NCBI GenBank assembly: GCA_965199855.1
Contig: OZ241326.1
Coordinates: 992,001-1,056,000 of the forward strand
DNA length: 64,000 bases
Direction of reading: 5' to 3'
DNA from: a bacterium
GTDB lineage: Bacteria > UBA8248
Made by a program: the position numbers and the translations under genes
Notes under the pieces: generated by a model
What the model saw: the letters and a program-made list of their open reading frames with translations, nothing else
What the model was told of the DNA's origin: nothing
Database searches by the model: none
Shown: one piece after another, positions 1-64,000 of the stretch
How positions within the stretch are numbered: the stretch's first letter is position 1
Layout: every line of letters starts with the position of its first letter

Positions 1-1053
1 GAGATGCGCCCTGAGCGTCGCCTCCAGCGCGGCGAGCGTGAGCTTGTCCACCCGGAGAGCGCGCATGAGCGGGTGCTTCCTCATCTTCTCTACCCAGGCC
101 GCCCTGCCGACGACGATCCCGGCCTGCGGGCCGCCCAGCAGCTTGTCGCCCGAGAACGCGACGACATCAATCCCCGCCCGCACCGACTCCGTCACGGCGG
201 GCTCGCGCGGAAGGCCCTCGACGTGCAGGAGCGAGCCGCTCCCGAGGTCCTCGAGGGTGGGAACGCCCTTCTCCCGGCCGAGTTCGGCAAGCTCCTCCCG
301 GGAGGCTTCCTCGGTGAAGCCGACGATCCTGTAGTTGCTCGTGTGCGCCTTGAAGAGCAGCGCCGTCCTCTCGGTGAGGGCGCCTCGGTAGTCGGAGATT
401 CTCGTCTTGTTCGTCGTCCCGACTTCCACCAGTTTCGCGCCGCTTTGCGCCATGATGTCGGGAATCCGGAAGGAGCCGCCGATTTCGACCAGCTCGCCGC
501 GGGAGACGATCACCTCTCCGTCGCGCGCCATCGCGTGAATCGCGAACATCACGGCGGCGGCGTTGTTGTTGACGATCAGGGCGGCCTCCGCCCCCGTCAG
601 CCGGCGGAGGAGGGCTTCCGCGTCCACCCCGCGCCCGCCTCTGCTTCCGAGAGCGAGGTCGAACTCCAGGTTCGAGTATCCTCGCGCGACGTCGTCGATG
701 GCCGCTCTGGCGGCCGCGCTCAGGGGGGCGCGCCCCAGGTTCGTATGCAGCGCGACCCCCGTGGCGTTGATGACTCTTTTCAGTCCGGGCCGCCTGCTGG
801 AGGCGAGAATCCGCCTCGCGTCGTCCAGCACCGTCTCCCGAAGCGCCCGCCCGCAGGCATCTGGACTCCCCGCCGCCTCTCCCTCGATGAGGAGCCGCCT
901 TTTCACTCCGATGGCCTCTCTCGCCGCCCGGGAGAGCGCGGCGTCCGATGAGCCGTTGCCCCCCTCGCCTCTCAGCCGCGTGGCGATCTCGTCCACGGAA
1001 GGCAGCAGGCGCAACAACACGGCGCGGGAGTCGGGGGTTCGTGGAGAAGTCAT
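1..1053 (-). CDS. selA: L-seryl-tRNA(Sec) selenium transferase, 3' end runs off the window
   Basis: Not in the ORF track because it is open at the edge. Manual translation gives LPSVDE, VINATGVALHTNLGRAPL, YSNLEFDL, SRGELVEIGGSFRIPDIM, EVGTTNKT and the PLP-lysine motif FSGDKLLGGPQAG. Confidence 0.95.
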   Translation of the reverse strand, partial: MTSPRTPDSRAVLLRLLPSVDEIATRLRGEGGNGSSDAALSRAAREAIGVKRRLLIEGEAAGSPDACGRALRETVLDDARRILASSRRPGLKRVINATGVALHTNLGRAPLSAAARAAIDDVARGYSNLEFDLALGSRGGRGVDAEALLRRLTGAEAALIVNNNAAAVMFAIHAMARDGEVIVSRGELVEIGGSFRIPDIMAQSGAKLVEVGTTNKTRISDYRGALTERTALLFKAHTSNYRIVGFTEEASREELAELGREKGVPTLEDLGSGSLLHVEGLPREPAVTESVRAGIDVVAFSGDKLLGGPQAGIVVGRAAWVEKMRKHPLMRALRVDKLTLAALEATLRAHL

Positions 1054-1201
1054 GGCGCGCATCCTCTGCGTTGACCCGAAGGAATGAATATAGGATTGCG
1101 GGTTTCGCGCGGTCAAGTCGCCGAATCCGCGCCGGCGGCCGCCCCGAAGCGGGGACGAGGGAGGCGGGAAGGCCCCGAATTCTCCCGGTCCCGCGCCCGT
1201 C

Positions 1202-1231
1202 TTGACACCCGCGCCGCGCCCCTGCTAGGTT
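1202..1231 (+). promoter_or_regulatory. Putative sigma70 promoter for the DUF35/CoA-transferase genes
   Basis: TTGACA at 1202-1207, 18-nt spacer, TGcTAGGTT extended -10-like element, in the divergent intergenic region. Confidence 0.45.
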
Positions 1232-1329
1232 TCGCCCGCGCAATCCGCGAGGGTCCGCGCGCTCAGATATTTATTCGCATCCGGCTTGCTTCGCCTTCCG
1301 GCTTTCGGCCTTCAGGGGCAGGAGAGCGC

Positions 1330-2154
1330 ATGAATCCGCCTCGCAGCGAATCTTCCGTTTTCGTTCCCGGCAAGGGCAAGGCCGCCGTCCCGTTCATGCG
1401 CGACGTTTTCACGATTCCCACGAACGCCCGGCACAGGCCCAGGCTCATCGGCTCCGTCTGCGAGGAGTGCGAGGAGTATTTTTTCCCGAAGACGGGCGCG
1501 AAGACCACCTGCGACAACCCCGTCTGCCCGCGCAGCACGGGCGAGGTGCTGCTGAGCGGAAAGGGCAGGCTCCTTTCGGCGACGATTACGCATTCCGCCG
1601 CGGGGGGAGAAGGGGAGCGCGTCTCCGCCGTCATCCTCCTGGAAGAGGGGATCAAGATAAACTCCCACCTGCTCGGCTGGGAGGGCTACCGGGACATGCT
1701 GGTTCCGGGCGCTCCCGTCGAGCTCGTCCTTCAGGATCTCGGCGAGAACGAATGGCGCGAAACCCAGGTGGGCTACGCCTTCCGGCTGGTGACCGGCCGC
1801 AAAAAGCCCGTTTTTCCGCCCACGGAAAGCGAGGCGCGCGCCGCGCGCGCGAAGAAGGGGCGAGAACGGCCCGCGCAAAAGAAAGGGCGGGCGCCGGCCG
1901 GCGCCCGGACGCGGAAGAAGCCGGCGACCTCCGCGAAAAAAGCGACTCCCGCGAAAAGGAAAGCGGCGGCCGCTCCGAAGAAGCCCGCTTCGGCGGGCGC
2001 GAAGGCGGCCTCTTCCGCGCGCGGGGCGGCTTCCGCCAAGGCGTCATCCGCCGGAAAAGCGGCGACCGCGAAGAAGGCGGCCGAGAAAAAGCCCCCCGCC
2101 GCCAGCGCCGGCCGGCGAAAGGCGGCCTCCCGAAGCGCTCCCAAGCGCCGCTAG
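1330..2154 (+). CDS. DUF35-type Zn-ribbon/OB-fold protein with a Lys/Ala-rich histone-H1-like C-terminal tail
   Basis: GGAGAG RBS before ATG 1330; CEEC-x-FFP...CDNPVC zinc ribbon; LSGKGRLLSATI and V(I)LLEEG OB-fold pattern; ~110 aa KKPA/KAAA tail. Confidence 0.75.
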   Translation: MNPPRSESSVFVPGKGKAAVPFMRDVFTIPTNARHRPRLIGSVCEECEEYFFPKTGAKTTCDNPVCPRSTGEVLLSGKGRLLSATITHSAAGGEGERVSAVILLEEGIKINSHLLGWEGYRDMLVPGAPVELVLQDLGENEWRETQVGYAFRLVTGRKKPVFPPTESEARAARAKKGRERPAQKKGRAPAGARTRKKPATSAKKATPAKRKAAAAPKKPASAGAKAASSARGAASAKASSAGKAATAKKAAEKKPPAASAGRRKAASRSAPKRR

Positions 2155-2172
2155 CGGGCCCCGCCGCGACCG

Positions 2173-3339
2173 ATGCCGCTCCTTGCGGGCCTCAGGGTCA
2201 TCGACGCCAGCCAGTTCAACGCAGGACCCATCGTCTCTCTCTATCTGGCGGGCTACGGGGCGGACGTCGTCAAGGTCGAGCGCCCGGGCGGGGAGGACAG
2301 CCGCGCCATCGGGCCCTTCAAGGGCGGCGAGAGCAGCTACTTCATGAGCCTGAACCGGGGAAAGCGCTCCATCACCCTCAATCTCAAAAGCCCCGAGGGC
2401 GTGGAGGTTTTCAAGAAACTTTGCCGCCGGGCGGACGTTCTGGTGGAAAACTTCCTCCCCGGCGTCATGGACAGGCTGGGCGTCGGCTGGAGCGTCCTCA
2501 AGGCCGAGAACCCCAGGCTCATCTACGGCGCGGTGTCGGGCTTCGGGCGGACGGGAAAAAACGCCGCGCGCCCCGCCTTCGACAGCCTGCTCCAGGCGGC
2601 GGGCGGCCTCATCAGCGTCACGGGGCCCGCGGGCGGCGCGCCCGCGCGCGTGGGCGTCTCCATCGTGGACGTGTCGAGCGGCCTCTATCTCCTGTCGGGC
2701 GTCCTGGCCGCGCTCTGGCGCAGGGAGCGCGAGGGGGAGGGAACGCGCGTGGACGCCTCCATGCTGGGCGCCGCCGTCAACGTCATGGAGAATCCCGTGG
2801 CGCGCCACGCCTTCACCGGCGAGATTCCCGGCCCCGAGGGCCTCTCCCATCCGGTGGTCTCGCCCTTCTCGGGCTACCGGACGAGGGACGGCCTCATCTT
2901 CATCGCCATCTCGAACACGAGCCGCTTCCGCGCCCTGGCCCGCGCGCTGGGTCTGAACGCGCTCGCCGAGGACGCGCGCTTCCGCGAGAACCGGGATCGC
3001 GTGGCGAACGACGACGCCCTGCGCGCCATTCTGGAGGGCGCGCTGGCGGAGCGGACGACCGCCGAATGGGAGGCGCTCCTCGTTCCTCAAGGGGTTCCGG
3101 CGAGCGCCATCAACGACGTGGCGCAGGTGAAGGAGCGCTTCCCGGAAGCCTTCGTGGAGGTCGCGCACCCGGCGGCGGGCCCCGGCCTCCTGCCCGCCTC
3201 GCCGCTCGCTTTCGAGGGCGAGGCGCCCGACTTCTCCCGTCCCGCCCCCCGCGCGGGCGAGCACACGGAGGAGGTTCTCGCCGAGCTGGGCTACGGAGCC
3301 GGAGAGGTCGCCCGCCTCCGCGAGGCGGGGGCGATCTGA
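2173..3339 (+). CDS. Class III CoA-transferase (CaiB/BaiF family)
   Basis: GADVVKVERP, LNRGKRSITLNLK, ADVLVENFLPG, C-terminal APRAGEHTEEVL. Confidence 0.93.
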   Translation: MPLLAGLRVIDASQFNAGPIVSLYLAGYGADVVKVERPGGEDSRAIGPFKGGESSYFMSLNRGKRSITLNLKSPEGVEVFKKLCRRADVLVENFLPGVMDRLGVGWSVLKAENPRLIYGAVSGFGRTGKNAARPAFDSLLQAAGGLISVTGPAGGAPARVGVSIVDVSSGLYLLSGVLAALWRREREGEGTRVDASMLGAAVNVMENPVARHAFTGEIPGPEGLSHPVVSPFSGYRTRDGLIFIAISNTSRFRALARALGLNALAEDARFRENRDRVANDDALRAILEGALAERTTAEWEALLVPQGVPASAINDVAQVKERFPEAFVEVAHPAAGPGLLPASPLAFEGEAPDFSRPAPRAGEHTEEVLAELGYGAGEVARLREAGAI

Positions 3340-3397
3340 GGGGGGCGATCAAGAAGAATTGAGCGGGGACTTCGGGGCGGCGGCGTCTTTCCCTCCC

Positions 3398-5911
3398 TCA
3401 CCACCTCGCGCGCCATGCGGCGAGGAGTCCGACCTCGCGCTTTTTCGAGACGGCGTGTCCGGGATGCCTCGACCAGACGGCCTCGAGGGAGAGCTCGCCG
3501 CCCAGGGCGTCCGCCCCGCGCCAGCGCGCCGAGAAGTCGATCTGCCGGCCCGAGGGCGCGAGTCCCGCCGAGACCGAGCGGCGAAGAATCTCCCCGCTCC
3601 ACGCCCGCCCGACGGGAAGCGCCAGGCGGACGCGCCCGCCCTCCACGCGCGGCGGCTGGGAGACGGAGAAGACGAGCTCCCGCCCGGGCGTCAGCCGTCT
3701 GCGGGCGGAGAGCGACGCCGCGCTCGTGGTCACGTCCGAGAAGCCGGCTATCATCCCCCCGCCCGCGTGAATCCGCGAGAAGCCGGCCTCGACCTCCGCG
3801 GCCAAGCGCCACCCGCCCAGCTCCGCCTCCGCCTCGACCCCGGCGATGAGGCTGTCGGCGGCCAGGCGGCCGAACGCGCCGCCCGCCTTCGAGCCCAGGG
3901 CGGTCTCCTCCTCCCGGAGCCAGCCCAGACGCGCCCCGAACGGGGAGTCCGGCGGACGCCAGGACAAAGCCAGCCCGGCGTCGGGCGCCTCGCTCGCGTC
4001 ATGGCCCAGGCCGGAGGCCGCGAAGGCCGAGGCTTCCAGCCCCCCCGGCGTCCGATACGCCACGGTCGCGGCGTTCTCCGCGACGTTCAACAGGCTGCTC
4101 TCCGAAGCCACGGGAGACCTGTAGAGACCGAAGCGCCAGCCGGCGCGCTCCACCCGCGCCTCCCTGCGCGGAACGCTGAGACCGTGAAGCCTGCGCTCGT
4201 TCGAGGGCTCTCCCCGCGCGGCGAGGGTGAGGGCCGAGGAATCGAACCAGAAGGGCGCGCCCAGGGCGTCTATCGCCGCGATCTCCACCCCGACCAGGGC
4301 GACCGACAGACCATCGCCCAGAGGCGCGCCCATCGCCAGCCGGGTGTCGGCGAGAGGATGCCCCGCGTCGCCCACGCTCCCGCCGCCCGCGACGACCGCC
4401 AGCCCGCCCACCGGGTTGGTCGCCGCGCCCAGGTCCATCAGCCCCTGACCGTAGATGGCGCGGTCGGCGTATCTGCCGCTCTTGTCGGCCGTGCGGAACA
4501 GGCGGACGAGCAACTCCTCGCTCGAGAGCTGATCGCGGAAAACGTGCCGCATCACCGCCAGACCCCCCGCAACCATCGGCGCCGCAAAAGACGTGCCGGC
4601 CAGCAGGGCCACGTCTCGACCGGGGCGGGGCGGATCGCCCAGGGGTCCGAAATAGGCCGCGCTGACGGCCGCGCCGTCAAAATCGCCGCCCGGCGCCGCG
4701 ACGCACCAGTCCGCCGCGATCCCGCAGCGGTTCGAGAACGAGGAGATGACGCCGCCCGAGCCTACGGAAACCACGGCGACCGAATGGCCCCGCAGCTCCC
4801 GGATGCGCGCGGGCAACCCGGAATAGACGTTCGGCGAGCGGGCGTTGAGCGAGCCCGCCGGCGCGTCCTTCATGCAGGTCGATGGGTCGGTGGTCAGGCA
4901 GTTCGGCGGGTTCTGGTTCCTGGGGTCGATCCCCATGCGGTCGCTGCCCATGCAATGGAGCGAGCCCGGCGCGCACAGGTCGCCGTTGGCGTTGCCGGCG
5001 GACCAGACGAGGATGGTTTTTCGGGCGCGACCGGCCTGCGCCAGCGCCGCGATGGCGCGGCCGTAGTTCGCCCGCAGCTGCGCCTCGTCATAGACGTCAA
5101 TGAGGCCGTCTATCCCGAAACTCAGGTTCAGGACGTCGAGGTTCTCGCTCGGGCGCAGGACGCGGCCGTAAAGCGCCGCGTCGCCGGCGTCGTCGCCGGC
5201 GAGCTCGCCCGGCGTGGTCGCGTGGACGATTCTATCCGGTATCGCGCTTCCCAGCGGAATGGCGAACATCTTGAGGCTCGCCCCCGGCGCGACGCCGCGA
5301 AAATCGACGCAGAAGCCGGCCGTCACATGTCGAAAACTGCATGTCCCGCCCGGCGCCGCGCCGACGATGCTGGCGACCGCGGTGCCGTGGGAGAAGCTCA
5401 ATCCGTCCTCGTTCGCCGCGCCGTCGAGGAACGTCTCGGGAATCGACTTGCCCGCGAAGAAAGGATGCCCCTGGTCTATCCCCGTATCGAGAAAGCCCAC
5501 CGTGACGCCCGACCCCGGGGCGGCGTCCGCCCCGCGCAGGAGCTCCACGTCCGCCCAAGCCTCGTGGGCGTTGACGATCTCCAGCCCCCATAGGTTCCTG
5601 AAGATATCATCGAAGAGGTGGCCGCCGGCTATGACCTCCCGCCTTTGGCGATAAGCCGCGTCCGTGAGGCAGCCGAAAGCGGCGGTCTCGATGCACCCCC
5701 GGGCCGTCATGGAAGGCGGTTCGGGCTGCGGAGCGGGCGCGACCGCGGCCGGCGCGCTACCACCCCCTCCGCCCCCGCATCCGGCGAGGAGCGCGCCCAG
5801 AAGGAGCGGGGCGAGGAGGAGCCTCGCGCCGCGCCGCCGGCGGATCCCGCCCATACCGGACGGAAGGGGCTCGCCCGCGGCTTTCGCCGGAAGATGCAGC
5901 TCTCCCGCCAT
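3398..5911 (-). CDS. S8 subtilase lipoprotein with C-terminal beta-rich (autotransporter-like) domain, copy 1
   Basis: Lipobox LLAGC plus Gly run; catalytic triad motifs FLDTG, HGTAVA, GTSFAAP; AGN oxyanion motif; ends in Trp. Start moved to ATG 5911 because the longer ORF overlaps copy 2. Confidence 0.88.
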   Translation of the reverse strand: MAGELHLPAKAAGEPLPSGMGGIRRRRGARLLLAPLLLGALLAGCGGGGGGSAPAAVAPAPQPEPPSMTARGCIETAAFGCLTDAAYRQRREVIAGGHLFDDIFRNLWGLEIVNAHEAWADVELLRGADAAPGSGVTVGFLDTGIDQGHPFFAGKSIPETFLDGAANEDGLSFSHGTAVASIVGAAPGGTCSFRHVTAGFCVDFRGVAPGASLKMFAIPLGSAIPDRIVHATTPGELAGDDAGDAALYGRVLRPSENLDVLNLSFGIDGLIDVYDEAQLRANYGRAIAALAQAGRARKTILVWSAGNANGDLCAPGSLHCMGSDRMGIDPRNQNPPNCLTTDPSTCMKDAPAGSLNARSPNVYSGLPARIRELRGHSVAVVSVGSGGVISSFSNRCGIAADWCVAAPGGDFDGAAVSAAYFGPLGDPPRPGRDVALLAGTSFAAPMVAGGLAVMRHVFRDQLSSEELLVRLFRTADKSGRYADRAIYGQGLMDLGAATNPVGGLAVVAGGGSVGDAGHPLADTRLAMGAPLGDGLSVALVGVEIAAIDALGAPFWFDSSALTLAARGEPSNERRLHGLSVPRREARVERAGWRFGLYRSPVASESSLLNVAENAATVAYRTPGGLEASAFAASGLGHDASEAPDAGLALSWRPPDSPFGARLGWLREEETALGSKAGGAFGRLAADSLIAGVEAEAELGGWRLAAEVEAGFSRIHAGGGMIAGFSDVTTSAASLSARRRLTPGRELVFSVSQPPRVEGGRVRLALPVGRAWSGEILRRSVSAGLAPSGRQIDFSARWRGADALGGELSLEAVWSRHPGHAVSKKREVGLLAAWRARW

Positions 5912-7180
5912 TCTCGTTCGACCTTCCAGAGCGTGGAGCGTGAGACGACTTGTCAGGGAGCCTTGACGCGCGCGCGTCCTCACCACCTCTTGCGCCATGC
6001 GGCGAGGAGTCCGACCTCGCGCTTTTTCGAGACGGCGTGTCCGGGATGCCTCGACCAGACGGCCTCGAGGGAGAGCTCGCCGCCCAGGGCGTCCGCCCCG
6101 CGCCAGCGCGCCGAGAAGTCGATCTGCCGGCCCGAGGGCGCGAGTCCCGCCGAGACCGAGCGGCGAAGAATCTCCCCGCTCCACGCCCGCCCGACGGGAA
6201 GCGCCAGGCGGACGCGCCCGCCCTCCACGCGCGGCGGCTGGGAGACGGAGAAGACGAGCTCCCGCCCGGGCGTCAGCCGTCTGCGGGCGGAGAGCGACGC
6301 CGCGCTCGTGGTCACGTCCGAGAAGCCGGCTATCATCCCCCCGCCCGCGTGAATCCGCGAGAAGCCGGCCTCGACCTCCGCGGCCAAGCGCCACCCGCCC
6401 AGCTCCGCCTCCGCCTCGACCCCGGCGATGAGGCTGTCGGCGGCCAGGCGGCCGAACGCGCCGCCCGCCTTCGAGCCCAGGGCGGTCTCCTCCTCCCGGA
6501 GCCAGCCCAGACGCGCCCCGAACGCGGAGTCCGGCGGACGCCAGGCGAGAGCCAGCCCGGCGTCGGGCGCGTCATTCGCGCCGCGGCCGAGGCCGGAGGC
6601 CGCGAAGGCCGAGGCTTCCAGCCCCCCCGGCGTTCGATACGCCACGGTCGCGGCGTTCTCCGCGACGTTCAACAGGCTGCTCTCCGAAGCCACGGGAGAC
6701 CTGTAGAGACCGAAGCGCCAGCCGGCGCGCTCCACCCGCGCCTCCCTGCGGGGGACGCTCAGACCGTGGAGCCTCCGCTCGTTCGAGGGCTCCCCCCGCG
6801 CGGCGAGGGTGAGGGCCGAGGAATCGAACCAGAAGGGCGCGCCCAGGGCGTCTATCGCCGCGATCTCCACCCCGACCAGGGCGACCGACAGACCATCGCC
6901 CAGAGGCGCGCCCATCGCCAGCCGGGTGTCGGCGAGAGGATGCCCCGCGTCGCCCACGCTCCCGCCGCCCGCGACGACCGACAGCCCGCCCACCGGGCTG
7001 GTCGCCGCGCCCAGGTCCATCAGCCCCTGGCCGTAAATCTCGCGGTCGGCGTATCTGCCGCTCTTGTCGGCCGTGCGGAACAGGCGGACAAGCAACTCCT
7101 CGCTCGAGAGCTGATCGCGGAAAACCTGCCGCATCACCGCCAGACCCCCCGCAACCATCGGCGCCGCAAAAGACGTGCCG
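3398..7180. repeat. Near-identical ~1.2 kb direct repeat (3398-~4598 vs 5980-~7180, offset 2582)
   Basis: Line-by-line comparison shows very few mismatches over the 3' halves of the two S8 genes; further shared blocks at offset 2624 (e.g. 4701 vs 7325). Confidence 0.93.
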
Positions 7181-8595
7181 CTTCCCGACGCCACGGCCCT
7201 CGCCGCGCGGGTCTGGCCGCCCGCGTCAATCTGAGCGGAGTTGCAGTTTCCCAGAAAGGTACTGCCGCCAACGAAGCAGACGGGGCCGAAATAGGCTCTC
7301 CGAACCCCGCCGCCCGGCGCCGCGACGCACCAGTCCGCCGCGATCCCGCAGCGGTTGGAGAACGAGGAGATGACGCCGCCCGAGCCTACGGAAACCACGG
7401 CGACCGAATGGCCCCGCAGCTCCCGGATGCGCGCGGCCATCCCGGCAAGGATGTTCGGCGAGCGGGCGTCGAGCGAGCCCGCCGGCGCGTCCTTCATGCA
7501 GGTCGATGGGTCGGTGGTCAGGCAGTTCGGCGGGTTCTGGTTCCTGGGGTCGATCCCCATGCGGCCGCTGCCCACGCAATGGAGCGAGCCCGGCGAGCAC
7601 AGGTCGCCGTTGGCGTTGCCGGCGGACCAGACGAGGATGGTTTTTCGCTCGGCGTCCGCCTGCGCCAGCGCCGCGATGGGCTGGGCGAAGTTGGCGCGCA
7701 GCTGCGCCTCGGTATAGCCGTCAATGAGGCCGTATATGCTGAAGCTCAGGTTCAGGACGTCGAGGTTCTCGCTCGGGCGCAGGACGCGGTTGTAAAGCGC
7801 CGCCCAGTAAGAATTGGCATCGTTGAGCGCGCTTGGCGTGGTCGGGTAGTAGATTCTGCCCGATACCCCGCTTCCCAGCCGGATGGGGAACATCTTGAGG
7901 CTCGCGCCCCAGGCGACGCCCCGGAAGTCGGCGCAGTCGCTCGCCGTTCTGAACCGGCACGCGCCCGATGGCCGCGCGCCGACGATGCTGGCGACCGACG
8001 TGCCGTGGGAGGACGACGAGCCGTCCTCGTTCGCCGCGCGGGTGACGCCGGGGGAGGGGTCGAGGTCGATGAACGTCTCGGTAATCGACCCGCTCGAGAA
8101 GAGAGGATGCTCCTGATCTATCCCCGTGTCGAGAAAGCCCACCGTGACGCCCGACCCCGGGGCGGCGCCCGCTCCGCGCAGGAGCTCCACGTCCGCCCAG
8201 GCCTCGTCGGCGTTGATGGTCTCCAGCCCCCATTGCGCCGTGAAGTTCGTCCGGGCGCGGTGGCGGGCGGCGATGATGTTCCGTCTTTCCGTGTAGTCCG
8301 CGTTCGAGAGGCAGCCGAGGTCCTCCGTCTCGACGCCCGCGCACCGCTGGACCATCACGGGAGGCGGGGGAGGCGGTTCGGGCTGCGGTTGCGGCTGTCG
8401 CGGCTGCGGAGCGGGCGCGACCGCGGCCGGCGCGCCGCCGTCGCCACCTCCTCCGCCCCCGCATCCGGCGAGGAGCGCGCCCAGAAGGAGCGGGGCGAGG
8501 AGGAGCCTCGCGCCACCCCGCCCGCGGCTTCTTCCGTCCGCATCCGAAAGAGCCTCGCTCCCGGCTTGCGCCGGAAGAGACAGCGTCCGCCTCAT
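5980..8595 (-). CDS. S8 subtilase lipoprotein with C-terminal beta-rich domain, copy 2
   Basis: Same lipobox and triad (FLDTG, HGTSVA, GTSFAAP); direct tandem paralog of 3398-5911. Confidence 0.88.
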   Translation of the reverse strand: MRRTLSLPAQAGSEALSDADGRSRGRGGARLLLAPLLLGALLAGCGGGGGGDGGAPAAVAPAPQPRQPQPQPEPPPPPPVMVQRCAGVETEDLGCLSNADYTERRNIIAARHRARTNFTAQWGLETINADEAWADVELLRGAGAAPGSGVTVGFLDTGIDQEHPLFSSGSITETFIDLDPSPGVTRAANEDGSSSSHGTSVASIVGARPSGACRFRTASDCADFRGVAWGASLKMFPIRLGSGVSGRIYYPTTPSALNDANSYWAALYNRVLRPSENLDVLNLSFSIYGLIDGYTEAQLRANFAQPIAALAQADAERKTILVWSAGNANGDLCSPGSLHCVGSGRMGIDPRNQNPPNCLTTDPSTCMKDAPAGSLDARSPNILAGMAARIRELRGHSVAVVSVGSGGVISSFSNRCGIAADWCVAAPGGGVRRAYFGPVCFVGGSTFLGNCNSAQIDAGGQTRAARAVASGSGTSFAAPMVAGGLAVMRQVFRDQLSSEELLVRLFRTADKSGRYADREIYGQGLMDLGAATSPVGGLSVVAGGGSVGDAGHPLADTRLAMGAPLGDGLSVALVGVEIAAIDALGAPFWFDSSALTLAARGEPSNERRLHGLSVPRREARVERAGWRFGLYRSPVASESSLLNVAENAATVAYRTPGGLEASAFAASGLGRGANDAPDAGLALAWRPPDSAFGARLGWLREEETALGSKAGGAFGRLAADSLIAGVEAEAELGGWRLAAEVEAGFSRIHAGGGMIAGFSDVTTSAASLSARRRLTPGRELVFSVSQPPRVEGGRVRLALPVGRAWSGEILRRSVSAGLAPSGRQIDFSARWRGADALGGELSLEAVWSRHPGHAVSKKREVGLLAAWRKRW

Positions 8596-8743
8596 TCCCG
8601 TTCGCCCCCCGGTTTGGATGCGCCCGCGCGCGGCTTTTCGTCTGGTTCCAAAAGGCGACTTTACCCGATGCGGGCGGTTTTTGGTAGGCCGGCCCGCGCT
8701 TCCGCCCGCGGGTTTTGGGAGTTTTCCGCCGCGCCATTCAAAG

Positions 8744-8910
8744 TTATTCATATTTATGCCTGAAATCTTCATAACAAAATTCCTTATTCAGCTTTGCGGG
8801 ATAAGGAATGAACGAAAAGAGACTTTCGGGGAGGTGATTCTTGCAGGTCGACGTCGTTTTATTTATATTTGACGCGCGATTCTTAACAAGAAAATGCTTT
8901 ATTAAGTTTT
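8744..8910. promoter_or_regulatory. Two AT-rich pseudo-palindromic motifs upstream of fic (8744-8795 and 8879-8910)
   Basis: aatcttcataacaaaattccttattcagcttt vs attcttaacaagaaaatgctttattaagtttt, 24/32 identical by hand count. Confidence 0.55.
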
Positions 8911-8930
8911 CAGCAACAAGGATTTTGCGC

Positions 8931-10091
8931 ATGAAACGGGGCGAGACCGGGAAATACGAAACGACGATCGTCGGCGGCGAGTCCGAGCGCGCCTTCGTGC
9001 CCTCTCGCCTGCCGCCTGCGCCCGCGCTGGACTTGACGGAGCTCCACGCGCCTCTGGAGAAGGCGTCGCTGGCGCTGGGCCGTCTGGACGGTTTGTCCAC
9101 TTTGCTCCCCGAGACGCATTTATTCCTCTACACCTATGTTCGCAAGGAGGCCGTGCTCTCCTCGCAGATTGAGGGGACCCAGTCCTCGCTCTCCGATCTG
9201 CTGCTGTTCGAGCTGGAGCAGTGGCCGGGCGCGCCCTTCGACGACGTAGTCGAGGTCTCCAACTACGTGGCCGCGCTGGAGCACGGCCTGGAGCGGATGC
9301 GCGAGGGGTTTCCGCTCTGCGGCCGCCTCATGCGCGAGATTCACGCCAAACTGCTCGCGCGCGGCCGGGGCGTCAACAAGGCGCCGGGCCAGTTCAGACG
9401 CTCGCAGAACTGGATCGGCGGCGCGCGGCCCGGGACGGCGCATTTCGTGCCCCCTCCGCCGCATCGCGTCGCCGAGTGCATGGCGGATCTGGAGCGCTTC
9501 TTCCATGCGGAGGAGCCGGCTTTGTCCGCGCTGCTGCGGGCGGGCCTCGCCCACGTCCAGTTCGAGACGATTCACCCTTTTCTGGACGGCAACGGCCGCG
9601 TGGGCCGCCTGCTGATCACGCTCATGCTGTGGAGCGACGGCGCGCTGCGCGCTCCGCTGCTGTATCTGAGCCTCTATTTCAAGCAGCGCCGGGCGGACTA
9701 TTACGCGCTCCTCGACGAGGTGCGGCGAACAGGCGACTGGGAGGCGTGGCTCGCGTTCTTTCTGGAGGGCGTGGCGCAGACGGCGGAGGGCGCCGCCTCG
9801 ACCGCGCAGCGGCTGATGGACCTGTTTGAGGCAGATCGGACGCGAATGGGAGGAACGGGCCGCGCCGCGAATTCGGCGATGCGCGTCCACCGGGTGATGC
9901 AGGAGCGTCCGATCATCTCGCTTCAGGAGCTCGCAAAGCGCACGGGACTTTCCTATCCCGGGGCGTCCGGCGGGATAGGGACGCTTGAGAGGCTGGGGGT
10001 GGTCCGCGAACTGACGGGCAAGAGGCGCAACCGCCTGTTCGGATACAAGGACTACCTCTCCATTCTCGAAGAGGGAACCGAGGCGCTCTGA
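8931..10091 (+). CDS. Fic family protein with C-terminal HTH
   Basis: Fic motif HPFLDGNGRVGR; inhibitory helix SSQIEGT; C-terminal winged HTH (ELAKRTGLSYP...RELTGKRRNRLF). Confidence 0.93.
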   Translation: MKRGETGKYETTIVGGESERAFVPSRLPPAPALDLTELHAPLEKASLALGRLDGLSTLLPETHLFLYTYVRKEAVLSSQIEGTQSSLSDLLLFELEQWPGAPFDDVVEVSNYVAALEHGLERMREGFPLCGRLMREIHAKLLARGRGVNKAPGQFRRSQNWIGGARPGTAHFVPPPPHRVAECMADLERFFHAEEPALSALLRAGLAHVQFETIHPFLDGNGRVGRLLITLMLWSDGALRAPLLYLSLYFKQRRADYYALLDEVRRTGDWEAWLAFFLEGVAQTAEGAASTAQRLMDLFEADRTRMGGTGRAANSAMRVHRVMQERPIISLQELAKRTGLSYPGASGGIGTLERLGVVRELTGKRRNRLFGYKDYLSILEEGTEAL

Positions 10092-10130
10092 GCCGTCCCC
10101 GCGCGCATCCTTGAAGTCTCCCCTGCCGGC

Positions 10131-10183
10131 TTGTTCGCATTTAAGCCTGAAAGTTCAATAGTGAAATTCCTTATTGAACTTTC
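10131..10183. repeat. Third copy of the AT-rich motif, downstream of fic, containing a perfect 12-bp inverted repeat
   Basis: gaaagttcaata (10149-10160), 11-nt spacer, tattgaactttc (10172-10183); 39/52 ungapped identity to 8744-8795. Confidence 0.7.
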
Positions 10184-10232
10184 GCGCAATCAGGGGAGCT
10201 TGCGAGGCGGGAAGCGTCCGCCCGCGCCTGCG

Positions 10233-11066
10233 TCAATACTTCTCGGGCACGAAATTCTGCTCGCTCATGGGCGGCCGCTCAAGGGCCTGCGCCGGCGGGC
10301 GCGGAGGGAGCGGGGCGGGGGCGGGCGTCAGGTCCCGATAGGGGATGAGGCCGAGCAGATGGCTGATGCAGTTGAGGCGGGCGCGCCGCTTGTCGTCGGC
10401 GTCCACCACGAACCAGGGCGCCTGCGGTATGTCGGTATGCGCGAACATTTCGTCCTTCGCTCTGGAATACGCGACCCATCGGTTGCGCGATTCCACATCC
10501 ATCGGGGAGAGCTTCCACCGCTTCGTCGGGTCGCGGAGGCGCGCCTGAAAGCGGCGCTCCTGCTCCTCGTCGCTGACCGAGAACCAGTATTTGATCAGCG
10601 TGATTCCCGAGCGGACGAGCATTCGCTCGAACGTCGGGCAGGAGCGCAGAAACTCGCGGTATTCCGCCTCCGAGCAGAAGTCCATGACCCGCTCGACGCC
10701 CGCGCGGTTGTACCAGGAGCGGTCGAACAGCGTCATCTCGCCGGCGGCGGGCAGATGCCCGGCGTAGCGCTGGAAATACCACTGGGCGCGCTCGCGCTCC
10801 GTCGGCGCCCCCAGCGCGACGACGCGGCAGACGCGCGGGTTCAGGCTCTGCGTGATGCGCTTGATGACGCCGCCCTTGCCGGCCGCGTCGCGTCCCTCGA
10901 AGAGGACGACGACCTTGAGTCCTTCCCGCCGTATCCACTCCTGGAGCTTGACCAGCTCGATCTGAAGCCTCGCCAGCTCGGCCTCGTAGGCTTTCTTCCG
11001 CACCTTTTTCCCGGGCGCTTTCGGGGCGGCGGGGCCGGCCCCCTCGCGCCCGTCTCTCTTCGCCAT
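10233..11066 (-). CDS. ppk2: Polyphosphate kinase 2
   Basis: EGRDAAGKGG Walker A, FDRSWYNRAGVERVM, KRWKLSPMD, DKRRARLNCI. Confidence 0.96.
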   Translation of the reverse strand: MAKRDGREGAGPAAPKAPGKKVRKKAYEAELARLQIELVKLQEWIRREGLKVVVLFEGRDAAGKGGVIKRITQSLNPRVCRVVALGAPTERERAQWYFQRYAGHLPAAGEMTLFDRSWYNRAGVERVMDFCSEAEYREFLRSCPTFERMLVRSGITLIKYWFSVSDEEQERRFQARLRDPTKRWKLSPMDVESRNRWVAYSRAKDEMFAHTDIPQAPWFVVDADDKRRARLNCISHLLGLIPYRDLTPAPAPLPPRPPAQALERPPMSEQNFVPEKY

Positions 11067-11258
11067 CGCCGCCTCCCCTCAAGCCTCTAAGCCTGTCCGC
11101 CTCCGCGCGCGCGCCGGATGATAGCAACGGCGCGGGAGCCGCGCCAGACCGCCCCCGGACGGCGGAAAATCCGGCTCCGGGCGCCCCGGATGCGCGCGGG
11201 GTCTCTTTCCGCTATATTGCGTCTGAAATTTTCCGTCCCCGCCTCATGAAGGCGCCCG

Positions 11259-12794
11259 TTGGAATACCTCTCGTTCTCGTGGAAAAACCGCAGGTTTCTC
11301 GCCTTCGGATTCCTGCTCTCGTTTTTTTCGTGCTTTGGCCAGTCCTACTTCATCGCCGTGTTCAACGCCGACATCCGGCGCGCCTTCTCGCTCTCCCACG
11401 GCGCGTTCGGCCTGGCCTACGGCGTCGCCACCGTCTCGAGCGCGCTGTGCCTGATATGGCTCGGGCGGATGATCGACGGGACGAGGCTCCGGCGCTTCGC
11501 CCTGGGCGCGTGCCTGGGCCTGGCCGCCGCCTGCGCGGCGATGGCCTCGGCCCCCGCCTTCTGGGCGCTCCTCCTCGCGCTGTTCGCCCTGCGGCTCACG
11601 GGACAGGGGCTGATGGTTCACGCGGCGGTGACGAGCGTCGCCCGGCGCTTCTCCGCCGAGCGCGGCCGCGCCGTCAGCGTCGTCTCAATGGGCGCGCCGG
11701 CGGGCCAGGCGATCATGGCGCTCGTCGCGGTGGCCTTGAGCGCGTGGCTCGGCTGGCGGCATATCTGGCTCGTCATGGCCCTCTGCGTCCTCTTCCTCGT
11801 CATGCCGTCGGTCGCCTGGCTGCTTCAGGGGCATGAGGATGAACACCTAAGGCCCGGCGCGCGGGGGGCGGCGGCTCCTGAGCGGACGCGCGGAGGATGG
11901 TCGAGGGCAGACGTGCTGCGCGACGCGCGCTTCTACTTCATCCTGCCCGTCTTTCTGGCGCCCTCGTTCATCGTCACCGGCTTTTTCTTTCACATGGCGC
12001 ATCTGGCGGAGGCAAAGGGCTGGAGCCTCGCCTTTTTCGCGGGCGCCTACGCGCTCTACACTCTGACCTCGATCGCCTGCGCCCTGCTGACGGGGCCGCT
12101 CATCGACCGGATCGGCGCGGTGCGGGTTCTCCCCTGGCATCTCGCGCCCATGTGCCTGGGACTCCTCGCGCTGGCGGTCTCGAACCGCCCGGCCGCCGCG
12201 ATGATCTACCTCTCCCTGGCGGGCGTCAGCGTGGGGGCGCGCGTCACGGTCGGCGGCGCCGTCTGGGCGGAAATCTACGGGGTGGAGAATCTGGGGGCGA
12301 TTCGCTCCCTGGCGACCTCGTTCATGGTGGTCTCGACGGCGCTCTCGCCCGTCCTCATGGGCTGGATGATCGACCTGCGCTTCAGCGTGGAGACGCTCGC
12401 CCTCATGTGCCTGGCCTATGGGGCGGCGTCATCGCTCCTGAGCGGGATTTCCCTGGGTCTCCGCGCGCGCCTCGCGCTGAGAGGATCGCCGCCTCGGGGG
12501 GCTTTTGCCGACGCGCTATCGGGACGGAGTATTCTCTCGCATACGCGGTTACTCGAACAAGTCCGAGTGCGTGCCGGTGCGGATGAAGGTAACCGCGCTC
12601 TCGTCCTCTTCCCAGATGAGAAGCCAGTCGGGTTCAATGTGGCACTCATGGCAAGAGAACCATGCGCCGGAGAGGCGGTGGGGCCTGTTACGCGGGTCAA
12701 GCGGCTCGCCGGCGGCCAGTTTCTCGGCGACTTCGGCGAATTTATCGAGGTCTTTGTTGAATTGCGTGGTCGCGCGGACTTCACGCATCGTTGA
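11259..12794 (+). CDS. MFS transporter; the ORF reads through antisense over the yafQ gene
   Basis: About 12 hydrophobic segments, FGQSYFIAVF, GRMID, GPLIDRIG, WAEIYGVENLGAIRS. The MFS-like part ends near 12480 but there is no stop until 12794. Confidence 0.85.
   Translation: MEYLSFSWKNRRFLAFGFLLSFFSCFGQSYFIAVFNADIRRAFSLSHGAFGLAYGVATVSSALCLIWLGRMIDGTRLRRFALGACLGLAAACAAMASAPAFWALLLALFALRLTGQGLMVHAAVTSVARRFSAERGRAVSVVSMGAPAGQAIMALVAVALSAWLGWRHIWLVMALCVLFLVMPSVAWLLQGHEDEHLRPGARGAAAPERTRGGWSRADVLRDARFYFILPVFLAPSFIVTGFFFHMAHLAEAKGWSLAFFAGAYALYTLTSIACALLTGPLIDRIGAVRVLPWHLAPMCLGLLALAVSNRPAAAMIYLSLAGVSVGARVTVGGAVWAEIYGVENLGAIRSLATSFMVVSTALSPVLMGWMIDLRFSVETLALMCLAYGAASSLLSGISLGLRARLALRGSPPRGAFADALSGRSILSHTRLLEQVRVRAGADEGNRALVLFPDEKPVGFNVALMAREPCAGEAVGPVTRVKRLAGGQFLGDFGEFIEVFVELRGRADFTHR
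12549..12788 (-). CDS. yafQ: YafQ/RelE family mRNA interferase toxin (shortened)
   Basis: HRLSGAW, ECHIEPDWLLIW, RTGTHSDLF; overlaps the antitoxin stop. Confidence 0.88.
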   Translation of the reverse strand: MREVRATTQFNKDLDKFAEVAEKLAAGEPLDPRNRPHRLSGAWFSCHECHIEPDWLLIWEEDESAVTFIRTGTHSDLFE

Positions 12795-13065
12795 GGCGAG
12801 CGATCAACTCGTTGACGCCGCCGTATCTGCTCAATCCTTCCCCGCCGCGCGCTTGGCGGATGGCCTCGCGGGTCTCCACGTTGGGGGCGCCTGGCTCCGG
12901 CGAAAGGCCGCGATGCGCTTCGAGCATTTCATAGAACAACGGGATCGCCTTGTAGAACAGCCTGATCGCCTCGGTCGGCGACAGGCCGAGAGCGGAAAAA
13001 ATTCTCTCGGCCTCTTGCTTGAGTTCGGTGTCCACGTGAGCGCGGACGATTTCAGTTTTGGCCAT
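12781..13065 (-). CDS. dinJ: DinJ/RelB family antitoxin
   Basis: GGAGG RBS; VRAHVDTELKQEAERIFSALGLSPTEAIRLF ribbon-helix-helix and PNVETREAI; directly upstream of the toxin. Confidence 0.88.
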   Translation of the reverse strand: MAKTEIVRAHVDTELKQEAERIFSALGLSPTEAIRLFYKAIPLFYEMLEAHRGLSPEPGAPNVETREAIRQARGGEGLSRYGGVNELIARLNDA

Positions 13066-13161
13066 GGCGCACCTCCATTCCTCAAAGATAATCCTGCTCA
13101 ATGCCTAAGTCAACGGATGGCTTCGCGCTTAGAAACCCGCCGCCTCGGGGGGCGCTCCGCC

Positions 13162-13545
13162 TCAGCGGCTCCGCCGTCTGGAGGGGGCGAAGCGCCGTCG
13201 CCAGCTCGCCGTCTGCGAGCGGGTGATGCGATAGAGCATCCAGCCGCCTGCGGTCACCGAAACGAGGATGAGCGCGAAGCCGAGCGTCATCACCCTCTGA
13301 AACGGGGTGGCGCGCCCGGACGCGCCGCGTTCGCCCGCGCGGGGAGCGCCTCCGGCGGAGGGTTTGAGGGGCGGCGGCGCGGGGTCGGGCAACCAGACGA
13401 AGGGCGCCGCCACCATCGCCGCGACCAGGAGGACGGGCAACGCCAGGCGCGTGAGATAAAGACGAAGCAAAGAGAACCACCTCCCGCCTCCGACTATAAA
13501 GGCTTCGCCGGGCGGGGAAAAGGCCGCCCGCGCCGCCCGGCGCAT
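13162..13545 (-). CDS. Small hypothetical membrane protein (2 TM); start uncertain
   Basis: Two hydrophobic stretches (LALPVLLVAAMVAAPFVWL; VMTLGFALILVSVTAGGWML); fills an otherwise empty gap. Confidence 0.5.
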   Translation of the reverse strand: MRRAARAAFSPPGEAFIVGGGRWFSLLRLYLTRLALPVLLVAAMVAAPFVWLPDPAPPPLKPSAGGAPRAGERGASGRATPFQRVMTLGFALILVSVTAGGWMLYRITRSQTASWRRRFAPSRRRSR

Positions 13546-13708
13546 GATCGCCCATGGGGAGACGCGAGGCGTCCCCGCGTCGGGAAAGCCGCGCTTGGCG
13601 CGCGAGAGCGTGATTCCCCCCGTTTTTTTCCGTATGATGCGCGCGGGAGGAACTCGCCCGGGTTTTTCGCCGGCTTTCAGACGTCATCCCGGCGAGGGAG
13701 GGAAGCGG

Positions 13709-14476
13709 ATGTTGCGGCCGAGAATCGGAATCACCTGCGACCTGGGCGCGCGGAACTTTCCCGAGGCGCCCCGGCAGCGTCCCCGCCACCTGCTGATGGA
13801 CGCCTACGTGGAGGCCGTGCTCAAGGCGGGCGGCGCGCCCCTGCTTCTGCCCGCGGTGGAGGACGAGCGCGCGGGCGCGGCCGCCCTCGAGGGAGTGGAC
13901 GGGCTGATCATATCGGGCAACGCCTGCGACATCGACCCCGCGCTCTACGGGGAGGATCGGCTGCCCGCGTGCAACCCGCCGAATCCCAGGCGCGAGGCGG
14001 CGGAGATGGCCTCGTGCCGGGCGGCGATGGCGCGCGACATGCCTGTGCTCGGCATCTGCGGGGGGATGCAGGTGCTGAACGTGGCGGCGGGCGGCGCGCT
14101 CTGGCAGGACATTCCCTCGCAGATAGAGGGCGCGCTGCCGCACGCGCCGAAGAACCCCGGGAAAAGCACCTATGTCTTTCACGAGGTGGAGGTCGAGGAC
14201 TCCATCCTGCGGGAAATCCTCGGGAGCGCCTCCGAGGTGAACAGCCATCACCACCAGAGCGCGCGCGAGGCGGGGCCCGGCGTGCGCGTTTCGGCGCGGA
14301 CGGCGGACGGCGTGGTCGAGGCCATCGAGTGCCCCTCGCACCGCTTCGTCGTGGGCGTGCAGTGGCATCCCGAATCCATGTCGGCCTACGGCTCCGCCGA
14401 CGGCGAGGGGGCGGGGCGCCTCTTCGCGCGCTTCGTGGACGAGGCCCGCGCCTTCGCCGAGGAGAACGGGGGGTGA
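13709..14476 (+). CDS. Gamma-glutamyl-gamma-aminobutyrate hydrolase family (peptidase C26, PuuD-like)
   Basis: PRIGIT, DGLIISG, PVLGICGGMQVLNVAAGG nucleophile Cys, VNSHHHQ, GVQWHPE. Confidence 0.92.
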   Translation: MLRPRIGITCDLGARNFPEAPRQRPRHLLMDAYVEAVLKAGGAPLLLPAVEDERAGAAALEGVDGLIISGNACDIDPALYGEDRLPACNPPNPRREAAEMASCRAAMARDMPVLGICGGMQVLNVAAGGALWQDIPSQIEGALPHAPKNPGKSTYVFHEVEVEDSILREILGSASEVNSHHHQSAREAGPGVRVSARTADGVVEAIECPSHRFVVGVQWHPESMSAYGSADGEGAGRLFARFVDEARAFAEENGG

Positions 14477-16668
14477 AGCCGCTCTCGTCTTCCGGCGGCC
14501 GGCTCGCCGCTTTCCTCGCCGCGGGAGCGCTGGCGGCGGGCGTTTGGACGCAGGCCGGCGCGTCTTCCGCCCCGGCAGCTCGCGCCGCCGAGAAGCCGGC
14601 GCTTCAGAAAACCGGCCCGGCGAAGGTGGAGAGGCTACCGGGCGACGACGGAGCCAGGGCGGCTATCCCGCCCGCTATCGAAATCGAAATCCAGCGCCGC
14701 TTCAACGAGATCGAGAAAGAGCGGCTGGATGATCGGGCGGACACCATTGACTGGTGGCTGGCCGTAGTCGCCATCGTCCTGACGTTCTTCGGCATCGTGG
14801 TCGCCATCGCCGGGCTCATTGGCTTCAAGAAATTTCAACAAATCGAAAAAGAGGTGCTAGGAAGCGCTGAGGATGGGAAGAGACATGTAGAGGAAGCCGG
14901 GAAACTCGTGGAGGAAATTAAGGGGCATCGGGATGAATCCCAGACCATCCTCCAGAATATGACCGCCGAAAACTTTGCCGAGATGTCCAAAGACGATCCC
15001 GAAAAAGCGAGGCGAGCCGCCGAGGAAGTCCGTGAAAATCCCCGGGCCTCCCTGACGGACAGGGCGGTCGCCGCGGCGCTTTCCTTCCAGAGGGAAGGCA
15101 GGAAGGACGAAGCCGTCGAGAAATGGCGGGGAATCGCGAAGGTCGCGGAAGGGGATGACGATGATCTCGCCGCCCGCGCCTGGTTTTCCATCGGTTATCT
15201 TTTTCAGGCAAAAGGAAAACCTGGAGAAGCGATTGCCGCCTATGACGAGTCCATTCGCCTGAATCCGAACTTGGCTGAGGCCTACCTCAACCGGGGCAAT
15301 GCGAAGAACAATTTGGGTCAACACCAAGCCGCCATGGCGGATTACGATGAAGCGATCCGCCTGAAACCGGACTACGCCGAAGCCTACTCCAACCGGGGCA
15401 TTACGAAGAACAATTTGGGTCAACACCAAGCCGCCATAGCGGATTCCGATGAGGCGATCCGCCTGAAACCGGACTACGCCGAAGCCTACCTCAACCGGGG
15501 CAATGCGAAGAACAATTTGGGTCAACACCAAGCCGCCATGGCGGATTACGACGAGGCGATCCGCCTGAAACCGGACTACGCCGAAGCCTACTACAACCGG
15601 GGCAACACGAAGAAGGGTTTGGGACAATACGAAGCGGCCATGGCGGATTACGACGAGGCGATCCGCCTGAAACCGGACTACGCCGAAGCCTACCTCAACC
15701 GGGGCAATGCGAAGAACAATTTGGGTCAACACCAAGCCGCCATGGCGGATTACGACGAGGCGATCCGCCTGAAACCGGACTACGCCGAAGCCTACTACAA
15801 CCGGGGCAACACGAAGAAGGGTTTGGGACAATACGAAGCGGCCATGGCGGATTACGACGAGGCGATCCGCCTGAAACCGAACGATGCGGAAGCCTACCTC
15901 AACCGGGGCAATGCGAAGAACAATTTGGGTCAACACCAAGCCGCCATGGCGGATTACGATGAGGCGATCCGCCTGAAACCGAACGATGCGGAAGCCTATA
16001 ACAACCGGGGCAACGCGAAGGATGATCTGGGCCAGCACGAAGCGGCCATGGCGGATTACGACGAGGCGATCCGCCTGAAACCGAACGATGCGGAAGCCTA
16101 TAACAACCGGGGCAACGCGAAGGATGATCTGGGCCAGCACGAAGCGGCCATGGCGGATTACGACGAGGCGATCCGCCTGAAACCGAACGATGCGGAAGCC
16201 TATAACAACCGGGGCGTTGCGAAGAAGGGTTTGGGACAATACGAAGCCGCCATGGCGGATTACGATGAGGCGATCCGCCTGAAACCGGACTACGTGGAAG
16301 CCTATAACAACCGGGGCAACGCGAAGGATGATCTGGGCCAGCACGAAGCGGCCATAGCGGATTACGACGAATCGCTCCGCCTGAATCCGAACTTGGCTGA
16401 GGTCTACAGCAACCGGGGCAATGCGAAGAACAATTTGGGTCAACACAAAGCCGCCATGGCGGATTACGATGAGGCGATCCGCCTGAAACCGGACTACGCC
16501 ACTGCCTACTACAACCGGGGCGTTGCGTCCGTTGTTTTGGACAACAAAGACGCGGCGCGGCGGGATTTCGGGAAAGCGCGAGACTTGGCGCGAAAGGCGG
16601 GCGAGGGTGAGCTCGCAACCCGTGCTGAGTCGGCGTTGAAAGAACTGGATGATCCGCGAGGCGCATAA
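14473..16668 (+). CDS. Membrane-anchored tetratricopeptide-repeat protein (14 TPRs)
   Basis: GTG overlapping the upstream stop; signal-like N-terminus, TM segment WWLAVVAIVLTFFGIVVAIAGLIGF, coiled region, then 34-aa repeats AYxNRGxAKxxLGQxxAAMADYDEAIRLKP. Confidence 0.9.
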   Translation: MKPLSSSGGRLAAFLAAGALAAGVWTQAGASSAPAARAAEKPALQKTGPAKVERLPGDDGARAAIPPAIEIEIQRRFNEIEKERLDDRADTIDWWLAVVAIVLTFFGIVVAIAGLIGFKKFQQIEKEVLGSAEDGKRHVEEAGKLVEEIKGHRDESQTILQNMTAENFAEMSKDDPEKARRAAEEVRENPRASLTDRAVAAALSFQREGRKDEAVEKWRGIAKVAEGDDDDLAARAWFSIGYLFQAKGKPGEAIAAYDESIRLNPNLAEAYLNRGNAKNNLGQHQAAMADYDEAIRLKPDYAEAYSNRGITKNNLGQHQAAIADSDEAIRLKPDYAEAYLNRGNAKNNLGQHQAAMADYDEAIRLKPDYAEAYYNRGNTKKGLGQYEAAMADYDEAIRLKPDYAEAYLNRGNAKNNLGQHQAAMADYDEAIRLKPDYAEAYYNRGNTKKGLGQYEAAMADYDEAIRLKPNDAEAYLNRGNAKNNLGQHQAAMADYDEAIRLKPNDAEAYNNRGNAKDDLGQHEAAMADYDEAIRLKPNDAEAYNNRGNAKDDLGQHEAAMADYDEAIRLKPNDAEAYNNRGVAKKGLGQYEAAMADYDEAIRLKPDYVEAYNNRGNAKDDLGQHEAAIADYDESLRLNPNLAEVYSNRGNAKNNLGQHKAAMADYDEAIRLKPDYATAYYNRGVASVVLDNKDAARRDFGKARDLARKAGEGELATRAESALKELDDPRGA
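15178..16605 (+). repeat. Tandem array of fourteen 102-bp TPR units (units 2-13 near-identical in DNA)
   Basis: Period of exactly 102 nt (e.g. gcctac at 15280 and 16504). Confidence 0.95.
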
Positions 16669-16760
16669 CCCCGCTTGACGGAAGGGGGACGGGAGAGAGT
16701 ATGATGTTTGCCGTCCTTTCGCCCGCTTTGACTCTCAAAAGACAAAAGGGTTGATTCGGC

Positions 16761-17849
16761 ATGTCGGCTCCGAAAACGGAGACTGAACCGCAAGGAGGCG
16801 AGAGCGCGGAAGGGACGCCTCCCGGAGCGAACGGGGCGGCCCATCGCTCCCGGGCGCGCGTCGAAGCGGCCGGGGAGACGGCGGCGTTCAACCGCATTTC
16901 GACAGGCGACGCCAGGGAGCTGCTCGCCTCGTTGCCGGACGCCTGCGTCGATCTCAGCTTCTGGTCGCCGCCCTACTGGGTCGGCAAGGCGTATGAGACC
17001 CACCTCACTTTCGAGGACTGGAAGCGGCTGCTGGCGGAGGTGATTCGCGCCCATCGGCGGGTCGTGAAGCCCGGCGCCTTTCTCGCCGTGAACATCGGCG
17101 ACATTCTCTGCTTCCCGGACGCTTCGATGCCGCGCATCCAGGCCGACAGCGTGCGAGGCAAGAAGGCGGCGGTCACCCGGGAGGACGCGCTGGCGGCCCA
17201 AGCGCGGCATCCGGATGCCAGCCGGCATGAACTCGCCGCGTTGCTCGGGTGCAGCGAGCAGACCGTGCAGCGCCGAATCGAGGGCAACAACGTCCGCGGC
17301 GGCAAGCGCGCCGTATCCACCAGGGTCATGCTGACCTGGTGCCTGCTGGCGCAATGGGCCGAGGAGGCGGGTTTCTACCTCTACGACCGGCGCGTCTGGC
17401 ACAAGGACCCCTGCTGGGCGAACAGCCGCTGGCACTCGAACTCCTATCGCGCGGTTGACGAATTCGAGCACGTCTATGTGTTCTGGAACCCGGGCGCCAC
17501 CGCATACGACAGAGGCCGCCTGAGCGCCGAGGAGTGGTCGGCATGGGGGTCGCGCGGGGTGTGGCGCATCCGCTCCGTGCAGCGAAACGATCGGCACGAG
17601 GCGGAGTTTCCCGAAGAGCTGGCCGAGCGCGTCATCCGCCTGTTCTCCCCCGTCGGCGGGGTCGTGCTGGACCCCTTCGTCGGCAGCGGCACCACGACGG
17701 CGGCGGCGAACCGCCTGGGCCGGAGGTGGATCGGGTTCGACTCCGACCCGGCCTACGCCGGGATGGCGCGAAAGCGGACGCATGACGCGCGGGCGGCGGG
17801 CCCGAACGCCATGGCGCTCCTTGACGGCGCGCGCCGCGCGCGTTCCTGA
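16761..17849 (+). CDS. Orphan beta-class amino (N4-C/N6-A) DNA methyltransferase with an inserted HTH-like segment
   Basis: Motif IV WSPPY before motif I VLDPFVGSGTT; HEAEFPEELAERVI; insert RHELAALLGCSEQTVQRRIE. Confidence 0.88.
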   Translation: MSAPKTETEPQGGESAEGTPPGANGAAHRSRARVEAAGETAAFNRISTGDARELLASLPDACVDLSFWSPPYWVGKAYETHLTFEDWKRLLAEVIRAHRRVVKPGAFLAVNIGDILCFPDASMPRIQADSVRGKKAAVTREDALAAQARHPDASRHELAALLGCSEQTVQRRIEGNNVRGGKRAVSTRVMLTWCLLAQWAEEAGFYLYDRRVWHKDPCWANSRWHSNSYRAVDEFEHVYVFWNPGATAYDRGRLSAEEWSAWGSRGVWRIRSVQRNDRHEAEFPEELAERVIRLFSPVGGVVLDPFVGSGTTTAAANRLGRRWIGFDSDPAYAGMARKRTHDARAAGPNAMALLDGARRARS

Positions 17850-17881
17850 AAGAAATCTTCTCTGAAATTTCCCCATCTTTT

Positions 17882-17911
17882 TTGACGCGGCGCCCGCGCG
17901 CTCTATACGAT
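17882..17911 (+). promoter_or_regulatory. Putative sigma70 promoter of ychF
   Basis: TTGACG (17882-17887), 18 nt, TACGAT (17906-17911). Confidence 0.45.
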
Positions 17912-17946
17912 TGCGCCCCGGCTTCATCCCCGGAGGGAGGGCGAAG

Positions 17947-19011
17947 GTGAAAATCGGCATCATCGGCCTGGCCGCCTGCGGCAAGACGACGCTGTTCAAC
18001 GCCCTGACGGGCGGCGGGGCGACGACGGGAGGCTACGGGGCGTCGCGCGCGAACGTCGGCGCGGCGCCGGTGGCGGACGCGCGCGTGGACGCGCTGAGCG
18101 CGATTTTCAGGCCGCGGAAGACCGTCCGCGCCGCGGTGAACTTCGTGGACGCGCCGGGCGTGGGCGACGCGGACGCGGCCGGGCGCGCCGAGGCGATTCC
18201 CCAGGCGCTTGAAGGGGCGGACGCTCTGCTGGCTCTCGTCCGCGCGTTCGAGGACGCGGGCGTCCCGCACCCGAAGGAGAGCGTCGATCCGGCGCGCGAC
18301 CTCGCCGACGTCCGCCTCGACCTGATCCTGCGCGATCTCTCGGTGGTCGAGCGGCGGCTGGAGCGTCTGGCGAGGCTGGCGCGGGTGAAGAAGGATCCCG
18401 CCGAGGAGGCCGAGCGGGCGTTGCTGCGGCGCATCCGGGCGGGGCTGGAGGAGGGGCGCCCCATCCTCTCGATGGGTCTCGACGAGGAAGAGTCCCGGTC
18501 CGTCAAGGGGTTCGGCTTTCTCTCCGCCAAGCCGCTCCTGGCGGTGGCGAACGTGGGCGAGGATCAGCTGGAGGCGGGCGCGGAGGTTTTTTCCGACGCT
18601 ATGGAAGGTTTCGCCCCGATGGCGCTCGCCGCGCGGCTGGAGGAGGAACTCGCGCAACTTACGGACCAGGAGCGGGCGGCGTTTCTCGCGGATTACGCCC
18701 TGGAATCCTCCGCGCTCGACAGGGTGGTTCAGGCGTCCTTCGCCCTGCTGAACCTGCGCTGCTTCTTCACCGTGGGCGAGGATGAGGTGCGCGCCTGGCC
18801 GATTCCCGCGGGAACCGTCGCCCTTCACGCGGCGGGGACGATTCACTCGGATCTCGAGCGCGGCTTCATCCGCGCCGAGGTGGTCTCCTACGCGGACTTC
18901 ATGGAGGCGGGTTCGCTCGCCGCCGCGAGGAGCCGGGGAACGCTCAGACTCGAGGGAAAGGACTACGAGGTTCAGGACGGGGACATCATGCACGTGCGCT
19001 TCAACGTGTGA
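17947..19011 (+). CDS. ychF: Redox-regulated ATPase YchF (Obg family)
   Basis: IGIIGLAACGKTTLFNALT, FFTVGEDEVRAW, AAGTIHSDLERGFIRAEV, LEGKDYEVQDGDIMHVRFNV. Confidence 0.93.
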   Translation: MKIGIIGLAACGKTTLFNALTGGGATTGGYGASRANVGAAPVADARVDALSAIFRPRKTVRAAVNFVDAPGVGDADAAGRAEAIPQALEGADALLALVRAFEDAGVPHPKESVDPARDLADVRLDLILRDLSVVERRLERLARLARVKKDPAEEAERALLRRIRAGLEEGRPILSMGLDEEESRSVKGFGFLSAKPLLAVANVGEDQLEAGAEVFSDAMEGFAPMALAARLEEELAQLTDQERAAFLADYALESSALDRVVQASFALLNLRCFFTVGEDEVRAWPIPAGTVALHAAGTIHSDLERGFIRAEVVSYADFMEAGSLAAARSRGTLRLEGKDYEVQDGDIMHVRFNV

Positions 19012-19033
19012 GGACGCGCCGAAGGAGGCGGCC

Positions 19034-20161
19034 CTACGGACGCTCTGGGACGGCGGGGGCGCGCTCCAGGGCGGCGAGGATTCTCTCTCGCGCCCGCCGG
19101 TGGGCCGCGCAGCCGACGATTTTCAAAGCTTTCTCTCTCTCGCCGGCCTCTTCCAGACCGGGAGGCCGGCGGGCTTGCTCCAGGCTTCGCAGCCGCGCCG
19201 CGGAGGCCGCCGCCTGCGCCTCGGGGAGATCGCCCTCCCGCAGGGCGCGCGCGATGGCGGCGAGCGCTTCTTCCTGTGCTTTTTCCGAATGGCAGATGAG
19301 CGCCATGTCCGCCCCCGCGCGGATGGCCCGCAGGGCGGCCTCGGCAGGGTTCGCTATCGCGCCCATGTCCAGGTCGTCGGTGAAGGCCGCGCCGCCGAAG
19401 CCGAATTCCCCGCGCAGAAGCTCCCGCATGAACCTGGGCGAGAGGCTGGCCGGCGCAGAGGCGTCGATTTCCTCATAGAGGGCGTGGGCGGCCATGACGC
19501 AGGCGGGAGGGCGGCGGCCGATGACGCGCCGGAAGGGCTCCAGTTCGCGCGCCCTCAAGTCGTCGAGCGGGACGCGGCTGGTCGGCAGGACTTCATGCGG
19601 GTCGGGCGCCATGCCGCCGATGCCCGGAAAGTGCTTGGCGCAGGCGGCCACGCCCGCCTCTTGGAGGCCCTCGACGACGGCCGCGCCCATGCGCCCGACG
19701 AGCGCGGGCGAGGCGCCGAAGGCGCGATCCCCGATGACGGCGCAGGCGGGGTTCGAGAGCGCGTCCAGCACGGGGGCGAAATTCAGGTTCACGCCGACGG
19801 CGGCGAGCTCCGCCCCGGTGATGCGGGCGGCCTCGCGCGCGAGGGCGGTGTCGCCCGCGTCGCCAAAGGCCCGCGCCGCCGGGAAGGTGGTGAAGTCGGC
19901 GGAGAGGCGGTTCACGCGCCCGCCTTCCTGGTCGATGCCGACCAGGAGCGGAAGCCCCTCGGGCGAGGCGCGGGCGGCCTCCTGGAGGGAGGCGATGAGC
20001 GCGGCCGTCTGCGGGGCGGATTCGATGTTTCTGGCAAAGAGAATGACGCCGCCGATTCTCCCCTCTCGCGCGCGCTCGATGAGCGCGGCCGGCGCCTCCG
20101 CGCCCTCGAAGCCGACCATGAGAAGACGCCCGGCGCGGACCTCGGGAGAGAGGGGCGTCAT
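19034..20161 (-). CDS. nagZ: Beta-N-acetylhexosaminidase (GH3)
   Basis: GGVILFARNI, IDQEGGRVNRL, NFAPVLD, KHFPG..DPH, TDDLDMGA. Confidence 0.9.
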   Translation of the reverse strand: MTPLSPEVRAGRLLMVGFEGAEAPAALIERAREGRIGGVILFARNIESAPQTAALIASLQEAARASPEGLPLLVGIDQEGGRVNRLSADFTTFPAARAFGDAGDTALAREAARITGAELAAVGVNLNFAPVLDALSNPACAVIGDRAFGASPALVGRMGAAVVEGLQEAGVAACAKHFPGIGGMAPDPHEVLPTSRVPLDDLRARELEPFRRVIGRRPPACVMAAHALYEEIDASAPASLSPRFMRELLRGEFGFGGAAFTDDLDMGAIANPAEAALRAIRAGADMALICHSEKAQEEALAAIARALREGDLPEAQAAASAARLRSLEQARRPPGLEEAGEREKALKIVGCAAHRRARERILAALERAPAVPERP

Positions 20162-20170
20162 CCGCGCGCC

Positions 20171-20863
20171 TCAGCCCTTTCGCATCCGCGCGATGACGAA
20201 AGGCTCGGCCATCGGCAGGCCCGCCAGGCGGCCCGCGTCCTCCAGGCGCTGGCGCATCCGCTTTCGCATGGCTTCGGGATCCTTGATCTGGCACTTGTGC
20301 GCGCAGATCGCGCGCATTTTCGTCTCGAAGGTCTCCGAGATGTCCACGAAGAAGTTGGGGTTCAGCGCGTTGAGATACAGCAGGCTGTCCGTGTGGTGCG
20401 CCTCGATGCCCGCGCAGGCGAGCTCAGGCAGAAAGTGGTGATCCCGCGCGTAGATCACCGCCTTGAACGCGGCGTGGCCGATCGCCTGGTGGTCGGGGTG
20501 CTGATAGTGGGTTCGCCACGGGTCGTGGGTAAGGACTGCGTCCGGCCGGAAGTGGCGGATGAGGAAGGCGAGCTGGTTCCTGAACGCGCGGTCATCCTCG
20601 AGCTCGCCGTCTCGGTGCCGGAGAAACACGGTTTCCCTGACCCCCAGGATTCTCGACGCCTCGAGCTGCTCCGCCTCGCGCGTCTTGGCGAGGTCGAAGG
20701 GGCTTACGTCCTCCTTCGTGCCCTTGTCGCCGTTCGTGCAGACGACGGTGCGCACGGCGGCGCCTTCCCCCGTCCAGCGGGCGATGCTCCCGCCGGCGGA
20801 GAGCTCCGCGTCGTCGGGGTGGGCGACGATGACGAGCACTTCCTGAAATTCCGCGCGATTCAA
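20171..20863 (-). CDS. PIG-L/LmbE family deacetylase (MshB/BshB-like)
   Basis: AHPDDAE, TNGDKG, REAEQLEASRILGV, HPDH. Confidence 0.92.
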   Translation of the reverse strand: MNRAEFQEVLVIVAHPDDAELSAGGSIARWTGEGAAVRTVVCTNGDKGTKEDVSPFDLAKTREAEQLEASRILGVRETVFLRHRDGELEDDRAFRNQLAFLIRHFRPDAVLTHDPWRTHYQHPDHQAIGHAAFKAVIYARDHHFLPELACAGIEAHHTDSLLYLNALNPNFFVDISETFETKMRAICAHKCQIKDPEAMRKRMRQRLEDAGRLAGLPMAEPFVIARMRKG

Positions 20864-20881
20864 TGCCGTTTTCCTTGTCGT

Positions 20882-22189
20882 TCAAGAAGCATGATGGGAG
20901 GAGAGCGCGGCCCCGGGCGCGCCGGCGCGTTCGCCCGCCAGACCCGTCCAGACCTCGAGCTCCGCCTCCGCGGCGCGCGTCCAGGCGAACGACCCCGCCC
21001 AGGCCACGACCTCCCGCCGGGGGCGCTCTCGCCGGCTTTCCAGCATCCCGAGCATCTCGCGGGCGAAGGCGGCGACGTCGCCCTCGGGGACGAGGCGGCC
21101 GCTTTCGCCCTCCGAGACGGCCTGCGAGAGGCCGCCCACGTCGAAGGCGATCGTCGGCAGTCCGCAGGCGGCCGCCTCGAGGGCGGCGATGCCGAAACTC
21201 TCGTAGCGCGAGGGCAGCGCGAATACGTCGGCGGCGGAGTAGAAAAGCGGAAGCGCCTCCTGCGGCCTGGCGCCCAGAAAGAAGGCGCGCCCGGCCACGC
21301 CGCGCCGCTCGGCGAGCGCCTCCAGGCGGGAGATTTCCGCCGCTTGGGCGGGCGAGGCGAAATCCTGCGCGCGATAGGCGTTTCCTGTTTTTTCCGCGCT
21401 GTTTTTGATCTCGCCGCCGATGTGCAGAAAGCGCGCATCTAGCCCCGGGCGTTCGCGCGCGAGGATGGCGAGGGCCTCTATCAGGCAATCCAGCCCCTTG
21501 ACGCGCTCGATTCTTCCCACGCCGAGAATATAGACGCCCTCCGGGGCGAGTCCCAGCCGCTCGCGCGCCTCGCGCTTCGGATGCGGGCGGAATTTCTCCA
21601 GATCCACGCCGCAGGGGATGACGCGGATATCCGCCGCGCCGGCCATCGCGCGCAGGGCGCGCGCCTCTGCGGGGGAGGAGGCGAGAAGCGCGTCCGCCAG
21701 CCGAGCCAAGGCGGGCTCGGCCGCCAGCCGCGCCGCCGATTCACGCGCGCCGGCGGGGGACAGGGCGTCGTTCTTGAGCGCGGCCAGAGTGTGAAAGCGA
21801 ATGGCGAGGGGGACGCCCCACCTCCCGGCCAGCGTCTGGCCCGCGAGGCCCGATAGCCAGTAGTGCGCGGAAATCCCATCGTAGCGAATCCGGCGCTCCT
21901 CCGCGAACGCCAGAATCCCCCGGGCGAATTCCTCGACCCATGCGCGCTGGGCGTCCTTGCCCAGCTTCTCCCGGGGCCCCGCCTCGATGCGGATGAGGCG
22001 GCTTCCGGGGGCGAGCGGAACCAGCGCGTCGGCTTCGTCCGAATCGAGACGGGTGAAGACGTCCGTCCGCGCGCCCAGGGCCGCGAGCGCCCTGGCGGTT
22101 TCGCGCGCGTAGACGTTCATGCCGCCCGCCAGGTCGCCGCCCAGGGGGGCGAGCGGGTCGGTGTGCATCGAGAGCATCGCCAGGCGCAT
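20882..22189 (-). CDS. GT4 glycosyltransferase, MshA-like
   Basis: GGAGG RBS; MHTDPLAPLGGDLAGGMNVY, HYWLSG, FHTLAALK, GRIERVKG, PSRYESFGIAALEAAACG match the MshA pattern. Confidence 0.88.
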   Translation of the reverse strand: MRLAMLSMHTDPLAPLGGDLAGGMNVYARETARALAALGARTDVFTRLDSDEADALVPLAPGSRLIRIEAGPREKLGKDAQRAWVEEFARGILAFAEERRIRYDGISAHYWLSGLAGQTLAGRWGVPLAIRFHTLAALKNDALSPAGARESAARLAAEPALARLADALLASSPAEARALRAMAGAADIRVIPCGVDLEKFRPHPKREARERLGLAPEGVYILGVGRIERVKGLDCLIEALAILARERPGLDARFLHIGGEIKNSAEKTGNAYRAQDFASPAQAAEISRLEALAERRGVAGRAFFLGARPQEALPLFYSAADVFALPSRYESFGIAALEAAACGLPTIAFDVGGLSQAVSEGESGRLVPEGDVAAFAREMLGMLESRRERPRREVVAWAGSFAWTRAAEAELEVWTGLAGERAGAPGAALSSHHAS

Positions 22190-22203
22190 CGCCTCCTCCT
22201 TCG

Positions 22204-23217
22204 TCAGGCGCTCCTTGCGAGCCGCGCGCGCATCACGCGCTCGTCGCGCGCCCCGAAGCGGTATTTGTAGCCCTCGTCGCCCCGCAGCAGGTCGAAGGCG
22301 GCGCGCCCCGCGCGAATCGCCTCCTCCACCTTGTGGGCGAGCAGCACCACGCCCGCGCTCAACTCGCGCTCCACGGGGTCGAAGCCCGAGTTGTAGAGGT
22401 ACACCCTGTCGCGGTAGTCGAAGGCGAGGTGGGCAGCGACGGGGTGGTCGTCCACCCGCATGATCGTCAGGTCCAGATAGCCCAGCGCGAGCATCTCCCG
22501 GCTCGCGTCCTCGAAGAAGGCTTTTCTCGCGGGGTTCCAGAAATCGGACTTCTCCGGCTGACTGAGCGCGTGGAGGGCGATGAAGTCGCGCAAGTCGGCC
22601 TCGAGCGCCTCCGCCGAGGCCGTTCGCTCGTAGGCCAGCCCCTCCTCCATGTTGGCTTTTCGCGCCTTGCGCCGCAGGTCGCGCTCGTCCCTGGGATGAA
22701 GGGTTCTGGCGAACTCCGCCCAGGAGCCGGGCAGAGTGATGACGGGGCAGACCTCCTCCTGGGAGATCGAGACGGCGTCTCCCGTCAGATCCACAAGAGC
22801 GGATAGGGTGGGGGACGCCTCGGGAATTCCCCGAAGGGAGAGCTCCCGCCACGCGGGGGCGTCCGGCTCGAGCAGGGCGGAGAGAATCACCCGCCAGACC
22901 GCCAAGTGCGCCCCGTCGGCGGCCACGATGTCGAGGTAGTCGGAGAGGTCGTCTCCTCCCGTGAGCCGCAGCCGCCCATCCTCGTTCAGGAGTAGGGGCG
23001 CGACGCCCAGGAGCGCGCCGTCCTCCCCGCGCGCGGCGTAGATGCGCAGCTCGCCCGCTCCGAAATTCTTCCACCAGCAGGCGTGCCACGCGGGGTCGTA
23101 GAAGGGGTGCGCGTGGCGCGAGCGCGCCATGAGCGCGCGCCATTCGGCCGCGAGCACGGCGAACGCCGCCGCCGATGAGAAGACCTCTGTTCGCAAGGAG
23201 CAACAGCTTCGCGGCAT
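22204..23217 (-). CDS. CelD/BcsL-type GNAT-fold acyltransferase (Acetyltransf_6)
   Basis: LSDYLDI, CPVITLPGSW, YLYNSGFDP, FDLLRGDEGYKYRFGA. Confidence 0.88.
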   Translation of the reverse strand: MPRSCCSLRTEVFSSAAAFAVLAAEWRALMARSRHAHPFYDPAWHACWWKNFGAGELRIYAARGEDGALLGVAPLLLNEDGRLRLTGGDDLSDYLDIVAADGAHLAVWRVILSALLEPDAPAWRELSLRGIPEASPTLSALVDLTGDAVSISQEEVCPVITLPGSWAEFARTLHPRDERDLRRKARKANMEEGLAYERTASAEALEADLRDFIALHALSQPEKSDFWNPARKAFFEDASREMLALGYLDLTIMRVDDHPVAAHLAFDYRDRVYLYNSGFDPVERELSAGVVLLAHKVEEAIRAGRAAFDLLRGDEGYKYRFGARDERVMRARLARSA

Positions 23218-23243
23218 CGGGATTCCTTCGCGTCCCTGCGGCC

Positions 23244-23840
23244 TCAGCCGGACTGGCTCAGCGCGACGAAGCTGACCGGAGGGTGGCCCGCCAGCGGCTC
23301 CGAGAGGCGCGAGCGGCCGAAGACGAAAAAGCGGTCGTGGTAGAGCGTCTGAAACTGGGTGAAGCCCGCCTTGCTCACCCCGCGCCTCGAGGCCCGGTTG
23401 CCCGATTCCACGAAGATGAGGGAGCGCTTGAGCCTCAGGCCTTCCCCGTATTTCAGCGCGCGCCTCAGCACGGAGGGGTAGAGGTTCTTCCCCCGCCAGG
23501 GTTCGAGGGTGAAGGCGTCATAGAGATAGATTTCCGCCGCTTCGGGCTTCACGGCGCGGTCGATTTCCTCCACGCCCACGACGCCGCGCGCCCCCCAGAT
23601 GTAGCTCACCGCCTTGCCCTCCTCGAGGGCGGCGAAGCATTTCTCGCCGCGCTCGAAGCGCTTCGACGTCAGATTCTCGCCCTGCACGTCGGAGATCAGG
23701 CGGCGGTTGGGGGAGGCGCGGTCGAGGATGACGTGCTCCACCTTGATTCTCGCCTCGCCGGGCGGTATCTCGGCCGGATGCTGAAAGTCGTAGAGACACA
23801 GCTCCACCGAAGTGAGAAGCGTCGCCCTCAGAAAATTCAA
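23244..23840 (-). CDS. GNAT family N-acetyltransferase
   Basis: YLYDAFTLEPWRGKNLY acetyl-CoA motif A; NRASRRGVSKAGF. Confidence 0.82.
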   Translation of the reverse strand: MNFLRATLLTSVELCLYDFQHPAEIPPGEARIKVEHVILDRASPNRRLISDVQGENLTSKRFERGEKCFAALEEGKAVSYIWGARGVVGVEEIDRAVKPEAAEIYLYDAFTLEPWRGKNLYPSVLRRALKYGEGLRLKRSLIFVESGNRASRRGVSKAGFTQFQTLYHDRFFVFGRSRLSEPLAGHPPVSFVALSQSG

Positions 23841-24874
23841 GCGGGGTTGCTCCTTCCCTTCAAGAGCGCTTCAAGAAAGTCCCCGAGCGCGTCGTGGAGT
23901 CGGGCGAGATCCCTCCGCTTTTCAAAATGCTCCTGAAGCATCCTCGCCGCGCGCGGAATGTTCACGAGATAGCGCTCCGCCCCCCGCGCGGCCTTCTGGT
24001 AGGCGAAGGTGCCGATGGCCTTGAGGTTGCGCTGAATGGCCGTGGCGCGCAGGGCGCGTTCGTACCCTTCTTTATCCGAGAAATGACGGTGGCCGCAAGT
24101 CTCCCAGCAGCGGCGGACGAGGCTTTCTCTCGCGTTCTCGTCGAGGGCCGCGTAGCTGTCAAAGGCGAGAGACGCCAAATCATACAGGACGGGGCCCATG
24201 CGCGCGTCCTGAAAGTCAAGAACGAACACCTTGCCGTCGGCGACCATCAGGTTCCTGCTGTGGTAGTCGCGGTGGACGAGGCGGAAGGGCTGCCGGCAGA
24301 TTTCCTCGCACAATTCGCGGAACAATCCGTCCAGGGCGCGCGCGTCGGTTTTCATCCCCAGGAGACTCTCGAAGGCGTATTTGCGCGCGTGATGAAGCTC
24401 GTTCGTGAAAAAGGCGGGGTCGAAGCGGCGCGCGAGGGAGACTCCGCCGCCCGCGGGCGCGCGGGGCGCCTCCTGGATGGCCGCCATCATGTCAAGGGCG
24501 GCGGCGTAGGCGGGCTGCGCGCGCGCCCATCCGCCGCGATTCCATACGTCCTCCAGCGAATCGTCGCCGCAGTCTTCGAGGAGGATGACGCCGGCCTCCT
24601 CGTCCATAGTAAAAATTTCGGGGACGCGGACGCCGAGCTCGCAGAAGCGCGCCCGCGCCTCGACGAAGGGGAGCGTCTCCTTCCTGAAAGGCTCTTGCAG
24701 AATCATGCCGACCGAGCTGGCGCGCGCCCCGCCCGGATGCGCGAGGCGAACGTAGGCGCGATCCGAGGCGTCGCCCCGAAGCGGCGCGAGGGAGCGGACG
24801 GCGACGCCGAAACGCTCGCGCGCCAGGGCCTTCAGGCGCTCATGCGCGAGAACGCTCGCGGCGTTCGCCTTCAT
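23837..24874 (-). CDS. APH-family phosphotransferase, AmgK-like anomeric amino-sugar kinase
   Basis: GDASDRAYVRL, LLEDCGD, VHRDYHSRNLM, LDFQDARMGP.YDLASL, QRNLKAIGTF. Confidence 0.87.
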   Translation of the reverse strand: MKANAASVLAHERLKALARERFGVAVRSLAPLRGDASDRAYVRLAHPGGARASSVGMILQEPFRKETLPFVEARARFCELGVRVPEIFTMDEEAGVILLEDCGDDSLEDVWNRGGWARAQPAYAAALDMMAAIQEAPRAPAGGGVSLARRFDPAFFTNELHHARKYAFESLLGMKTDARALDGLFRELCEEICRQPFRLVHRDYHSRNLMVADGKVFVLDFQDARMGPVLYDLASLAFDSYAALDENARESLVRRCWETCGHRHFSDKEGYERALRATAIQRNLKAIGTFAYQKAARGAERYLVNIPRAARMLQEHFEKRRDLARLHDALGDFLEALLKGRSNPA

Positions 24875-25728
24875 GCGGGGAGCGGCTCGTCCCGAAGGGA
24901 GAGCGCGGAGACGGCGCGCGCCAGAGCCGCCAGCGTCTCGCGGTGGGATTCCTCCCTGCTCTTGAGCTCGAAGGCGAGCGGCCCGCGGTAGCCCCGCGCG
25001 TCGAGAGCGGCGAAGAAGGGGCGCCACGCGAGCGCTCCTTCGCCCGGAATGAGGTGGGCGTCGCTTCGTCCGTCGTTGTCGTGGAGGTGGACCGCCGCGC
25101 ACAGGGGCGCGAGACGCTCGACGGCCTGCCGGACGCGCTCTCCCTCGGTGATGAGGGCGTGGCCCGCGTCGATGCAGATTTTCAGCCGTGGATGATCGAT
25201 GCCCTCCACGAAGCGGGCGAGCGGCTCCGCGCGGCCCAGGGCGGCGGGGATGTTCTCGAGGGCCAGGACGGCGTCCAGCGCCTCCGCCGCCGGCAGGAGG
25301 CGCGCCAGACTCTCCTCCAGCGCCTCGCGGCTGTCTTTCTCCCCCGCTTTTCCGGGCGCGCCCGGATGGAGGACGGCGACCCGCGCCCCCAGAGGGCGCA
25401 GGGCGCGCATGGAGGCGAGAGTCTTCTGGATGGCCGCCGCGCGCGCCCCCGCGTCGGGCGAGGAGAGGGAGAGCCAGCGTCCCTTCTTCGCCTCGCTCAA
25501 ATCCGCGTAGAAAGGGGCGTGAAGCGAGGAGGCCGACAGCGAGAGGTCGTCCAGCCAGCGTTCGAGCGTCCGGATCGCGGAGGGATCGCTCACGTCGAGA
25601 TGAGGCGTCATCGCCCAGAGCTCGATTCGCCGAAAGCCGGCCTCCGCCGCGTCTTTCAGATGATCGAAGCGGAGCGGCTCCCGGGCGAAAAGGTGGGCCG
25701 ACAGGGCGAGGCTGGCTCTCAATGCCAT
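24871..25728 (-). CDS. Sugar phosphate isomerase/epimerase (xylose-isomerase-like TIM barrel)
   Basis: SLHAPF, LALEN, CIDAGHA, VHLHDNDGRSDAHLIPGEG, FEL. Confidence 0.88.
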   Translation of the reverse strand: MALRASLALSAHLFAREPLRFDHLKDAAEAGFRRIELWAMTPHLDVSDPSAIRTLERWLDDLSLSASSLHAPFYADLSEAKKGRWLSLSSPDAGARAAAIQKTLASMRALRPLGARVAVLHPGAPGKAGEKDSREALEESLARLLPAAEALDAVLALENIPAALGRAEPLARFVEGIDHPRLKICIDAGHALITEGERVRQAVERLAPLCAAVHLHDNDGRSDAHLIPGEGALAWRPFFAALDARGYRGPLAFELKSREESHRETLAALARAVSALSLRDEPLPA

Positions 25729-25890
25729 TCCTTCGGCGGGCGGAGCGACGTGCGTTGCGCGGGAGGGGATTATACGCCGCCGAATGAGGAGCCGGCAATG
25801 CGCGGGCGCGAATCCCCGGATTGCCCGGAGGAGGCTTGCCGCGCCGCCCGCCAGGCGTTCGACATGGAGCGGGAACCATGACCGCGCCGG

Positions 25891-25919
25891 TTGACAGATG
25901 CGCGCCCGGCACCCATGAT
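25891..25919 (+). promoter_or_regulatory. Sigma70 promoter of the FadR-family gene
   Basis: TTGACA (25891-25896), 17 nt, CATGAT (25914-25919). Confidence 0.7.
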
Positions 25920-25932
25920 TGGTCTTACCATC
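25918..25932. promoter_or_regulatory. FadR/PdhR-type operator ATTGGTcttACCA
   Basis: Palindrome TGGT-CTT-ACCA at 25920-25930 matches the FadR-subfamily TGGTnnnACCA consensus and sits directly after the -10 box. Confidence 0.75.
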
Positions 25933-26038
25933 CGACCAGAAAATTTCGGATACCGATTCGGGCTCAGGAGAAACAGGGGCGTTTCCCCCCTCGCGTTCGA
26001 GACGCCGGGAGGGGGACGCGCCCCCCGGAGGCGGCGCC

Positions 26039-26773
26039 TTGCTTCGGCCGGTGAGAAAGACGAGGCTCTACGAAGGCGTGGTGGAGCAGATACAGAGCCT
26101 CATCCGCAAGCGGAAGTTCGTCCCCGGCGACCGGCTGCCCTCCGAGCGCGAACTCGCGGCGGCGCTCGGCATCGGCCGCCCCTCGGTGAGAGAGGCCCTG
26201 CGCGCCCTCGACGCCACGGGACTCATCGAGGTGCGGAGCGGCCGGGGCGCGTTTTTGCGCAACCTCTCGGGCGATCCCTACCTCGCCACGGTGCGCGAGA
26301 GCCTGGCGTTTCTGCTTGACGTGCGGGGGGACACCCTGCTCGAGCTCTGGGAGGTGCGTCGGGGACTGGAGGAGCAGATCGCGCGCCTGGCCGCCGCGCG
26401 CGGGACGCCGGCGCAGCTCGCCTTCCTGAGAAGCCGCACGGAGGAGATGCGAAGACGCATCGGAGCGCCCGAAGCCTTCGTGCGCGCGGGGGTGGCCTGC
26501 CACCGCGCGCTGTGCGAGGCGGCGGGAAACGCCGTTCTGCGGACAGTGTGGGAGGCCATCGCGGGCCTGATCGAGAAGAGCCAGCGCAGAATCATCGGCG
26601 TTCCCGGCCAGCCGGACGAGGCGCTCCGCCAGCACGAGAGGCTGCTCGCCGCCGTTGCGGCGGGCGACGCGGAGGCGGCCGCCTTCGCCATGCGCGAGCA
26701 CATGGAGGCGGAGGGCGCGCTGTTGCGGGAGGCGCTCGCCGCGTCCCGAAATGGGGAGCGGGTCGGCGTCTGA
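26039..26773 (+). CDS. GntR/FadR family transcriptional regulator
   Basis: GGAGG 7 nt before TTG 26039; PGDRLPSERELAAALGIGRPSVREAL wHTH; FCD domain. The TTG at 25919 in the ORF track lies inside the promoter, so it is unlikely to be the start. Confidence 0.92.
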   Translation: MLRPVRKTRLYEGVVEQIQSLIRKRKFVPGDRLPSERELAAALGIGRPSVREALRALDATGLIEVRSGRGAFLRNLSGDPYLATVRESLAFLLDVRGDTLLELWEVRRGLEEQIARLAAARGTPAQLAFLRSRTEEMRRRIGAPEAFVRAGVACHRALCEAAGNAVLRTVWEAIAGLIEKSQRRIIGVPGQPDEALRQHERLLAAVAAGDAEAAAFAMREHMEAEGALLREALAASRNGERVGV

Positions 26774-26878
26774 AGGCTCGCCGCTCGGGCGCTCCCGCTT
26801 TTCGGACGCTTTTGTCGGAGGATTTTTCAGCTCTTTGGATGAACGCTTCACCCCCATTTCCGCACAGGAGGAATCTTC

Positions 26879-28228
26879 ATGGTGGAAACGAGCAAGCAGG
26901 GAATGCCGATGGACTTCTTGCAGAAGGAGCACTACCAGTCCCCCCGGCGCGTCTACAGCCAGACGGGCAGCGACTGGCAGCGCCGCGTGGACTTCGACCG
27001 GATGCGCAAGGACAGGCTCGCCCGCGCCAAGGCGATGATGGAAAAGCACGACATGGACGCCATCATCATGTACAAGGGCGAAAACATCCGCTACACCGCG
27101 TCGGTCTTCCAGGGCAACTGGAAGAACAACATCTTCATCCGCTACGCCGTGCTCTGCCGGGGCGCGGAGACGCCGGTGCTCTTCGAGACGGCGGGTTCCG
27201 ACTACGAATGCGCCCGCATCGACGCGCCCTGGCTCGAGGGCAACATCCGCCCCGCCATCACGTGGAAATGGTCCGAAACCGCCGAGCAGATGATGGTGAA
27301 CCGCATGGCGGATTCCGTCATCGACGTTCTCAAGGAGAACAACGTTCCGCTCAACGGCAGAATCGGCATCGACATCATGGACATGCAGGCCTACAGCGCC
27401 TTCACCGAGAAGGGCGTGAACCTGGTGAACGCATGGCCGGCGATGAGCGAGGCGCGCGTCATCAAGACGCCCGAGGAGATCGAGTGCCTCAAGATCAGCT
27501 CGACCATCGGCGACACCTGCATGTGGAAGATCCGCAACGAGTGGCTCAAGCCCGGCATCCGCGAGTGCGACCTCACCGCGTGGGTCAACAACCTGCTCTA
27601 CGAGGAGGGCTTCGACTTCGTCTATGACATCATCGTCGCCTCGGGCGGGAACACCAGCCCCTACCGCCGCTGGCACACCGACAAGATGATCCGCGACGGA
27701 GACCTCGTCGTCGTGGACATCAACGCCATCGGCCCGGGCGGCTACTTCGTGGACTACGTGCGCTGCTTCAAGTGCGGCGGCGGCTGGACGAAGAAGGAGA
27801 GGCAGCTCTACCGCGAGGTCTATGACACGATGTACGCGGGCATGTCCCAGCTCGCGCCGGGCAAGACCTCCAAGGACGTCGCTTCGCAGTTCCCCGTCTA
27901 TGCCGACGACAAATACGGCACGGTGACGCTCCAGCAGTTCGCGCACTCCATCGGCCTCGACCTCTACGAGGGCATGTGGATCAGCCGCGCCTACAGCCTC
28001 GACTATCCGGTGGAGATCAAGGAGAACATGTATTTCGCCATCGAGACCTTCGCCGGCCATCCCGGGCTTCCGCAGACGGTGCGCCTGGAGGAGAACGTGC
28101 TCGTCGGCCCCGACGGCCCCGTCGTCTTCACCGGCTCCTCGCACTACGACGAGTGCATCGAAGATTCGCCCTACTACGACTTCTCGGCGAAGTCCCGGGG
28201 CGAGCCGCGCTTCGAGCTGCCCGAGTAG
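26879..28228 (+). CDS. M24 family (Xaa-Pro peptidase/creatinase-like) metallohydrolase
   Basis: ARVIKTPEEIE, metal ligands VVDINA..GYFVDYVR, AHSIGL, AIET, RLEENV. Confidence 0.85.
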   Translation: MVETSKQGMPMDFLQKEHYQSPRRVYSQTGSDWQRRVDFDRMRKDRLARAKAMMEKHDMDAIIMYKGENIRYTASVFQGNWKNNIFIRYAVLCRGAETPVLFETAGSDYECARIDAPWLEGNIRPAITWKWSETAEQMMVNRMADSVIDVLKENNVPLNGRIGIDIMDMQAYSAFTEKGVNLVNAWPAMSEARVIKTPEEIECLKISSTIGDTCMWKIRNEWLKPGIRECDLTAWVNNLLYEEGFDFVYDIIVASGGNTSPYRRWHTDKMIRDGDLVVVDINAIGPGGYFVDYVRCFKCGGGWTKKERQLYREVYDTMYAGMSQLAPGKTSKDVASQFPVYADDKYGTVTLQQFAHSIGLDLYEGMWISRAYSLDYPVEIKENMYFAIETFAGHPGLPQTVRLEENVLVGPDGPVVFTGSSHYDECIEDSPYYDFSAKSRGEPRFELPE

Positions 28229-28339
28229 AGAGCGCCTCTCCCGTCCGCTCCGCCTTCGGCGCGGACGGGAGGCGTCCTTCATCTTTCGCGCGAGGGGGGA
28301 GAATCGCCTCCCGAAAAAGACGCATAGGAGAATCACGCG

Positions 28340-29560
28340 ATGAGCGAGCCCTGGAACACCGAAATGTGGTTCACCAGCCCGTGGAATTTCGAGGGCGAGG
28401 TGACCGCCGGCATCAAGTTCGACCCCAGCCCCAGAATTCACGACGTGACGCTCAGGGACGGGGAGCAGCAGGCGGGCGTCATGTTCAACAAGGACGAGAA
28501 GATACGCATCGCCGAGGCGCTCGCCGAGGTCGGCGTCCACCGCATCGAGGCCGGGATGCCGGTGGTCTCGCCCTCGGACGAGGCGGCGATCCGCGAGATC
28601 GTCAAGCGGCTCGAGGGCGCGGACACCGAAGTGTTCAGCTTCGCGCGCTGCATGGCCGACGACGTGAAGCGCTCCGCCGACACCGGCGTCAAGGGCGTCG
28701 TCATGGAAGTGCCCAGCTCCACGCACATGATCGAACGCGCCTACAAGTGGGAGCTCGACAAGGCCATCGACACCTCCGTGAAGGCCACCCAGGTGGCGAA
28801 GGAGTGCGGCCTCTACACCGTGTTCTTCCCCATCGACTTCTCCCGCGCTCCGCTCGACTGGGTGCTGGGACTGCTGAAGAAGGTGGCCACCGAGGGCCAC
28901 ATGGACGCGCTGGCGATTGTGGACACCTTCGGCGTGCTGAGTCCGCACACGGTGCCCTACGTCATCCGCAAGATGCGCGAGGTGTTCCCGAACGAGCCGT
29001 TCGAGCCGCATTTCCACGACGACTACGGCATGGGCGTGGCCAACACGCTCATGGCGATGGCCGAGGGCTGCCAGGTGGCGCAGACCTCCGTGAGCGGCGT
29101 CGGCGAGCGCGCGGGAAACGCCGCCTACGAGGAGCTGGCCCTCGCCATGCTGACCATGTATGGCGTGGACATGGGGCTGAAGACGGAGAAGTTCACCGAG
29201 ATGTCGAGGCTCGTCCAGGAGTGCGGGCGCATCAGCCTGGCGCCGAACCGCTGCGTCGTGGGCGACAACCTCTACGACATCGAGAGCGGCATCATCGTCA
29301 GCTGGCTCAAGAACTGCGAGAAGGATTTTCCGACCGAGCTCGTCCCCTTCCGCGCCGGCCTCGTCGGCCAGAAGGAGCCCGCGCCGGTCATCGGCAAGGG
29401 GAGCGGCATCGACTCCATCAACCTCTTCCTGGAGCAGCTGGGCATCCGGGCGTCCGAGGAGGAGAAGATGGCGCTCCTGATGGACGTCAAGGAAAAGTCC
29501 CTGAGCCTGCACCGCCTGCTCACGATGGATGAATTCAAGGAGCTGGCCGGGGGAGAATGA
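28340..29560 (+). CDS. DRE-TIM metallolyase, homocitrate/isopropylmalate synthase-like
   Basis: DVTLRDGEQ, IEAG, HFHDDYGMGVAN, GVGERAGNA; no LeuA regulatory domain. Confidence 0.88.
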   Translation: MSEPWNTEMWFTSPWNFEGEVTAGIKFDPSPRIHDVTLRDGEQQAGVMFNKDEKIRIAEALAEVGVHRIEAGMPVVSPSDEAAIREIVKRLEGADTEVFSFARCMADDVKRSADTGVKGVVMEVPSSTHMIERAYKWELDKAIDTSVKATQVAKECGLYTVFFPIDFSRAPLDWVLGLLKKVATEGHMDALAIVDTFGVLSPHTVPYVIRKMREVFPNEPFEPHFHDDYGMGVANTLMAMAEGCQVAQTSVSGVGERAGNAAYEELALAMLTMYGVDMGLKTEKFTEMSRLVQECGRISLAPNRCVVGDNLYDIESGIIVSWLKNCEKDFPTELVPFRAGLVGQKEPAPVIGKGSGIDSINLFLEQLGIRASEEEKMALLMDVKEKSLSLHRLLTMDEFKELAGGE

Positions 29561-29652
29561 GCGCGAAACGCGCGACCGGGGGGGGACGCCGGGCGCGTAG
29601 CACTTTGTGCTACGCTATCGAGGGCCTAGCGCGCGGACGTGGAGAAGAGAAA

Positions 29653-29916
29653 ATGAAGGGAATCATCATGACGGTCGCAATCGCGGCGGGAATGGCGCTC
29701 GGCGGAGCGGCGAGCGGCCAGACCCAGGAAAAAGTGAACGAAATCATCCGGAAGTTAAAACAAAGCGGAGTCTTCGACGAAAATCGATGCCTGAAAAACG
29801 CAAGCAAAAAAATGCAAAGAGCCTACGACCTGATCTCACAAGAAATCACCGGCAAAGAAGAAGGCGACCTCCAAATAATGGAATCCTTCTGCCGATACAT
29901 GAACGACATGAAGTAG
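29653..29916 (+). CDS. Small secreted hypothetical protein (paralog A)
   Basis: GGAG RBS; signal peptide MKGIIMTVAIAAGMALGGAASG-QT; two Cys; A-rich codons. Confidence 0.65.
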   Translation: MKGIIMTVAIAAGMALGGAASGQTQEKVNEIIRKLKQSGVFDENRCLKNASKKMQRAYDLISQEITGKEEGDLQIMESFCRYMNDMK

Positions 29917-29925
29917 AGGAGAATC

Positions 29926-30213
29926 ATGGACGCGCATACGCTCTACAGCGGCTACAAGGAGCGAAATATCTCGGTGAGGCTGAACGAAGCCGAATACCAG
30001 CAACTGCTGGGCATTCGGGAGCAGATGCGAAGAAACTCAAGGGCGAGCAACTCGGACGCGATACGGTATGCGCTCCGGGCCATCTACGAAACCGAGGCGG
30101 AGCCGGCGGCGCAGGAAGGCGTGAAACCGAAGCGGAAACGGGGGCGAGGCGTCCAAACGGACGCGCGGACGGGGTTAGCCGGGGCGAAAAACACCGTGGA
30201 GGGAGCGGAATGA
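29926..30213 (+). CDS. Small ribbon-helix-helix-like DNA-binding protein
   Basis: AGGAG RBS; NISVRLNEAEYQQL...SNSDAIRYALR strand-helix-helix pattern; basic tail. Confidence 0.6.
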   Translation: MDAHTLYSGYKERNISVRLNEAEYQQLLGIREQMRRNSRASNSDAIRYALRAIYETEAEPAAQEGVKPKRKRGRGVQTDARTGLAGAKNTVEGAE

Positions 30214-30698
30214 AAGGAATCATCGTGACGGTCGCGATCGCGCTGGCGGCGGCGAGCGGCGGCGCGGCGAGCGGCCAGACGAAAGCGGAGGTGGAAGAAA
30301 TCATAGAGGATGCAAAAGAAATGGGAGTCAACAACATAGGCTGGTGCGGAGCAAACACGAAACATGAAAAGCTAGCGCGGGAAATCCGGGCCCTGTATCC
30401 CGCACTGACGGAAAGCGCGAAAATCACCAACTCGCAGCTGGAAGAAGCCACATGCCGACTAGAAAGAGCGCGAGAAATCGCCCAGATGGCAGAAGGCATC
30501 GAAGCCGCCAACATCAAATGCCTGAACAGCCTCACGGAAAAAGGACTGGCGCGCATAAGGCGATACGCAGACGTCACCCGAAAGCAAAATCTCATAGCGT
30601 TCTTAAACGCAAAAATCAGCGATCAGCAACTGGAAGAAGCCACATGCCAATGGGAGGATGAAAACAGACGCATAAGACCTAACGAAAAGAGAAAGTGA
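30210..30698 (+). CDS. Secreted hypothetical protein (paralog B, internally duplicated domain)
   Basis: Signal peptide MKGIIVTVAIALAAASGGAASG-QT nearly matches paralog A; repeats AKITNSQLEEATC / AKISDQQLEEATC. Confidence 0.65.
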   Translation: MKGIIVTVAIALAAASGGAASGQTKAEVEEIIEDAKEMGVNNIGWCGANTKHEKLAREIRALYPALTESAKITNSQLEEATCRLERAREIAQMAEGIEAANIKCLNSLTEKGLARIRRYADVTRKQNLIAFLNAKISDQQLEEATCQWEDENRRIRPNEKRK

Positions 30699-30849
30699 GC
30701 AGGTAATCCGGGGGCTGAAGCCGCCCGCACCGGCGAAAACGCCCGATCGCCGAAAAAACGGGGCGCAGGGATGCGCTGTAACGAACGAACGCGGCCGTTC
30801 GTGATGGACGGGTCGGGCGAAACCGGGCATGATGCGGGGCGCAGGTCGA

Positions 30850-30914
30850 GGCGGGGCGGGGCGCGGCAAGGCGTGGCTCGGCTTGGCGAGGCTCGGCACG
30901 GCAGGGCGTGGCGA
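30850..30914 (+). repeat. (GGCNN)13 pentanucleotide tandem array
   Basis: ggcgg ggcgg ggcgc ggcaa ggcgt ggctc ggctt ggcga ggctc ggcac ggcag ggcgt ggcga. Confidence 0.85.
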
Positions 30915-31271
30915 GGAAGGGGCGCGGGGGCCCGAACATGAGACCCTCGCACGGATGAAAGGGGGGGGGGGCGGCTTCCGTGGGCGAGGGGGCCGCCCCC
31001 TTGCGCTGGAGGGCGCAGGGGCGCATAGGAGAAGGGAAATACGCAGAAGGTGAGAAAGGGGTTGCAGCGCTGCCCCATGGCGGACCAGGTTTTCTTCCGC
31101 CGCGGGGGCGAATGGGAGCAGGGGCTGTTTTCGCGTCCGTCTCCGCTTGGGGCTTCCTCCCCCGCCTTGGCCTCGAGGTGACATGAATAGCGCGAGGGGG
31201 CGGCTCGTTCGGTCGTTCGCGCCGCCCCTTCCGTGTGGGCAGGGGCGCTTCATCCCAGGAGGAGGTGACCG

Positions 31272-31992
31272 ATGAAGCGGCTATCCAACGTGGTGGAATG
31301 CCGCGCGTTTGACTTCAGCGTGTTGTTCTTGATCATCCTGTCAAGCGTTGCTCTGGCCGTCGAGACGTTGCCGGGCTTGCCGCCTTTTGCGAAGCGGGCG
31401 CTTCGTGTTTTCGATGCGGCTGTAGTCGTAATCTTCACCATCGAATACGGCATTCGCTTGGCGCGTTGGAAGATGCGCTACGTTCGGAGTTTTTACGGCG
31501 TCATCGATTTGGCCGCTATTCTCCCCTTCTATCTGTTACACGTGATTGGTCTATCGCTCGGCATTGATCTCCGAGCCATCCGCGTTTTTCGCTTGTTCCG
31601 TGTTTTTCGCATCCTGAAACTCGCGCGATACAACAGCGCAATGACGCGATTGGGGAAAGCCGTATCGGACGCTTAAAGAAGAATTCATGGTCGTCCTTTT
31701 CGCCGCAATCATGCTTCTCTATCTTGCGGCGATAGGCATCTATTATTTTGAACATGACGCTCAGCCGGAGAACTTTCGATCCGTTTTCCATAGCTTGTGG
31801 TGGGCCGTCGCGACTCTCACCACGGTAGGCTACGGCGATGTGTATCCCATTACGGCGGGAGGCAAGATATTTACATTCGGCGTTTTGATGTGCGGTTTGG
31901 GCGTCGTGTCGGCGCCTGCGGGGCTTCTCGCGGCGGCGCTGTCAAAATCCGCGAAGGACAATAGCGATGAAAAGTCGGGGGGGGGGCTCTGA
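31272..31992 (+). pseudogene. Voltage-gated-type potassium channel/ion transporter split by a 1-nt frameshift at ~31674
   Basis: S4 RAIRVFRLFRVFRILKLARY in ORF 31272-31676; pore WWAVATLTTVGYGD in ORF 31687-31992; removing one T from gac-gct-t-aaa-gaa-gaa restores DAKEEFMVV. Confidence 0.82.
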
Positions 31993-32183
31993 CGCTTCTC
32001 CACCGCGGCTTTTCCCGGGCGTCGCGATGTCGTATTCTTGGACGAAAGCGACTTTTCCGTCTCCCGAGGCTCGCATCTCGCACGCCCGACTGGAGGTTCC
32101 CATGGCGGCGAGGGTGATGTTCAGAAAAGTAATGAGATAAAGCGATAAATCGCGTATGAACTTCAACCACCAACATAGAGGAT

Positions 32184-32603
32184 ATGGGCATCAATGGATA
32201 GATTTATGTTTTGATTTTCCTAATGTTTATGGCTTATGCAATGGTAGGGGATTCATCGGCACAAACCATCAGCTCAATCACCTTTGAACAGGTTGAGCGG
32301 AATTTTGGCTCTAAATCATCCTTAACGGAGCTACAAAAGGATCAGCATTGGAAGCGCTATAAAGGAGCGTGTGTTAAATGGACAGGAAAGCTTGTACATG
32401 TCCAAGAAGGGTGGCTGGGTGGTATTACTTTGGGATTTCAACATCAGCCTGCCACTTTCACTTATGATGTCTTGCTATCGGCTCCAAGCTCCTATAAGGA
32501 CATAGCTTTAAGCATGCAGAAGAATAATTATTATGAATATACTGCTACATTGAAGAACTACGGTGGGCCCATTCTTCCAATTACAGCGGACGCGGGCTGT
32601 TAA
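32184..32603 (+). CDS. Low-GC exported hypothetical protein (possible OB-fold); in-frame TAG at 32199 if ATG 32184 is the start
   Basis: Hydrophobic leader IYVLIFLMFMAYAMVGDSSA-QT; YKGACVKWTGKLVHV. Alternative start TTG 32211. Confidence 0.55.
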
Positions 32604-32719
32604 TTGAGCAGATGGCACAGGGGGAACCTTTCAAGCCCCTTTTTTGATGTTCCAAAACGTTGTTCTTTCGGGCTGGGTGCTCACGATGGGCACACTTTCG
32701 GAACACGGCGGAGGAGCCC

Positions 32720-33748
32720 ATGAAAGCGGCGCTGCTCGAGAAGGCGCGGGTGATGAACGTGGGCGAGCGGCCGGACCCGGAACTTCCCGCCGACCACGCG
32801 CTGGTGCGGGTGGCGACCTCCGCCATCTGCGGCACGGACGTCTCCATCTGGGCGGGAAAGATGCCCGCCAGGATTCCCCTGATTCCCGGCCACGAGTGCG
32901 CGGGCGTGGTGGAGCGCGCGGGCGCGGACGTCACCCGTCTCAAGGTCGGCGACCGCGTGGTGCTGAATCCGCTCTCGAGCTGCGGGACGTGCTTCTACTG
33001 CGCGCGCGGACTGACGAACGTCTGCCTGAACGGAGGTCTCAGGGGCCGCGAGGTTCCCGGCACCTTCGCCGAATACGTCGCCGTGCGGGAGACGGAGGCG
33101 TTCCCCTTCCCGGAGAGCGTGAGCTTCGCCGCGGCGACGAACTTCGTGGGCCTCTACACGGTCGTGTACAGCCAGAGGAAGGCGCCTTACGTCGCGGGCT
33201 CGCGGGTGGTCGTGCTGGGGCAGGGGAGCAGCGGCCTGCTCCACACCCAGCTGGCGAAGGCGTCCGGGGCGGCGCGCGTCATCGCCGTGACCAGAAGCGG
33301 GTGGAAGCTCGAGGCGGCCCGCAGGCTGGGCGCCGACGAAATCATCCCGGCGGGCGAGACCGACCCGGTGGAGGCCGTGCGCGACCTGACGGACGGCCTC
33401 GGCGCCGACGTGGTGATCGAGACGGCCGGCGCCGCCGAGACCATGCTCCAGGCCTACGAGATGGCGCGCCCCGGCGGCGTCATCCTGCAGTTCGGCATCG
33501 GCCCGGCGCGGCTGGACGGCGTTCCGGGCCAAGCCTACTACTTCAAGGACTTGACCGTCATCGGCTCGCGCGCCGGCCTGCCGGAGGACTTCGAGCGCGC
33601 CGTCCGCCTGGTGGCGACCGGCCAGATCGACCTGGAGCCGCTCATCACCCACCGCTTCGCCCTTGACGAGATTCAGAAGGGCTTCGAATTCATCGACGGG
33701 GGCGGAGACGGCGGCACCCTGCGGGCGGTGATCGAGGTCGGGGGATGA
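32720..33748 (+). CDS. Zn-dependent (MDR) alcohol dehydrogenase
   Basis: ICGTD, GHECAG, structural Zn CGTCFYC...C, GQGSSG, LITHRF. Confidence 0.93.
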   Translation: MKAALLEKARVMNVGERPDPELPADHALVRVATSAICGTDVSIWAGKMPARIPLIPGHECAGVVERAGADVTRLKVGDRVVLNPLSSCGTCFYCARGLTNVCLNGGLRGREVPGTFAEYVAVRETEAFPFPESVSFAAATNFVGLYTVVYSQRKAPYVAGSRVVVLGQGSSGLLHTQLAKASGAARVIAVTRSGWKLEAARRLGADEIIPAGETDPVEAVRDLTDGLGADVVIETAGAAETMLQAYEMARPGGVILQFGIGPARLDGVPGQAYYFKDLTVIGSRAGLPEDFERAVRLVATGQIDLEPLITHRFALDEIQKGFEFIDGGGDGGTLRAVIEVGG

Positions 33749-33793
33749 CGCTCGCGCGAGTCCGCGCCCCGCGCGGAGACGGGGGAGGCGCCC

Positions 33794-34666
33794 ATGCCGC
33801 TTGAACACCCATACGTCCGAATCGCCAGCGTCGCGCCCGAGAAGCTGGACGCGAGGGAGGGCTGGGCGGTCTCCGACTTTCGGGTGATCATCAGCGGGCG
33901 GGAGGGCTGCTCCTCCATCATGTATCACGCCACCCTCCTGCCCGGGGACGTCCACCACAAGCACCGCTACGAGAACTGCGACATGCAGTATTACGTCGTG
34001 AGCGGCCACGGCCTGGCGGGAGCGGGGGCGGACCGCGTCGAGGTGCACGCGGGCCACTTCCATCTCATCCCGAAGGGCGTGGAGCACTGGCTCGTCAACC
34101 TGGGCAGGCACGACCCACTCGTCATCATCGGGTTCTACGACCGGGTTCCTCATCTGAAGGACGCGGGCCGCGTCTATCTGGGCGAGGTGGGCGAGGCCGA
34201 CCTCGCCGCGCCCCGGACGCTCCGGGCGGCGGGGCTGGAGTGCCCCCTCGTCCACAACGACGAAGTGCCCTTCGTCAAGGTGTCGAAGGAGGAGGGTTGG
34301 ACGCAGGATTACTTCAACGAGCCGCTCAACCGCAGCCACGGCGCGGGGACGTGCTGGATGCAGGGCTACTTCGGCCCCGGCACCGTCCACATGAAGCACC
34401 GCCACAACCGCTGCGAGGAAATATGCTACATCCTGAAAGGCCATGGACTGGCCGGCGTGGGGGCGGATCGCGCCGAAGTGTTCGCCGGAGACGTCCACTA
34501 CATCCCCGCCGCCACGGAGCACTGGCTCGCGAACATCAGCGAGACGGAGGATCTCTCCGCCCCCGGCTGGTATATCGGCGTCGGCGGGCTCGACGAGAGC
34601 GGCTTCGAGTATCTGGGGCCGGTGACGGAAGCCGACCTCAAGGAGCGAACCGGGGCGATCGAATAG
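33794..34666 (+). CDS. Bicupin protein (paralog 1)
   Basis: Two cupin domains: HHKHRYENCDMQYY...IPKGVEHW and HMKHRHNRCEEICY...IPAATEHW. Confidence 0.85.
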   Translation: MPLEHPYVRIASVAPEKLDAREGWAVSDFRVIISGREGCSSIMYHATLLPGDVHHKHRYENCDMQYYVVSGHGLAGAGADRVEVHAGHFHLIPKGVEHWLVNLGRHDPLVIIGFYDRVPHLKDAGRVYLGEVGEADLAAPRTLRAAGLECPLVHNDEVPFVKVSKEEGWTQDYFNEPLNRSHGAGTCWMQGYFGPGTVHMKHRHNRCEEICYILKGHGLAGVGADRAEVFAGDVHYIPAATEHWLANISETEDLSAPGWYIGVGGLDESGFEYLGPVTEADLKERTGAIE

Positions 34667-34809
34667 CCGATTGGCGAGGCGCGCCATGGCCCTCGGCGAA
34701 AGGCGCGGCCGCGGGCGATGAAAGGGAGCGAACTGAAAAAGAGGGGAGCGTCCGGCGGATAAGGCCGCCGCCCGGCGAATCCGCTCTCCGACTCGACTTT
34801 GTTGCGAGA

Positions 34810-35673
34810 ATGAATATGGCGCTTCAATACCCGCTGGTTCATATCGACGACGCGGCCCCCGAGCGGATGGAGAAGAAGGAGGGCTGGGCGATCTCGGAGT
34901 TCCGCCTGCCCATCACCGGCGCCTGCGGAAGCTCGACGACCGCCTTTCACTCCGTTTTCCGGCCCGGCTCCACGCACGCGAAGCACCTGCACGCCGAGTG
35001 CGAGGAGATCGCCGTTTATCTCAAGGGAAACGGCGTGGTGGGCCAAGGAGATGAGCGCGCCGGGGTGCGGGCGGGCCACTGCCGGCTCATGCCGAGGGGA
35101 TCGACGCACTTCTTCTACAACGAGACGAAGGACGAGGAGGCGGTGGTGGTCGGATTCTATCTCGGCGCCCCGGGCGTGGAGGAGACGGGCTATCGCTTCT
35201 GCGGCGAGGTGACGCGGGAAGACCTCGACATGCCGCGCGGGGGGCTGACCGAGGGCGTCCTCGTCCATCTCGACGACGTTCCGCGCGAGCGCATGAACGA
35301 GGAGGAGGGCTGGTCGATCACCGACTTCCGCCTCCCCCTGAGCCGGCGCAACGGGAGCGCGACGACGCTGTTTCGCGCGAGGTTCTTCCCCGGCGCGGTG
35401 CACAGGAAGCACAGGCACGACAACTGCGAGGAGATCTACTACGTCATCAGCGGCCGCGGGCTGGCGGGGGCGGGGACGGATCGCGTCGAGGTGCGCGGCG
35501 GACACTTCCACTACATCCCCAAGGGGGTGGAGCACTGGCTCCACAACCTGAGCGGGACGGAGCCCATCGAGGCGGTGGGCGTCTATATCGGAAGCGGGAG
35601 CGTGGAGGAGACGGGCTACGTCTATATGGGAGACGTGACGGAAGAAGACTTGCGGGAGCGCACGCCGCTCTAG
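34810..35673 (+). CDS. Bicupin protein (paralog 2)
   Basis: HAKHLHAECEEI...PRGSTHF and HRKHRHDNCEEIYY...IPKGVEHW. Confidence 0.85.
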   Translation: MNMALQYPLVHIDDAAPERMEKKEGWAISEFRLPITGACGSSTTAFHSVFRPGSTHAKHLHAECEEIAVYLKGNGVVGQGDERAGVRAGHCRLMPRGSTHFFYNETKDEEAVVVGFYLGAPGVEETGYRFCGEVTREDLDMPRGGLTEGVLVHLDDVPRERMNEEEGWSITDFRLPLSRRNGSATTLFRARFFPGAVHRKHRHDNCEEIYYVISGRGLAGAGTDRVEVRGGHFHYIPKGVEHWLHNLSGTEPIEAVGVYIGSGSVEETGYVYMGDVTEEDLRERTPL

Positions 35674-35825
35674 CGGCTCCGGCGGGGGGTGGGCGAGGCA
35701 CCCGGGAGGCGCGCCCCTCCGCCCTTTTTCCGTTGCCTTTTCGGGGAGCCGTGCTATGCTTGAGAAGCGGGAGGCGCTCCCGATGATGCGGCGATTGTCG
35801 TCATACACCTGATGGAGCCAGTGCC

Positions 35826-36374
35826 ATGCGGATAACCGAGGCGGCGGCGGAGAAAGTCAAGGAAATCATGGAGCAGAACGGCGGCGGCTTCGCCGGAATC
35901 CTCATCAGCTTCGAGGGCGGCTACAAGCTCGACCTGGTGCGGGAGGAGGACGCGGCGCAATACGCCCGGGTGGAGAATCCCCTGCTGGGCGTGTTCGCCC
36001 CGCCCGAGCATCTGCCGAGGGCGGAGGCCGCCCAGATCGAGTTCGTGACCGAGGGCCCCACGAGCGGGTTCAAGGTGACGCGCGAGATGTCGGACGGCGA
36101 CTCTTCCCTCCTGGAGCGGATTCAGGAGATCATCGACACGGAGATCAACCCGGCCGTCGCCTCCCACGGCGGCGTCATCAACCTGCTGGACGTGGAGGAG
36201 AAGCGCGTGTTCGTGCAGATGGGCGGGGGCTGCGCGGGCTGCGGCATGGCGGACGTGACGCTCAAGTCCGGCGTCGAGGCGCGCCTCCAGCAGCTCGACC
36301 CCGAAATTCGGGTGGTGGACACCACCGACCACGCATCCGGCACGAACCCCTATTACGCGCCGACGAGGAAGTAG
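35826..36374 (+). CDS. nfuA: NfuA-like Fe-S carrier
   Basis: Degenerate A-type N-domain (MRITEAAAEKV) plus Nfu domain INPAVASHGG, GGCAGC, DTTDHASGTNPYY. Confidence 0.85.
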   Translation: MRITEAAAEKVKEIMEQNGGGFAGILISFEGGYKLDLVREEDAAQYARVENPLLGVFAPPEHLPRAEAAQIEFVTEGPTSGFKVTREMSDGDSSLLERIQEIIDTEINPAVASHGGVINLLDVEEKRVFVQMGGGCAGCGMADVTLKSGVEARLQQLDPEIRVVDTTDHASGTNPYYAPTRK

Positions 36375-36406
36375 GGGCGTTTCACTTGCGCGAGCCTCCA
36401 AGTTGA

Positions 36407-37225
36407 ATGGTCAAAAAAAGGGGCATAAGTGACAGTTTGCGAGTTCTCGGTGTCGATTTAGCATCAAGAAGCTGGTCTGATAACGGCTCAGCGGTCCTTA
36501 CGTTCCAAAGTTCACCCCAGCCACAGTGGTTGTCCCTCGAATATGGATGTATTCGTTGGCCAGCCTCTGCCGTGACGGCTACCGCCATGGCCGAGGTCAT
36601 TCATTCTTATGTTACGGAAAAGCGACTCGACGCGGTTAGCCTTGATGGGCCCCAGGGGTGGCGAGAACCAAACGCTGGATCTCGACCAGGGGTTGGCCGA
36701 TGGTGTGAATACCTTTGCAAATGTCAAGGTAAAATGGGTGAATATGGCAAAATATACCCACGCAGCTACGGGACTTGGATACAGTTTTGTCTTGATGTTT
36801 TTGAGACGCTGCTAGAAAAAGGAGACGCCCGGTTGGTTAATGATGCCGATGTGAAAACCTTGGAGCTATTGAACGGACGCGGGTATTGGTTGCTGGAATG
36901 TTTCCCTACATCTATTTGGAAAACCAGCGGATTGAAGCCCTTGCCTGGAAAAAAGAAGCTCGCCGGAAATCCTCATGAAGTTTTCTCTTATGCAAGAGAC
37001 CTGAAACAGTCCTACAACTTGCCGAACCTTGAAGACTGGAAAGGGACGCATGACGATCTGCAAGCAGTTGTGGCTGCGTTGCCAGCCGCCGGTTTGCTAG
37101 GGGGGCCTTGTCGTCCGTTGCCGAAGGGGAAGCCCGGCAGATTCGTGGATATGTATGCGGATATCCCGCGGCATTGGGTCGAAGGTATCATTTGGGATAG
37201 TGAGCCGCTCAATAAAATAGATTGA
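36407..37225 (+). CDS. DUF429-like predicted RNase H-fold nuclease, low GC
   Basis: GVDLA, SLDGPQGW, ECFPT, HDDLQAVVAA acidic motifs; composition differs from the flanks. Confidence 0.65.
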   Translation: MVKKRGISDSLRVLGVDLASRSWSDNGSAVLTFQSSPQPQWLSLEYGCIRWPASAVTATAMAEVIHSYVTEKRLDAVSLDGPQGWREPNAGSRPGVGRWCEYLCKCQGKMGEYGKIYPRSYGTWIQFCLDVFETLLEKGDARLVNDADVKTLELLNGRGYWLLECFPTSIWKTSGLKPLPGKKKLAGNPHEVFSYARDLKQSYNLPNLEDWKGTHDDLQAVVAALPAAGLLGGPCRPLPKGKPGRFVDMYADIPRHWVEGIIWDSEPLNKID

Positions 37226-37229
37226 TTTT

Positions 37230-37253
37230 GATGGATTCTTTATAGAATCCATC
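37230..37253. terminator. Hairpin between convergent genes (possible bidirectional terminator)
   Basis: gatggattct-ttat-agaatccatc, perfect 10-bp stem, T-rich downstream. Confidence 0.55.
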
Positions 37254-37276
37254 CGGTTTGTTTATTGTTATTAAAG

Positions 37277-38536
37277 CTATTCATCGGGCCCGAAATCGAA
37301 CGCGAGTTTTCCGTGCGCGGCGCGCAGGGCGGCCTCCGCCTCCTCGGGCCGCCGCCCCTTGGCGAAGATGAAGCCGAGATACCTGTCCCCCTCCGGCAGG
37401 GGCGTCACGCGGCCGCCGACGCGGATGGAGATCTCGATTCTCTCTACGCCGGGGACGGCGAGCGCCTCCGCCTCGCCGCGGACGCCCCTCAAAACGCCCC
37501 CGGCGGGAATGGGAATCATCATCACGCCCGAGGCGGCCTCCTCCCGCTCCAGGGAGGGCGGCGCGACGCCCAGCGCCTGGGACAATATGAGATGCTCGAG
37601 CGCGAGGCCGCCTCCGAATGAGAGGGCGCCCGAGCATTTCCCGCCGATGGATCGGCTCGCGGCGTCGATCACCCATACCTCGCCCGCGTCGTCGATTCGC
37701 AGCTCGGCGTGAAGCGGGCCCTCCCGCAGGCGAATCGCCCGGGCGGCGCGAACCGTCTCTTTGCGGATTTTGGCCTGCGTCTCATCGGGCAGCCGCGAGG
37801 GCGTGACGTAAATCGTTTCCTCAAAGAAGGGCCCCTCGAGCGGATCGGGCTTGTCGAAGATGGCGAGAACGTGAACCTCGCCCCGTATGACGAGTCCCTC
37901 CACCGCCGCCTCGACGCCCGGCAGGTAATCCTCCACCAGAATCATCCGCGCCTCCTCCCCGCCCCGGGCGAGGGTCTCCGGCTCCTCCAGGATGGCGGCG
38001 ACGCGGCGGTAGGCCTGGGCGAACTCCGCCTCGTCGTTCGCGCGAATCACGCCCCGGCTGGCCGAGAGAAACGTGGGCTTGAGCACGCAGGGGTAGCGGA
38101 CGGACGCCGCGATTCTCTCCGGCGCCTCCTGGGCGGAGACGAGACGGAAGGCGGGCGAGGGGAGGCCCTCCTCGGCGAGCGTTTTTCTGAGCTCGTATTT
38201 GCTTCTCGTGGCGCGGGCGGCCTCGACGGGGTGAAAGGGCAGGCCGAGCGACTCCGCCGCCATGGCCCCCAGGATGAGGGCGTCGTCGTCCACCGGCGCG
38301 ATAGCGTGGAGGGGAAACGACTTTGCGAACGATTCGATGAGGGCGGCGCCCGCCTCGGGGCGCGCGTAGTCCAGGGCGAGGGCGGCGCCCGTGTTCAGGT
38401 CGGCGAGAACATCCGGCCTGTCGGTTCCCACCGTAAGGAGCAACCCCATCTCCTCGGCCGCCGTCACGTAGGCGGAGGCGCGGTAGGTCGCCGTCGTCAT
38501 CAGGAGGAGGACGCGCTTCGCTTCCTCAGGCGGCAT
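37277..38536 (-). CDS. ATP-grasp domain protein
   Basis: YPCVLKPTFLSASRGVIR, VEDYLPGVEAAVEG, IFDKPDPLEGPFFEETIYVTPS, GDRYLGF. Confidence 0.9.
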   Translation of the reverse strand: MPPEEAKRVLLLMTTATYRASAYVTAAEEMGLLLTVGTDRPDVLADLNTGAALALDYARPEAGAALIESFAKSFPLHAIAPVDDDALILGAMAAESLGLPFHPVEAARATRSKYELRKTLAEEGLPSPAFRLVSAQEAPERIAASVRYPCVLKPTFLSASRGVIRANDEAEFAQAYRRVAAILEEPETLARGGEEARMILVEDYLPGVEAAVEGLVIRGEVHVLAIFDKPDPLEGPFFEETIYVTPSRLPDETQAKIRKETVRAARAIRLREGPLHAELRIDDAGEVWVIDAASRSIGGKCSGALSFGGGLALEHLILSQALGVAPPSLEREEAASGVMMIPIPAGGVLRGVRGEAEALAVPGVERIEISIRVGGRVTPLPEGDRYLGFIFAKGRRPEEAEAALRAAHGKLAFDFGPDE

Positions 38537-39305
38537 ACCATCCGCCGTCCACGAGGAGCGACGCGCCGGTGACCAGGCTGCTGGCGCTCGAGGCGAGGAA
38601 TATGGCCGGGCCGACGATCTCCTCCATCCGCCCGAAGCGCCCCATAGGCGTTCTCGCGCAGATGGCGTCGTGGATGAGCGCGTCCTCCTTGAGGGCGGCG
38701 GTGAGCGGCGTTTCGATGAAGGTGGGGCAGATGGCGTTCACCTGGATGTTCTCCTTCGCCCACTCGGAGGCGAACACGCGGGTGAGGCCGATGAGGCCGC
38801 TTTTCGAGGACGTGTAGGGCCCGTAGGTCTGCCCCCGGGGGTTTCGGAAGACCGACCAGCCCATGAGCGAGGCGACGTTGATCACCTTGCCGCCGCCCGC
38901 CTTCTTCATCTCCTCGCCCGCGCGCCGCGTGACGAAGAAGATGCTCTTGAGGTTCAGGTCGAGCACCCTGTCCCAGTCGTCCTCGGTCAGATCGGCGAGC
39001 GTCTTGCGCACGTTCGTGCCCGCGTTGTTCACCAGGATGGTGAGTCCGCCCAGCGCGTCCGCCGCCTCCTCCACCATGCGCTCGGCGTCCTCCGCCTCGG
39101 TCACGTCCGCCTGGATGAGCGCGCACTTGCGGCCCGCCTTCTCGATGGCCGCCTTCGCCTCCCCGGCGGGGGCGAGGTCGATGTCAGCGACGGCGACGTC
39201 CGCGCCGGCGGCGGCGAGACCCTCGGCCAGCGTTCGCCCGATGCCGCGCGCCGCGCCCGTGACGAGCGCCTTGCCCCCGCTCAGATCGAAAAGAGATTGG
39301 CTCAT
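38526..39305 (-). CDS. SDR oxidoreductase (gluconate 5-dehydrogenase-like)
   Basis: TGAARGIG, NNAG, YTSSK, NAICP, VDGGW. Confidence 0.93.
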   Translation of the reverse strand: MSQSLFDLSGGKALVTGAARGIGRTLAEGLAAAGADVAVADIDLAPAGEAKAAIEKAGRKCALIQADVTEAEDAERMVEEAADALGGLTILVNNAGTNVRKTLADLTEDDWDRVLDLNLKSIFFVTRRAGEEMKKAGGGKVINVASLMGWSVFRNPRGQTYGPYTSSKSGLIGLTRVFASEWAKENIQVNAICPTFIETPLTAALKEDALIHDAICARTPMGRFGRMEEIVGPAIFLASSASSLVTGASLLVDGGWYAA

Positions 39306-39490
39306 GCGTGGATTCTCCTTGGCTGGAATACAGGGTCCTCCCGATTCTCTCCGCGCGGGCGTCTTCGGTCAACGGGAGCGGGCGATCTCGCTTGCCTTTC
39401 GGGGCGAGTGTGGTAAGCAGTGGGAAACGCTTCTCTCTTTTTTCGCCTGTCCCGCGCGGGGGCGGTCGCGGCTCGCATGGGCGAGGGTGA

Positions 39491-41143
39491 ATGATGGCGG
39501 AAGCCCGGAAAAACGGCGCGGGAAAAGAGCGTCCCCTCCGCCCGGCGGCCTACAATTCGGGCAAGCCGGTGCCGGTGGTCTATGGGCCGGACGCCCCGGA
39601 CGCGGCCTATCGGGAGAAGCTCGGCGCGCCGGGAGAATACCCCTACACGCGCGGCATCTACCCCACCATGTATCGCGGCTCCCTGTGGGCGATGCGGCAG
39701 TATGCGGGCTTTTCCACTTCGGCGGACACCAACGCGCGCTTCCGCTTTCTGCTCGAAAACGGCCAGACGGGCCTCTCGATGGCCTACGACCTCCCCACCC
39801 AGCTGGGTCTCGACTCCGACGACGAGGCGGCCCGGGACGACGCGGGACGCCTGGGGGTCGCCGTGGACACCGCCGAGGACATGGCCGCCGTCTTCGAGGG
39901 CATTCCGCTGGACCGGGTGAGCGTCTCGCACACCATCAACTCCACCGCCGCCGTCATGGCGGCGTTCTGGCTGCTCGCCGCCGAGGCGCAGGGAGTCGCG
40001 CGGGAGAAGCTGCGCGGAACCTTTCAGAACGACATGCTCAAGGAATACATCGGCAGAGGAACCTGGATATTCCCGCCCCGCCCCTCCATGCGGCTCGTGG
40101 CCGACCTCATCGAATACAACGCGAGGCATTGCCCGCGCGTCAACGCCGTCAGCGTGTCCGCCACCCACATCGCCGAGACGGGCGCCACCCTCGCCCAGGA
40201 CGTGGCCTTTCCCCTCCTGAACGCCCTGGCCTACATCCGCGAGCTCGCCGCGCGCGGCCTCCACGTGGACGACTTCGTCCCCACCATGTCGTTCCATCTC
40301 TCCGTGGGGGGCGGGGTGGGGCCGTTCAACCTCTTCGAGTCGATCGGCAAGCTGCGGGCGGCGCGGCGCATCTGGGCGCGGACGATGAAGGAGAAATACG
40401 GCGCGAAGAATCCAAAGACCATGCAGCTCAGATTCTCGACGGGCAACTGCGGCAGCCGCATGGCGGCGCGCGAGCCGCTGAACAACATCGTGCGCCAGAC
40501 GCTCTTCACCTTGGCCGCCGTGCTGGGAGGCACGCGCTCGGTCAACATGGCCTGCTTCGACGAGGCGTTCGAGATTCCCTCGGAGGAGTCCATCCGCACG
40601 GCGCTGCGCATCCAGCAGGTGATCGCCCACGAGAGCGGCGTGGCCGACACCGTGGATCCCCTGGCGGGCAGCTACGCCCTGGAGTCGGTGACGGATCAGG
40701 TGGAGGAGGAGATTCAGGCCATCGTGGACGACTACGAGTCTCGCGGCGGCATCGTTCCCTTCATCGAGAGCGGCGAGATTCAGAGGCTTCTGGCGCGCCA
40801 GGCCTATGAGCACCAGCGCAGGATAGCGTCCGGCGAGCAGGCGTGGGTGGGCGTCAACAAATTCGCCTCCGGGGAGGACGACCGCATGAGCGAGGGCGAG
40901 GGTCTCCACGAGGCGGACGCTTCCGTCCTGGAGCGGCAGAGGGCGCGGCTGGAGGAGGCGAAGGCCGCCCGCGACCCGGCGGAGGTCGAGGCGCGGCTCG
41001 AAAAGCTGCGGCGGGCGTGCGAATCGGGCGAGAACCTGATGCCCGTCTTGATCGAGGCCGCCCGCGCGCGCCTCACGGTGGGCGAGATGACGGACGTGAT
41101 GCGCGGCGTCTTCGGCGCCTACGCCGAGCCGTCGGTGGTTTGA
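39491..41143 (+). CDS. B12-dependent acyl-CoA mutase, substrate-binding large subunit (methylmalonyl-CoA mutase family)
   Basis: PGEYPYTRGIYPTMY, MRQYAGF, GLSMAYDLPTQLG, QNDMLKE, KLRAARRIW, DTVDPLAGSY. Confidence 0.93.
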   Translation: MMAEARKNGAGKERPLRPAAYNSGKPVPVVYGPDAPDAAYREKLGAPGEYPYTRGIYPTMYRGSLWAMRQYAGFSTSADTNARFRFLLENGQTGLSMAYDLPTQLGLDSDDEAARDDAGRLGVAVDTAEDMAAVFEGIPLDRVSVSHTINSTAAVMAAFWLLAAEAQGVAREKLRGTFQNDMLKEYIGRGTWIFPPRPSMRLVADLIEYNARHCPRVNAVSVSATHIAETGATLAQDVAFPLLNALAYIRELAARGLHVDDFVPTMSFHLSVGGGVGPFNLFESIGKLRAARRIWARTMKEKYGAKNPKTMQLRFSTGNCGSRMAAREPLNNIVRQTLFTLAAVLGGTRSVNMACFDEAFEIPSEESIRTALRIQQVIAHESGVADTVDPLAGSYALESVTDQVEEEIQAIVDDYESRGGIVPFIESGEIQRLLARQAYEHQRRIASGEQAWVGVNKFASGEDDRMSEGEGLHEADASVLERQRARLEEAKAARDPAEVEARLEKLRRACESGENLMPVLIEAARARLTVGEMTDVMRGVFGAYAEPSVV

Positions 41144-41173
41144 CGGGGAGCGCGGCGGGGACGGGAGCCTGCG

Positions 41174-41599
41174 ATGAAGAGCGGAAGACGCATCCGCGTG
41201 CTGATGGCGAAGCCGGGCCTGGACGGGCACGACAGGGGGGTGAAGGTCGTCATCCACGCGCTCAGGGACGCCGGCATGGAGGTGATCTACTCGGGCCTCA
41301 GGCAGACGGTGGAGCAGATCGCGGCCGTCGCGGCCCAGGAGAACGTGGACGTGATAGGTCTGAGCGTGCTCTCGGGCTCCTACATGGGAATCGCGCGCAG
41401 GATGGCGGAGCGGATGCGGGAGGCGGGCCTCGAGGACTGCCTTCTCATTTTGGGCGGCAACATTCTGGCGCGCCACGTGGAGGAGCTCAGGGTCCTGGGC
41501 GTGGCCGAGGTTTTCAACCACCACGCGGACATGGCGGAGGTCGTCTCATACATCCGCGAGAACGCGGGCCGCGCCCGGGGGCGCCCCCCCGCCTTTTGA
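41174..41599 (+). CDS. Cobalamin-binding small subunit of the acyl-CoA mutase
   Basis: KPGLDGHDRG (DxHxxG), GLSVLSG, GG. Confidence 0.94.
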   Translation: MKSGRRIRVLMAKPGLDGHDRGVKVVIHALRDAGMEVIYSGLRQTVEQIAAVAAQENVDVIGLSVLSGSYMGIARRMAERMREAGLEDCLLILGGNILARHVEELRVLGVAEVFNHHADMAEVVSYIRENAGRARGRPPAF

Positions 41600-41610
41600 A
41601 GGGGGAGATT

Positions 41611-42804
41611 TTGGAAAAACCGCTCGAGGGCGTCCGCATCCTCGACCTTTCCGCCCTGCTCGCCGGCCCCTACGGCAGCATGGTGCTGGCCGATCTGGGC
41701 GCGGACGTCATCAAGATAGAAGCGCCGGGGCGGGGCGACCTCGTCCGCACCATGCCCCCGCACTACGTGGGGGAGACGAGCGCCTACTTCATCGCCCTGA
41801 ACAGGAACAAGCGGGGCGTGTCCCTGAACCTGAAGGACGAAGAGGGCTATCGCGTCTTCCGCGAGCTGGTGAGGCGCTCGGACGTCGTCTACGACAACTA
41901 CCGCCCCGGCGTTCTCGAGCGGCTGGGGGCGGACTACGAGACGCTCAGGCGGGCGAACCCCCGCATCATCAGCGCTTCCGTCACCGGCTACGGACTCACC
42001 GGCCCGCAGAAGGACAAGCCCGCCCTCGACCTCATCATCCAGGGGCGCGGCGGCATCATGAGCTTCACCGGCGAGCCGGGCAGGCCGCCCGTGCGCCTGG
42101 GCGCGCCCATGGGGGACATCGGCGGCGGCCTGTTCGCCGCCCACGGGATTCTCGCGGCGCTCTACAGGCGCGAGCGGACGGGCGTCGGCCAGAAGGTGGA
42201 CGTCTCGCTCCTGGACTGCCAGCTGTATCTCTCCAGCTACCGCGCGCAGTATTATCTGACGGCGGGCGAGGTGGCGAAGCCCATGGGCACGGGCCACGCC
42301 TCCGCCGTTCCCATCGGCGCGTATCGATGCGGCGACGGCAGATGGCTCGTGCTCGACGCGATTCTGGATCATTTCTTCCAGGGCCTCTGCGACGCTCTGG
42401 ATCATCCCGAATGGAAGGACGACCCCCGGATGAAGGATCGCCCGGCGCGCCTCGAGAACCGCGAATACGTGGACGCGAAGCTCGCCGAGGCGTTCGGGAC
42501 GGACTCCGCGGCGCGCTGGATAGAGAAAATCGAGGCGCGCGGCGTTCCCTGCGGGCCGATTCAGGGCATCGACGAGGCGCTGAACGACCCCCAGACGCGG
42601 GCGCGCGAGATGGTGGTGGAGATGGCGCACCCCGAGCTCGGCGCGATGGAGACCTTCAACACGCCGGTCAAGATGGAGGGCACCTGGGGGGCGGCTCCCT
42701 CGCCGCCTCCCCTCATGGGCGAGCACACCGCGGAGGTGCTCCGGGAGACGCTTGACCTGAATGATGAGGACATCGCGCGGCTCAAAGAGCGCGGGGCGAT
42801 TTGA
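41611..42804 (+). CDS. Class III CoA-transferase
   Basis: LGADVIKIE, NRNKRG, DNYRPG, PMGDIGGG (catalytic Asp), GEHT. Confidence 0.93.
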   Translation: MEKPLEGVRILDLSALLAGPYGSMVLADLGADVIKIEAPGRGDLVRTMPPHYVGETSAYFIALNRNKRGVSLNLKDEEGYRVFRELVRRSDVVYDNYRPGVLERLGADYETLRRANPRIISASVTGYGLTGPQKDKPALDLIIQGRGGIMSFTGEPGRPPVRLGAPMGDIGGGLFAAHGILAALYRRERTGVGQKVDVSLLDCQLYLSSYRAQYYLTAGEVAKPMGTGHASAVPIGAYRCGDGRWLVLDAILDHFFQGLCDALDHPEWKDDPRMKDRPARLENREYVDAKLAEAFGTDSAARWIEKIEARGVPCGPIQGIDEALNDPQTRAREMVVEMAHPELGAMETFNTPVKMEGTWGAAPSPPPLMGEHTAEVLRETLDLNDEDIARLKERGAI

Positions 42805-43601
42805 GGGGCGTCGTGTTCCGGGACAGGAAGGCTTTCGTGTTCGACCTGGAAGGGGTGTTCTTCGCCGGAGGCGAGGTGATGCCCGGCGGCCGGGAGCTGA
42901 TGCGCGCCCTCAAGGAAAGAGACCTTCCACGACGCTTCATCACGAACATCAGCCGCAGCACGGCGGCCGAGGTTCGCGCCCACATGGCGGGGCTCGGCGT
43001 TGACCCTGGCGAGAACCTCATCGTGAGCGCGCTCGACCGCGTCGGGGCTTTTTTGAGAAAGACCTGCGGGTCGGGCCGCGCCTACGTGCTGGGGACGGAC
43101 GCGCTCAAGAGCGCCGCCGCCTCGGGCGGCTTCGAGGCGGTGGGCGAGGACGAGGCGGAGAGCGCCGACGTCGTCCTGGTCGGCCTGGACGAGCGCCTCA
43201 CCTACCGCACGCTGAGCGCAGCCGCCCGGGCGGTGAGCCGAGGGGCGCGCTTCGTCGCCATGAACCCCGACGTGCGCCTGCCGCGCGAGGACGGCTCGTT
43301 CTCCCTCGGCGGCGGCGCCATCGTGGCGGCCGTGCGTGCGGCGGCGGGCAGGGAGCCTGTGTTCTTCGGGAAGCCCGAGCCCTTTCTGTTCGAGGAGGCG
43401 CTGGCGGAGCTGGGCGTGGAGGGGCGCGAGGCCGTCATGGTGGGCGACAACCTGAGAACCGACATCGCGGGCGGCAGAGACATGGGAATGGCCACCGTCT
43501 GGGTGAACCGCTGGGGAGCGATAGCGGGAGATCCGGACGCGCCGGCGGATCTCGAGGTGAAGCGGGTCGATGAACTGATTCCGCATCTGCCGGGCGGATG
43601 A
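42801..43601 (+). CDS. HAD-IIA hydrolase (NagD-like)
   Basis: FDLEGV, FITN, NPD, GKPE, VGDNLRTDIAGG. Confidence 0.88.
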   Translation: MRGVVFRDRKAFVFDLEGVFFAGGEVMPGGRELMRALKERDLPRRFITNISRSTAAEVRAHMAGLGVDPGENLIVSALDRVGAFLRKTCGSGRAYVLGTDALKSAAASGGFEAVGEDEAESADVVLVGLDERLTYRTLSAAARAVSRGARFVAMNPDVRLPREDGSFSLGGGAIVAAVRAAAGREPVFFGKPEPFLFEEALAELGVEGREAVMVGDNLRTDIAGGRDMGMATVWVNRWGAIAGDPDAPADLEVKRVDELIPHLPGG

Positions 43602-43623
43602 CGGCGCGGGAGAGAGAAGAGGC

Positions 43624-43883
43624 GTGGAGCGGATTCCGCATGAAGTGAGGGACAGGCTGGCCTCCATCACGCTGGCCAGGCCGGAAAAGAAAACGCGATC
43701 AACCGAGGGATGACCGCGCGCGCTTCCGCGCTTTTCGCCGAAGTCGAGCGCGACCCCGAGGCTTGGGGCTGTCTCATCACGGGCGCAGGGGACGTGATTG
43801 TGAAGCGTCTCCTCAATGCCGGGGACGCCGCCAAGGGCGTCCGGGCGTTCAAGGAGAGGAGTCCGCCCCGCTTCCAGGGCAGG
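43624..43883 (+). pseudogene. Enoyl-CoA hydratase/crotonase remnant (frameshift plus large internal deletion)
   Basis: EVRDRLASITLARPEKK[-1]NAINRGM...ERDPEAWGCLITGAGD joined directly to the C-terminal DAAKGVRAFKERSPPRFQGR. Confidence 0.75.
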
Positions 43884-43937
43884 CCAGGATGCTTCCGTCC
43901 TCCCCCGCTCCATCCATTTCCGGCAAAGGAGACCCCG

Positions 43938-45098
43938 GTGAATTTCGACCTCACGGATTCCCAGAAGCGGATTCAGCAGAAGGCTCGCGAGGTCGCCGCG
44001 CGAGAGATAGCGCCCAAGGCGGCGCTTTGGGATCGCACCGAAGAATACCCTTGGGAGAACGTCCGAATCCTCGCGGAGGCGGGCTTCATGGGCATGAACG
44101 TTCCCGGGGAATATGGCGGGCCGGAGCGTCCGCTCATCGAGGCCGTCCTGGTGGTCGAGGAGATGGCGAAGGTCTGCGGCATCACGGGGCGCATCGTTGT
44201 GGACGCCAATATGGGGGTGGTGGGGGCCATCGTCCGCTACGGAACCGAGGCGCAGAAGAGGAAGTATCTGCCCATGGTGATCGAAGGGGACAAGCCCGCC
44301 ATCGCCATCACCGAACCCGAGGCGGGGAGCGCCGCCACCGACATGACGACGCGCGCCGCGCTCGACGGCGGCGAATACGTCCTGAACGGAAGGAAGAAGT
44401 GGATCACCGGCGCGGGCGTCTCCCGCGTCAACCTCGTGTTCGCCCGCGTCGTCCATGGAGGAGAGGAGCAGGGAATCGGCGCTCTCATCGTAGAGCTGGG
44501 CGCCGAGGGCTTCCGCGTCGGGGAGCGCGCCTGGATGATGGGCTTGAGGGGAATCCCCGAAGGGGAGGAAATTTTCGAGAACTGCCGCGTGCCCGCGGAA
44601 AACCTGGTGACGGTGGGCTTCGGGCGCCTCATGGCCGCCTACAACGCCCAGCGGGTGGGCGCGGGGACGGTGGCTTTAGGCATCGCCGAGGGCGCCTTCG
44701 CGCAGGCGGTGGCGTACGCCGGCGAGCGCGAGCAGTTCGGCCGCCCGATTGCGGAGTTTCAGGGGCTTCAGTGGATGCTGGCGGACGCGCGCATCCAGCT
44801 CGACGCCGCGCGGCTCCTGCTCCATCGCGCGGCGGTTCGGCAGGACCCGAAAACGGGGTTTCCCGACGTGAGCCTGGCCGCCATCGCCAAGACGTTCTCG
44901 GCGGAGGCCGCGATCCGGGTGACGAACGACGCCCTCCAGATTTTCGGCGCGGCGGGCTACGCGCGCGATCTGCCGCTCGAGCGCATGGCGCGCGACGCGC
45001 GGATGTTCACCATCGGCGGCGGCACCACCCAGGCGCAACGCAACGTCATCGCCTCGGGCATCTTCGGCAGAAAATTCTCGCAGCGCCGCGGCGGGTAG
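43938..45098 (+). CDS. Acyl-CoA dehydrogenase-fold protein, 3-sulfinopropionyl-CoA desulfinase (AcdA)-like
   Basis: AAGGAG RBS plus GTG; GRIVVDANMG, GDKPAIAITEPEAGSAA, MGLRGIPE, AYNAQRVGAG, RMFTIGGGT; both usual catalytic Glu positions are absent. Confidence 0.8.
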   Translation: MNFDLTDSQKRIQQKAREVAAREIAPKAALWDRTEEYPWENVRILAEAGFMGMNVPGEYGGPERPLIEAVLVVEEMAKVCGITGRIVVDANMGVVGAIVRYGTEAQKRKYLPMVIEGDKPAIAITEPEAGSAATDMTTRAALDGGEYVLNGRKKWITGAGVSRVNLVFARVVHGGEEQGIGALIVELGAEGFRVGERAWMMGLRGIPEGEEIFENCRVPAENLVTVGFGRLMAAYNAQRVGAGTVALGIAEGAFAQAVAYAGEREQFGRPIAEFQGLQWMLADARIQLDAARLLLHRAAVRQDPKTGFPDVSLAAIAKTFSAEAAIRVTNDALQIFGAAGYARDLPLERMARDARMFTIGGGTTQAQRNVIASGIFGRKFSQRRGG

Positions 45099-45149
45099 GC
45101 GTCCCTTCGGAGCGCCTTCTTTCTGGGGCGGAGCGGCGGGCGGCGGCCT

Positions 45150-46370
45150 CTAGCCGTATTGGAGGATCATGCCCGTCAGACCGCATTCGATGCAGCCGGC
45201 CACCTCGATGCAGCGCGAGTTCGCGGGCGGCATCACCACGCCGGTGATGCCCTCGCGGTAGAACCGCTCAAAGGGATAGCGCCGCGCGATGGAGCGTCCC
45301 CCCACGAGCCGCATCGCGCGCTGCACCGCCTTGGCGCAAATTTCGCAGGAGACGTATTTCGACTGCATGACGGTCTTCACCGTGTTCTGGTTCGCCATGC
45401 CGTCGCCCTGCTCCTTCACGTGGCACGCCTCGTAGAGAAGCATCCGCGCGGCGCGAAGCTCGGCGCTCAGCTCGCCTATCGCGCTCTGGTAGAGCTCGTT
45501 GTGGCTCAGGGGCTCCGGGTTGGGCGCGTATTTCGTCGTCCTCACGTAGTCCACCAGGTGCCCGTAGGCGCCCTCCGCGATGCCCAGATAGGCGGCGGAA
45601 AACCCGAGGTGAAACATGGTGATGTCGATCTTCCCCAGTGCGCCGATGAAGTTCTCTCCGCCCAGGATGTCCTCGTCCGGCACGAAGGCGTCCTCGAAGA
45701 GGATGTCGTCGCTCGCCGTTCCGCGCATCGACATGGTGTCCCACACCACCTCCACCGACGCCCCGGGCGCGTCCTTGCGTATGACGGCGGTCATGATGGC
45801 TTCGCCGGCGGTTTTCTTTCCCGCCAGGAAGCCGGTGGTGAAGTAGTAGTCGGCGTGCTCGCCCACCGAGGCGGAAATCTTCCTTCCGTTCAGGCGATAG
45901 CCGCCCTCGACGGGGGTGAAGATGCTCTTGAGCGTCACCAGGTGGCGGAAGCTCATGCCCCGCTCCGCCGTGACGGAGGAGAAGAGCTTGCCGTTTTCGG
46001 TGACGTCGGGAAGCACCCGCTTTTTCTGCTCTTCGTTCGCCAGGGCGAAGAAGAGGCTCACGCAGGTCTGGTGCATGTTCCAGGTGAGGGCGGTGGAGGC
46101 GCACGCCTTGCCCAGTTCGTGGAGCGCCATGTTGTAGGTGAGGGAGTTCGCGCCCGCCCCGCCCCATTCCTCGGGGATGCACACGGCGTTCAGGCCCGCC
46201 TCGTTGAGCAACTGGAAGTTTTCGACGGGGAAGCGCCCCTCTCGGTCGATCTCGGCCGCCAGCTCGGCGATCCGCGGCGTCAGGGACTTCACCTTGTCCA
46301 GGATTTCCCTGTCGTATTTCAGCTCCATCAGCGTTTCGTAGGATTCACTCGCCGCGGCATCGGAACCCAT
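45150..46370 (-). CDS. Acyl-CoA dehydrogenase family protein (divergent)
   Basis: IPEEWGGAG, ASTALTWNMH, LNGRKISAS, WDTMSMRGTASDD, FERFYRE. Confidence 0.88.
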   Translation of the reverse strand: MGSDAAASESYETLMELKYDREILDKVKSLTPRIAELAAEIDREGRFPVENFQLLNEAGLNAVCIPEEWGGAGANSLTYNMALHELGKACASTALTWNMHQTCVSLFFALANEEQKKRVLPDVTENGKLFSSVTAERGMSFRHLVTLKSIFTPVEGGYRLNGRKISASVGEHADYYFTTGFLAGKKTAGEAIMTAVIRKDAPGASVEVVWDTMSMRGTASDDILFEDAFVPDEDILGGENFIGALGKIDITMFHLGFSAAYLGIAEGAYGHLVDYVRTTKYAPNPEPLSHNELYQSAIGELSAELRAARMLLYEACHVKEQGDGMANQNTVKTVMQSKYVSCEICAKAVQRAMRLVGGRSIARRYPFERFYREGITGVVMPPANSRCIEVAGCIECGLTGMILQYG

Positions 46371-46475
46371 CGCATCCCCTCCCCGCGTCAAAGAGAAAAT
46401 CAGTTCGTTTCGGCCGCGCGGCGTCCTTTCCCGCCGGGAGAGGAAGGATCGATTCTCCCGAAAGCGCCTTTTCGT

Positions 46476-46504
46476 TTGACAGCGCACTGTCACAGAATTA
46501 TAAG
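46476..46504 (+). promoter_or_regulatory. Putative promoter with an overlapping palindrome TGACAG-cgca-CTGTCA
   Basis: TTGACA (46476-46481), 17 nt, TATAAG; inverted repeat at 46477-46492. Confidence 0.5.
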
Positions 46505-46573
46505 GGAAAATTAAGCAAAAAGATAAGATCGGTTTTTTGTTGAGCGCCGCGGCGAGGGAAGCGATTGCCTGTT

Positions 46574-47584
46574 ATGAGCAAAATCGACAGTCTTTTGAAC
46601 ACCATTCAATGCGGTGATTCAACGCTGATATTGAAAACCATCCCCGACGACAGTATAGACCTCGTTGTTACCTCGCCTCCGTATTACATGCAGAGAGATT
46701 ACAACGATATGGGGCTCGGGACGGGGCATGAGAGCGCAGTCGATAAATACATCGATTCACTGCTCGAAACATTCGAGGAAGTGATACGGGTCCTGAAATC
46801 GACCGGAAACATCATTTACAACATCGGCGACAAGTATATCGGCAGTTCGCTTTTGCTTGTCCCGTATAGATTCGCCATAAGCGCGACAAGGCGGTATCCG
46901 ATTCGTCTCATCAACGATATAACGTGGGTGAAGCGAAACCCGACGCCCCGCCAGTTTGCCCGCCGATTGGTCAGCGGCACCGAGCCGTTCTTTCATTTTG
47001 CCAAAGGGTCGGACTACTATTACGATTTGGAAAATTTCCTTAAGTGTGAAGATAAGGACAAACGCCCCGCTCCGACCGGTCGGATGGGGGAGCGGTACAG
47101 ATCGTTGATAGCGCAGTCGAACCTGTCTGACGCCCAGAAGCGAAGGGCGAACGAGTCTTTGGACAACGCCATTCGGGAGGTGACGCGCGGGGAAATTCAG
47201 AGTTTTCGCATGAAGATCAAGGGAATACACGCGGAGGCTTTTGGCGGCCAGGAAGGCGGCAGGAAACTGCAAATGGACAACAACGGCTTCACTATAATCA
47301 GAATACATGGAAAAAAGATGAAAAAAGACGTCATCGATTCGCCGGTGGAGTCGATTCCCGGAATGAGGCATACGGCGATATTCCCTCTTTCAATTATACG
47401 AGAGCTCGTCAAATTGCTTTCCCCGATGGAGGGGGTCGTCTTGGACCCCTATATTGGAAGCGGAACTACCGCCATTGCCGCGCTGGAGGAAGGCCGTGAT
47501 TACATAGGAATCGACATAGATTCTCACTATTGCGGTCTCGTCCTCGACAGAATAGAGAAATGCAAAAAGAAAAGCGCTTGTTAG
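46574..47584 (+). CDS. Beta-class DNA methyltransferase (probably m4C) of a type II R-M system
   Basis: VTSPPY, HTAIFP, VLDPYIGSGTT; low GC. Confidence 0.92.
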   Translation: MSKIDSLLNTIQCGDSTLILKTIPDDSIDLVVTSPPYYMQRDYNDMGLGTGHESAVDKYIDSLLETFEEVIRVLKSTGNIIYNIGDKYIGSSLLLVPYRFAISATRRYPIRLINDITWVKRNPTPRQFARRLVSGTEPFFHFAKGSDYYYDLENFLKCEDKDKRPAPTGRMGERYRSLIAQSNLSDAQKRRANESLDNAIREVTRGEIQSFRMKIKGIHAEAFGGQEGGRKLQMDNNGFTIIRIHGKKMKKDVIDSPVESIPGMRHTAIFPLSIIRELVKLLSPMEGVVLDPYIGSGTTAIAALEEGRDYIGIDIDSHYCGLVLDRIEKCKKKSAC

Positions 47585-48687
47585 AGCATTTGTTTCGGGA
47601 GTCCGCGACCGATCCCCCGGAAAGCGGTTTGCGGCCTGGGATGCTTGAACAGCGGCCGCTGCTCGACCTGATAGTGGACAGTGCCTGCCGCGGGAGAAAC
47701 AAGGCCGCTCTGGCCGTGACTATTACGTTGCTCTTACGAAAGGCGACTCACCCCAAGCAGGATATTCGTCTTCATCAGGCTGGAATGGAGAATGGGTTTT
47801 CTGGCAGAGGTCTGGATGAAAGGGTTGTAACTCCGTTTTTGAGAGAGCAGAGCTTTCCATTCATGGGATCGGGTTCCGGATGGCTGACAAGATCGTTTGA
47901 GCAGGCGCATCCTTACAATCTCGATTATCCCGGCAAAATAACTCCCGTGGCGTTAAGAGATGCTTTCCTGAACGTCATCAACGAAGTGGAAAAGGAAAAG
48001 CATTTTGATTTTGCATCGGATCATTTGCGGTACGTCTTCTGTCGATTGAGGAAATGGCGCGAACAAAACTCTGCTCTCAAGTTGGCGAAGCCTACGAACA
48101 GGCGCATTGAAGAGATCATAGCCCTCGTCAAAAAGCATTGGGACAGTGAGTTGCCCGGAGTCGCCAAGCTCCCCGTTCTGGCCGTTTATGCGGTGTATGA
48201 ATGCCTGATTTCAGAAGTTTCGAGATACAGAGATTGTCGGTTGCGCGATTTGCTCCCTCATACCGCCGCCGATGCCAGGACAGAACGACTGGGTGATGTC
48301 GATATCGAAAGCCGCGTTGATGGAGGCGCAATCGAGGCCATCGAGATCAAGCATGGATTGACCATCAATGCTTCCTTGATAAGAACCCTGCGGGACAAAA
48401 TCGCGAAAGCGGGAGTAAAGCGTTTTTATATTCTAAGCACCAGGGAGGACATAGACTCGAATGATCTGACGGAAATGACGAATATGCTGATTGACATCAG
48501 AAGGAATTACGGGTGCCAAGTTATACTGAATGGAGTATCGAACAGCATAAAATACTATCTTCGCCTGCTGTCCGATACCGACAGGTTTTTAATCAACTAC
48601 GTCTCCATGGTTGAGGCAGACGCGGATATCCCTTTCACCTTGAAAAGCCGGTGGAATGAAATCATCGACTCGCATCAAGAGAGTTAG
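47560..48687 (+). CDS. Putative type II restriction endonuclease (PD-(D/E)xK)
   Basis: Overlaps the MTase end; GDVDI...AIEIKH motif; low GC. Confidence 0.72.
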   Translation: MQKEKRLLEHLFRESATDPPESGLRPGMLEQRPLLDLIVDSACRGRNKAALAVTITLLLRKATHPKQDIRLHQAGMENGFSGRGLDERVVTPFLREQSFPFMGSGSGWLTRSFEQAHPYNLDYPGKITPVALRDAFLNVINEVEKEKHFDFASDHLRYVFCRLRKWREQNSALKLAKPTNRRIEEIIALVKKHWDSELPGVAKLPVLAVYAVYECLISEVSRYRDCRLRDLLPHTAADARTERLGDVDIESRVDGGAIEAIEIKHGLTINASLIRTLRDKIAKAGVKRFYILSTREDIDSNDLTEMTNMLIDIRRNYGCQVILNGVSNSIKYYLRLLSDTDRFLINYVSMVEADADIPFTLKSRWNEIIDSHQES

Positions 48688-48782
48688 AAGCGCCTCGTTC
48701 GTATATTTCGGGGTTTCGCGCGCTTTCCGCATACGCTGACCCATCCAAAGCTTTCGCGCCGCAGATTTATGGGAGATTTGCG

Positions 48783-49784
48783 ATGCCGCCCCGCGTGCTG
48801 CTTTCCACCGTGCCGTTCGGGGAGATTGATCCGAAACCCCTCACGATGCTCGAAGGCGCGGGCGTGGAGTGCGCGCGCAACCCTCTGGGCAGGCGGCCGG
48901 GCGAGGCGGAGCTCGCCTCCATGCTGGGGGAGGGCTTCGACGCCGTCATCGCGGGCCTCGAGCCCTTCACGCCGAAAGTCCTGGACGCGGCGCGGGGACT
49001 GCGGCTCATCTCGCGCGCCACGGTGGGCCTCGAGACGGTGGATCTCAACGCGGCGCGCGAGCGGGGCGTGCTGGTGGCGCACACCCCCGGAGCGAACGCC
49101 CAGGCAGTGGCGGAGCTCGCGCTGAACCACCTGCTCTCGCTCCTGCGGGGCGTCCACCGATCGCACGATGCGCTCAGGCGCGGCGAATGGCTCCAGGTCA
49201 TGGGCCGGACGCTGGAGGAGATCACCCTGGGCGTCATCGGCGCGGGGCGCATCGGCAGGCGGGTGATTCGCCACGCCGCCGCCTTCGGAGCGAAAATCCT
49301 GGCGAACGACCTGGCGCCCGATGAGGCGTTCGGCGAGCGCCATGGCGTCGAGTGGACAGAGAAGGAGGAAATCTACCGGCGCGCCGACGCCGTCTCCCTG
49401 CATGTTCCCGCCACGCCGGCGACGGTCGGCCTCATCGGGGAGGCGGAGCTCGCCATGATGAAGAAGGGCGCATTTCTCATCAACACCGCCCGGGGCGTCC
49501 TCGTGGACGAGGAGGCGCTGGCGCGCGCGCTGGGCTCGGGGCGGCTGGGCGGCGCCGGAATCGACGTGTTCTCCGAAGAGCCCTACCGGGGCGTCCTCTC
49601 GGACGCGCCCAACTGCGTTCTCACCGCCCACCTCGGGGCGCGGGCGCGATCCGCGCGCCTTCGGATGGAGCTGGACGCGGCGGAAAACGTCCTTCGCTTT
49701 CTGGCGGGAGAGCCGATTCCGGGGCTCGCGGCCGAGGAGGAATACGAGATGCAGCGCGCCGTCATGGCCGGGGCGAACCCGTGA
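48783..49784 (+). CDS. D-isomer-specific 2-hydroxyacid dehydrogenase (SerA-like)
   Basis: NAQAVAE, GVIGAGRIG, SLHVP, INTARG, DVFSEEP, TAHLG. Confidence 0.9.
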   Translation: MPPRVLLSTVPFGEIDPKPLTMLEGAGVECARNPLGRRPGEAELASMLGEGFDAVIAGLEPFTPKVLDAARGLRLISRATVGLETVDLNAARERGVLVAHTPGANAQAVAELALNHLLSLLRGVHRSHDALRRGEWLQVMGRTLEEITLGVIGAGRIGRRVIRHAAAFGAKILANDLAPDEAFGERHGVEWTEKEEIYRRADAVSLHVPATPATVGLIGEAELAMMKKGAFLINTARGVLVDEEALARALGSGRLGGAGIDVFSEEPYRGVLSDAPNCVLTAHLGARARSARLRMELDAAENVLRFLAGEPIPGLAAEEEYEMQRAVMAGANP

Positions 49785-49823
49785 GCCTGCGGGGGGATTT
49801 TCTCATTCAGGGGAGGCTTTCCG

Positions 49824-50588
49824 ATGCCGAAGACGCCTGACTACTTCTCGGGCAGGACCATCATCATCACCGGCGCGGCGAGCGGCATCGGGGAGGAGGC
49901 CGCCCTCGTCTTCGGGCGCGAGGGAGCGAACGTCCTCTGCGCGGACATGAACGAGGAGGGCGCCGCCGGGGTCGCCGAGCGGGTCTCGGAGAAGGGAGGG
50001 CGGGGCGTTCACATGAAGGTGGACGTAACCTTGCGCGAGGAGGCCTTCGCCATGGTCGCGCGCGCCAGAGAGCGCTTCGGCCGCGTGAACTTCTCGCTCA
50101 ACTCGGCGGGCGCGGCTCTCCGGCGCTCGGATTTTCTCGGCATCGACGACGCGCTCTGGGAGAAGACGTTCGACCTCAACGTCAAGGGCGTTTTCTACTG
50201 CATGCAGGCCGTGATTCCCGAAATGCTGGCGAGCGGCAAGGGCGTCATCGTCAACATGGGAAGCATGGCCCATCGGCGCGGGGGGGCGGGCCATTCGGTG
50301 CACTACGCGGCGGCCAAGGGCGCGGTGGTGACGATGAGCATGGGCGTGGGCCGCGAATACGCCGACCGGGGCATCCGGTGCATGTCCATCTCCCCGGGGC
50401 CCATCGAGACGCCGTTTCACGATGTCTCATCGCCCGCGCTCAAGGAGTCCATGAAGAGCCAGATACCGATGGGACGCTTCGGCTCGCCGGAGGAAATCGC
50501 CGAGCTGGTTCTCTTTCTGTGCTCGGACGCCTGCGAGTTCATGACGGCGGACACCGTTCTGGTGAACGGCGGCGGGGGCTGGAAGTAG
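49824..50588 (+). CDS. SDR oxidoreductase
   Basis: TGAASGIG, NSAG, YAAAK, ISPGPIET. Confidence 0.92.
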   Translation: MPKTPDYFSGRTIIITGAASGIGEEAALVFGREGANVLCADMNEEGAAGVAERVSEKGGRGVHMKVDVTLREEAFAMVARARERFGRVNFSLNSAGAALRRSDFLGIDDALWEKTFDLNVKGVFYCMQAVIPEMLASGKGVIVNMGSMAHRRGGAGHSVHYAAAKGAVVTMSMGVGREYADRGIRCMSISPGPIETPFHDVSSPALKESMKSQIPMGRFGSPEEIAELVLFLCSDACEFMTADTVLVNGGGGWK

Positions 50589-50612
50589 CGCGCGCCGCCG
50601 CGAGAGAGAGGG

Positions 50613-50837
50613 CTATTTTCTCGAAAAAAGATTCAGCAACAGCGTCAGCAGAACGCTGATGACGATGCAGGTCACAACCGGGAAGGAGAAGCTCCAGTTC
50701 TTCCCGCGCAGGTGAATGTCGCCCGGCAGCTTTCCCAGAAGCGGAATTTTCGGCGCGACGAGAAGCGCGACGCCCAGGCCCGCCAGAACCAGGCCGAGCA
50801 GAATCAGCGTTTTCGCAAAGCCGCCGAAAGGCTCCAT
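50613..50837 (-). CDS. DUF2905 small membrane protein
   Basis: LGKLPGDI...FSFPVVTCIVISVLLTLL; typical position after ruvB. Confidence 0.88.
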   Translation of the reverse strand: MEPFGGFAKTLILLGLVLAGLGVALLVAPKIPLLGKLPGDIHLRGKNWSFSFPVVTCIVISVLLTLLLNLFSRK

Positions 50838-50855
50838 CCCGAAAACCCCTCCCTC

Positions 50856-51923
50856 TCAGGGTTCAGCGGATTCGCCGGCTTCCGGGTTCCCGGCGGCCTC
50901 CCAGAGGGCACGCTGGGCGCCCCTGGGCGGCGCGATTCCCAGATGCGCGCAGGCGGCCGGCGAGGCGCGCCGCCCGCCGCGCGTGCGCTGCGCGAACCCC
51001 GCTCGCAGGAGGAAAGGCTCCACCATGTCCACGAGGGTGTCGGATTCCTCGTTCATGGTGGCGGCGATGGCCTCCACGCCCACGGGGCCGCCGCCGTATT
51101 GCTCGATGATCGTCCGCAGGTATTTTCTGTCCAGCCCGTCGAGGCCGGCCTCGTCCACCCCCTCCATGGCGAGCGCCTCGCGCGTGGCGGCGAGGCTCAC
51201 GGCGCCGTCGCCGCGCGCCTGGCTGAAGTCGCGCGCCCAGAGGAGGAGCCGGTTCGCCGTCCGGGGCGTGCCCCGGCTTCTGCGGGCGAGCTCGCGCGCC
51301 GCCTCCTTCTCGATGGGCGCCTCCAGGCGCGCCGCGCTTCGCAGCAGGATGCGCTCGAGCTCCTCTTCGGAATAGAAATCCACGTGATAGATGAGGTAGA
51401 AGCGCTCCCTCAGGGCGGCGGTCAGGGCTCCGGGGCGCGTCGTGGCGCCGATGGCCGTGAACATCTTGAGGGGGAAGTTGATGGTGCGGGCCATGGGGCC
51501 CTGATCGACCACGAAGTCCACGCGGTAGTCCTCCATCGCGGGATAGAGGAACTCCTCCACCGCGCTCGGCATCCGGTGAATCTCGTCGATGAAGAGCGCG
51601 TCGCCGCGCTGAAGGCCGGTGATGATGCCCATGAGGTCGGCCGGCCTGGAGAGCGAGGGGCCGGAGGTCTTGACGAGGCGCGCGCCCGTCTCCTCGGCGA
51701 TGATGTGGGAGAGCGTCGTCTTCCCCAGCCCCGGCGGCCCGTGGAAGAGAACGTGGCCCAGAGGCTCCCCCCGCTTTCCGGAGGCTTCGAGGGCGATCCG
51801 CAGCTTCGCCACCAGTTCGGTCTGCCCCACGTATTCGGCGAGCCTCTTCGGGCGAAGCGAGGTGAAGGTCTGCTCTTCCGCCGGGCTGCCCGCCTTCGCG
51901 CTCACGCGCCGCTCGATGACCAT
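50856..51923 (-). CDS. ruvB: Holliday junction helicase RuvB
   Basis: LRPKRLAEYVGQ, GPPGLGKTT, FIDEIHR, LYPAMED, SRGTPR. Confidence 0.97.
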   Translation of the reverse strand: MVIERRVSAKAGSPAEEQTFTSLRPKRLAEYVGQTELVAKLRIALEASGKRGEPLGHVLFHGPPGLGKTTLSHIIAEETGARLVKTSGPSLSRPADLMGIITGLQRGDALFIDEIHRMPSAVEEFLYPAMEDYRVDFVVDQGPMARTINFPLKMFTAIGATTRPGALTAALRERFYLIYHVDFYSEEELERILLRSAARLEAPIEKEAARELARRSRGTPRTANRLLLWARDFSQARGDGAVSLAATREALAMEGVDEAGLDGLDRKYLRTIIEQYGGGPVGVEAIAATMNEESDTLVDMVEPFLLRAGFAQRTRGGRRASPAACAHLGIAPPRGAQRALWEAAGNPEAGESAEP

Positions 51924-51938
51924 GTTTTCTCCCGCCTC

Positions 51939-52571
51939 CTACCGGCTCAGCCGGAACACTTCCTGCAGGACGGCCTCGGCCTCCGCGTCCTCCCCCAGGG
52001 CGGCGAGGGCGCGCTCCACGAGATTCTCCGCCTCGGGCGTGCGGTATCCCAGCTGCCCCACCAGAACGGCCATGACGTCGCCGCGCGGAGGGGCGGCGCG
52101 GGTTCCGTCCGGCGCGGGCGCGGCCTCCCCCGCCAGATTGAGCTCCATGATTTCCTCCCGGATTCGGGCGACCACCTGCTCGGCCTTTTTCTTTCCGATG
52201 CCGGGCAGCCTGGTGAGCAGGGCGGCGTTCGCCTCCGCAATGGCCTGGGCGATCCGGAGGGGCGAGAGGCTCAGCGCCCGCATCGCGCTCCGGGGGCTGA
52301 TGCCGGGCGCCTTGATGAAGCACAGGAAAAACGCCCGCTCCTCCGCCGACAGGAAGCCCGCCAGCCGGGGCAGGAGCTGGCCGGTGGCCACGTTGCCCTC
52401 CAGGTAGTGGTAGGTGTGGAGCTCCGCCGCCTCGCGCGCGTCCATGAGCGCCTGAAGCTCGGGGAGGGCGTATCCGCCCACCTGGACTTCGTAGGCGAGG
52501 CCGGCCGGGGTCTGGAGGACGGCGCTTTCGCCCGCGACCTCGAGGATTTCCCCGCGGACCCGGCGAATCAC
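51939..52571 (-). CDS. ruvA: Holliday junction protein RuvA
   Basis: OB N-terminus, HhH LPGIGKKKAE, LGY C-domain; lies between ruvC and ruvB. Confidence 0.92.
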   Translation of the reverse strand: MIRRVRGEILEVAGESAVLQTPAGLAYEVQVGGYALPELQALMDAREAAELHTYHYLEGNVATGQLLPRLAGFLSAEERAFFLCFIKAPGISPRSAMRALSLSPLRIAQAIAEANAALLTRLPGIGKKKAEQVVARIREEIMELNLAGEAAPAPDGTRAAPPRGDVMAVLVGQLGYRTPEAENLVERALAALGEDAEAEAVLQEVFRLSR

Positions 52572-53101
52572 GCCCCGCTCCCGACGGCGTGGGCGCTTCT
52601 CAGGAGGCTTCTGTCGATGTGGCAGTAGGCCGCGGCGACGGCGTCGGCGAAGTCCTCGGGCTCGGGCGGCTCGGCGAGGCCCAGGCGCTGCTGCGCCATG
52701 CGCTGCACCTGCGCCTTCGTGGCGCGCCCGACGCCGACGAGCGATTTCTTGATCTCCGTGGCCGCGTAGCTCTCCACGGCGACGCCGGCCTGCGCGGCGG
52801 CGAGGAAGATGACCCCGCGCGCGTGTCCCATGACGATGGAGGTGCGGGGGTGCTTGTAGTGGCTGTAGAGGCTCTCCACCGCCATGGCGTGGGGCTCGCG
52901 CGCCCGGAGGACGCAGGCGAGATCCTCGTGCAGCTCGCGCAGGCGCGCCTCGATGGGCGCTCTGGCGTCGCTCTTGAGCACGCCGCCGTCGATGAGGCGC
53001 GGCTCGCGCTCCGCATCGTCGAGGGAGAGGACGGCGTAGCCGGTGACGCCGAGGCCTGGGTCCACGCCCATCACGCGAAACGCTGCTTCGGACTGCGGCA
53101 A
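52568..53101 (-). CDS. ruvC: Crossover junction endodeoxyribonuclease RuvC
   Basis: GVDPGLGVTGY, AVE, GHARGV, GRATKAQV, DAVAAA. Confidence 0.96.
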   Translation of the reverse strand: MPQSEAAFRVMGVDPGLGVTGYAVLSLDDAEREPRLIDGGVLKSDARAPIEARLRELHEDLACVLRAREPHAMAVESLYSHYKHPRTSIVMGHARGVIFLAAAQAGVAVESYAATEIKKSLVGVGRATKAQVQRMAQQRLGLAEPPEPEDFADAVAAAYCHIDRSLLRSAHAVGSGA

Positions 53102-53134
53102 GGGGACGGCTCCGCGGGCGGCGGGCGTTCGGTC

Positions 53135-53884
53135 TTACGCGGACGCCTTCGCCATCTGCTCTTCGGAGATGTCGAAGTTGGCGCAGACGTTCTGAACGTC
53201 GTCGTTTTCCTCGAGCGCCTCCATCAGGCGGAGCATCTGCTCCGCCTCCCTGCCCTCGAGCGCGACCGTCGATTTGGGCAGCATGGCGAGTTCGGCGGAT
53301 TCAATCGGGACCCCGCCTTTCTCCAGCGCCTCGCGCACGGCCTCGAAGGCCTCCGGCGGGGCGTGAACTTCAAAGAACGCGCCGGCCGGCTCCAGGTCCT
53401 CCGCCCCCGCTTCGAGGGCGAGCTCCATGAGCGCCTCCTCGTCCGCCCCTTCCCGCGGAACCAGGAACAGCCCTTTTTTCTCGAAGTTCCACGCCACGGC
53501 GTTCGGCTCGGCCATGGCGCCGCTGTTCTTCGTCAGGATGTGGCGGATTTCCGCCCCCGTTCTGTTGCGGTTGTCGGTCAGCACCGAGATGAGAATGGCC
53601 ACCCCGCTCGGGCCGTAGCCCTCGTAGGCGCATTCCTCGTAGCTCACCCCTTCGAGCTCGCCCGTTCCCTTGGCGATGGCGCGCGCGATGTTCTCCTGGG
53701 GCATGTTCGCCCCCTTCGCCGTCTGAATGGCCGTCCTCAGCCGGGGATTGCCGTCGGGGTCGCCTCCGCCGAGCTTGGCGGCGATGGTGATCTCCTTGAT
53801 GAGCTTGGTGAAAATCTTCCCGCGCTTGGCGTCGAGCGCGCCCTTTTTCCGCTTGATGGTGCTCCACTTGGAATGACCGGACAT
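53135..53884 (-). CDS. yebC: YebC/PmpR family protein
   Basis: [38 protein letters not shown]. Confidence 0.96.
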
Positions 53885-54108
53885 GGTTTGGCGACTCCCG
53901 CGATTCCGTCCCGGCAGCGTTCGTTTTCCCGATGCGTTCTCGCTATAATTTCTAGCACGAGCGCGCCCCGCAGTAAAGACGCCGACGGGGCGGGGAGAGC
54001 GGGCGCCGGGAGGCCCTTCGGACGCTTTCCGGCGGGAGCGCGGCGTTGTTTTGCGGCGCACGGCGCGGGAGGGGACGAGCGCTGAACTCCGAGAAAACAA
54101 AATCTTCG

Positions 54109-55071
54109 ATGAATCCCGTCGAGCGGGGCGCGCGCACCCTGCGCGTCGAGGCCGAGGCGCTGGCCTCGCTGGTCGAGCGGCTGGATGAGGAATTCGCCAG
54201 AGCGGTCGATATCGTGCTACGGTGCCGGGGCAGGGTCGCTGTCACCGGCATGGGCAAAAGCGGGCTGATCGGCCAGAAGATTTCCGCCACCCTCGCCAGC
54301 ACGGGCACGCCCTCCTATTTTCTCCACCCCGCCGAGGGCGCCCACGGCGATCTGGGCATGGTGACGAAGGACGACGCCGTCGTCGCGCTCTCCTACAGCG
54401 GCGAGACGGAGGAGCTGCTGCGCATCCTGCCCGTATTCGCCCGCCTGGGGACGCCCCTCATCGCCATCACCGGCGGGGAGAACTCCACCCTTTGGCGGGA
54501 GGCGCAGGCCGTCCTCAACGTGTTCGTGAAGGAGGAGGCCTGCCCGATTCAGCTCGCGCCCACGGCGAGCAGCGCCGCGTCCCTGGCCATGGGCGACGCG
54601 CTGGCGATGGCAGTCCTTGAGGCGCGCGGGTTTCAGCCGGAGGATTTCGCCCGCTTTCACCCGGGCGGCGCGCTGGGCAGGAAGCTGGTTCGCGTGCGGG
54701 AGCTCATGGTCTCGGGCAGCGGCATCCCGCAGGTGGACGAGGCCGCCCCGCTCGATGAGGTCGTGCGCGAGATGAGCGCGAAGAGGCTGGGCATGACGTG
54801 CGTGATGGACGCGGGGGGGGCGCTTGCGGGCGTCATAACGGACGGAGACTTGAGGCGCGCCCTGGAGAGCGTCGGGACGCTGCCCGAGCGCAGGGCGCGG
54901 GATTTGATGACGCCCGCGCCCAGGACGATCCGCGAGGACGATATGGCCGCCGGCGCGATTCGGCTGATGGAGGCGAGCGCCATCACCTCCCTTGCGGTCA
55001 CCGGGGGCGCGGAGGGACGCCTGACGGGCGTCATCCATCTGCACCACCTGCTGCGGGCGGGCGTGGTGTAG
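54109..55071 (+). CDS. kdsD: Arabinose-5-phosphate isomerase (KpsF/GutQ)
   Basis: TGMGKSG, ASTGTP, HGDLG, EACP..LAPTAS, HPGGALG, two CBS domains. Confidence 0.93.
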
Positions 55072-55141
55072 GCGCTCCTCCGCTCCGAGGCCGGGGATTC
55101 TCCGCGCCGGGCGGTGCGGCCGGCGTCACGGAGGCGGCGCC

Positions 55142-55885
55142 TCACTTCCAGCCCGACGGCCCGAAAATCAGAAGGGCGAGCCCCGCCGCCGTCATCAGCG
55201 CGAGGCCGCCCGCGTAGCCGAGAGCGGGCGGGAGGCGTCCGCGCAGCAGCCTCCCCGCGGCAAAACCGGCGAGGGCGGGCGGAACGCACGCGGCCGAGCG
55301 CGCGGCTTCGGCTATGCCCAGCGCGCCCGCGCCGCCCAGCGCGGCCACCTGAACGACGGCGAACGCCAGCGCGCTCGCGCAGACGAGCCGCATCATCCGG
55401 GCGCGGCCGACGCCCGCGCTGTCGAGGTAGATGACGCTCAAGGGGCCTCCGGAGAAGGAAAAGCCGCTCAGGCCGCCGGCGAAAAAGCCGGCGAGCCATG
55501 TGAAGAAGGCCTCGTCCCGCGTGTCGAGCTGGATTCTTCGGCGCGAGAGGGCGTGAGCGGCGAAAAGGAGCGCGAGCGCGCCCACCGACCACTTGAGGAA
55601 CGTGGGCGGACTCGAAACGAGAATCAGGACGCCCAGCGCCGCCCCCGCCGCGCCCGCGCCGAGAAAGGGCGCGAGGCGCCTGAGCGAGGCGGCGGGAACC
55701 CCGCCGCCGGCGGCGCGAACGCCCAGCAGGACGAGATTCGGAAGCGAGAGGGCGAGCACGGAATCGCGCACGCCGAGGATGGCGCCGAGCGCGGGCGCGG
55801 CCATGAGGCCGAAGTCGAAGCCCGCCGCGCCCTCCATGAGCCCCGCGGCGAAGACGAGAAGCGCGATGTCCCAGGATGGCCACAT
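55142..55885 (-). CDS. TauE/SafE family sulfite exporter-like membrane protein
   Basis: About 8 hydrophobic helices; G..GFDFGL..P and GFFAGGLSG..GGP repeats. Confidence 0.75.
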   Translation of the reverse strand: MWPSWDIALLVFAAGLMEGAAGFDFGLMAAPALGAILGVRDSVLALSLPNLVLLGVRAAGGGVPAASLRRLAPFLGAGAAGAALGVLILVSSPPTFLKWSVGALALLFAAHALSRRRIQLDTRDEAFFTWLAGFFAGGLSGFSFSGGPLSVIYLDSAGVGRARMMRLVCASALAFAVVQVAALGGAGALGIAEAARSAACVPPALAGFAAGRLLRGRLPPALGYAGGLALMTAAGLALLIFGPSGWK

Positions 55886-55903
55886 GGGTTGAGCCGCGTC
55901 CGG

Positions 55904-56887
55904 CTACAGGTTCAGCAGGGCCCGGACGTTTCCGTGCGAGACGTTCTCGTATTCCTCCCGGCTCAGCCCCGATTGTTCGAGCGTCTCGACCGCTTGGACG
56001 TCCGTCATGTCGTAGGGCAGGTCCGTCCCCAGTAGCACCCTGTCTCCGCCCATCACGTCCACCAGGAACCGCACGACGGGCGGGTGGAACACCAGCATGT
56101 CCAGATAGAAGTTCTCTCTCAGGTAATCGAGCGGCGGGCGCGGGACGCTCCCGCACTCGGGCCGCACCTTCCAGCCGTGCGCGAAGCGGCCGATGAGGTA
56201 GGGGACGACTCCCCCGCCGTGCAGGAAGATGAAGCGCAGGTTCGGCAGCCGCTCGAACAGGCCGGAGAAGATCAGGCGGCCGATGCAGTTCGCGCTCTCC
56301 GTGGGGAATCCGACAAGGTTGAACAGGTGGTAGTCCCTCATCCGCTCCATGCCCGCCGGGTTCGCCGGATGGACGATGAGGGGAACGTCCAGGGCGGCGG
56401 CCGCCTCGTAGAGGGAATAGAAGCTCTCATGGTCGAGATAGCGGCCGTTCACGTTCGTGCCGAGGAAGCCGCCCTTGAGCCCCAGCTGCCCCACGGCGCG
56501 CTCGAGCTCTCTCACCGAACGGGAGATGCTCTGCGCGGGCAGGGCGGCTAGGGCGTGAAATTTGTCGGGATGCTCTTCGATGATGCGGGCGTAAGCGTCG
56601 TTCGCCGCCTGCGAGAGCTCCTCGCCCAGACCCTCGTCCGCCCAATACACGCCCGGGTTCGAGGAGAAGGAGAGGACGTTCATGTCCAGCCTCATCTCCT
56701 CCATCGTCCGGAGCCTGCGCTCGACGTTGACGAAAGGCTCGATGGGCGGGTGCATCGCGCCCTTGATGTCCACGCGGCGCGCCCCCTCCTCGTCCGTGAA
56801 CAGCCGGACGCCGTAGCGCGGGCCCTCCTTCCCCAGCAGGTCGAAGTATTCTTCCGGGTAAATGTGGCAATGGGCGTCAATGTGCAT
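55904..56887 (-). CDS. Amidohydrolase_2 family protein (ACMSD-like decarboxylase/hydratase)
   Basis: IDAHCH, VHP, HGGG..PY..GR, GTDLPYD. Confidence 0.9.
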   Translation of the reverse strand: MHIDAHCHIYPEEYFDLLGKEGPRYGVRLFTDEEGARRVDIKGAMHPPIEPFVNVERRLRTMEEMRLDMNVLSFSSNPGVYWADEGLGEELSQAANDAYARIIEEHPDKFHALAALPAQSISRSVRELERAVGQLGLKGGFLGTNVNGRYLDHESFYSLYEAAAALDVPLIVHPANPAGMERMRDYHLFNLVGFPTESANCIGRLIFSGLFERLPNLRFIFLHGGGVVPYLIGRFAHGWKVRPECGSVPRPPLDYLRENFYLDMLVFHPPVVRFLVDVMGGDRVLLGTDLPYDMTDVQAVETLEQSGLSREEYENVSHGNVRALLNL

Positions 56888-57064
56888 TCCGGGCGCTCTC
56901 CATGGTGCGGCGGGTCGAGCCGGATGGTTAGCATCCGCCGCCGGGCGGTGTCAACGAAGGGCGGCGCGCCCGCGCTCCTCCTCGCGCGTGAAAGGCGCGC
57001 GGCGCGGCCCGGTTTTCGGACGCCGGGAGAAGTTCGAGAGGCTCGGCCGCAAGACGAAGAAGAA

Positions 57065-57817
57065 TCAGGGCTTGGCGGCGCGGATGGTCGCGCTTTTCAG
57101 CTCCGGCGCGACGTAGGGCTTTCGGTCGAGAATTTTCACGTCGATGAAGCCTGCCTCGCGCAGGCCGGCGACATACTCCTCCTCCCGGATGGCGCCCGCG
57201 ACGCACGCGCACCAGTCCCCGACGGAGACGGCCTCCGCGCTCTCGCCCGTCCTGATGACGTCCGAGACCACGAAGCGCCCGCCCGGGCGCAGCGCGCGGA
57301 ACGATTCCCGAAAGACGGCCGGCTTGTCCGGCGAGAGGTTCACCACGCAGTTGCTGATGATGACATCGACGGCGCCGCTTTCAACCGGCATGTTCTCCAT
57401 CTCGCCCTTCCGGAACGCCGCGTTCGGGACGCCGAGGCTTCGCCGGTTCTTCTCCGCCTTCTCCAGCATGGCGTCCGTCATGTCCAGGCCGATGACGCTC
57501 CCCTCCGGCCCCACCGCCTTCGCGGCGAGAAAGCAGTCCAGCCCCGCGCCGCAACCCAGGTCGAGCACCGTCTCGCCCGCCCGCGGCCGCGCCGCCTCGA
57601 TGGGATTTCCGCATCCCGCGTTGGCGCTCAGGACGTCTTCGGGAACCTCCCGGACGGCCTCCTCCCCATAGCCGATGGAGCAGGCGTTCGCGGCGCCCGC
57701 GACCATTCCGGAATGCGGCTCTCCGCAACAGGAAACTTCCCCTGCGGCGATCCTGGCGTAGAGGTCGCGGACGGCGCTTTTTATCCGCTCGGCGTCGTCC
57801 CGGGGCCGCGTGGACAT
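57065..57817 (-). CDS. arsM: Arsenite S-adenosylmethionine methyltransferase-like
   Basis: N-terminal CC, GCGNP, LDLGCGAGLD, ISNCVVNL, WCACVAGA. Confidence 0.85.
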   Translation of the reverse strand: MSTRPRDDAERIKSAVRDLYARIAAGEVSCCGEPHSGMVAGAANACSIGYGEEAVREVPEDVLSANAGCGNPIEAARPRAGETVLDLGCGAGLDCFLAAKAVGPEGSVIGLDMTDAMLEKAEKNRRSLGVPNAAFRKGEMENMPVESGAVDVIISNCVVNLSPDKPAVFRESFRALRPGGRFVVSDVIRTGESAEAVSVGDWCACVAGAIREEEYVAGLREAGFIDVKILDRKPYVAPELKSATIRAAKP

Positions 57818-58069
57818 GGATGCGCTCTCCCTGCGGGCGGCGTTTCCGGCGCTTTGGAAAAGACGTCCCAAGCGCGGGCAGGATAGCAGGCGTTGGGGAG
57901 AGAGGAAAGGAGCGCCCGCGCGGGGAGGAGGCGCGACGCGAAAGAGAGATTACAGAAGAAGCCGGGCGTTGTATAAAGGAGCGCGACCCATGCTTGGACG
58001 CGCGCGGGAGGCCGCTTCCGCGCGGGCCTTTTTCCGGATTGGCGCCGCTTCCTTTTCCCGTGGCGGGAC

Positions 58070-60808
58070 ATGGCCGAGACACAGAAGGAAATCTATCTGA
58101 TCGACGGCTCGGGCTACATGTTCCGCGCCTACTACGCCATGATGCGCCAGCGCCTCTCGAACTCGAAGGGGACGCCCACGGGCGCGACCCTGGCGTTCGC
58201 GCGAATGCTTTTGAAGGTGATACGCGAGCGCGCTCCCGAATACGTCGCCGTCGCCTTCGATCGCCCCGAACCCACCTTTCGCCACGAGCTCTACCCCGAC
58301 TACAAGGCGAACAGGGACGCCGCGCCCGAGGATCTGGTCGAGCAGATTCCCTACATGCGCCGCGTCGTCGAGGCGCTGCGGATTCCGCTTCTCGCCCGCG
58401 CGGGCGCCGAGGCCGACGACATCATCGGCACGCTCGCCGCGCGCGCGGAGGAGGAGGGCTTTCGGGTCGTCCTGGTCACGGCCGACAAGGACTTCGCCCA
58501 GCTGGTATCCGAAAGCGCGCGCATCTGGGATCCGATGAAGGACGAGGAGATGGGCCCCGCCGAGGTCGAGGCGAAATGGGGCGTGCCGCCGGATAAATTC
58601 GTAGACGTTCAGGCGCTCATGGGAGATTCCACGGACAACGTGCCGGGCGTGCCGGGAATCGGGGAGAAGACCGCCGTCGCGCTGATTCAGCAGTTTGGCG
58701 GCCTCGAGGAGGTTCTTGGCTCGCCGGAGCAAATCCAGCGGCCCAAGCAGCGCGAGAGCATCGAGGAAAACGCGGAGCTGGCGAGGCTCTCCCGCGAGCT
58801 TTGCGCCATCAGGCGCGATCTGCCCCTTGAAGGCGATCTGGAGTCCTGCCGCCTGGGCGCCGCCGACTTCGAGGCGGCCCGCAAACTCTTCCTCGATGAG
58901 CTGGAGTTCAGGAACATCCTCAAGGATCTTCCGGGATACGACGCGGCCATGCACGCGCGGGACGCGCCCGCCTCCGCCGCGGATGAGCGCGACTATAGAA
59001 TCGTCCGCTCCATGAAGGAGCTCAAGGCGGTGCGCCGGGAGCTCGAGAAGGCGGGGCGCTTCGCCTTCGACCTCGAGACCACCTCGCTCGACCCCATGCG
59101 GGCGCGCATCGTGGGGATGAGCTTCTCCGCGCGCGCGGGGCGGGCGTTCTACGTTCCCGTGGGACACGAAACGGTGGATTCCGGCCCCCAGCTCGCGCCC
59201 GAAGACGCCCTGGGGGAGGTCTCCGACCTGCTGGAATCGCCCGAAATCGAAAAAATCGGACAGAACGTCAAATACGACATCGCGGTGCTCCAGGGGGCCG
59301 GCCGCGCCGTTCGCGGGCCCCTGTTCGACACCATGCTCGCCTCCTATCTTCTGCGCTCCGGCCGCGCGAGCGAGGGGCTGGATCATACGAGTCATGGAAT
59401 CGATCACCTCGCGCGCGAGTTCTTCGGAATCGCGACCATCAAATACGCCGACCTCTGCGGCCGGGGCGCGAAGGAGATACCCTTCTCGCAGGTGCCCGTC
59501 GAGGCGGCGGCGCCCTACGCCTGCCAGGACGCGGACCTCGCCTGGCGCCTCGCTGAGGCGATGGCGCCGCAGCTGCGCGGCGCCGGGCTGATGAGCCTGT
59601 TCGAGGAGCTGGAAATCCCCCTCCTGCGCGTTCTGCTCGACATGGAGCGCGCGGGCGTGCGGCTGGATCAGCGCTTCCTCCAGGACATGGGCAAGGAGCT
59701 CGAGGCGCGCCTGGACGAGATGCGCGCCCGCATTCACGAGCTGGCGGGGGAGGAGTTCAACGTCAACTCCACCCAGCAGCTGCGCGTCATCCTGTTCGAG
59801 AAGCTGGGGCTTCCGGTCGTCAAGAAAACGAAAACAGGCGCCTCCACCGACATCGACGCGCTGGAGAGGCTCGCTCCCCAGCACCCTCTGCCCCAGGAGA
59901 TTCTGAATTTCCGGCAACTCTCGAAACTCAAGAACACCTACGTCGATACCCTGCCCGAGCTGGTGAACCCGGCCACGGGCCGCATCCACGCCCGCTTCAA
60001 CCAGACCGTCGCCGCCACGGGCCGGCTGAGCAGCTCCGACCCCAACCTCCAGAACATCCCCATCCGCACGGAGCTCGGCCGCCAGATACGCCGCGCCTTC
60101 CTGCCCGAGGAGGGTTGGCGGCTCCTCTCGGCGGACTACAGCCAGATCGAACTGCGGGTTCTCGCGCATTTCACGAACGACCCGGCGCTGGTGGACGCCT
60201 TCGCCAGGGGGGAGGACGTTCACGCGACGACCGCCTCGGCCGTCTATGGCGTGGCGCTCGATGCTGTGAGCGCCGAGATGCGCCGCGTCGCCAAGGCGGT
60301 GAACTTCGGCATCATCTACGGGCAGGGGGCCTTCGGCCTCTCCCAGGCCATCGGCATTCCCCAGTCGGAGGCGCGCTCGTTCATCGAGACCTACTTCGAG
60401 CGCTTCGCCGCCGTGCCCGCCTTCGTGGAGGCGACCATCGAGGAGGGGCGCGCGCGCGGCTGGGTCTCCACCATCATGGGGCGGCGCAGATACCTGCCCG
60501 ATCTCAACAGCCGAAGCCGCAACGCGAGAAGCGCCGCCGAGCGGCGAGCCGTGAACTCCGTCATCCAGGGCAGCGCGGCCGACATCATCAAACTGGCGAT
60601 GATCGCCATCGCCGAACGCCTGAAGAAAGAGGAGCGGGAGGCGCGGATGCTCGTGCAGGTGCACGACGAGCTCCTCTTCGAGGCGCCGCCCCGTGAAGTC
60701 GAAGTCCTCTCCGCCCTGGTCGGGGAGGAGATGCGGGGCGCGATGCGCCTGCGCGTTCCGCTCGAGGTGGACGTGAGCGCGGGCGAGAACTGGGGCGCGC
60801 TGAAGTAG
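58070..60808 (+). CDS. polA: DNA polymerase I
   Basis: 5'-3' exo (LIDGSG, YKANR, EADD), 3'-5' exo (FDLET), polymerase (ADYSQIELR, AKAVNFGIIYG, QVHDEL). Confidence 0.98.
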   Translation: MAETQKEIYLIDGSGYMFRAYYAMMRQRLSNSKGTPTGATLAFARMLLKVIRERAPEYVAVAFDRPEPTFRHELYPDYKANRDAAPEDLVEQIPYMRRVVEALRIPLLARAGAEADDIIGTLAARAEEEGFRVVLVTADKDFAQLVSESARIWDPMKDEEMGPAEVEAKWGVPPDKFVDVQALMGDSTDNVPGVPGIGEKTAVALIQQFGGLEEVLGSPEQIQRPKQRESIEENAELARLSRELCAIRRDLPLEGDLESCRLGAADFEAARKLFLDELEFRNILKDLPGYDAAMHARDAPASAADERDYRIVRSMKELKAVRRELEKAGRFAFDLETTSLDPMRARIVGMSFSARAGRAFYVPVGHETVDSGPQLAPEDALGEVSDLLESPEIEKIGQNVKYDIAVLQGAGRAVRGPLFDTMLASYLLRSGRASEGLDHTSHGIDHLAREFFGIATIKYADLCGRGAKEIPFSQVPVEAAAPYACQDADLAWRLAEAMAPQLRGAGLMSLFEELEIPLLRVLLDMERAGVRLDQRFLQDMGKELEARLDEMRARIHELAGEEFNVNSTQQLRVILFEKLGLPVVKKTKTGASTDIDALERLAPQHPLPQEILNFRQLSKLKNTYVDTLPELVNPATGRIHARFNQTVAATGRLSSSDPNLQNIPIRTELGRQIRRAFLPEEGWRLLSADYSQIELRVLAHFTNDPALVDAFARGEDVHATTASAVYGVALDAVSAEMRRVAKAVNFGIIYGQGAFGLSQAIGIPQSEARSFIETYFERFAAVPAFVEATIEEGRARGWVSTIMGRRRYLPDLNSRSRNARSAAERRAVNSVIQGSAADIIKLAMIAIAERLKKEEREARMLVQVHDELLFEAPPREVEVLSALVGEEMRGAMRLRVPLEVDVSAGENWGALK

Positions 60809-60984
60809 CCGAAGGAGCGGCGCGCGAATCGGGAGCGTCATGGATTTTCCCGCGCGCGCCGCCGCGCCGGAGCTTGCGGACAAAGCGCCGCCTTGCGCGT
60901 CCGCGCGACGCCCCCTAGAATCGGATGCGCCGTCCGCCTCCGAAGCCATGGCGCTCGCGCTTTTCGGGAGACCCCCGCTTCCTC

Positions 60985-61650
60985 ATGTCCAGCCTCTACG
61001 CCATCGGCGACATTCACGGCCAGCTGCGCATGCTGGAGGCGCTGGTGGAGCGCGTCCCCTTCCGGGAAGAGGATGAAATCGTCTTTCTCGGAGACTTCAT
61101 CGACCGGGGGCGCGACTCCAGGGGCGTGGTCGAGTTCCTGATGGCGTTCAAGCGCGAATATCCCAAGGCGGTGTGCCTGCGCGGCAACCACGAGGACATG
61201 TTGCTGGATTACTTGGCGGGCGGAGGGCGCTATTCTCCGAACATCTATCTGATGAACGGCGGCCTGGAAACCCTCAGAGGCTACGGCGCGTCCCCGCGGG
61301 AGGAATTCCGGCTCCCGCCCGCGCACCGGGAGTTCTTCGACGCGCTTCAGTGGACGCACGAGGCGCGGGGCTTCATATTCGTCCACGCGGGCTTGAGGCC
61401 GGGCGTTCCCCTCGACCGGCAGGATCCGATGGATCTGGTCTGGATACGCGAGGAGTTCATCGGGGCGAGGCACGATTTCGGCCGGCCCGTCGTCTTCGGC
61501 CACACGCCGGGGTGGGAGATAAAAAACGAGCTCCCGCTCTTTCTGGGCATCGACACGCGCGCCGTGACCGGCGGATGCCTCACCTGCGTCCGCCTCGCCG
61601 ACGATGAGCTCGTGGACTGCCATCAGGTCCTCGCGCGGGAAGTCGAATGA
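60985..61650 (+). CDS. Metallophosphoesterase (Ser/Thr phosphatase-like)
   Basis: GDIHG, GDFIDRG, RGNHE, VHAG, GHT. Confidence 0.92.
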   Translation: MSSLYAIGDIHGQLRMLEALVERVPFREEDEIVFLGDFIDRGRDSRGVVEFLMAFKREYPKAVCLRGNHEDMLLDYLAGGGRYSPNIYLMNGGLETLRGYGASPREEFRLPPAHREFFDALQWTHEARGFIFVHAGLRPGVPLDRQDPMDLVWIREEFIGARHDFGRPVVFGHTPGWEIKNELPLFLGIDTRAVTGGCLTCVRLADDELVDCHQVLAREVE

Positions 61651-61662
61651 GTTGAACCATCC

Positions 61663-63942
61663 GTGAGGCGCGAACCCGGCGGAATCCCCGACGAGAAGAC
61701 GATTCTCGGCCTGCTCGCCAAAGAGGGCAGGCCCATGGCCGCGCGCGAGCTCATCCGCGCCCTCGCCGTCCCCGCGGCTGCGCGCCCTCTTCTCAGAAAG
61801 CGCCTGCGCGCCATGGCGGAGGCTGGCGCTCTTCTGCGGGTTCGCGCCCGCTACGCGGCGCCTGGGTCGCTCTCCGTCTTTCGGGGCGTCTTTCGCGGAC
61901 ACCGGCGGGGCTACGGGTTCGTCGCGCCGGAGGCGGCGGACGGGCGGGAACGTCCCCCCGACGTCATGGTCAGAAAAACCCGGACGCGCGGCGCGATGGA
62001 AGGGGACGTGGTCTCCGCCAGGGTGGAGAGGACGCACCCCGACGGCAGGCGCGAGGGCGGCGTCCTGGAGGTGCTCGAGCGCGCGCATGAGACCTTGGTG
62101 GGCAGGCTTTGCGCGGAGGGCGCGCGCGCCTGGGTGGAGCCCCGGGATGATCGCATCCCCCATCTTGTGCTGCTCGACGCCGGGGCGCGCGGGGGCGCCA
62201 AGCGGGGCGAATGGGTGGAGGTCGCCATAAGCCGGCATCCAACAGAAAGAACGCCGGCCAGGGGGCGCGTTCTCCGATCCTTCGGCTATCCCGACGACCC
62301 GGCCGCCGAGCAGAGGGCGGCGCTCGCCCGACGCGGGATGCGCGAGGAATTTCCCCGGGAGGCGCTGGAGGAGGCGATGCGGGAGCGCCCGCCGGGGGAG
62401 GACGAGCCCTTCCCGGAGGGGGTGGAGGATTTTCAGGAGCTTCGCGTCTTCGCCATCGACCCCTTCGACGCGCGCGACCGGGACGACGCGGTCTCCATCG
62501 AGAAGCTGGAGCGGGGCGGCCGCCGCCTCGGGGCGCACGTCGCCGACGTGAGCCATTACGTCCGAGAGGGCGGCGCGATGGACCGGGAGGCGCGCGCCCG
62601 GGGCGCGAGCGTCTATTTTCCGGATCGCGCCGTTCCCATGCTGCCGCCCCGCCTCACGGGCGAGGTCTGCTCCCTGGGCGAGGGGGCGGTTCGCCGGACC
62701 CTGAGCGTTCTGCTCGATTTCGACCGGCAGGGGAACCAGACGGGGATGCGCCTCGTCCAGGCGCGGATTCGCTCGCGCGCCTCCCTCACCTATCGGGGAA
62801 CGGCCGCCGTCCTGGAGGGCGCGGAGATTCCCCAAGAGAGCGAGGCGGAGAAGGCCCGCGCCCTCGCCGTCCCGCTCGGGGAGCTGTCAGCCCTCGCGGA
62901 GCGGCTCCGCGCGCGGCGCATGGCCGGGGGCAGCCTCGACTTCGACCTGCCCGAGGCGCGCTTCGCGCTCGACGCGGAGGGAATGCCCCTGGGCGTCGGG
63001 CGCGAGCCTCGAACCTCCGCCCATCGCCTGATCGAGGAGTGCATGCTGGCGGCGAACCGGGCGGTGGCCGAGCGTCTCGCCGAGGCGGGCGGCGCGTCCG
63101 TCTTTCGCGCGCACGCTCCGCCGGACGAGGAGGATCTGGAGGGCGTTCGCGGGATTCTCTCCGCGCTGGGCATCAAGGCGCCTCCGCTCGCCGCCCTGAA
63201 GCGGCCGGGAGGGCTGCAGGAGGTTTTTGACGCCGCACGCGGCACGGACGCGGAGCGCTGCGTGAATTTCGCCGCGCTCAGAAGCATGAAGCTCGCGCGC
63301 TACGAAGCCGCCCCCGCCCCGCACTTCGGTCTCGGCTTCGCGCGCTACGCGCATTTCACCTCGCCGATTCGCCGCTATGCGGACATCTGCGTTCACAGAA
63401 GGCTCAAAAGGCTCATGCGGGGCGACGCGCGAAAGCCGCCGACCGGGCGAATCGCCGCCCTCTGCCGCGAGATTTCGGAGAAGGACCGCGCGGCGGAGGC
63501 CGCCTCGCGCGAGGTGGCGGATTTTATGAAGGCGCTTTTCATGCGGGAGAAGGTCGGCGAGCGCCATCGGGGGCGCGTCTCGGGCGTCGCGCGCTTCGGG
63601 GTTTTCGTGGAGCTCGACGAGATTTTCGTGGAGGGCATGGTTCCGCTCGAATCCATGAAGGAGGATTACTATCGCTTCCTTCCCGAGGAATACGCCCTGC
63701 TGGGCGAGAGGACGGGCCGGCGGCTTCGTCCGGGCGACACCGTCACGGTTCGGGTGGAAGGCGTCGATCTGGCCGCGCGGCGCGTGACGCTTCAGCTGCT
63801 GGCCGGCGGCTCGAGGGAGGCGCGCCGCGGCCCGCCCCCCTCCCGACGCGCGACGCGGCGAAGTCCCGGGGAAAGAAAGCGCCCGCTCCTCCGTCGCCCG
63901 AAGGGAGGAAAGCCGGGAGGCGGCGGAAAGAGGCGTCGATGA
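61663..63942 (+). CDS. rnr: Ribonuclease R
   Basis: wHTH/CSD N-terminus, IDPFDARDRDDA, AHRLIEECML, HFTSPIRRY, S1 domain, basic tail. Confidence 0.95.
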   Translation: MRREPGGIPDEKTILGLLAKEGRPMAARELIRALAVPAAARPLLRKRLRAMAEAGALLRVRARYAAPGSLSVFRGVFRGHRRGYGFVAPEAADGRERPPDVMVRKTRTRGAMEGDVVSARVERTHPDGRREGGVLEVLERAHETLVGRLCAEGARAWVEPRDDRIPHLVLLDAGARGGAKRGEWVEVAISRHPTERTPARGRVLRSFGYPDDPAAEQRAALARRGMREEFPREALEEAMRERPPGEDEPFPEGVEDFQELRVFAIDPFDARDRDDAVSIEKLERGGRRLGAHVADVSHYVREGGAMDREARARGASVYFPDRAVPMLPPRLTGEVCSLGEGAVRRTLSVLLDFDRQGNQTGMRLVQARIRSRASLTYRGTAAVLEGAEIPQESEAEKARALAVPLGELSALAERLRARRMAGGSLDFDLPEARFALDAEGMPLGVGREPRTSAHRLIEECMLAANRAVAERLAEAGGASVFRAHAPPDEEDLEGVRGILSALGIKAPPLAALKRPGGLQEVFDAARGTDAERCVNFAALRSMKLARYEAAPAPHFGLGFARYAHFTSPIRRYADICVHRRLKRLMRGDARKPPTGRIAALCREISEKDRAAEAASREVADFMKALFMREKVGERHRGRVSGVARFGVFVELDEIFVEGMVPLESMKEDYYRFLPEEYALLGERTGRRLRPGDTVTVRVEGVDLAARRVTLQLLAGGSREARRGPPPSRRATRRSPGERKRPLLRRPKGGKPGGGGKRRR

Positions 63943-64000
63943 CCCCGATGGCCGCTTCCTCCCCGGAGAAGAAAGGAGCGCCCGACGCGAGGGACGAATT
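63939..64000 (+). CDS. Possible start of a downstream gene (truncated by the window edge)
   Basis: ATG overlaps the rnr stop (ATGA); frame open to the edge. Confidence 0.3.
   Translation, partial: MTPMAASSPEKKGAPDARDE

Follow-up and report, generated by a model that had tools for sequence, protein, structure and literature searches.

The window, that is, the whole 64,000-nucleotide stretch analysed here, carries seven co-oriented genes that we read, with a probability of roughly 0.55, as a single operon of soluble cytoplasmic enzymes, in which a CelD/BcsL-type protein (CelD-like protein), an MshA-like glycosyltransferase (GT) and a PIG-L deacetylase would form the core of a route to a mycothiol-like N-acylated glucosamine glycoside. 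Our best reading is that it makes an N-aminoacyl-GlcN-inositol-type glycoside. Such a product would be a small compound of sugar and amino acid that has not been described, and could be the thiol used by a number of little-studied phyla; no prior printed description of such a pathway was found in the literature. A first-pass annotation, which had proposed an undescribed mycothiol-like glycoside or thiol made without MshC, is as a whole partly supported.

Organization of the seven-gene operon

The genome searched was a single contig rated 100% complete. The host bacterium belongs to the Nitrospina group and is sponge-associated. ORF coordinates and profile searches placed the seven genes in one minus-strand run (Table 1), with intergenic spacings of -4, -4, 26, 14, 18 and 9 nt in gene order, which agrees with the earlier description of overlaps or gaps under 30 nt. 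The kinase start overlaps the stop of the TIM-barrel gene by 4 nt, and the small GNAT gene has a TTG start with a 4-nt overlap with the kinase stop. A promoter candidate lies about 40 nt upstream of the TIM-barrel gene, while a consensus scan found no sigma-70-like site inside the cluster; in the region, two such sites were observed versus 0.3 expected, the second facing a divergent GntR gene. The kdsD gene previously noted in the window was also recovered.

Table 1 Features of the window discussed in the text
Feature	Position	Strand	Evidence
Seven-gene run	19034-25728	-	ORF coordinates, profile searches
NagZ-type GH3 beta-N-acetylhexosaminidase, 375 aa, last gene	19034-20161	-	NF003740, 248 bits
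PIG-L/LmbE-family de-N-acetylase, 230 aa	20171-20863	-	PF02585, 116 bits
MshA-like GT4, 435 aa	20882-22189	-	TIGR03449, 307 bits
CelD/BcsL-type double-GNAT protein, 337 aa	22204-23217	-	PF13480, 103 bits
Small GNAT-fold acyltransferase, 198 aa	23244-23840	-	Sub-threshold Pfam GNAT matches, model fold
APH-fold small-molecule kinase, distantly AmgK-like, 345 aa	23837-24874	-	PF01636, 75 bits
Xylose-isomerase-like TIM-barrel protein, 285 aa, gene 1	24871-25728	-	PF01261, 146 bits
Sigma-70-like promoter candidate, TTGCCG-18-TATAAT	25769-25798	-	10/12 consensus matches only
KdsD-type SIS+CBS gene	54046-55071		

Because the identical seven genes recur in identical order in 7 of 80 related loci, with GT identity down to 39%, their arrangement is not due to chance. 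The flanking genes are syntenic even in the distant relative L018, so descent, and not function, may explain why the TIM barrel, kinase and NagZ genes on the outside keep their order.

The GT resembles MshA and retains its donor and acceptor residues

The best NCBIfam match of the GT was the MshA model (307 bits against a cut-off of 462.5), followed by the next family at 95 bits; the BshA model gave 86 bits. Among PDB sequences, it matched CgMshA, the MshA of C. glutamicum, with 210 bits, Tll1590 with 189 bits and BshA (5d00) with 46 bits, and its N-domain aligned gaplessly with CgMshA, its best solved relative. In excerpts of PMC12182360, R231, K236, E316, F318, L320 and E324 are given as the UDP residues of CgMshA, and G23 and H133 as residues of its Ins-P site. 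In our alignment, G23, H133, R226 and K231 of the GT correspond to CgMshA G23, H133, R231 and K236, and E330, F332, I334 and E338 to E316, F318, L320 and E324, with a single Leu-to-Ile change among these quoted positions. Seven of them (G23, H133, R226, K231, E330, F332 and E338) are invariant across 15 relatives, as are K78, Y110, T134 and R154, which reportedly bind the phosphate (Vetting 2008). MshA is the nearest family and the quoted residues are kept; the GT misses the curated cut-off, as do all 38 relatives tested (268.8-400.2 bits). Tll1590, a cyanobacterial chain that we take to be a sucrose-phosphate synthase, scores near CgMshA, so the conserved residues may mark merely some phospho-acceptor; on balance, we slightly favour inositol phosphate.

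The search for ino1 was consistent with such an acceptor: Ino1 was found in the genome (420 bits on TIGR03450), unlinked to the operon, and in 47 of the 51 genomes of the phylum. Of the 16 genomes in which the CelD-like gene and the GT are neighbours, 13 had it; two of the 16 belong to the window's phylum, which leaves 11 of 14 outside it. It was missing from 11 of 37 GT-bearing genomes, including the isolate Oscillochloris trichoides DG6, and was not found in G007, which belongs to the window's phylum and has a completeness rating of 100%.

The CelD-like protein is modelled with a FemX fold

The CelD-like gene is the only PF13480 gene of the genome, and its product had no FemAB-family Pfam match at E<=0.01. 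FemX was the top Foldseek match of its AF2 model (pLDDT 94.7), and structural comparison (VIA) gave Z scores of 21.5-23.0 with FemA/FemX, 21.0-21.2 with Sba18/Sbb17 (273-276 residues aligned) and 18.4-19.4 with aaPGS/MprF. All of the aminoacyl-tRNA-dependent families (Z 18.4-23.0, rmsd 3.3-3.7) outranked the acyl-CoA tandem GNATs (Z 14-16.7, rmsd 5-8), among which MshD reached 14.5-15.8. As modelled, the fold is closer to the aminoacyl-tRNA-dependent transferases than to the acyl-CoA tandem GNATs, MshD included, and makes the protein a candidate for transferring an aminoacyl group to the glycoside's free amine.

R183, K184, N276, S277, G278, E315, Y317 and K318 were invariant in 25 CelD-like sequences. 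According to excerpts of PMC12945691, the catalytic lysine of FemX is Lys305, its counterpart in DhpH-C is Phe328-Lys329, and Orf11 acylates streptothrisamine using Gly-tRNA; the Sba18/Sbb17 structures were solved with the same amino sugar. No published PF13480 member with a demonstrated donor was found in the literature. We consider it improbable that the CelD-like protein takes a short acyl group from acyl-CoA and N-acylates the GlcN glycoside with it, without tRNA. Its Pfam class, a GNAT acetyltransferase domain, and its lack of a FemAB match would agree with such an activity, and tandem acyl-CoA GNATs, including MshD and glucosamine N-acetyltransferase, do align with it at Z 14.5-16.7; however, the higher rank of every aminoacyl-tRNA-dependent family and the invariant aromatic-Lys pair, which by sequence resembles the catalytic lysine of FemX/DhpH-C as excerpted, argue against it, and deacetylation by PIG-L followed by re-addition of a short acyl group would call for explanation. 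For the CelD-like step, we therefore lean towards a tRNA-dependent donor.

CelD-GT linkage across phyla and an exchange in Chloroflexales

The GT was present in 49 of the 51 genomes of the phylum, and the CelD-like gene and the GT were adjacent in 47 of the 48 genomes having both. In 29 of the 80 loci the CelD-like gene immediately preceded the GT; these 29 came from Nitrospinota-labelled MAGs, Tectomicrobia, Chloroflexota, Thermodesulfobacteriota and Rokubacteria, and its stop overlapped the GT start in 5 of 11 loci examined. Outside the phylum, 35 of 46 GT-bearing genomes had a CelD-like gene, linked or unlinked, and the conserved core consisted of the CelD-GT pair with or without PIG-L, lacking NagZ and the kinase. 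Co-occurrence across phyla, which the first-pass annotation had put forward as a check, was therefore borne out for the CelD-GT linkage.

Seven of the 11 outside genomes without a CelD-like gene, all Chloroflexales, carried a CysRS paralog of MshC length (400-428 aa) beside a normal CysRS. These paralogs scored 360-394 bits on the MshC model, matched the cysS model equally well and, in the two scanned against NCBIfam, lacked the C-terminal part of CysRS. All seven genomes form one clade, so the exchange of CelD for MshC counts as one event; two further genomes (G057 and G066) had a CelD-like gene and a CysRS paralog together. The proposal that the CelD/BcsL protein replaces MshC as an aminoacyl transferase gained from the FemX fold, the CelD-GT linkage and this exchange; cysteine as the transferred group and tRNA as the donor are putative.

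The same scaffold might make a non-thiol, a FemX-like enzyme adding Gly, Ala, Ser or another amino acid to give a compatible solute, a signal or another cofactor, which we regard as rather unlikely. Inositol glycosides are known to serve as solutes, the amino acid is nowhere named by sequence, and neither a tRNA gene nor an extra aaRS was found within the window. Moreover, the tRNAs used by solved relatives with the FemX fold carry Ala, Gly, Ser, Leu or Lys, and none of these enzymes is described with Cys-tRNA in the excerpts of PMC12945691 and the structure titles. Against a non-thiol product stand the replacement of the CelD-like gene by a CysRS-derived, MshC-length paralog in Chloroflexales, the lack of GshB and BshC, and two retained proteins described below, an MshB/Mca-like paralog and an MDMPI_N/DinB-type protein. 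The MshC model matched one CysRS-like locus only (289 bits against a cut-off of 485) and the BshC model had zero matches in the complete genome, which confirms the reported lack of mshC and bshC. GshB was not found either, only RimK, and so neither GshB nor BshC supplies another major thiol. The genome also has a GCS2/YbdK-type carboxylate-amine ligase (387 bits), which may leave room for a gamma-Glu-Cys-type thiol. In addition, an MshB/Mca-like PIG-L paralog, an amidase candidate, is retained elsewhere in the genome (188 and 176 bits) and in 42 of the 51 phylum genomes, as is one MDMPI_N/DinB-type protein in this genome; among 14 control genomes, this family matched in four only, which we take to be bacillithiol or mycothiol producers. 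In L037, a GloB-like hydrolase lies inside the operon and an inositol monophosphatase adjoins the GT. Cysteine as the transferred amino acid, and hence a low-molecular-weight thiol as the product, is a tentative assignment.

The deacetylase and the outer genes

The cluster PIG-L protein has the motifs AHPDD and HPDH, scored 110 bits on the BshB1 model (cut-off 182.5) and 56 bits on MshB, and in 12 of the 80 loci its gene follows the GT without another in between. For the remaining proteins, "isomerase", "AmgK-like" and "GNAT = MshD" are broad-family labels only, and any role given to the small GNAT, kinase, TIM barrel or NagZ is an inference. The TIM-barrel protein, with an ortholog at the same position in 7 of the 80 loci, best matched the CbiR phosphodiesterase in NCBIfam (61 bits against a cut-off of 105) and MJ1311 among PDB sequences (44 bits), and carries generic names only in the Atlas; it is a candidate sugar/cyclitol isomerase/epimerase or metal-dependent phosphoesterase. 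The kinase contains HRDYHSRN and DFQD motifs, matched the AmgK model NF045759 over 22-319 of 324 positions (115 bits against a cut-off of 550) and PDB 3csv (97 bits), and is the only AmgK-like match in the genome.

The small GNAT gave sub-threshold Pfam GNAT matches (22 and 19 bits) and no NCBIfam match. Its AF2 model (pLDDT 87.9) has a GNAT fold for which Foldseek returned only generic acyl-CoA GNATs (TMq ~0.5), MshD ranking 13th and 49th. Orthologs were found in the seven full clusters and L087, and in just 2 of 46 outside GT-bearing genomes; by sequence, the protein is nearly confined to the window's lineage. The suggestion that it acts as MshD found no support in these results.

NagZ, the sole GH3 protein of the genome, carries the motif KHFPGIGGMAPDPH and clears the NF003740 equivalog cut-off of 207. 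Since the genome has no second NagZ or AmgK-like gene, these two may be no more than housekeeping recycling genes, and not a dedicated supply for the sugar donor. These sole copies would also suit an envelope role, in which peptidoglycan-fragment recycling is combined with wall, outer-glycan or lipid modification by the GT4, PIG-L and CelD/BcsL proteins. Annotations place CelD/BcsL-type proteins in exopolysaccharide loci, and lipids are aminoacylated by MprF-type relatives of the CelD-like fold. An MltA lytic transglycosylase is encoded 1.7 kb upstream in L025, and division genes adjoin L033 and L083. Yet the operon has no flippase, polymerase, export or membrane protein, transmembrane-strength hydrophobic segments are absent from all seven proteins, the soluble-acceptor residues of MshA are retained in the GT, and the core outside the phylum dispenses with NagZ and the kinase. 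Furthermore, GT4 enzymes are retaining and give alpha-linked products, on which NagZ, a beta-hexosaminidase, would not act. An envelope role is accordingly very improbable.

Proposed pathway

In the preferred route to a mycothiol-like glycoside, the GT4 would move GlcNAc from UDP-GlcNAc onto a phosphorylated acceptor, likeliest 1L-myo-inositol-1-phosphate from Ino1; a phosphatase, for which the TIM-barrel protein is one candidate, would strip the phosphate; and PIG-L would take off the N-acetyl group, baring the amine. The FemX-fold CelD-like protein would then acylate this amine, likeliest with an amino acid from aminoacyl-tRNA, as a stand-in for the MshC of Actinobacteria, an ATP-dependent CysRS paralog. 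The new alpha-amine may, in this phylum, receive an MshD-like cap from the small GNAT, and NagZ and the AmgK-like kinase may route recycled GlcNAc to UDP-GlcNAc or merely be co-transcribed. The core chemistry, from GlcNAc-glycoside through GlcN-glycoside to an N-acyl or N-aminoacyl product, is quite probable.

Comparison with known systems

GPI-anchor synthesis (PIG-A, PIG-L) and 2-deoxystreptamine aminoglycosides likewise use GT4 transfer of GlcNAc onto an inositol or cyclitol, followed by PIG-L deacetylation, but are not known to include a Fem-type acylation, and the operon has no lipid-handling or aminoglycoside-tailoring genes. A correspondence between PIG-A and MshA residues is given in the excerpts of PMC12182360. 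The mycothiol pathway of Actinobacteria comprises, in the part of PMC2628429 consulted, Ino1, MshA, MshA2, MshB, MshC and MshD. The present system shares with it an MshA-like GT4, Ino1, a PIG-L deacetylase, a possible amine-capping GNAT and an MshB/Mca-like paralog elsewhere. Unlike it, the operon has no MshC and couples a FemX-fold PF13480 protein to the GT; its GT and deacetylase fall below the equivalog cut-offs, the latter being nearer BshB1, its small GNAT is single-domain whereas MshD is two-domain, and the host belongs to a diderm-type lineage with a KdsD-like gene. Bacillithiol synthesis (BshA, BshB, BshC) also proceeds by a GT4 and a PIG-L deacetylase and then amino-acid addition, and the cluster PIG-L scores best on BshB1, but the GT is only weakly similar to BshA and has MshA-type acceptor residues, and BshC is absent.

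FemX/FemA/FemB, MurM and MprF/aaPGS provide the best structural matches of the CelD-like protein, whose family has an aromatic-Lys pair near the C-terminus, as reported for the catalytic lysine of FemX; the CelD-like protein differs in having no Pfam FemAB match, coiled-coil insertion or membrane domain, and its acceptor would be a small soluble glycoside. Sba18/Sbb17 share the double-GNAT FemX fold and the proposed chemistry, acylation of an amino-sugar amine from aminoacyl-tRNA. Their identity to the CelD-like protein is only 11-12%, and they act on streptothrisamine in actinomycete secondary metabolism, whereas the CelD-like gene, which is coupled to an MshA-like GT, is near-universal and single-copy throughout entire phyla.

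Organization and host of the gene cluster

The first-pass annotation had described seven co-oriented genes, and family scans together with measured gaps confirmed both their coordinates and their spacing, which from gene to gene is -4, -4, 26, 14, 18 and 9 nt. The families it had named were also right, but its labels hold only at the level of the broad family. Because the DNA is GC-rich (0.54-0.73 in 2-kb windows, about 0.63-0.73 in the cluster region), long spurious ORFs are frequent in the window, and the real genes were picked by third-position GC and family scans. A consensus scan placed one sigma-70-like site about 40 nt upstream of the first gene of the cluster and none within it. None of the seven proteins (0/7) carries a hydrophobic stretch of transmembrane strength.

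Genes of the cluster in order of transcription (window positions)
Product	Position	Strand	Model evidence
TIM barrel	24871-25728	-	PF01261, 146 bits
APH-fold kinase	23837-24874	-	AmgK model, 115 bits (cut-off 550)
Small GNAT	23244-23840	-	Pfam GNAT matches, sub-threshold
CelD/BcsL-type protein	22204-23217	-	PF13480, 103 bits
GT4 glycosyltransferase	20882-22189	-	MshA model TIGR03449, 307.3 bits (cut-off 462.5)
PIG-L deacetylase	20171-20863	-	PF02585, 116 bits
NagZ	19034-20161	-	NF003740, 247.7 bits (cut-off 207)

The cluster is bordered upstream by a divergent GntR/FCD regulator and downstream by a convergent YchF gene. The divergent stretch at 25919-29560 (+) holds this regulator together with an M24 peptidase and an HMGL-like lyase. 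In the distantly related locus L018, the M24 and HMGL genes flank the cluster without GntR, so that the regulator may belong to the M24/HMGL genes and not to the operon. Three N6/N4 DNA methylase genes (PF01555), one in the window at 16761-17849 (+) and two outside it at L094:3842-4750 (-) and L095:3866-4864 (-), were found beside YchF, two genes downstream of Ino1 (inositol-3-phosphate synthase) and adjoining the GCS2 ligase. Elsewhere in the window, a 1387-aa open frame with a TTG start (12505-16668, +) runs through DNA of lower GC (0.63), GC falls to 0.54 in the 2 kb at 46001-48000, against about 0.68 elsewhere, and an ATP-grasp gene of the L-amino-acid-ligase type (PF13535, LAL_C2) overlaps a short-chain dehydrogenase gene (37277-39305, -); the latter two genes may be a small peptide-forming pair.

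The host genome is a single contig of 3.04 Mb, rated 100% complete, and a KdsD-type gene is encoded in the window. Two related loci, labelled by NCBI as 'Nitrospinota bacterium' and 'uncultured Nitrospinaceae bacterium', fall within the phylum of the host when placed in the genome collection, their match coordinates being identical under both handles. This Nitrospina group comprises marine nitrite oxidizers and sponge symbionts. DNA near-identical to 19034-25728 (at least half of the sampled words) occurs in 13 public runs, six of them labelled 'sponge metagenome'; no RNA runs were among the public runs listed for this stretch.

The glycosyltransferase is MshA-like but outside the MshA equivalog

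In an NCBIfam scan, the MshA model TIGR03449 was by far the best family for the glycosyltransferase (GT), the next family reaching 95 bits and the BshA and sucrose-phosphate synthase models 86 and 79 bits. The GT nevertheless misses the curated equivalog cut-off, as do all 38 of its scanned relatives (268.8-400.2 bits); among 14 control genomes, one passes it. By that family's own threshold, the GT thus lies outside the MshA equivalog. The relatives listed by a second homolog search were all of this type, and those few that were named carried Methylomirabilota or Rokubacteria labels.

Among PDB sequences, the best solved relative was CgMshA (210 bits), followed by Tll1590 (189 bits), presumably a sucrose-phosphate synthase, and BshA (46 bits); the Tll1590 score, like the missed cut-off, speaks against full MshA membership. 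PMC12182360 gives R231, K236, E316, F318, L320 and E324 as UDP-binding residues of CgMshA and G23 and H133 as its inositol-phosphate site. Alignment to 3c4q places R226, K231, E330, F332, I334, E338, G23 and H133 of the GT at these positions, so that all are kept save one conservative Leu-to-Ile change (I334); the numbering of the two proteins coincides through the N-domain because the alignment is gapless there. These donor and acceptor residues are invariant in 15 relatives (down to 37% identity), except at position 334. Likewise invariant are K78, Y110, T134 and R154, which we take to be phosphate ligands of CgMshA; our literature search found no paper quoting these four as CgMshA residues. 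What the sequence shows is thus an MshA-like enzyme that has one site for a UDP-sugar donor and another for a phospho-acceptor. The sugar transferred would be GlcNAc, since a deacetylase gene is adjacent.

The CelD-like gene is paired with the GT across phyla

Linkage was counted in 80 loci, the best 80 of 591 confirmed GT stretches. Among these best 80, all seven genes occur in the same order in 7 loci (GT identity down to 39%), and one further locus, at a contig end, keeps CelD-GT-PIG-L-NagZ. The CelD-like gene lies directly upstream of the GT in 29 and PIG-L directly 3' of it in 12 of the 80. The MAGs behind the CelD-GT loci bear the labels Nitrospinota, Tectomicrobia, Chloroflexota (Dehalococcoidia, Chloroflexia and Anaerolineae), Thermodesulfobacteriota and Rokubacteria, and the CelD stop and the GT start overlap in 5 of the 11 distant loci that were inspected. 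Conserved linkage, on which the annotation had made its pathway depend, therefore holds across several phyla, and this pairing is strong evidence of shared function. A 737-aa ORF in locus L059, considered as a CelD-GT fusion, was rejected, as it has no PF13480 domain.

Within the host's own phylum (51 genomes), the GT was found in 49 genomes and the CelD-like gene in 48, with both present in 29/29 high-quality genomes. Of the 48 genomes with both genes, 47 have them side by side, and in the remaining one they are split across two contig ends. Such near-universality suggests a housekeeping role. Conservation of the outer operon genes within the phylum is weak evidence for shared function, because flanking genes are also syntenic in L018. 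Extra CelD-like paralogs were also seen: four (150-170 bits) beside the GT-linked one in G012, a genome of the host's family (contigs C2 and C34), and three in the genome G060.

The CelD-like protein adopts a Fem-type fold

By sequence, the CelD-like protein is not a member of the FemAB family: Pfam reported no FemAB match, PF13480 alone appearing at E<=0.01, and a 25-member profile run against PDB sequences gave no Fem protein at E<=1, only chance-level matches. A structural model built from a 25-sequence alignment (mean pLDDT 94.7) showed a double-GNAT fold that can be superposed on FemX and FemA. Foldseek ranked Weissella FemX first (TMq 0.64-0.68), then Sbb17/Sba18 and then MprF-type synthases, the Sbb17/Sba18 structure being titled 'aminoacyl-tRNA-dependent peptide synthase ... 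complexed with streptothrisamine'. Superposition with VIA gave higher Z scores and lower rmsd for these structures than for acyl-CoA-type GNATs.

VIA superposition of the CelD-like model on known structures
Structure	Z	rmsd	Aligned
FemA	23.0	3.4	280
S. aureus FemX	22.9	3.3-3.7	
W. viridescens FemX	21.2-21.8	3.3-3.7	
Sba18/Sbb17	21.0-21.2	3.3-3.7	
aaPGS/MprF	17.9-19.4	3.4-3.7	
MAB_4324 (acyl-CoA tandem GNAT)	16.7	5-8	
MshD	14.5-15.8	5-8	
Glucosamine N-acetyltransferase	about 15.6	5-8	
VipF	14-15	5-8	

Acylation of an amino-sugar amine from a charged tRNA by this fold has a precedent in Orf11, which, according to the review PMC12945691, converts streptothrisamine to glycylthricin with Gly-tRNA. 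This review assigns a catalytic role to Lys305 in FemX and to Phe328-Lys329 in DhpH-C. In the CelD-like family, Y317-K318 is invariant in the 25 sequences and lies near the C-terminus, as does the FemX lysine, the position being compared by sequence only. An aminoacyl-tRNA donor for the CelD-like enzyme appears plausible, at slightly better than even odds.

Deacetylases, inositol supply and other thiol routes

The PIG-L protein of the cluster far exceeds the PF02585 cut-off of 28.2 bits and has HPDD at residue 15 and HPDH at residue 122, in line with AHPDD and HxDH, which we assume to be the metal/catalytic motifs of PIG-L deacetylases. It stays under the equivalog cut-offs of BshB1 (110 against 182.5 bits) and MshB (56 against 224 bits), and scores 89 bits on BshB2. 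The genome holds five PIG-L genes. One of them, an unlinked paralog at C1:1167387-1168289 (+) (L103:4888-5790), reaches 188 bits with the MshB model and 176 bits with that of Mca. A glyoxalase-fold gene faces it in convergent orientation, and genes for 2-oxoacid:ferredoxin oxidoreductase stand upstream of it. This MshB/Mca-like paralog is retained in 42 of the 51 genomes of the phylum.

The annotation had also noted that MshC, the ATP-dependent cysteine ligase of mycothiol, is missing from the cluster. Model searches of the complete single contig extended this to the whole genome, which has no canonical mshC or bshC: only one CysRS-like locus was found (289 bits against the MshC cut-off of 485), and the BshC model gave 0 matches. 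With respect to ino1 and gshAB, which it had listed as well, the outcome was divided. Ino1 was found as a single gene (PF01658, 129 bits; TIGR03450, 420 bits against a cut-off of 638), GshB was absent from the genome, its sole match being RimK, and one YbdK-type GCS2 ligase is encoded. A mycothione reductase model with a cut-off of 636 bits matched only generic flavoprotein disulfide reductases (258 and 234 bits).

Of the 51 genomes of the phylum, 47 have Ino1, as do 26 of 37 GT-bearing genomes reached via loci, namely 13/16 with an adjacent CelD-GT pair and 13/21 without one. The 11 of 37 without an Ino1 match, in a set where the completeness of most assemblies is not established, include the isolate Oscillochloris trichoides DG6, and the 100%-complete genome G007 of the host's phylum also lacks Ino1. 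These Ino1-less genomes count against inositol phosphate as a universal acceptor.

Further context is thiol-related. The host genome encodes one protein of the MDMPI_N/DinB type, a family that matched, among the 14 control genomes, only B. subtilis, T. thermophilus, D. radiodurans and C. glutamicum, which we take to be bacillithiol and mycothiol producers. In the related locus L037, the CelD-like gene comes after a gene for a GloB-like hydrolase (91 bits), and a gene for an inositol monophosphatase abuts the GT. Together with the MshB/Mca-like paralog, these are hints rather than tests. A recurring MBL-fold partner (L037, L087 and beside Ino1 in the host genome) was considered and rejected, as the genes fall into three subfamilies (GloB-like, RNase Z-like and SoxH-like).

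Distribution of CelD-like and MshC-like genes

A FastTree phylogeny of 77 GTs (two rows with internal stops were dropped) grouped the CelD-adjacent GTs into a Nitrospina-type clade plus basal branches, while two derived clades, Chloroflexales (8 rows) and Anaerolineae (35), have no adjacent CelD. Whole-genome searches found a CelD-like gene somewhere in 35 of the 46 GT-bearing genomes outside the host's phylum; in the Anaerolineae searched, it is present but unlinked (218-333 bits). Among these 46 genomes, an MshC-like gene accompanies the CelD-like gene in 2 (G057 and G066) and occurs without it in 7, and the CelD-like gene stands without an MshC-like gene in 33. Neither was found in 4 (G075, G088, G095 and G096), although the CelD-like gene does occur, split in two, in a sister MAG of G075. 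Among cultured organisms, Ornatilinea apprima P3M-1 has the GT, an unlinked CelD-like gene (310 bits) and Ino1 but no MshC-like paralog, whereas Chloroflexus islandicus and Oscillochloris trichoides have the GT and an MshC-like paralog but no CelD-like gene.

Seven of the 11 CelD-less genomes are Chloroflexales, in which a second CysRS-like match scores 360-394 bits on the MshC model in a frame of 398-429 aa, next to a normal CysRS (271-300 bits, open frames of 475-500 aa). The two paralogs scanned cover cysS positions 1-384 and 1-399 of 466 and MshC positions 19/20-408 of 411, and from this coverage these two are judged to be CysRS paralogs of MshC length without the C-terminal part. The distribution fits a swap between two ligases and is the sole evidence here pointing to cysteine; because the seven Chloroflexales form one clade, the swap counts as one evolutionary event, not seven.

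The Chloroflexales genomes concerned (Chloroflexus, Oscillochloris and relatives, behind loci L039, L086, L022, L027, L069, L043 and L079, with paralog loci L107-L110) combine an MshA-like GT, adjoined by PIG-L in two cases, with a truncated CysRS paralog of MshC length (400-428 aa) and no CelD-like gene. Such a set may encode a mycothiol-like pathway of more canonical type in organisms other than Actinobacteria.

Accessory genes of the operon

The small GNAT is a single-domain protein of 198 aa that matches no NCBIfam family at E<=0.01. Foldseek of its model returned a generic acyl-CoA GNAT fold, with MshD at ranks 13 and 49 (TMq 0.50-0.51); it has neither the two-domain MshD architecture nor an MshD family match, and an MshD-like role is possible. 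As only 2 of the 46 outside genomes hold an ortholog, one of the two being a model-building sequence, the gene is nearly restricted to the host's lineage and was rejected as part of the conserved core. A kinase-GNAT fusion considered in L012-L014 was likewise rejected, since translation of one of the three, L012, showed an in-frame stop separating the genes.

The kinase, with 115 and 63 bits, lies below the AmgK equivalog cut-offs (550 or 500 bits) and has an APH fold with intact catalytic-loop motifs. NagZ passes its equivalog cut-off and carries the KHFPG...D-x-H motif. The two are the sole AmgK-like gene and the sole GH3 gene of the genome. They may recycle GlcNAc towards the sugar donor, or may be housekeeping recycling genes that share the transcript. 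For the TIM barrel, NCBIfam, PDB sequences and the ESM Atlas gave no informative relatives, the Atlas names being generic only; as its weak best match is the phosphodiesterase CbiR, a part as the missing phosphatase is at most conceivable.

Discussion

The first-pass annotation had proposed a mycothiol-like pathway in which the CelD-like protein replaces MshC, and our analysis supports it in part. The core chemistry, formation of an N-acyl or N-aminoacyl glucosamine glycoside, is likely; a tRNA donor is plausible; and a thiol product is possible, at somewhat less than even odds. In its full form, to which we assign a probability of about one in three, the CelD-like protein would be a Cys-tRNA-dependent ligase making the mycothiol analogue Cys-GlcN-inositol, N-acetylated here by the small GNAT. 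It would serve the Nitrospina-group phylum as its chief low-molecular-weight thiol and, with tailoring that differs by lineage, would do the same in most Chloroflexota, Methylomirabilota/Rokubacteria, Tectomicrobia and some Thermodesulfobacteriota.

To our knowledge, the protective small thiols of several large, mostly uncultured phyla, among them the Nitrospina group, most Chloroflexota and Rokubacteria, are still unidentified. The operon offers a concrete and testable route, with three core enzymes and a defined reaction order, and cultured organisms of two kinds, carriers of the Fem-type gene and carriers of the MshC-like gene, can be compared. If cysteine is delivered by its tRNA, this would be the first redox-buffer thiol made with a charged tRNA, and a Fem-type transferase and the CysRS-derived MshC would be an example of non-orthologous displacement. 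With any aminoacyl-tRNA as donor, a core metabolite would join cell walls, lipids and antibiotics among the targets of non-ribosomal tRNA-dependent amide formation, and should the amino acid not be cysteine, the product would still be an undescribed, widespread glycoside.

A literature search that included PMC2922099, with subscription journals and bioRxiv supplements outside its scope, turned up no paper in which a Fem/CelD-type transferase is described as coupled to an MshA-like GT. New here are the seven-gene form in the Nitrospina-group phylum and its near-universality, the MshB/Mca-like paralog, and the distribution of CelD-like against MshC-like genes. Compared with known systems, no protein of the cluster reaches the thresholds that define the MshA, MshB, MshC and MshD equivalogs. 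Its logic is like that of mycothiol and bacillithiol synthesis up to the free amine, and like that of the Fem, MprF or Orf11 class thereafter.

Follow-up and report, generated by a model that had tools for sequence, protein, structure and literature searches.

3-Sulfinopropionate (3SP) is an analogue of succinate, and the sbm operon of Escherichia coli, scpA-argK-scpB-scpC, serves the conversion of succinate to propionate. The 3SP-CoA desulfinases AcdDPN7 of Advenella mimigardefordensis (PDB 5af7 and 5ahs) and AcdA of Variovorax paradoxus TBEA6 have the acyl-CoA dehydrogenase (ACAD) fold, and PMC9293079 describes 3SP-CoA desulfinase as lacking the catalytic glutamate. According to PMC5373536 and PMC6370202, the Advenella succinyl-CoA synthetase accepts 3SP, the desulfinase cluster of Advenella neighbors propionyl-CoA (methylcitrate) genes, and act and acdA of Variovorax bear consecutive locus tags. 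The Iaa cluster of Aromatoleum (IaaGH, IaaL and IaaF) shows that one pathway can combine a B12 mutase, a class III CoA-transferase and an ACAD (PMC8360864).

The window, the whole 64,000-nucleotide stretch that was analyzed, carries between positions 39491 and 45098 genes for the large and small subunits of a mutase (mutL and mutS), a class III CoA-transferase, a HAD hydrolase, a crotonase remnant, and an ACAD. All lie on the plus strand, as the sequence-only reading had described. We consider the run to be two adjacent, evolutionarily separable gene sets of known type, with no new B12-dependent sulfur pathway, at a probability of about 0.58. Under this reading, unit A (39491 to 43601) comprises a split acyl-CoA mutase of the adenosylcobalamin type, the class III CoA-transferase dedicated to it, and a HAD-IIA hydrolase. 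Unit B (43579 to 46493) comprises the remains of the crotonase, an ACAD-fold enzyme of the AcdA family, and another, divergent gene of the same fold; their juxtaposition appears to have originated within one genus. What the genes are, which residues they keep, and how they are distributed by clade, synteny, and phylum was observed directly; substrates and activities are predictions throughout.

The split large (catalytic) subunit (39491 to 41143, plus strand, 550 aa) matched PF01642 with 592.8 bits and TIGR00641 with 600.2 bits (cut-off 303.8). The small B12-binding subunit (41174 to 41599, plus strand, 141 aa; PF02310 75.6 bits, TIGR00640 126.3 bits, cut-off 57.45) contains DGHDRG, which fits the DxHxxG motif, and was found downstream of the large subunit in all related loci having sequence there. 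The pairing of a TIM-barrel large and a DxHxxG small domain is shared with the methylmalonyl-CoA mutases (MCM) of P. shermanii (1req) and human (2xij) and with split bacterial and archaeal MCMs. In the alignment to 1req, 2xij, and 4r3u, the window's mutase keeps Tyr89, Gln197, Arg207, and His244, the predicted set for binding the free carboxylate and the thioester, and also Glu370. It differs from MCM by Tyr243Thr, His328Ser, Gln330Gly, Trp334Ser, and Asn366Ala, at positions which we take to be residues with known roles in MCM, and by a 5-residue insertion near Phe287. The 2-hydroxyisobutyryl-CoA mutase HcmA (4r3u) was the top-scoring PDB chain for the large subunit (461.1 bits), probably because its large subunit is likewise split, but it has Ile and Gln at the MCM Tyr89 and Arg207 sites, where the window has Tyr and Arg. 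The specificity residues of isobutyryl-CoA mutase (ICM)/IcmF (4xc6) also differ from those of the window; sequences classed as ICM-like in the mutase alignment have Phe and Gln at sites 89 and 207, the ICM hallmark.

Across ten cavity sites (89, 197, 207, 243, 244, 328, 330, 334, 366, and 370, P. shermanii numbering), the window's signature YQRTHSGSAE falls with a clade, here called type T, that comprises 141 of the 203 aligned mutase sequences and retains Tyr89, Gln197, Arg207, and His244. This variant clade is the most notable by-product of the analysis. The placement had an SH-aLRT of 99 in a quick version of the tree, built without named ECM, PCM, or IaaG sequences, in which the stem of the kin group within the clade was long (0.61). 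Type-T members from Syntrophobacterales and deltaproteobacteria read YQRTHSGGAE, identical to the window at nine of ten sites, and are encoded in a cluster of an mmdA-type carboxyltransferase, methylmalonyl-CoA epimerase (126.1 bits against a cut-off of 114.95), mutL, mutS, ScpC (515.9 bits against 500), and a Na+-decarboxylase beta subunit. For the window's mutase, the most likely reaction is the isomerization between (R)-methylmalonyl-CoA and succinyl-CoA; type T is equated with MCM because of its gene context, which comes from two subclades only.

The class III CoA-transferase (plus strand, from a TTG start at either 41596 or 41611 to 42804) matched PF02515 with 442.9 bits. Its top NCBIfam matches all scored about 286 bits, far under their cut-offs, and its closest PDB chain was SUGCT (9br7, 295 bits). 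A class III transferase 50 to 56% identical to that of the window adjoins the type-T mutase in 10 of 12 Thermodesulfobacteriota loci, with carboxyltransferase and epimerase also adjoining in 3 of the 12, and a PrpR-type regulator, PrpD, and di/tricarboxylate transporters among further neighbors. All five of these transferases that were tested found the window's gene as best match in the window's genome, which identifies it as their predicted orthologue, and mutL-mutS-class III CoA-transferase is a module that recurs in another phylum. Act of Variovorax belongs to the same Pfam family, PF02515, and likewise lies near a desulfinase gene. The comparison with the desulfinase side was made through transferases directly upstream of AcdA-like genes and not the Act sequence itself: these are 50 to 59% identical to each other but 35 to 39% identical to the window's transferase, which ranks fifth to sixth for them among the 16 paralogues of its genome. 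By these identities, it is not of the type that accompanies desulfinase-like genes. As the mutase's partner, it is probably a succinyl-CoA- or propionyl-CoA-dependent (di)carboxylate transferase, most likely exchanging CoA between a small (di)carboxylate and either succinyl-CoA or propionyl-CoA, and the two would make up a module of propionate/succinate metabolism (the methylmalonyl-CoA pathway). The clustering of a B12 mutase with a CoA-transferase is a trait shared with E. coli sbm and the Aromatoleum Iaa cluster, and ancestrally a crotonase-family gene was present here too. The window differs in that the transferase family is not that of ScpC, the crotonase of the kin is not methylmalonyl-CoA-decarboxylase-like, and the ACAD lacks the catalytic base.

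The HAD-IIA family hydrolase (42801 to 43601, plus strand; TIGR01460 140.2 bits, cut-off 100.15) has a TTG start that overlaps the transferase stop. Its gene follows the transferase in the kin loci and was not found beside the mutase-transferase triads of the 12 Thermodesulfobacteriota loci, so that its conservation with the mutase unit is limited to the window's family. An enoyl-CoA hydratase (crotonase) pseudogene occupies 43579 to 43934 on the plus strand, where the middle of the gene is deleted, the frame is shifted, and the N- and C-terminal pieces are all that is left. At the same place, all five ACAD-bearing relatives examined (L028, L029, L030, L034, and L037) have an intact crotonase-like open reading frame of 256 to 328 codons, stop to stop, and the comparison with these confirms the remnant proposed from the window's sequence. 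The L028 crotonase belongs to the enoyl-CoA hydratase family, with 3-hydroxypropionyl-CoA dehydratase 5zai as top PDB match (156 bits) and only generic enoyl-CoA hydratase models in NCBIfam, all under their cut-offs. Assignment of the kin crotonase as a methylmalonyl-CoA decarboxylase was rejected (132.8 bits, cut-off 257).

The ACAD gene (43935 to 45098, plus strand) has its own ribosome-binding site, AAGGAG, before a GTG start at 43935. The protein scored 549.1 bits with NF042439, under the equivalog cut-off of 600, and 345.2 bits with the next NCBIfam family; it aligned over its full length to 5af7 with 422.5 bits, the next PDB chain reaching 275.4 bits. In the alignment to 5af7 (AcdDPN7), Arg84 (TGRIVVD) and Gln246 (YNAQRV) are kept, Cys122 is replaced by Ala (PAIAITEP), the MCAD-type Glu376 site holds Gly (TIGGGT), and neither canonical catalytic Glu position holds Glu, all of which agrees with the residues first read from the sequence. 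Without the catalytic base the protein would not be a dehydrogenase. Among the 121 sequences of the family alignment (the query and its 120 best relatives), Arg84 was present in 120 and Gln246 in all, while position 122 varied freely (V 48, A 44, C 29); dN/dS against the kin was 0.125 to 0.16. The score gaps and the conservation of Arg84 and Gln246 bear out the label desulfinase-like given earlier and identify the ACAD as a close relative of 3SP-CoA desulfinase, one that most likely yields propionyl-CoA and sulfite by hydrolysis of 3SP-CoA or of a closely similar compound. The fold, both residues, and the missing glutamate are shared with AcdDPN7 and AcdA, from which the window differs by the Ala, the lower score, the lack of an adjacent 3-mercaptopropionate dioxygenase or Act-type transferase, and the phylum and habitat label (sponge metagenomes).

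The two units were gained and lost independently in the phylum. Among 51 genomes, 28 carry a mutase of the window's type, at 72% identity or above, and 22 carry the ACAD. The mutase unit occurs without the ACAD in genome G034 (99% complete), and G024 (99% complete) has HAD-ACAD at a locus without mutL-mutS-transferase and no window-type mutase found genome-wide. In G039, a distance of 2.9 Mb separates the ACAD (58% identity) from the mutase unit, whose immediate downstream neighbor is ruvB, and five further genomes (G038, G013, G041, G010, and G011) have the mutase without an ACAD match. Within genus g1, the units stay next to each other in 11 of the 12 loci for which the sequence covers the site, and dN/dS values of 0.11 to 0.27 show purifying selection on every gene, which is compatible with some cooperation there.

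Such cooperation would take its fullest form in a single pathway in genus g1, the ordinary alternative of the earlier reading, in which the transferase activates 3SP with succinyl-CoA or propionyl-CoA, the ACAD releases propionyl-CoA and sulfite, and carboxylation, epimerization, and the mutase regenerate the CoA donor succinyl-CoA. The adjacency and purifying selection, the PCC-type carboxyltransferase of the genome, and the Advenella and Variovorax precedents agree with this proposal. It is nevertheless unlikely given the separate losses in G034 and G024, the distance in G039, the low identity and rank of the transferase, the ACAD's own ribosome-binding site, and a HAD-ACAD gap occupied by the decayed crotonase, by spacers that vary, and by a DDE transposase in one relative. 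The single functional operon is not supported, since the units are lost separately among the 51 genomes and the transferase groups with the mutase. That the ACAD acts instead on a different sulfinate or a non-sulfur acyl-CoA is quite improbable: the score under the equivalog cut-off, the Ala, the absence of an adjacent Act-type transferase, the one weak CDO-type match elsewhere in the genome (37.1 bits), and the heterogeneous neighbors of family members (ThDP enzymes, aminotransferase, TauD, and luciferase-like monooxygenases) are set against the (near-)invariant Arg84 and Gln246, the variability of position 122, and the wide score gap to all other ACAD families and PDB chains.

On the mutase side, the sequence-only reading had proposed a new B12 reaction that turns a branched sulfinyl-acyl-CoA, such as 2-sulfinopropionyl-CoA, into 3SP-CoA for desulfination. 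Tyr89 and Arg207 could in principle bind a sulfinate, the genes are physically adjacent in one genus, and the separate canonical MCM suspected earlier does exist: two more mutase large subunits are encoded in the genome, a canonical large subunit, a second small subunit, and MeaB lie elsewhere in it, and it also has the PCC-type carboxyltransferase. No MeaB adjoins the window's mutase. With these genes, the genome is predicted to be able to run propionyl-CoA to succinyl-CoA without the window's mutase, but a separate MCM does not render that mutase exotic. The genome's methylmalonyl-CoA epimerase candidate, at 101.1 bits, falls under the cut-off of 114.95, a point against the preferred reading. 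Its cavity agrees at nine of ten sites with mutases inside methylmalonyl-CoA pathway clusters, its unit is older than the arrival of the ACAD and persists without it, and of the 41 AcdA-like loci flanked by 3 kb or more of sequence, only 1 has a mutase beside the gene, a canonical alpha/beta MCM. Together with the independent gain and loss and the transferase type, this leaves the sulfinate rearrangement unsupported and scarcely credible. A shifted specificity may still apply because of the four changed cavity residues (Thr, Ser, Gly, and Ala for Tyr243, His328, Gln330, and Asn366, unlike all structurally characterized mutases) and the long kin stem. It is very unlikely, however, that the type-T clade, or its kin subgroup at the minimum, acts on a non-methylmalonyl-CoA substrate, e.g., a 2-substituted malonyl- or succinyl-CoA from the class III transferase. 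The replacements, all to small residues (Ala, Pro, or Gly at 366), the insertion near Phe287, and the Iaa precedent on substituted succinyl-CoA (PMC8360864) would favor such a substrate, against which stand the unchanged substrate-binding set and the epimerase, mmdA-type carboxyltransferase, ScpC, and decarboxylase neighbors in two subclades. Under the preferred reading of two separable sets, any cooperation between the units would proceed via the ordinary intermediates propionyl-CoA and succinyl-CoA, with no new B12 reaction.

Divergently from the mutase, ATP-grasp (37277 to 38536) and SDR (38526 to 39305) genes, assigned by Pfam, lie on the minus strand. Both were present in 18 of 22 related loci and the SDR without ATP-grasp in one more, the sequence of the other three ending before that side, and they are conserved neighbors of unit A. 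The source habitat is labeled as sponge metagenomes, and the bacterium is sponge-associated. On the other side, convergent with the desulfinase-like ACAD, a second ACAD-fold gene of the Acyl-CoA_dh_2 type (45150 to 46493, minus strand), absent from the earlier reading, encodes a divergent protein with weak matches in Pfam and NCBIfam to AcrC, SfnB, and DszC, all far under cut-offs, and a top PDB match of 134 bits. Eleven kin loci and G037 carry this gene type next to the ACAD; G033 and G024 lack it.

The co-oriented run on the forward strand at 39491-45098 opens with the large subunit of a B12-dependent mutase (mutL, 550 aa; PF01642, 592.8 bits), followed by the B12-binding small subunit (mutS, 141 aa, motif DGHDRG), a class III CoA-transferase, an HAD-IIA hydrolase whose TTG start overlaps the stop of the transferase gene, the broken remains of a crotonase gene, and an ACAD gene (43935-45098) with a GTG start and its own ribosome-binding site AAGGAG. 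A second, divergent ACAD-fold gene (45150-46493, reverse strand) converges on the ACAD, and SDR and ATP-grasp genes are transcribed divergently from the mutase. The G+C content is 60-73% over most of the window, and the host genome is a single contig of 3.04 Mb. No Rfam family matched anywhere in the window at the gathering threshold, and thus no cobalamin riboswitch was seen. One promoter-like and five terminator-like sites were found in a consensus scan of 39200-46700, no more than in shuffled sequence, so that the scan was uninformative on operon structure. The best reading of the region is that two units became neighbors in a single genus: a conserved module of the methylmalonyl-CoA pathway (39491-43601), made up of a variant mutase of MCM type, the class III CoA-transferase that goes with it and the HAD hydrolase, and a genus-specific unit (43579-46493) that carries a putative desulfinase of the AcdA family.

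The ACAD has the three-domain fold, with PF02771, PF02770 and PF00441 all above cut-off. Against NF042439, the 3-sulfinopropanoyl-CoA desulfinase family, it scored 549.1 bits, under the equivalog cut-off of 600, with the next family at 345.2, and the other 21 of the 22 ACAD-like matches to this model in the host genome reached at most 300 bits. The best solved relative was AcdDPN7 (5af7; 422.5 bits, full-length), the next chain scoring 275.4 bits. In the alignment to 5af7, the catalytic Glu is absent, with Gln246 in YNAQRV and Gly at the MCAD Glu376 site (TIGGGT); Arg84 is kept (TGRIVVD opposite MGRITVD) and Cys122 is replaced by Ala. Arg84, Cys122 and Gln246 are presumably the sites with roles in an AcdDPN7-type desulfinase, Arg84 being reportedly a key residue according to the structure paper. 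Among the ACAD and its best 120 database relatives (60-98% identity), Gln246 was present in 121/121 sequences, Arg84 in 120 with one gap, and the Glu376 site held Gly in 119 and Ala in two. At position 122, Val was commonest (48 sequences), followed by Ala (44) and Cys (29), and therefore Cys122 does not define the family and its change to Ala is ordinary variation. The ACAD is likely an AcdA-family desulfinase, an activity predicted from sequence. Runs labelled sponge or marine metagenome, from three of the nine listed studies, shared at least half of the words sampled from the region; none of the listed runs was an RNA run. A likely sulfite-releasing desulfinase in a sponge-associated lineage, recorded under titles of Nitrospinota, would add to organosulfur use by sponge symbionts.

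All 15 species-level kin of the locus (87-92% identity; titled Nitrospinota, Nitrospinaceae or 'bacterium') have mutL, mutS and the transferase. The ACAD was present in 11 of them, absent with full coverage in one (L027) and lay past the contig end in three. Five examined kin carry an intact crotonase-like ORF between HAD and ACAD, followed by a spacer of variable length, which in locus L034 contains a DDE transposase. A role of the kin crotonase as methylmalonyl-CoA decarboxylase, by analogy with the sbm operon, was rejected on an NF008506 score of 132.8 bits against a cut-off of 257, generic hydratase models scoring higher.

The phyletic survey covered 51 genomes of the phylum, with the window-type mutase defined by at least 72% identity and the ACAD by E ≤1e-120. 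The mutase occurred in 28 genomes of five genera and the ACAD in 22, namely, 20 in the window's genus including the host genome and one each in two other genera. Genome G034, at 99% completeness, carries the mutase unit but lacks the ACAD. In the equally complete G024 the locus reads SDR...HAD-ACAD-2-hydroxyacid dehydrogenase, with mutL-mutS-transferase lost and no window-type mutase genome-wide. G033 has crotonase-ACAD without the second ACAD. In G038 and G039 (72% identity) ruvB directly follows the HAD gene, and the ACAD of G039 (58% identity) lies 2.9 Mb away from the mutase unit; that of G037 (77% identity) is on a separate contig beside a ThDP enzyme and the second ACAD. No ACAD match was obtained in the mutase-carrying G010, G011, G013 and G041; for an incomplete genome, absence here means that this query did not find the gene.

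Elsewhere, 80 metagenome loci with an ACAD 51-69% identical to the window's were compared. A class III transferase lay directly upstream of the AcdA-like gene in 5 of the 51 loci with at least 1.3 kb of upstream sequence and anywhere in the locus in 9/80. Where one flank reached 3 kb or more (41 loci), a mutase occurred once, as a canonical fused alpha/beta MCM. The ACAD of L121 is preceded by a LysR gene and the transferase, the order of the Advenella cluster, which reads LysR, family III transferase, Acd and Mdo (PMC5373536); acdA and act of Variovorax have consecutive locus tags (PMC6370202). Taken together, kin synteny, phyletic pattern and ACAD-family neighborhoods indicate that the ACAD is not part of the mutL-mutS-transferase module. 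The single-pathway operon proposed in the sequence-only reading is not supported by the neighborhoods, in which mutase unit and ACAD are separable (G034, G024, G039 and the 1/41 AcdA-like loci). More generally, co-oriented neighbors in one genome can turn out to be two recently joined modules, a caution for inferences from gene order. As a separate observation, the AcdA-like genes of metagenome loci L115 and L121 and of L242 (G037:C37) stand beside a 536-547-aa ThDP-dependent enzyme, and the run in L121 is completed by the LysR gene, the class III transferase and an aminotransferase; such runs might point to a pathway in which 3-sulfinopropionyl-CoA is made from an amino- or oxo-sulfinate.

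The CoA-transferase of the window is a full-length CoA_transf_3 protein, its match to PF02515 (442.9 bits) spanning all 366 profile positions. Four transferases from beside AcdA-like genes, the characterized Act not among them, are 50-59% identical to each other and 35-39% to the window's, which ranks only fifth or sixth of the 16 paralogues in the host genome as a match to them. The window's transferase goes with the mutase and not with the desulfinase. With 16 paralogues of the class III CoA-transferase and 22 ACAD-like matches, the acyl-CoA toolkit is unusually large for a genome of this size; one of the transferase paralogues (near 2604585) follows the sole PCC-type carboxyltransferase at a distance of about 2 kb.

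The mutase large subunit also matched TIGR00641 (600.2 bits, cut-off 303.8), and the small subunit matched PF02310 and TIGR00640 (126.3 bits, cut-off 57.45), its DGHDRG corresponding to DxHxxG. The best solved chains were HcmA (4r3u, 461.1 bits), human MCM (398.2) and Propionibacterium shermanii MCM (366.9). Residues were numbered as in the literature, which is the 1req_A chain index plus 1, as checked on Tyr89, Gln197, Arg207, Tyr243 and His244. In the alignment to 1req_A, Tyr89, Gln197, Arg207, His244 and Glu370 are kept, the first four of which we take to be substrate-binding residues of MCM. Tyr243 is changed to Thr, His328 to Ser, Gln330 to Gly, Trp334 to Ser and Asn366 to Ala, with a five-residue insertion near Phe287; Tyr243, His328, Gln330 and Asn366 are presumably cavity residues of characterized MCMs. 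No text on the roles of these residues turned up in the literature searched. At positions 89/207, the isobutyryl-, 2-hydroxyisobutyryl- and pivalyl-CoA mutases have Phe/Gln (ICM), which we regard as the ICM hallmark, or Ile/Gln (HCM, 4r3u), unlike the Tyr/Arg of the window mutase.

The signature Y-Q-R-T-H-S-G-x-[A/P/G]-E at ten sites, here called type T, was found in 141 of 203 aligned large subunits, comprising the query, its best 120 database hits, 15 kin loci and five deltaproteobacterial loci. Thr, Ser and Gly at 243, 328 and 330 with Ala, Pro or Gly at 366 occurred in all 141, and therefore the cavity changes are no private oddity of the window. The corresponding signatures are Y-Q-R-Y-H-H-Q-x-N-E in canonical split MCMs and F-Q-Q-Y-H-H-Q-x-N-E in ICM-like sequences. 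In a quick maximum-likelihood tree of 60 sequences, supported by SH-aLRT only and built without named ECM, PCM and IaaG sequences, the type-T clade was split off with an SH-aLRT of 99, the kin group forming a long stem inside it. Type T is described here as a large unnamed clade of split mutases, with no claim of its being unpublished.

Type-T neighborhoods were covered in two subclades and the kin group. Type-T mutases 54% identical to the window's, differing from it at 1/10 signature sites, came from five loci in MAGs titled Syntrophobacterales, delta proteobacterium, Deltaproteobacteria and Proteobacteria. Four of these loci were annotated (L042, L043, L044 and L082; L045 was left out). Locus L043 reads mmdA-type carboxyltransferase (TIGR01117, 764 bits, below cut-off), methylmalonyl-CoA epimerase (TIGR03081, 126.1 bits, cut-off 114.95), mutL, mutS, ScpC-type succinyl-CoA:acetate CoA-transferase (515.9 bits, cut-off 500) and Na+-translocating decarboxylase beta subunit. 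This gene set is the textbook methylmalonyl-CoA pathway, and part of it was recognized by Pfam in each of L042, L044 and L082. L043 and L082, on two contigs of one Syntrophobacterales MAG, both have the run of mutase, small subunit, ScpC and decarboxylase beta subunit, and their equal tblastn identities to the window subunits (54.113% and 52.206%) suggest a duplication or an assembly repeat.

Among 401 sampled Thermodesulfobacteriota genomes, 14 had a type-T mutase, and 12 loci were examined. A class III CoA-transferase 50-56% identical to the window's stood directly beside mutL or mutS in ten of them, and an mmdA-type carboxyltransferase with an epimerase was in the same run in three (L272, L273 and L275). 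Other neighbors included a PrpR-type regulator, PrpD, the ICL/PEP-mutase family, AcetylCoA_hydro-type transferases, and Tct/TRAP carboxylate transporters. For all five Thermodesulfobacteriota transferases tested, the window transferase was the best match in the host genome (402-448 bits; next paralogue 320-364). By this adjacency and these best matches, mutL, mutS and the class III transferase form a conserved module that two phyla have in common and that occurs in a propionate/succinate context, and type-T mutases appear to serve the methylmalonyl-CoA pathway in Thermodesulfobacteriota.

A genome-wide search for a separate MCM, epimerase and MeaB yielded a second, canonical large subunit (PF01642, 734 bits), alone beside alaS, another small subunit that stands on its own, a single MeaB and one PCC-type carboxyltransferase; the best epimerase-like gene, at 101.1 bits, was below the cut-off of 114.95. 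Neither an epimerase nor a carboxyltransferase is adjacent to the window mutase, both candidates lying elsewhere in the genome. A third large subunit outside the window (G000:C1:1449938-1451473; loci L002/L005) has the signature YQRAHGVSCE, with Tyr243 changed to Ala, His328 to Gly and Gln330 to Val. No small subunit is adjacent to it, its neighbors being an enoyl-CoA hydratase and an aldehyde:ferredoxin oxidoreductase.

The genes and residues on which the sequence-only reading was built were confirmed, and its desulfinase-like ACAD was upheld by the score gaps for NF042439 and 5af7 and by the kept Arg84 and Gln246; the new organosulfinate pathway drawn from them fell, since the two units are separable in relatives. 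For a B12-dependent rearrangement of a sulfinate, adjacency is the one positive argument and comparative genomics stands against it, and such a new rearrangement or pathway is not supported by the sequence comparisons. A loose cooperation of both units through propionyl-CoA and succinyl-CoA, confined to the window's genus, is unlikely. It would fit the usual adjacency of the units within that genus and the dN/dS of 0.11-0.27 for all genes, the ACAD and second ACAD included (three or four relatives), decay in the region being seen in the crotonase alone. A succinate-type transferase might also accept 3-sulfinopropionate, a succinate analogue, and the Advenella desulfinase cluster adjoins propionyl-CoA catabolic genes (PMC5373536). 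The assignment of the transferase to the mutase and the genomes having one unit without the other agree better with two units set side by side.

It is improbable that type-T mutases with their dedicated transferase are an undescribed functional variant that in one sponge-associated genus became coupled to a desulfinase, with 3-sulfinopropionate activated by the mutase-linked transferase. A shifted specificity of the mutase is likewise improbable; it would be in line with the altered cavity and with the kin group's long stem, and also with the Iaa cluster, where mutase, class III transferase and ACAD make one pathway on substituted succinyl-CoA (PMC8360864), while the mutase keeps the Tyr/Arg pair and its relatives stand in methylmalonyl-CoA gene sets. 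The remodelled type-T cavity might confer a different substrate range, e.g., 2-substituted malonyl- or succinyl-CoA, or it might alter how the adenosyl cofactor is handled. In the reading as two adjoining units, mutase and ACAD are of known kinds, and it is the variant mutase clade with its transferase partner that merits biochemistry. The properties of a single type-T enzyme would reveal if MCM can do without residues considered important near the adenosyl group.

Several other features of the window were recorded. At 46565-48687, within an island of low G+C (0.536 over 46001-48000), are a gene for an N6/N4 DNA methylase and an ORF of 385 aa without Pfam or NCBIfam match; in L027, the closest relative, this pair directly follows the HAD gene, where other kin, which lack the pair, have crotonase, ACAD and second ACAD. 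A second DNA methylase is at 16755-17849. Upstream of the mutase, cupin-domain ORFs at 33794-34666 and 34240-35673 overlap in different frames, and kin have two separate bicupin genes; a thiol dioxygenase function of the cupin genes was rejected, with no CDO_I or NCBIfam match, and the genome's sole CDO_I match, a weak one at 37.1 bits, lies far away. At 55142-56950 on the reverse strand, 10 kb downstream from the ACAD, a TauE/SafE-family gene resembling a sulfite exporter has an amidohydrolase gene as its neighbor. The reverse strand at 3398-8787 holds two subtilase-domain ORFs of very large size (about 1057 and about 935 aa from stop to stop) with an overlap at 5980-6571, and at 1-1224 of the same strand the window start cuts a gene for SelA, the selenocysteine synthase.
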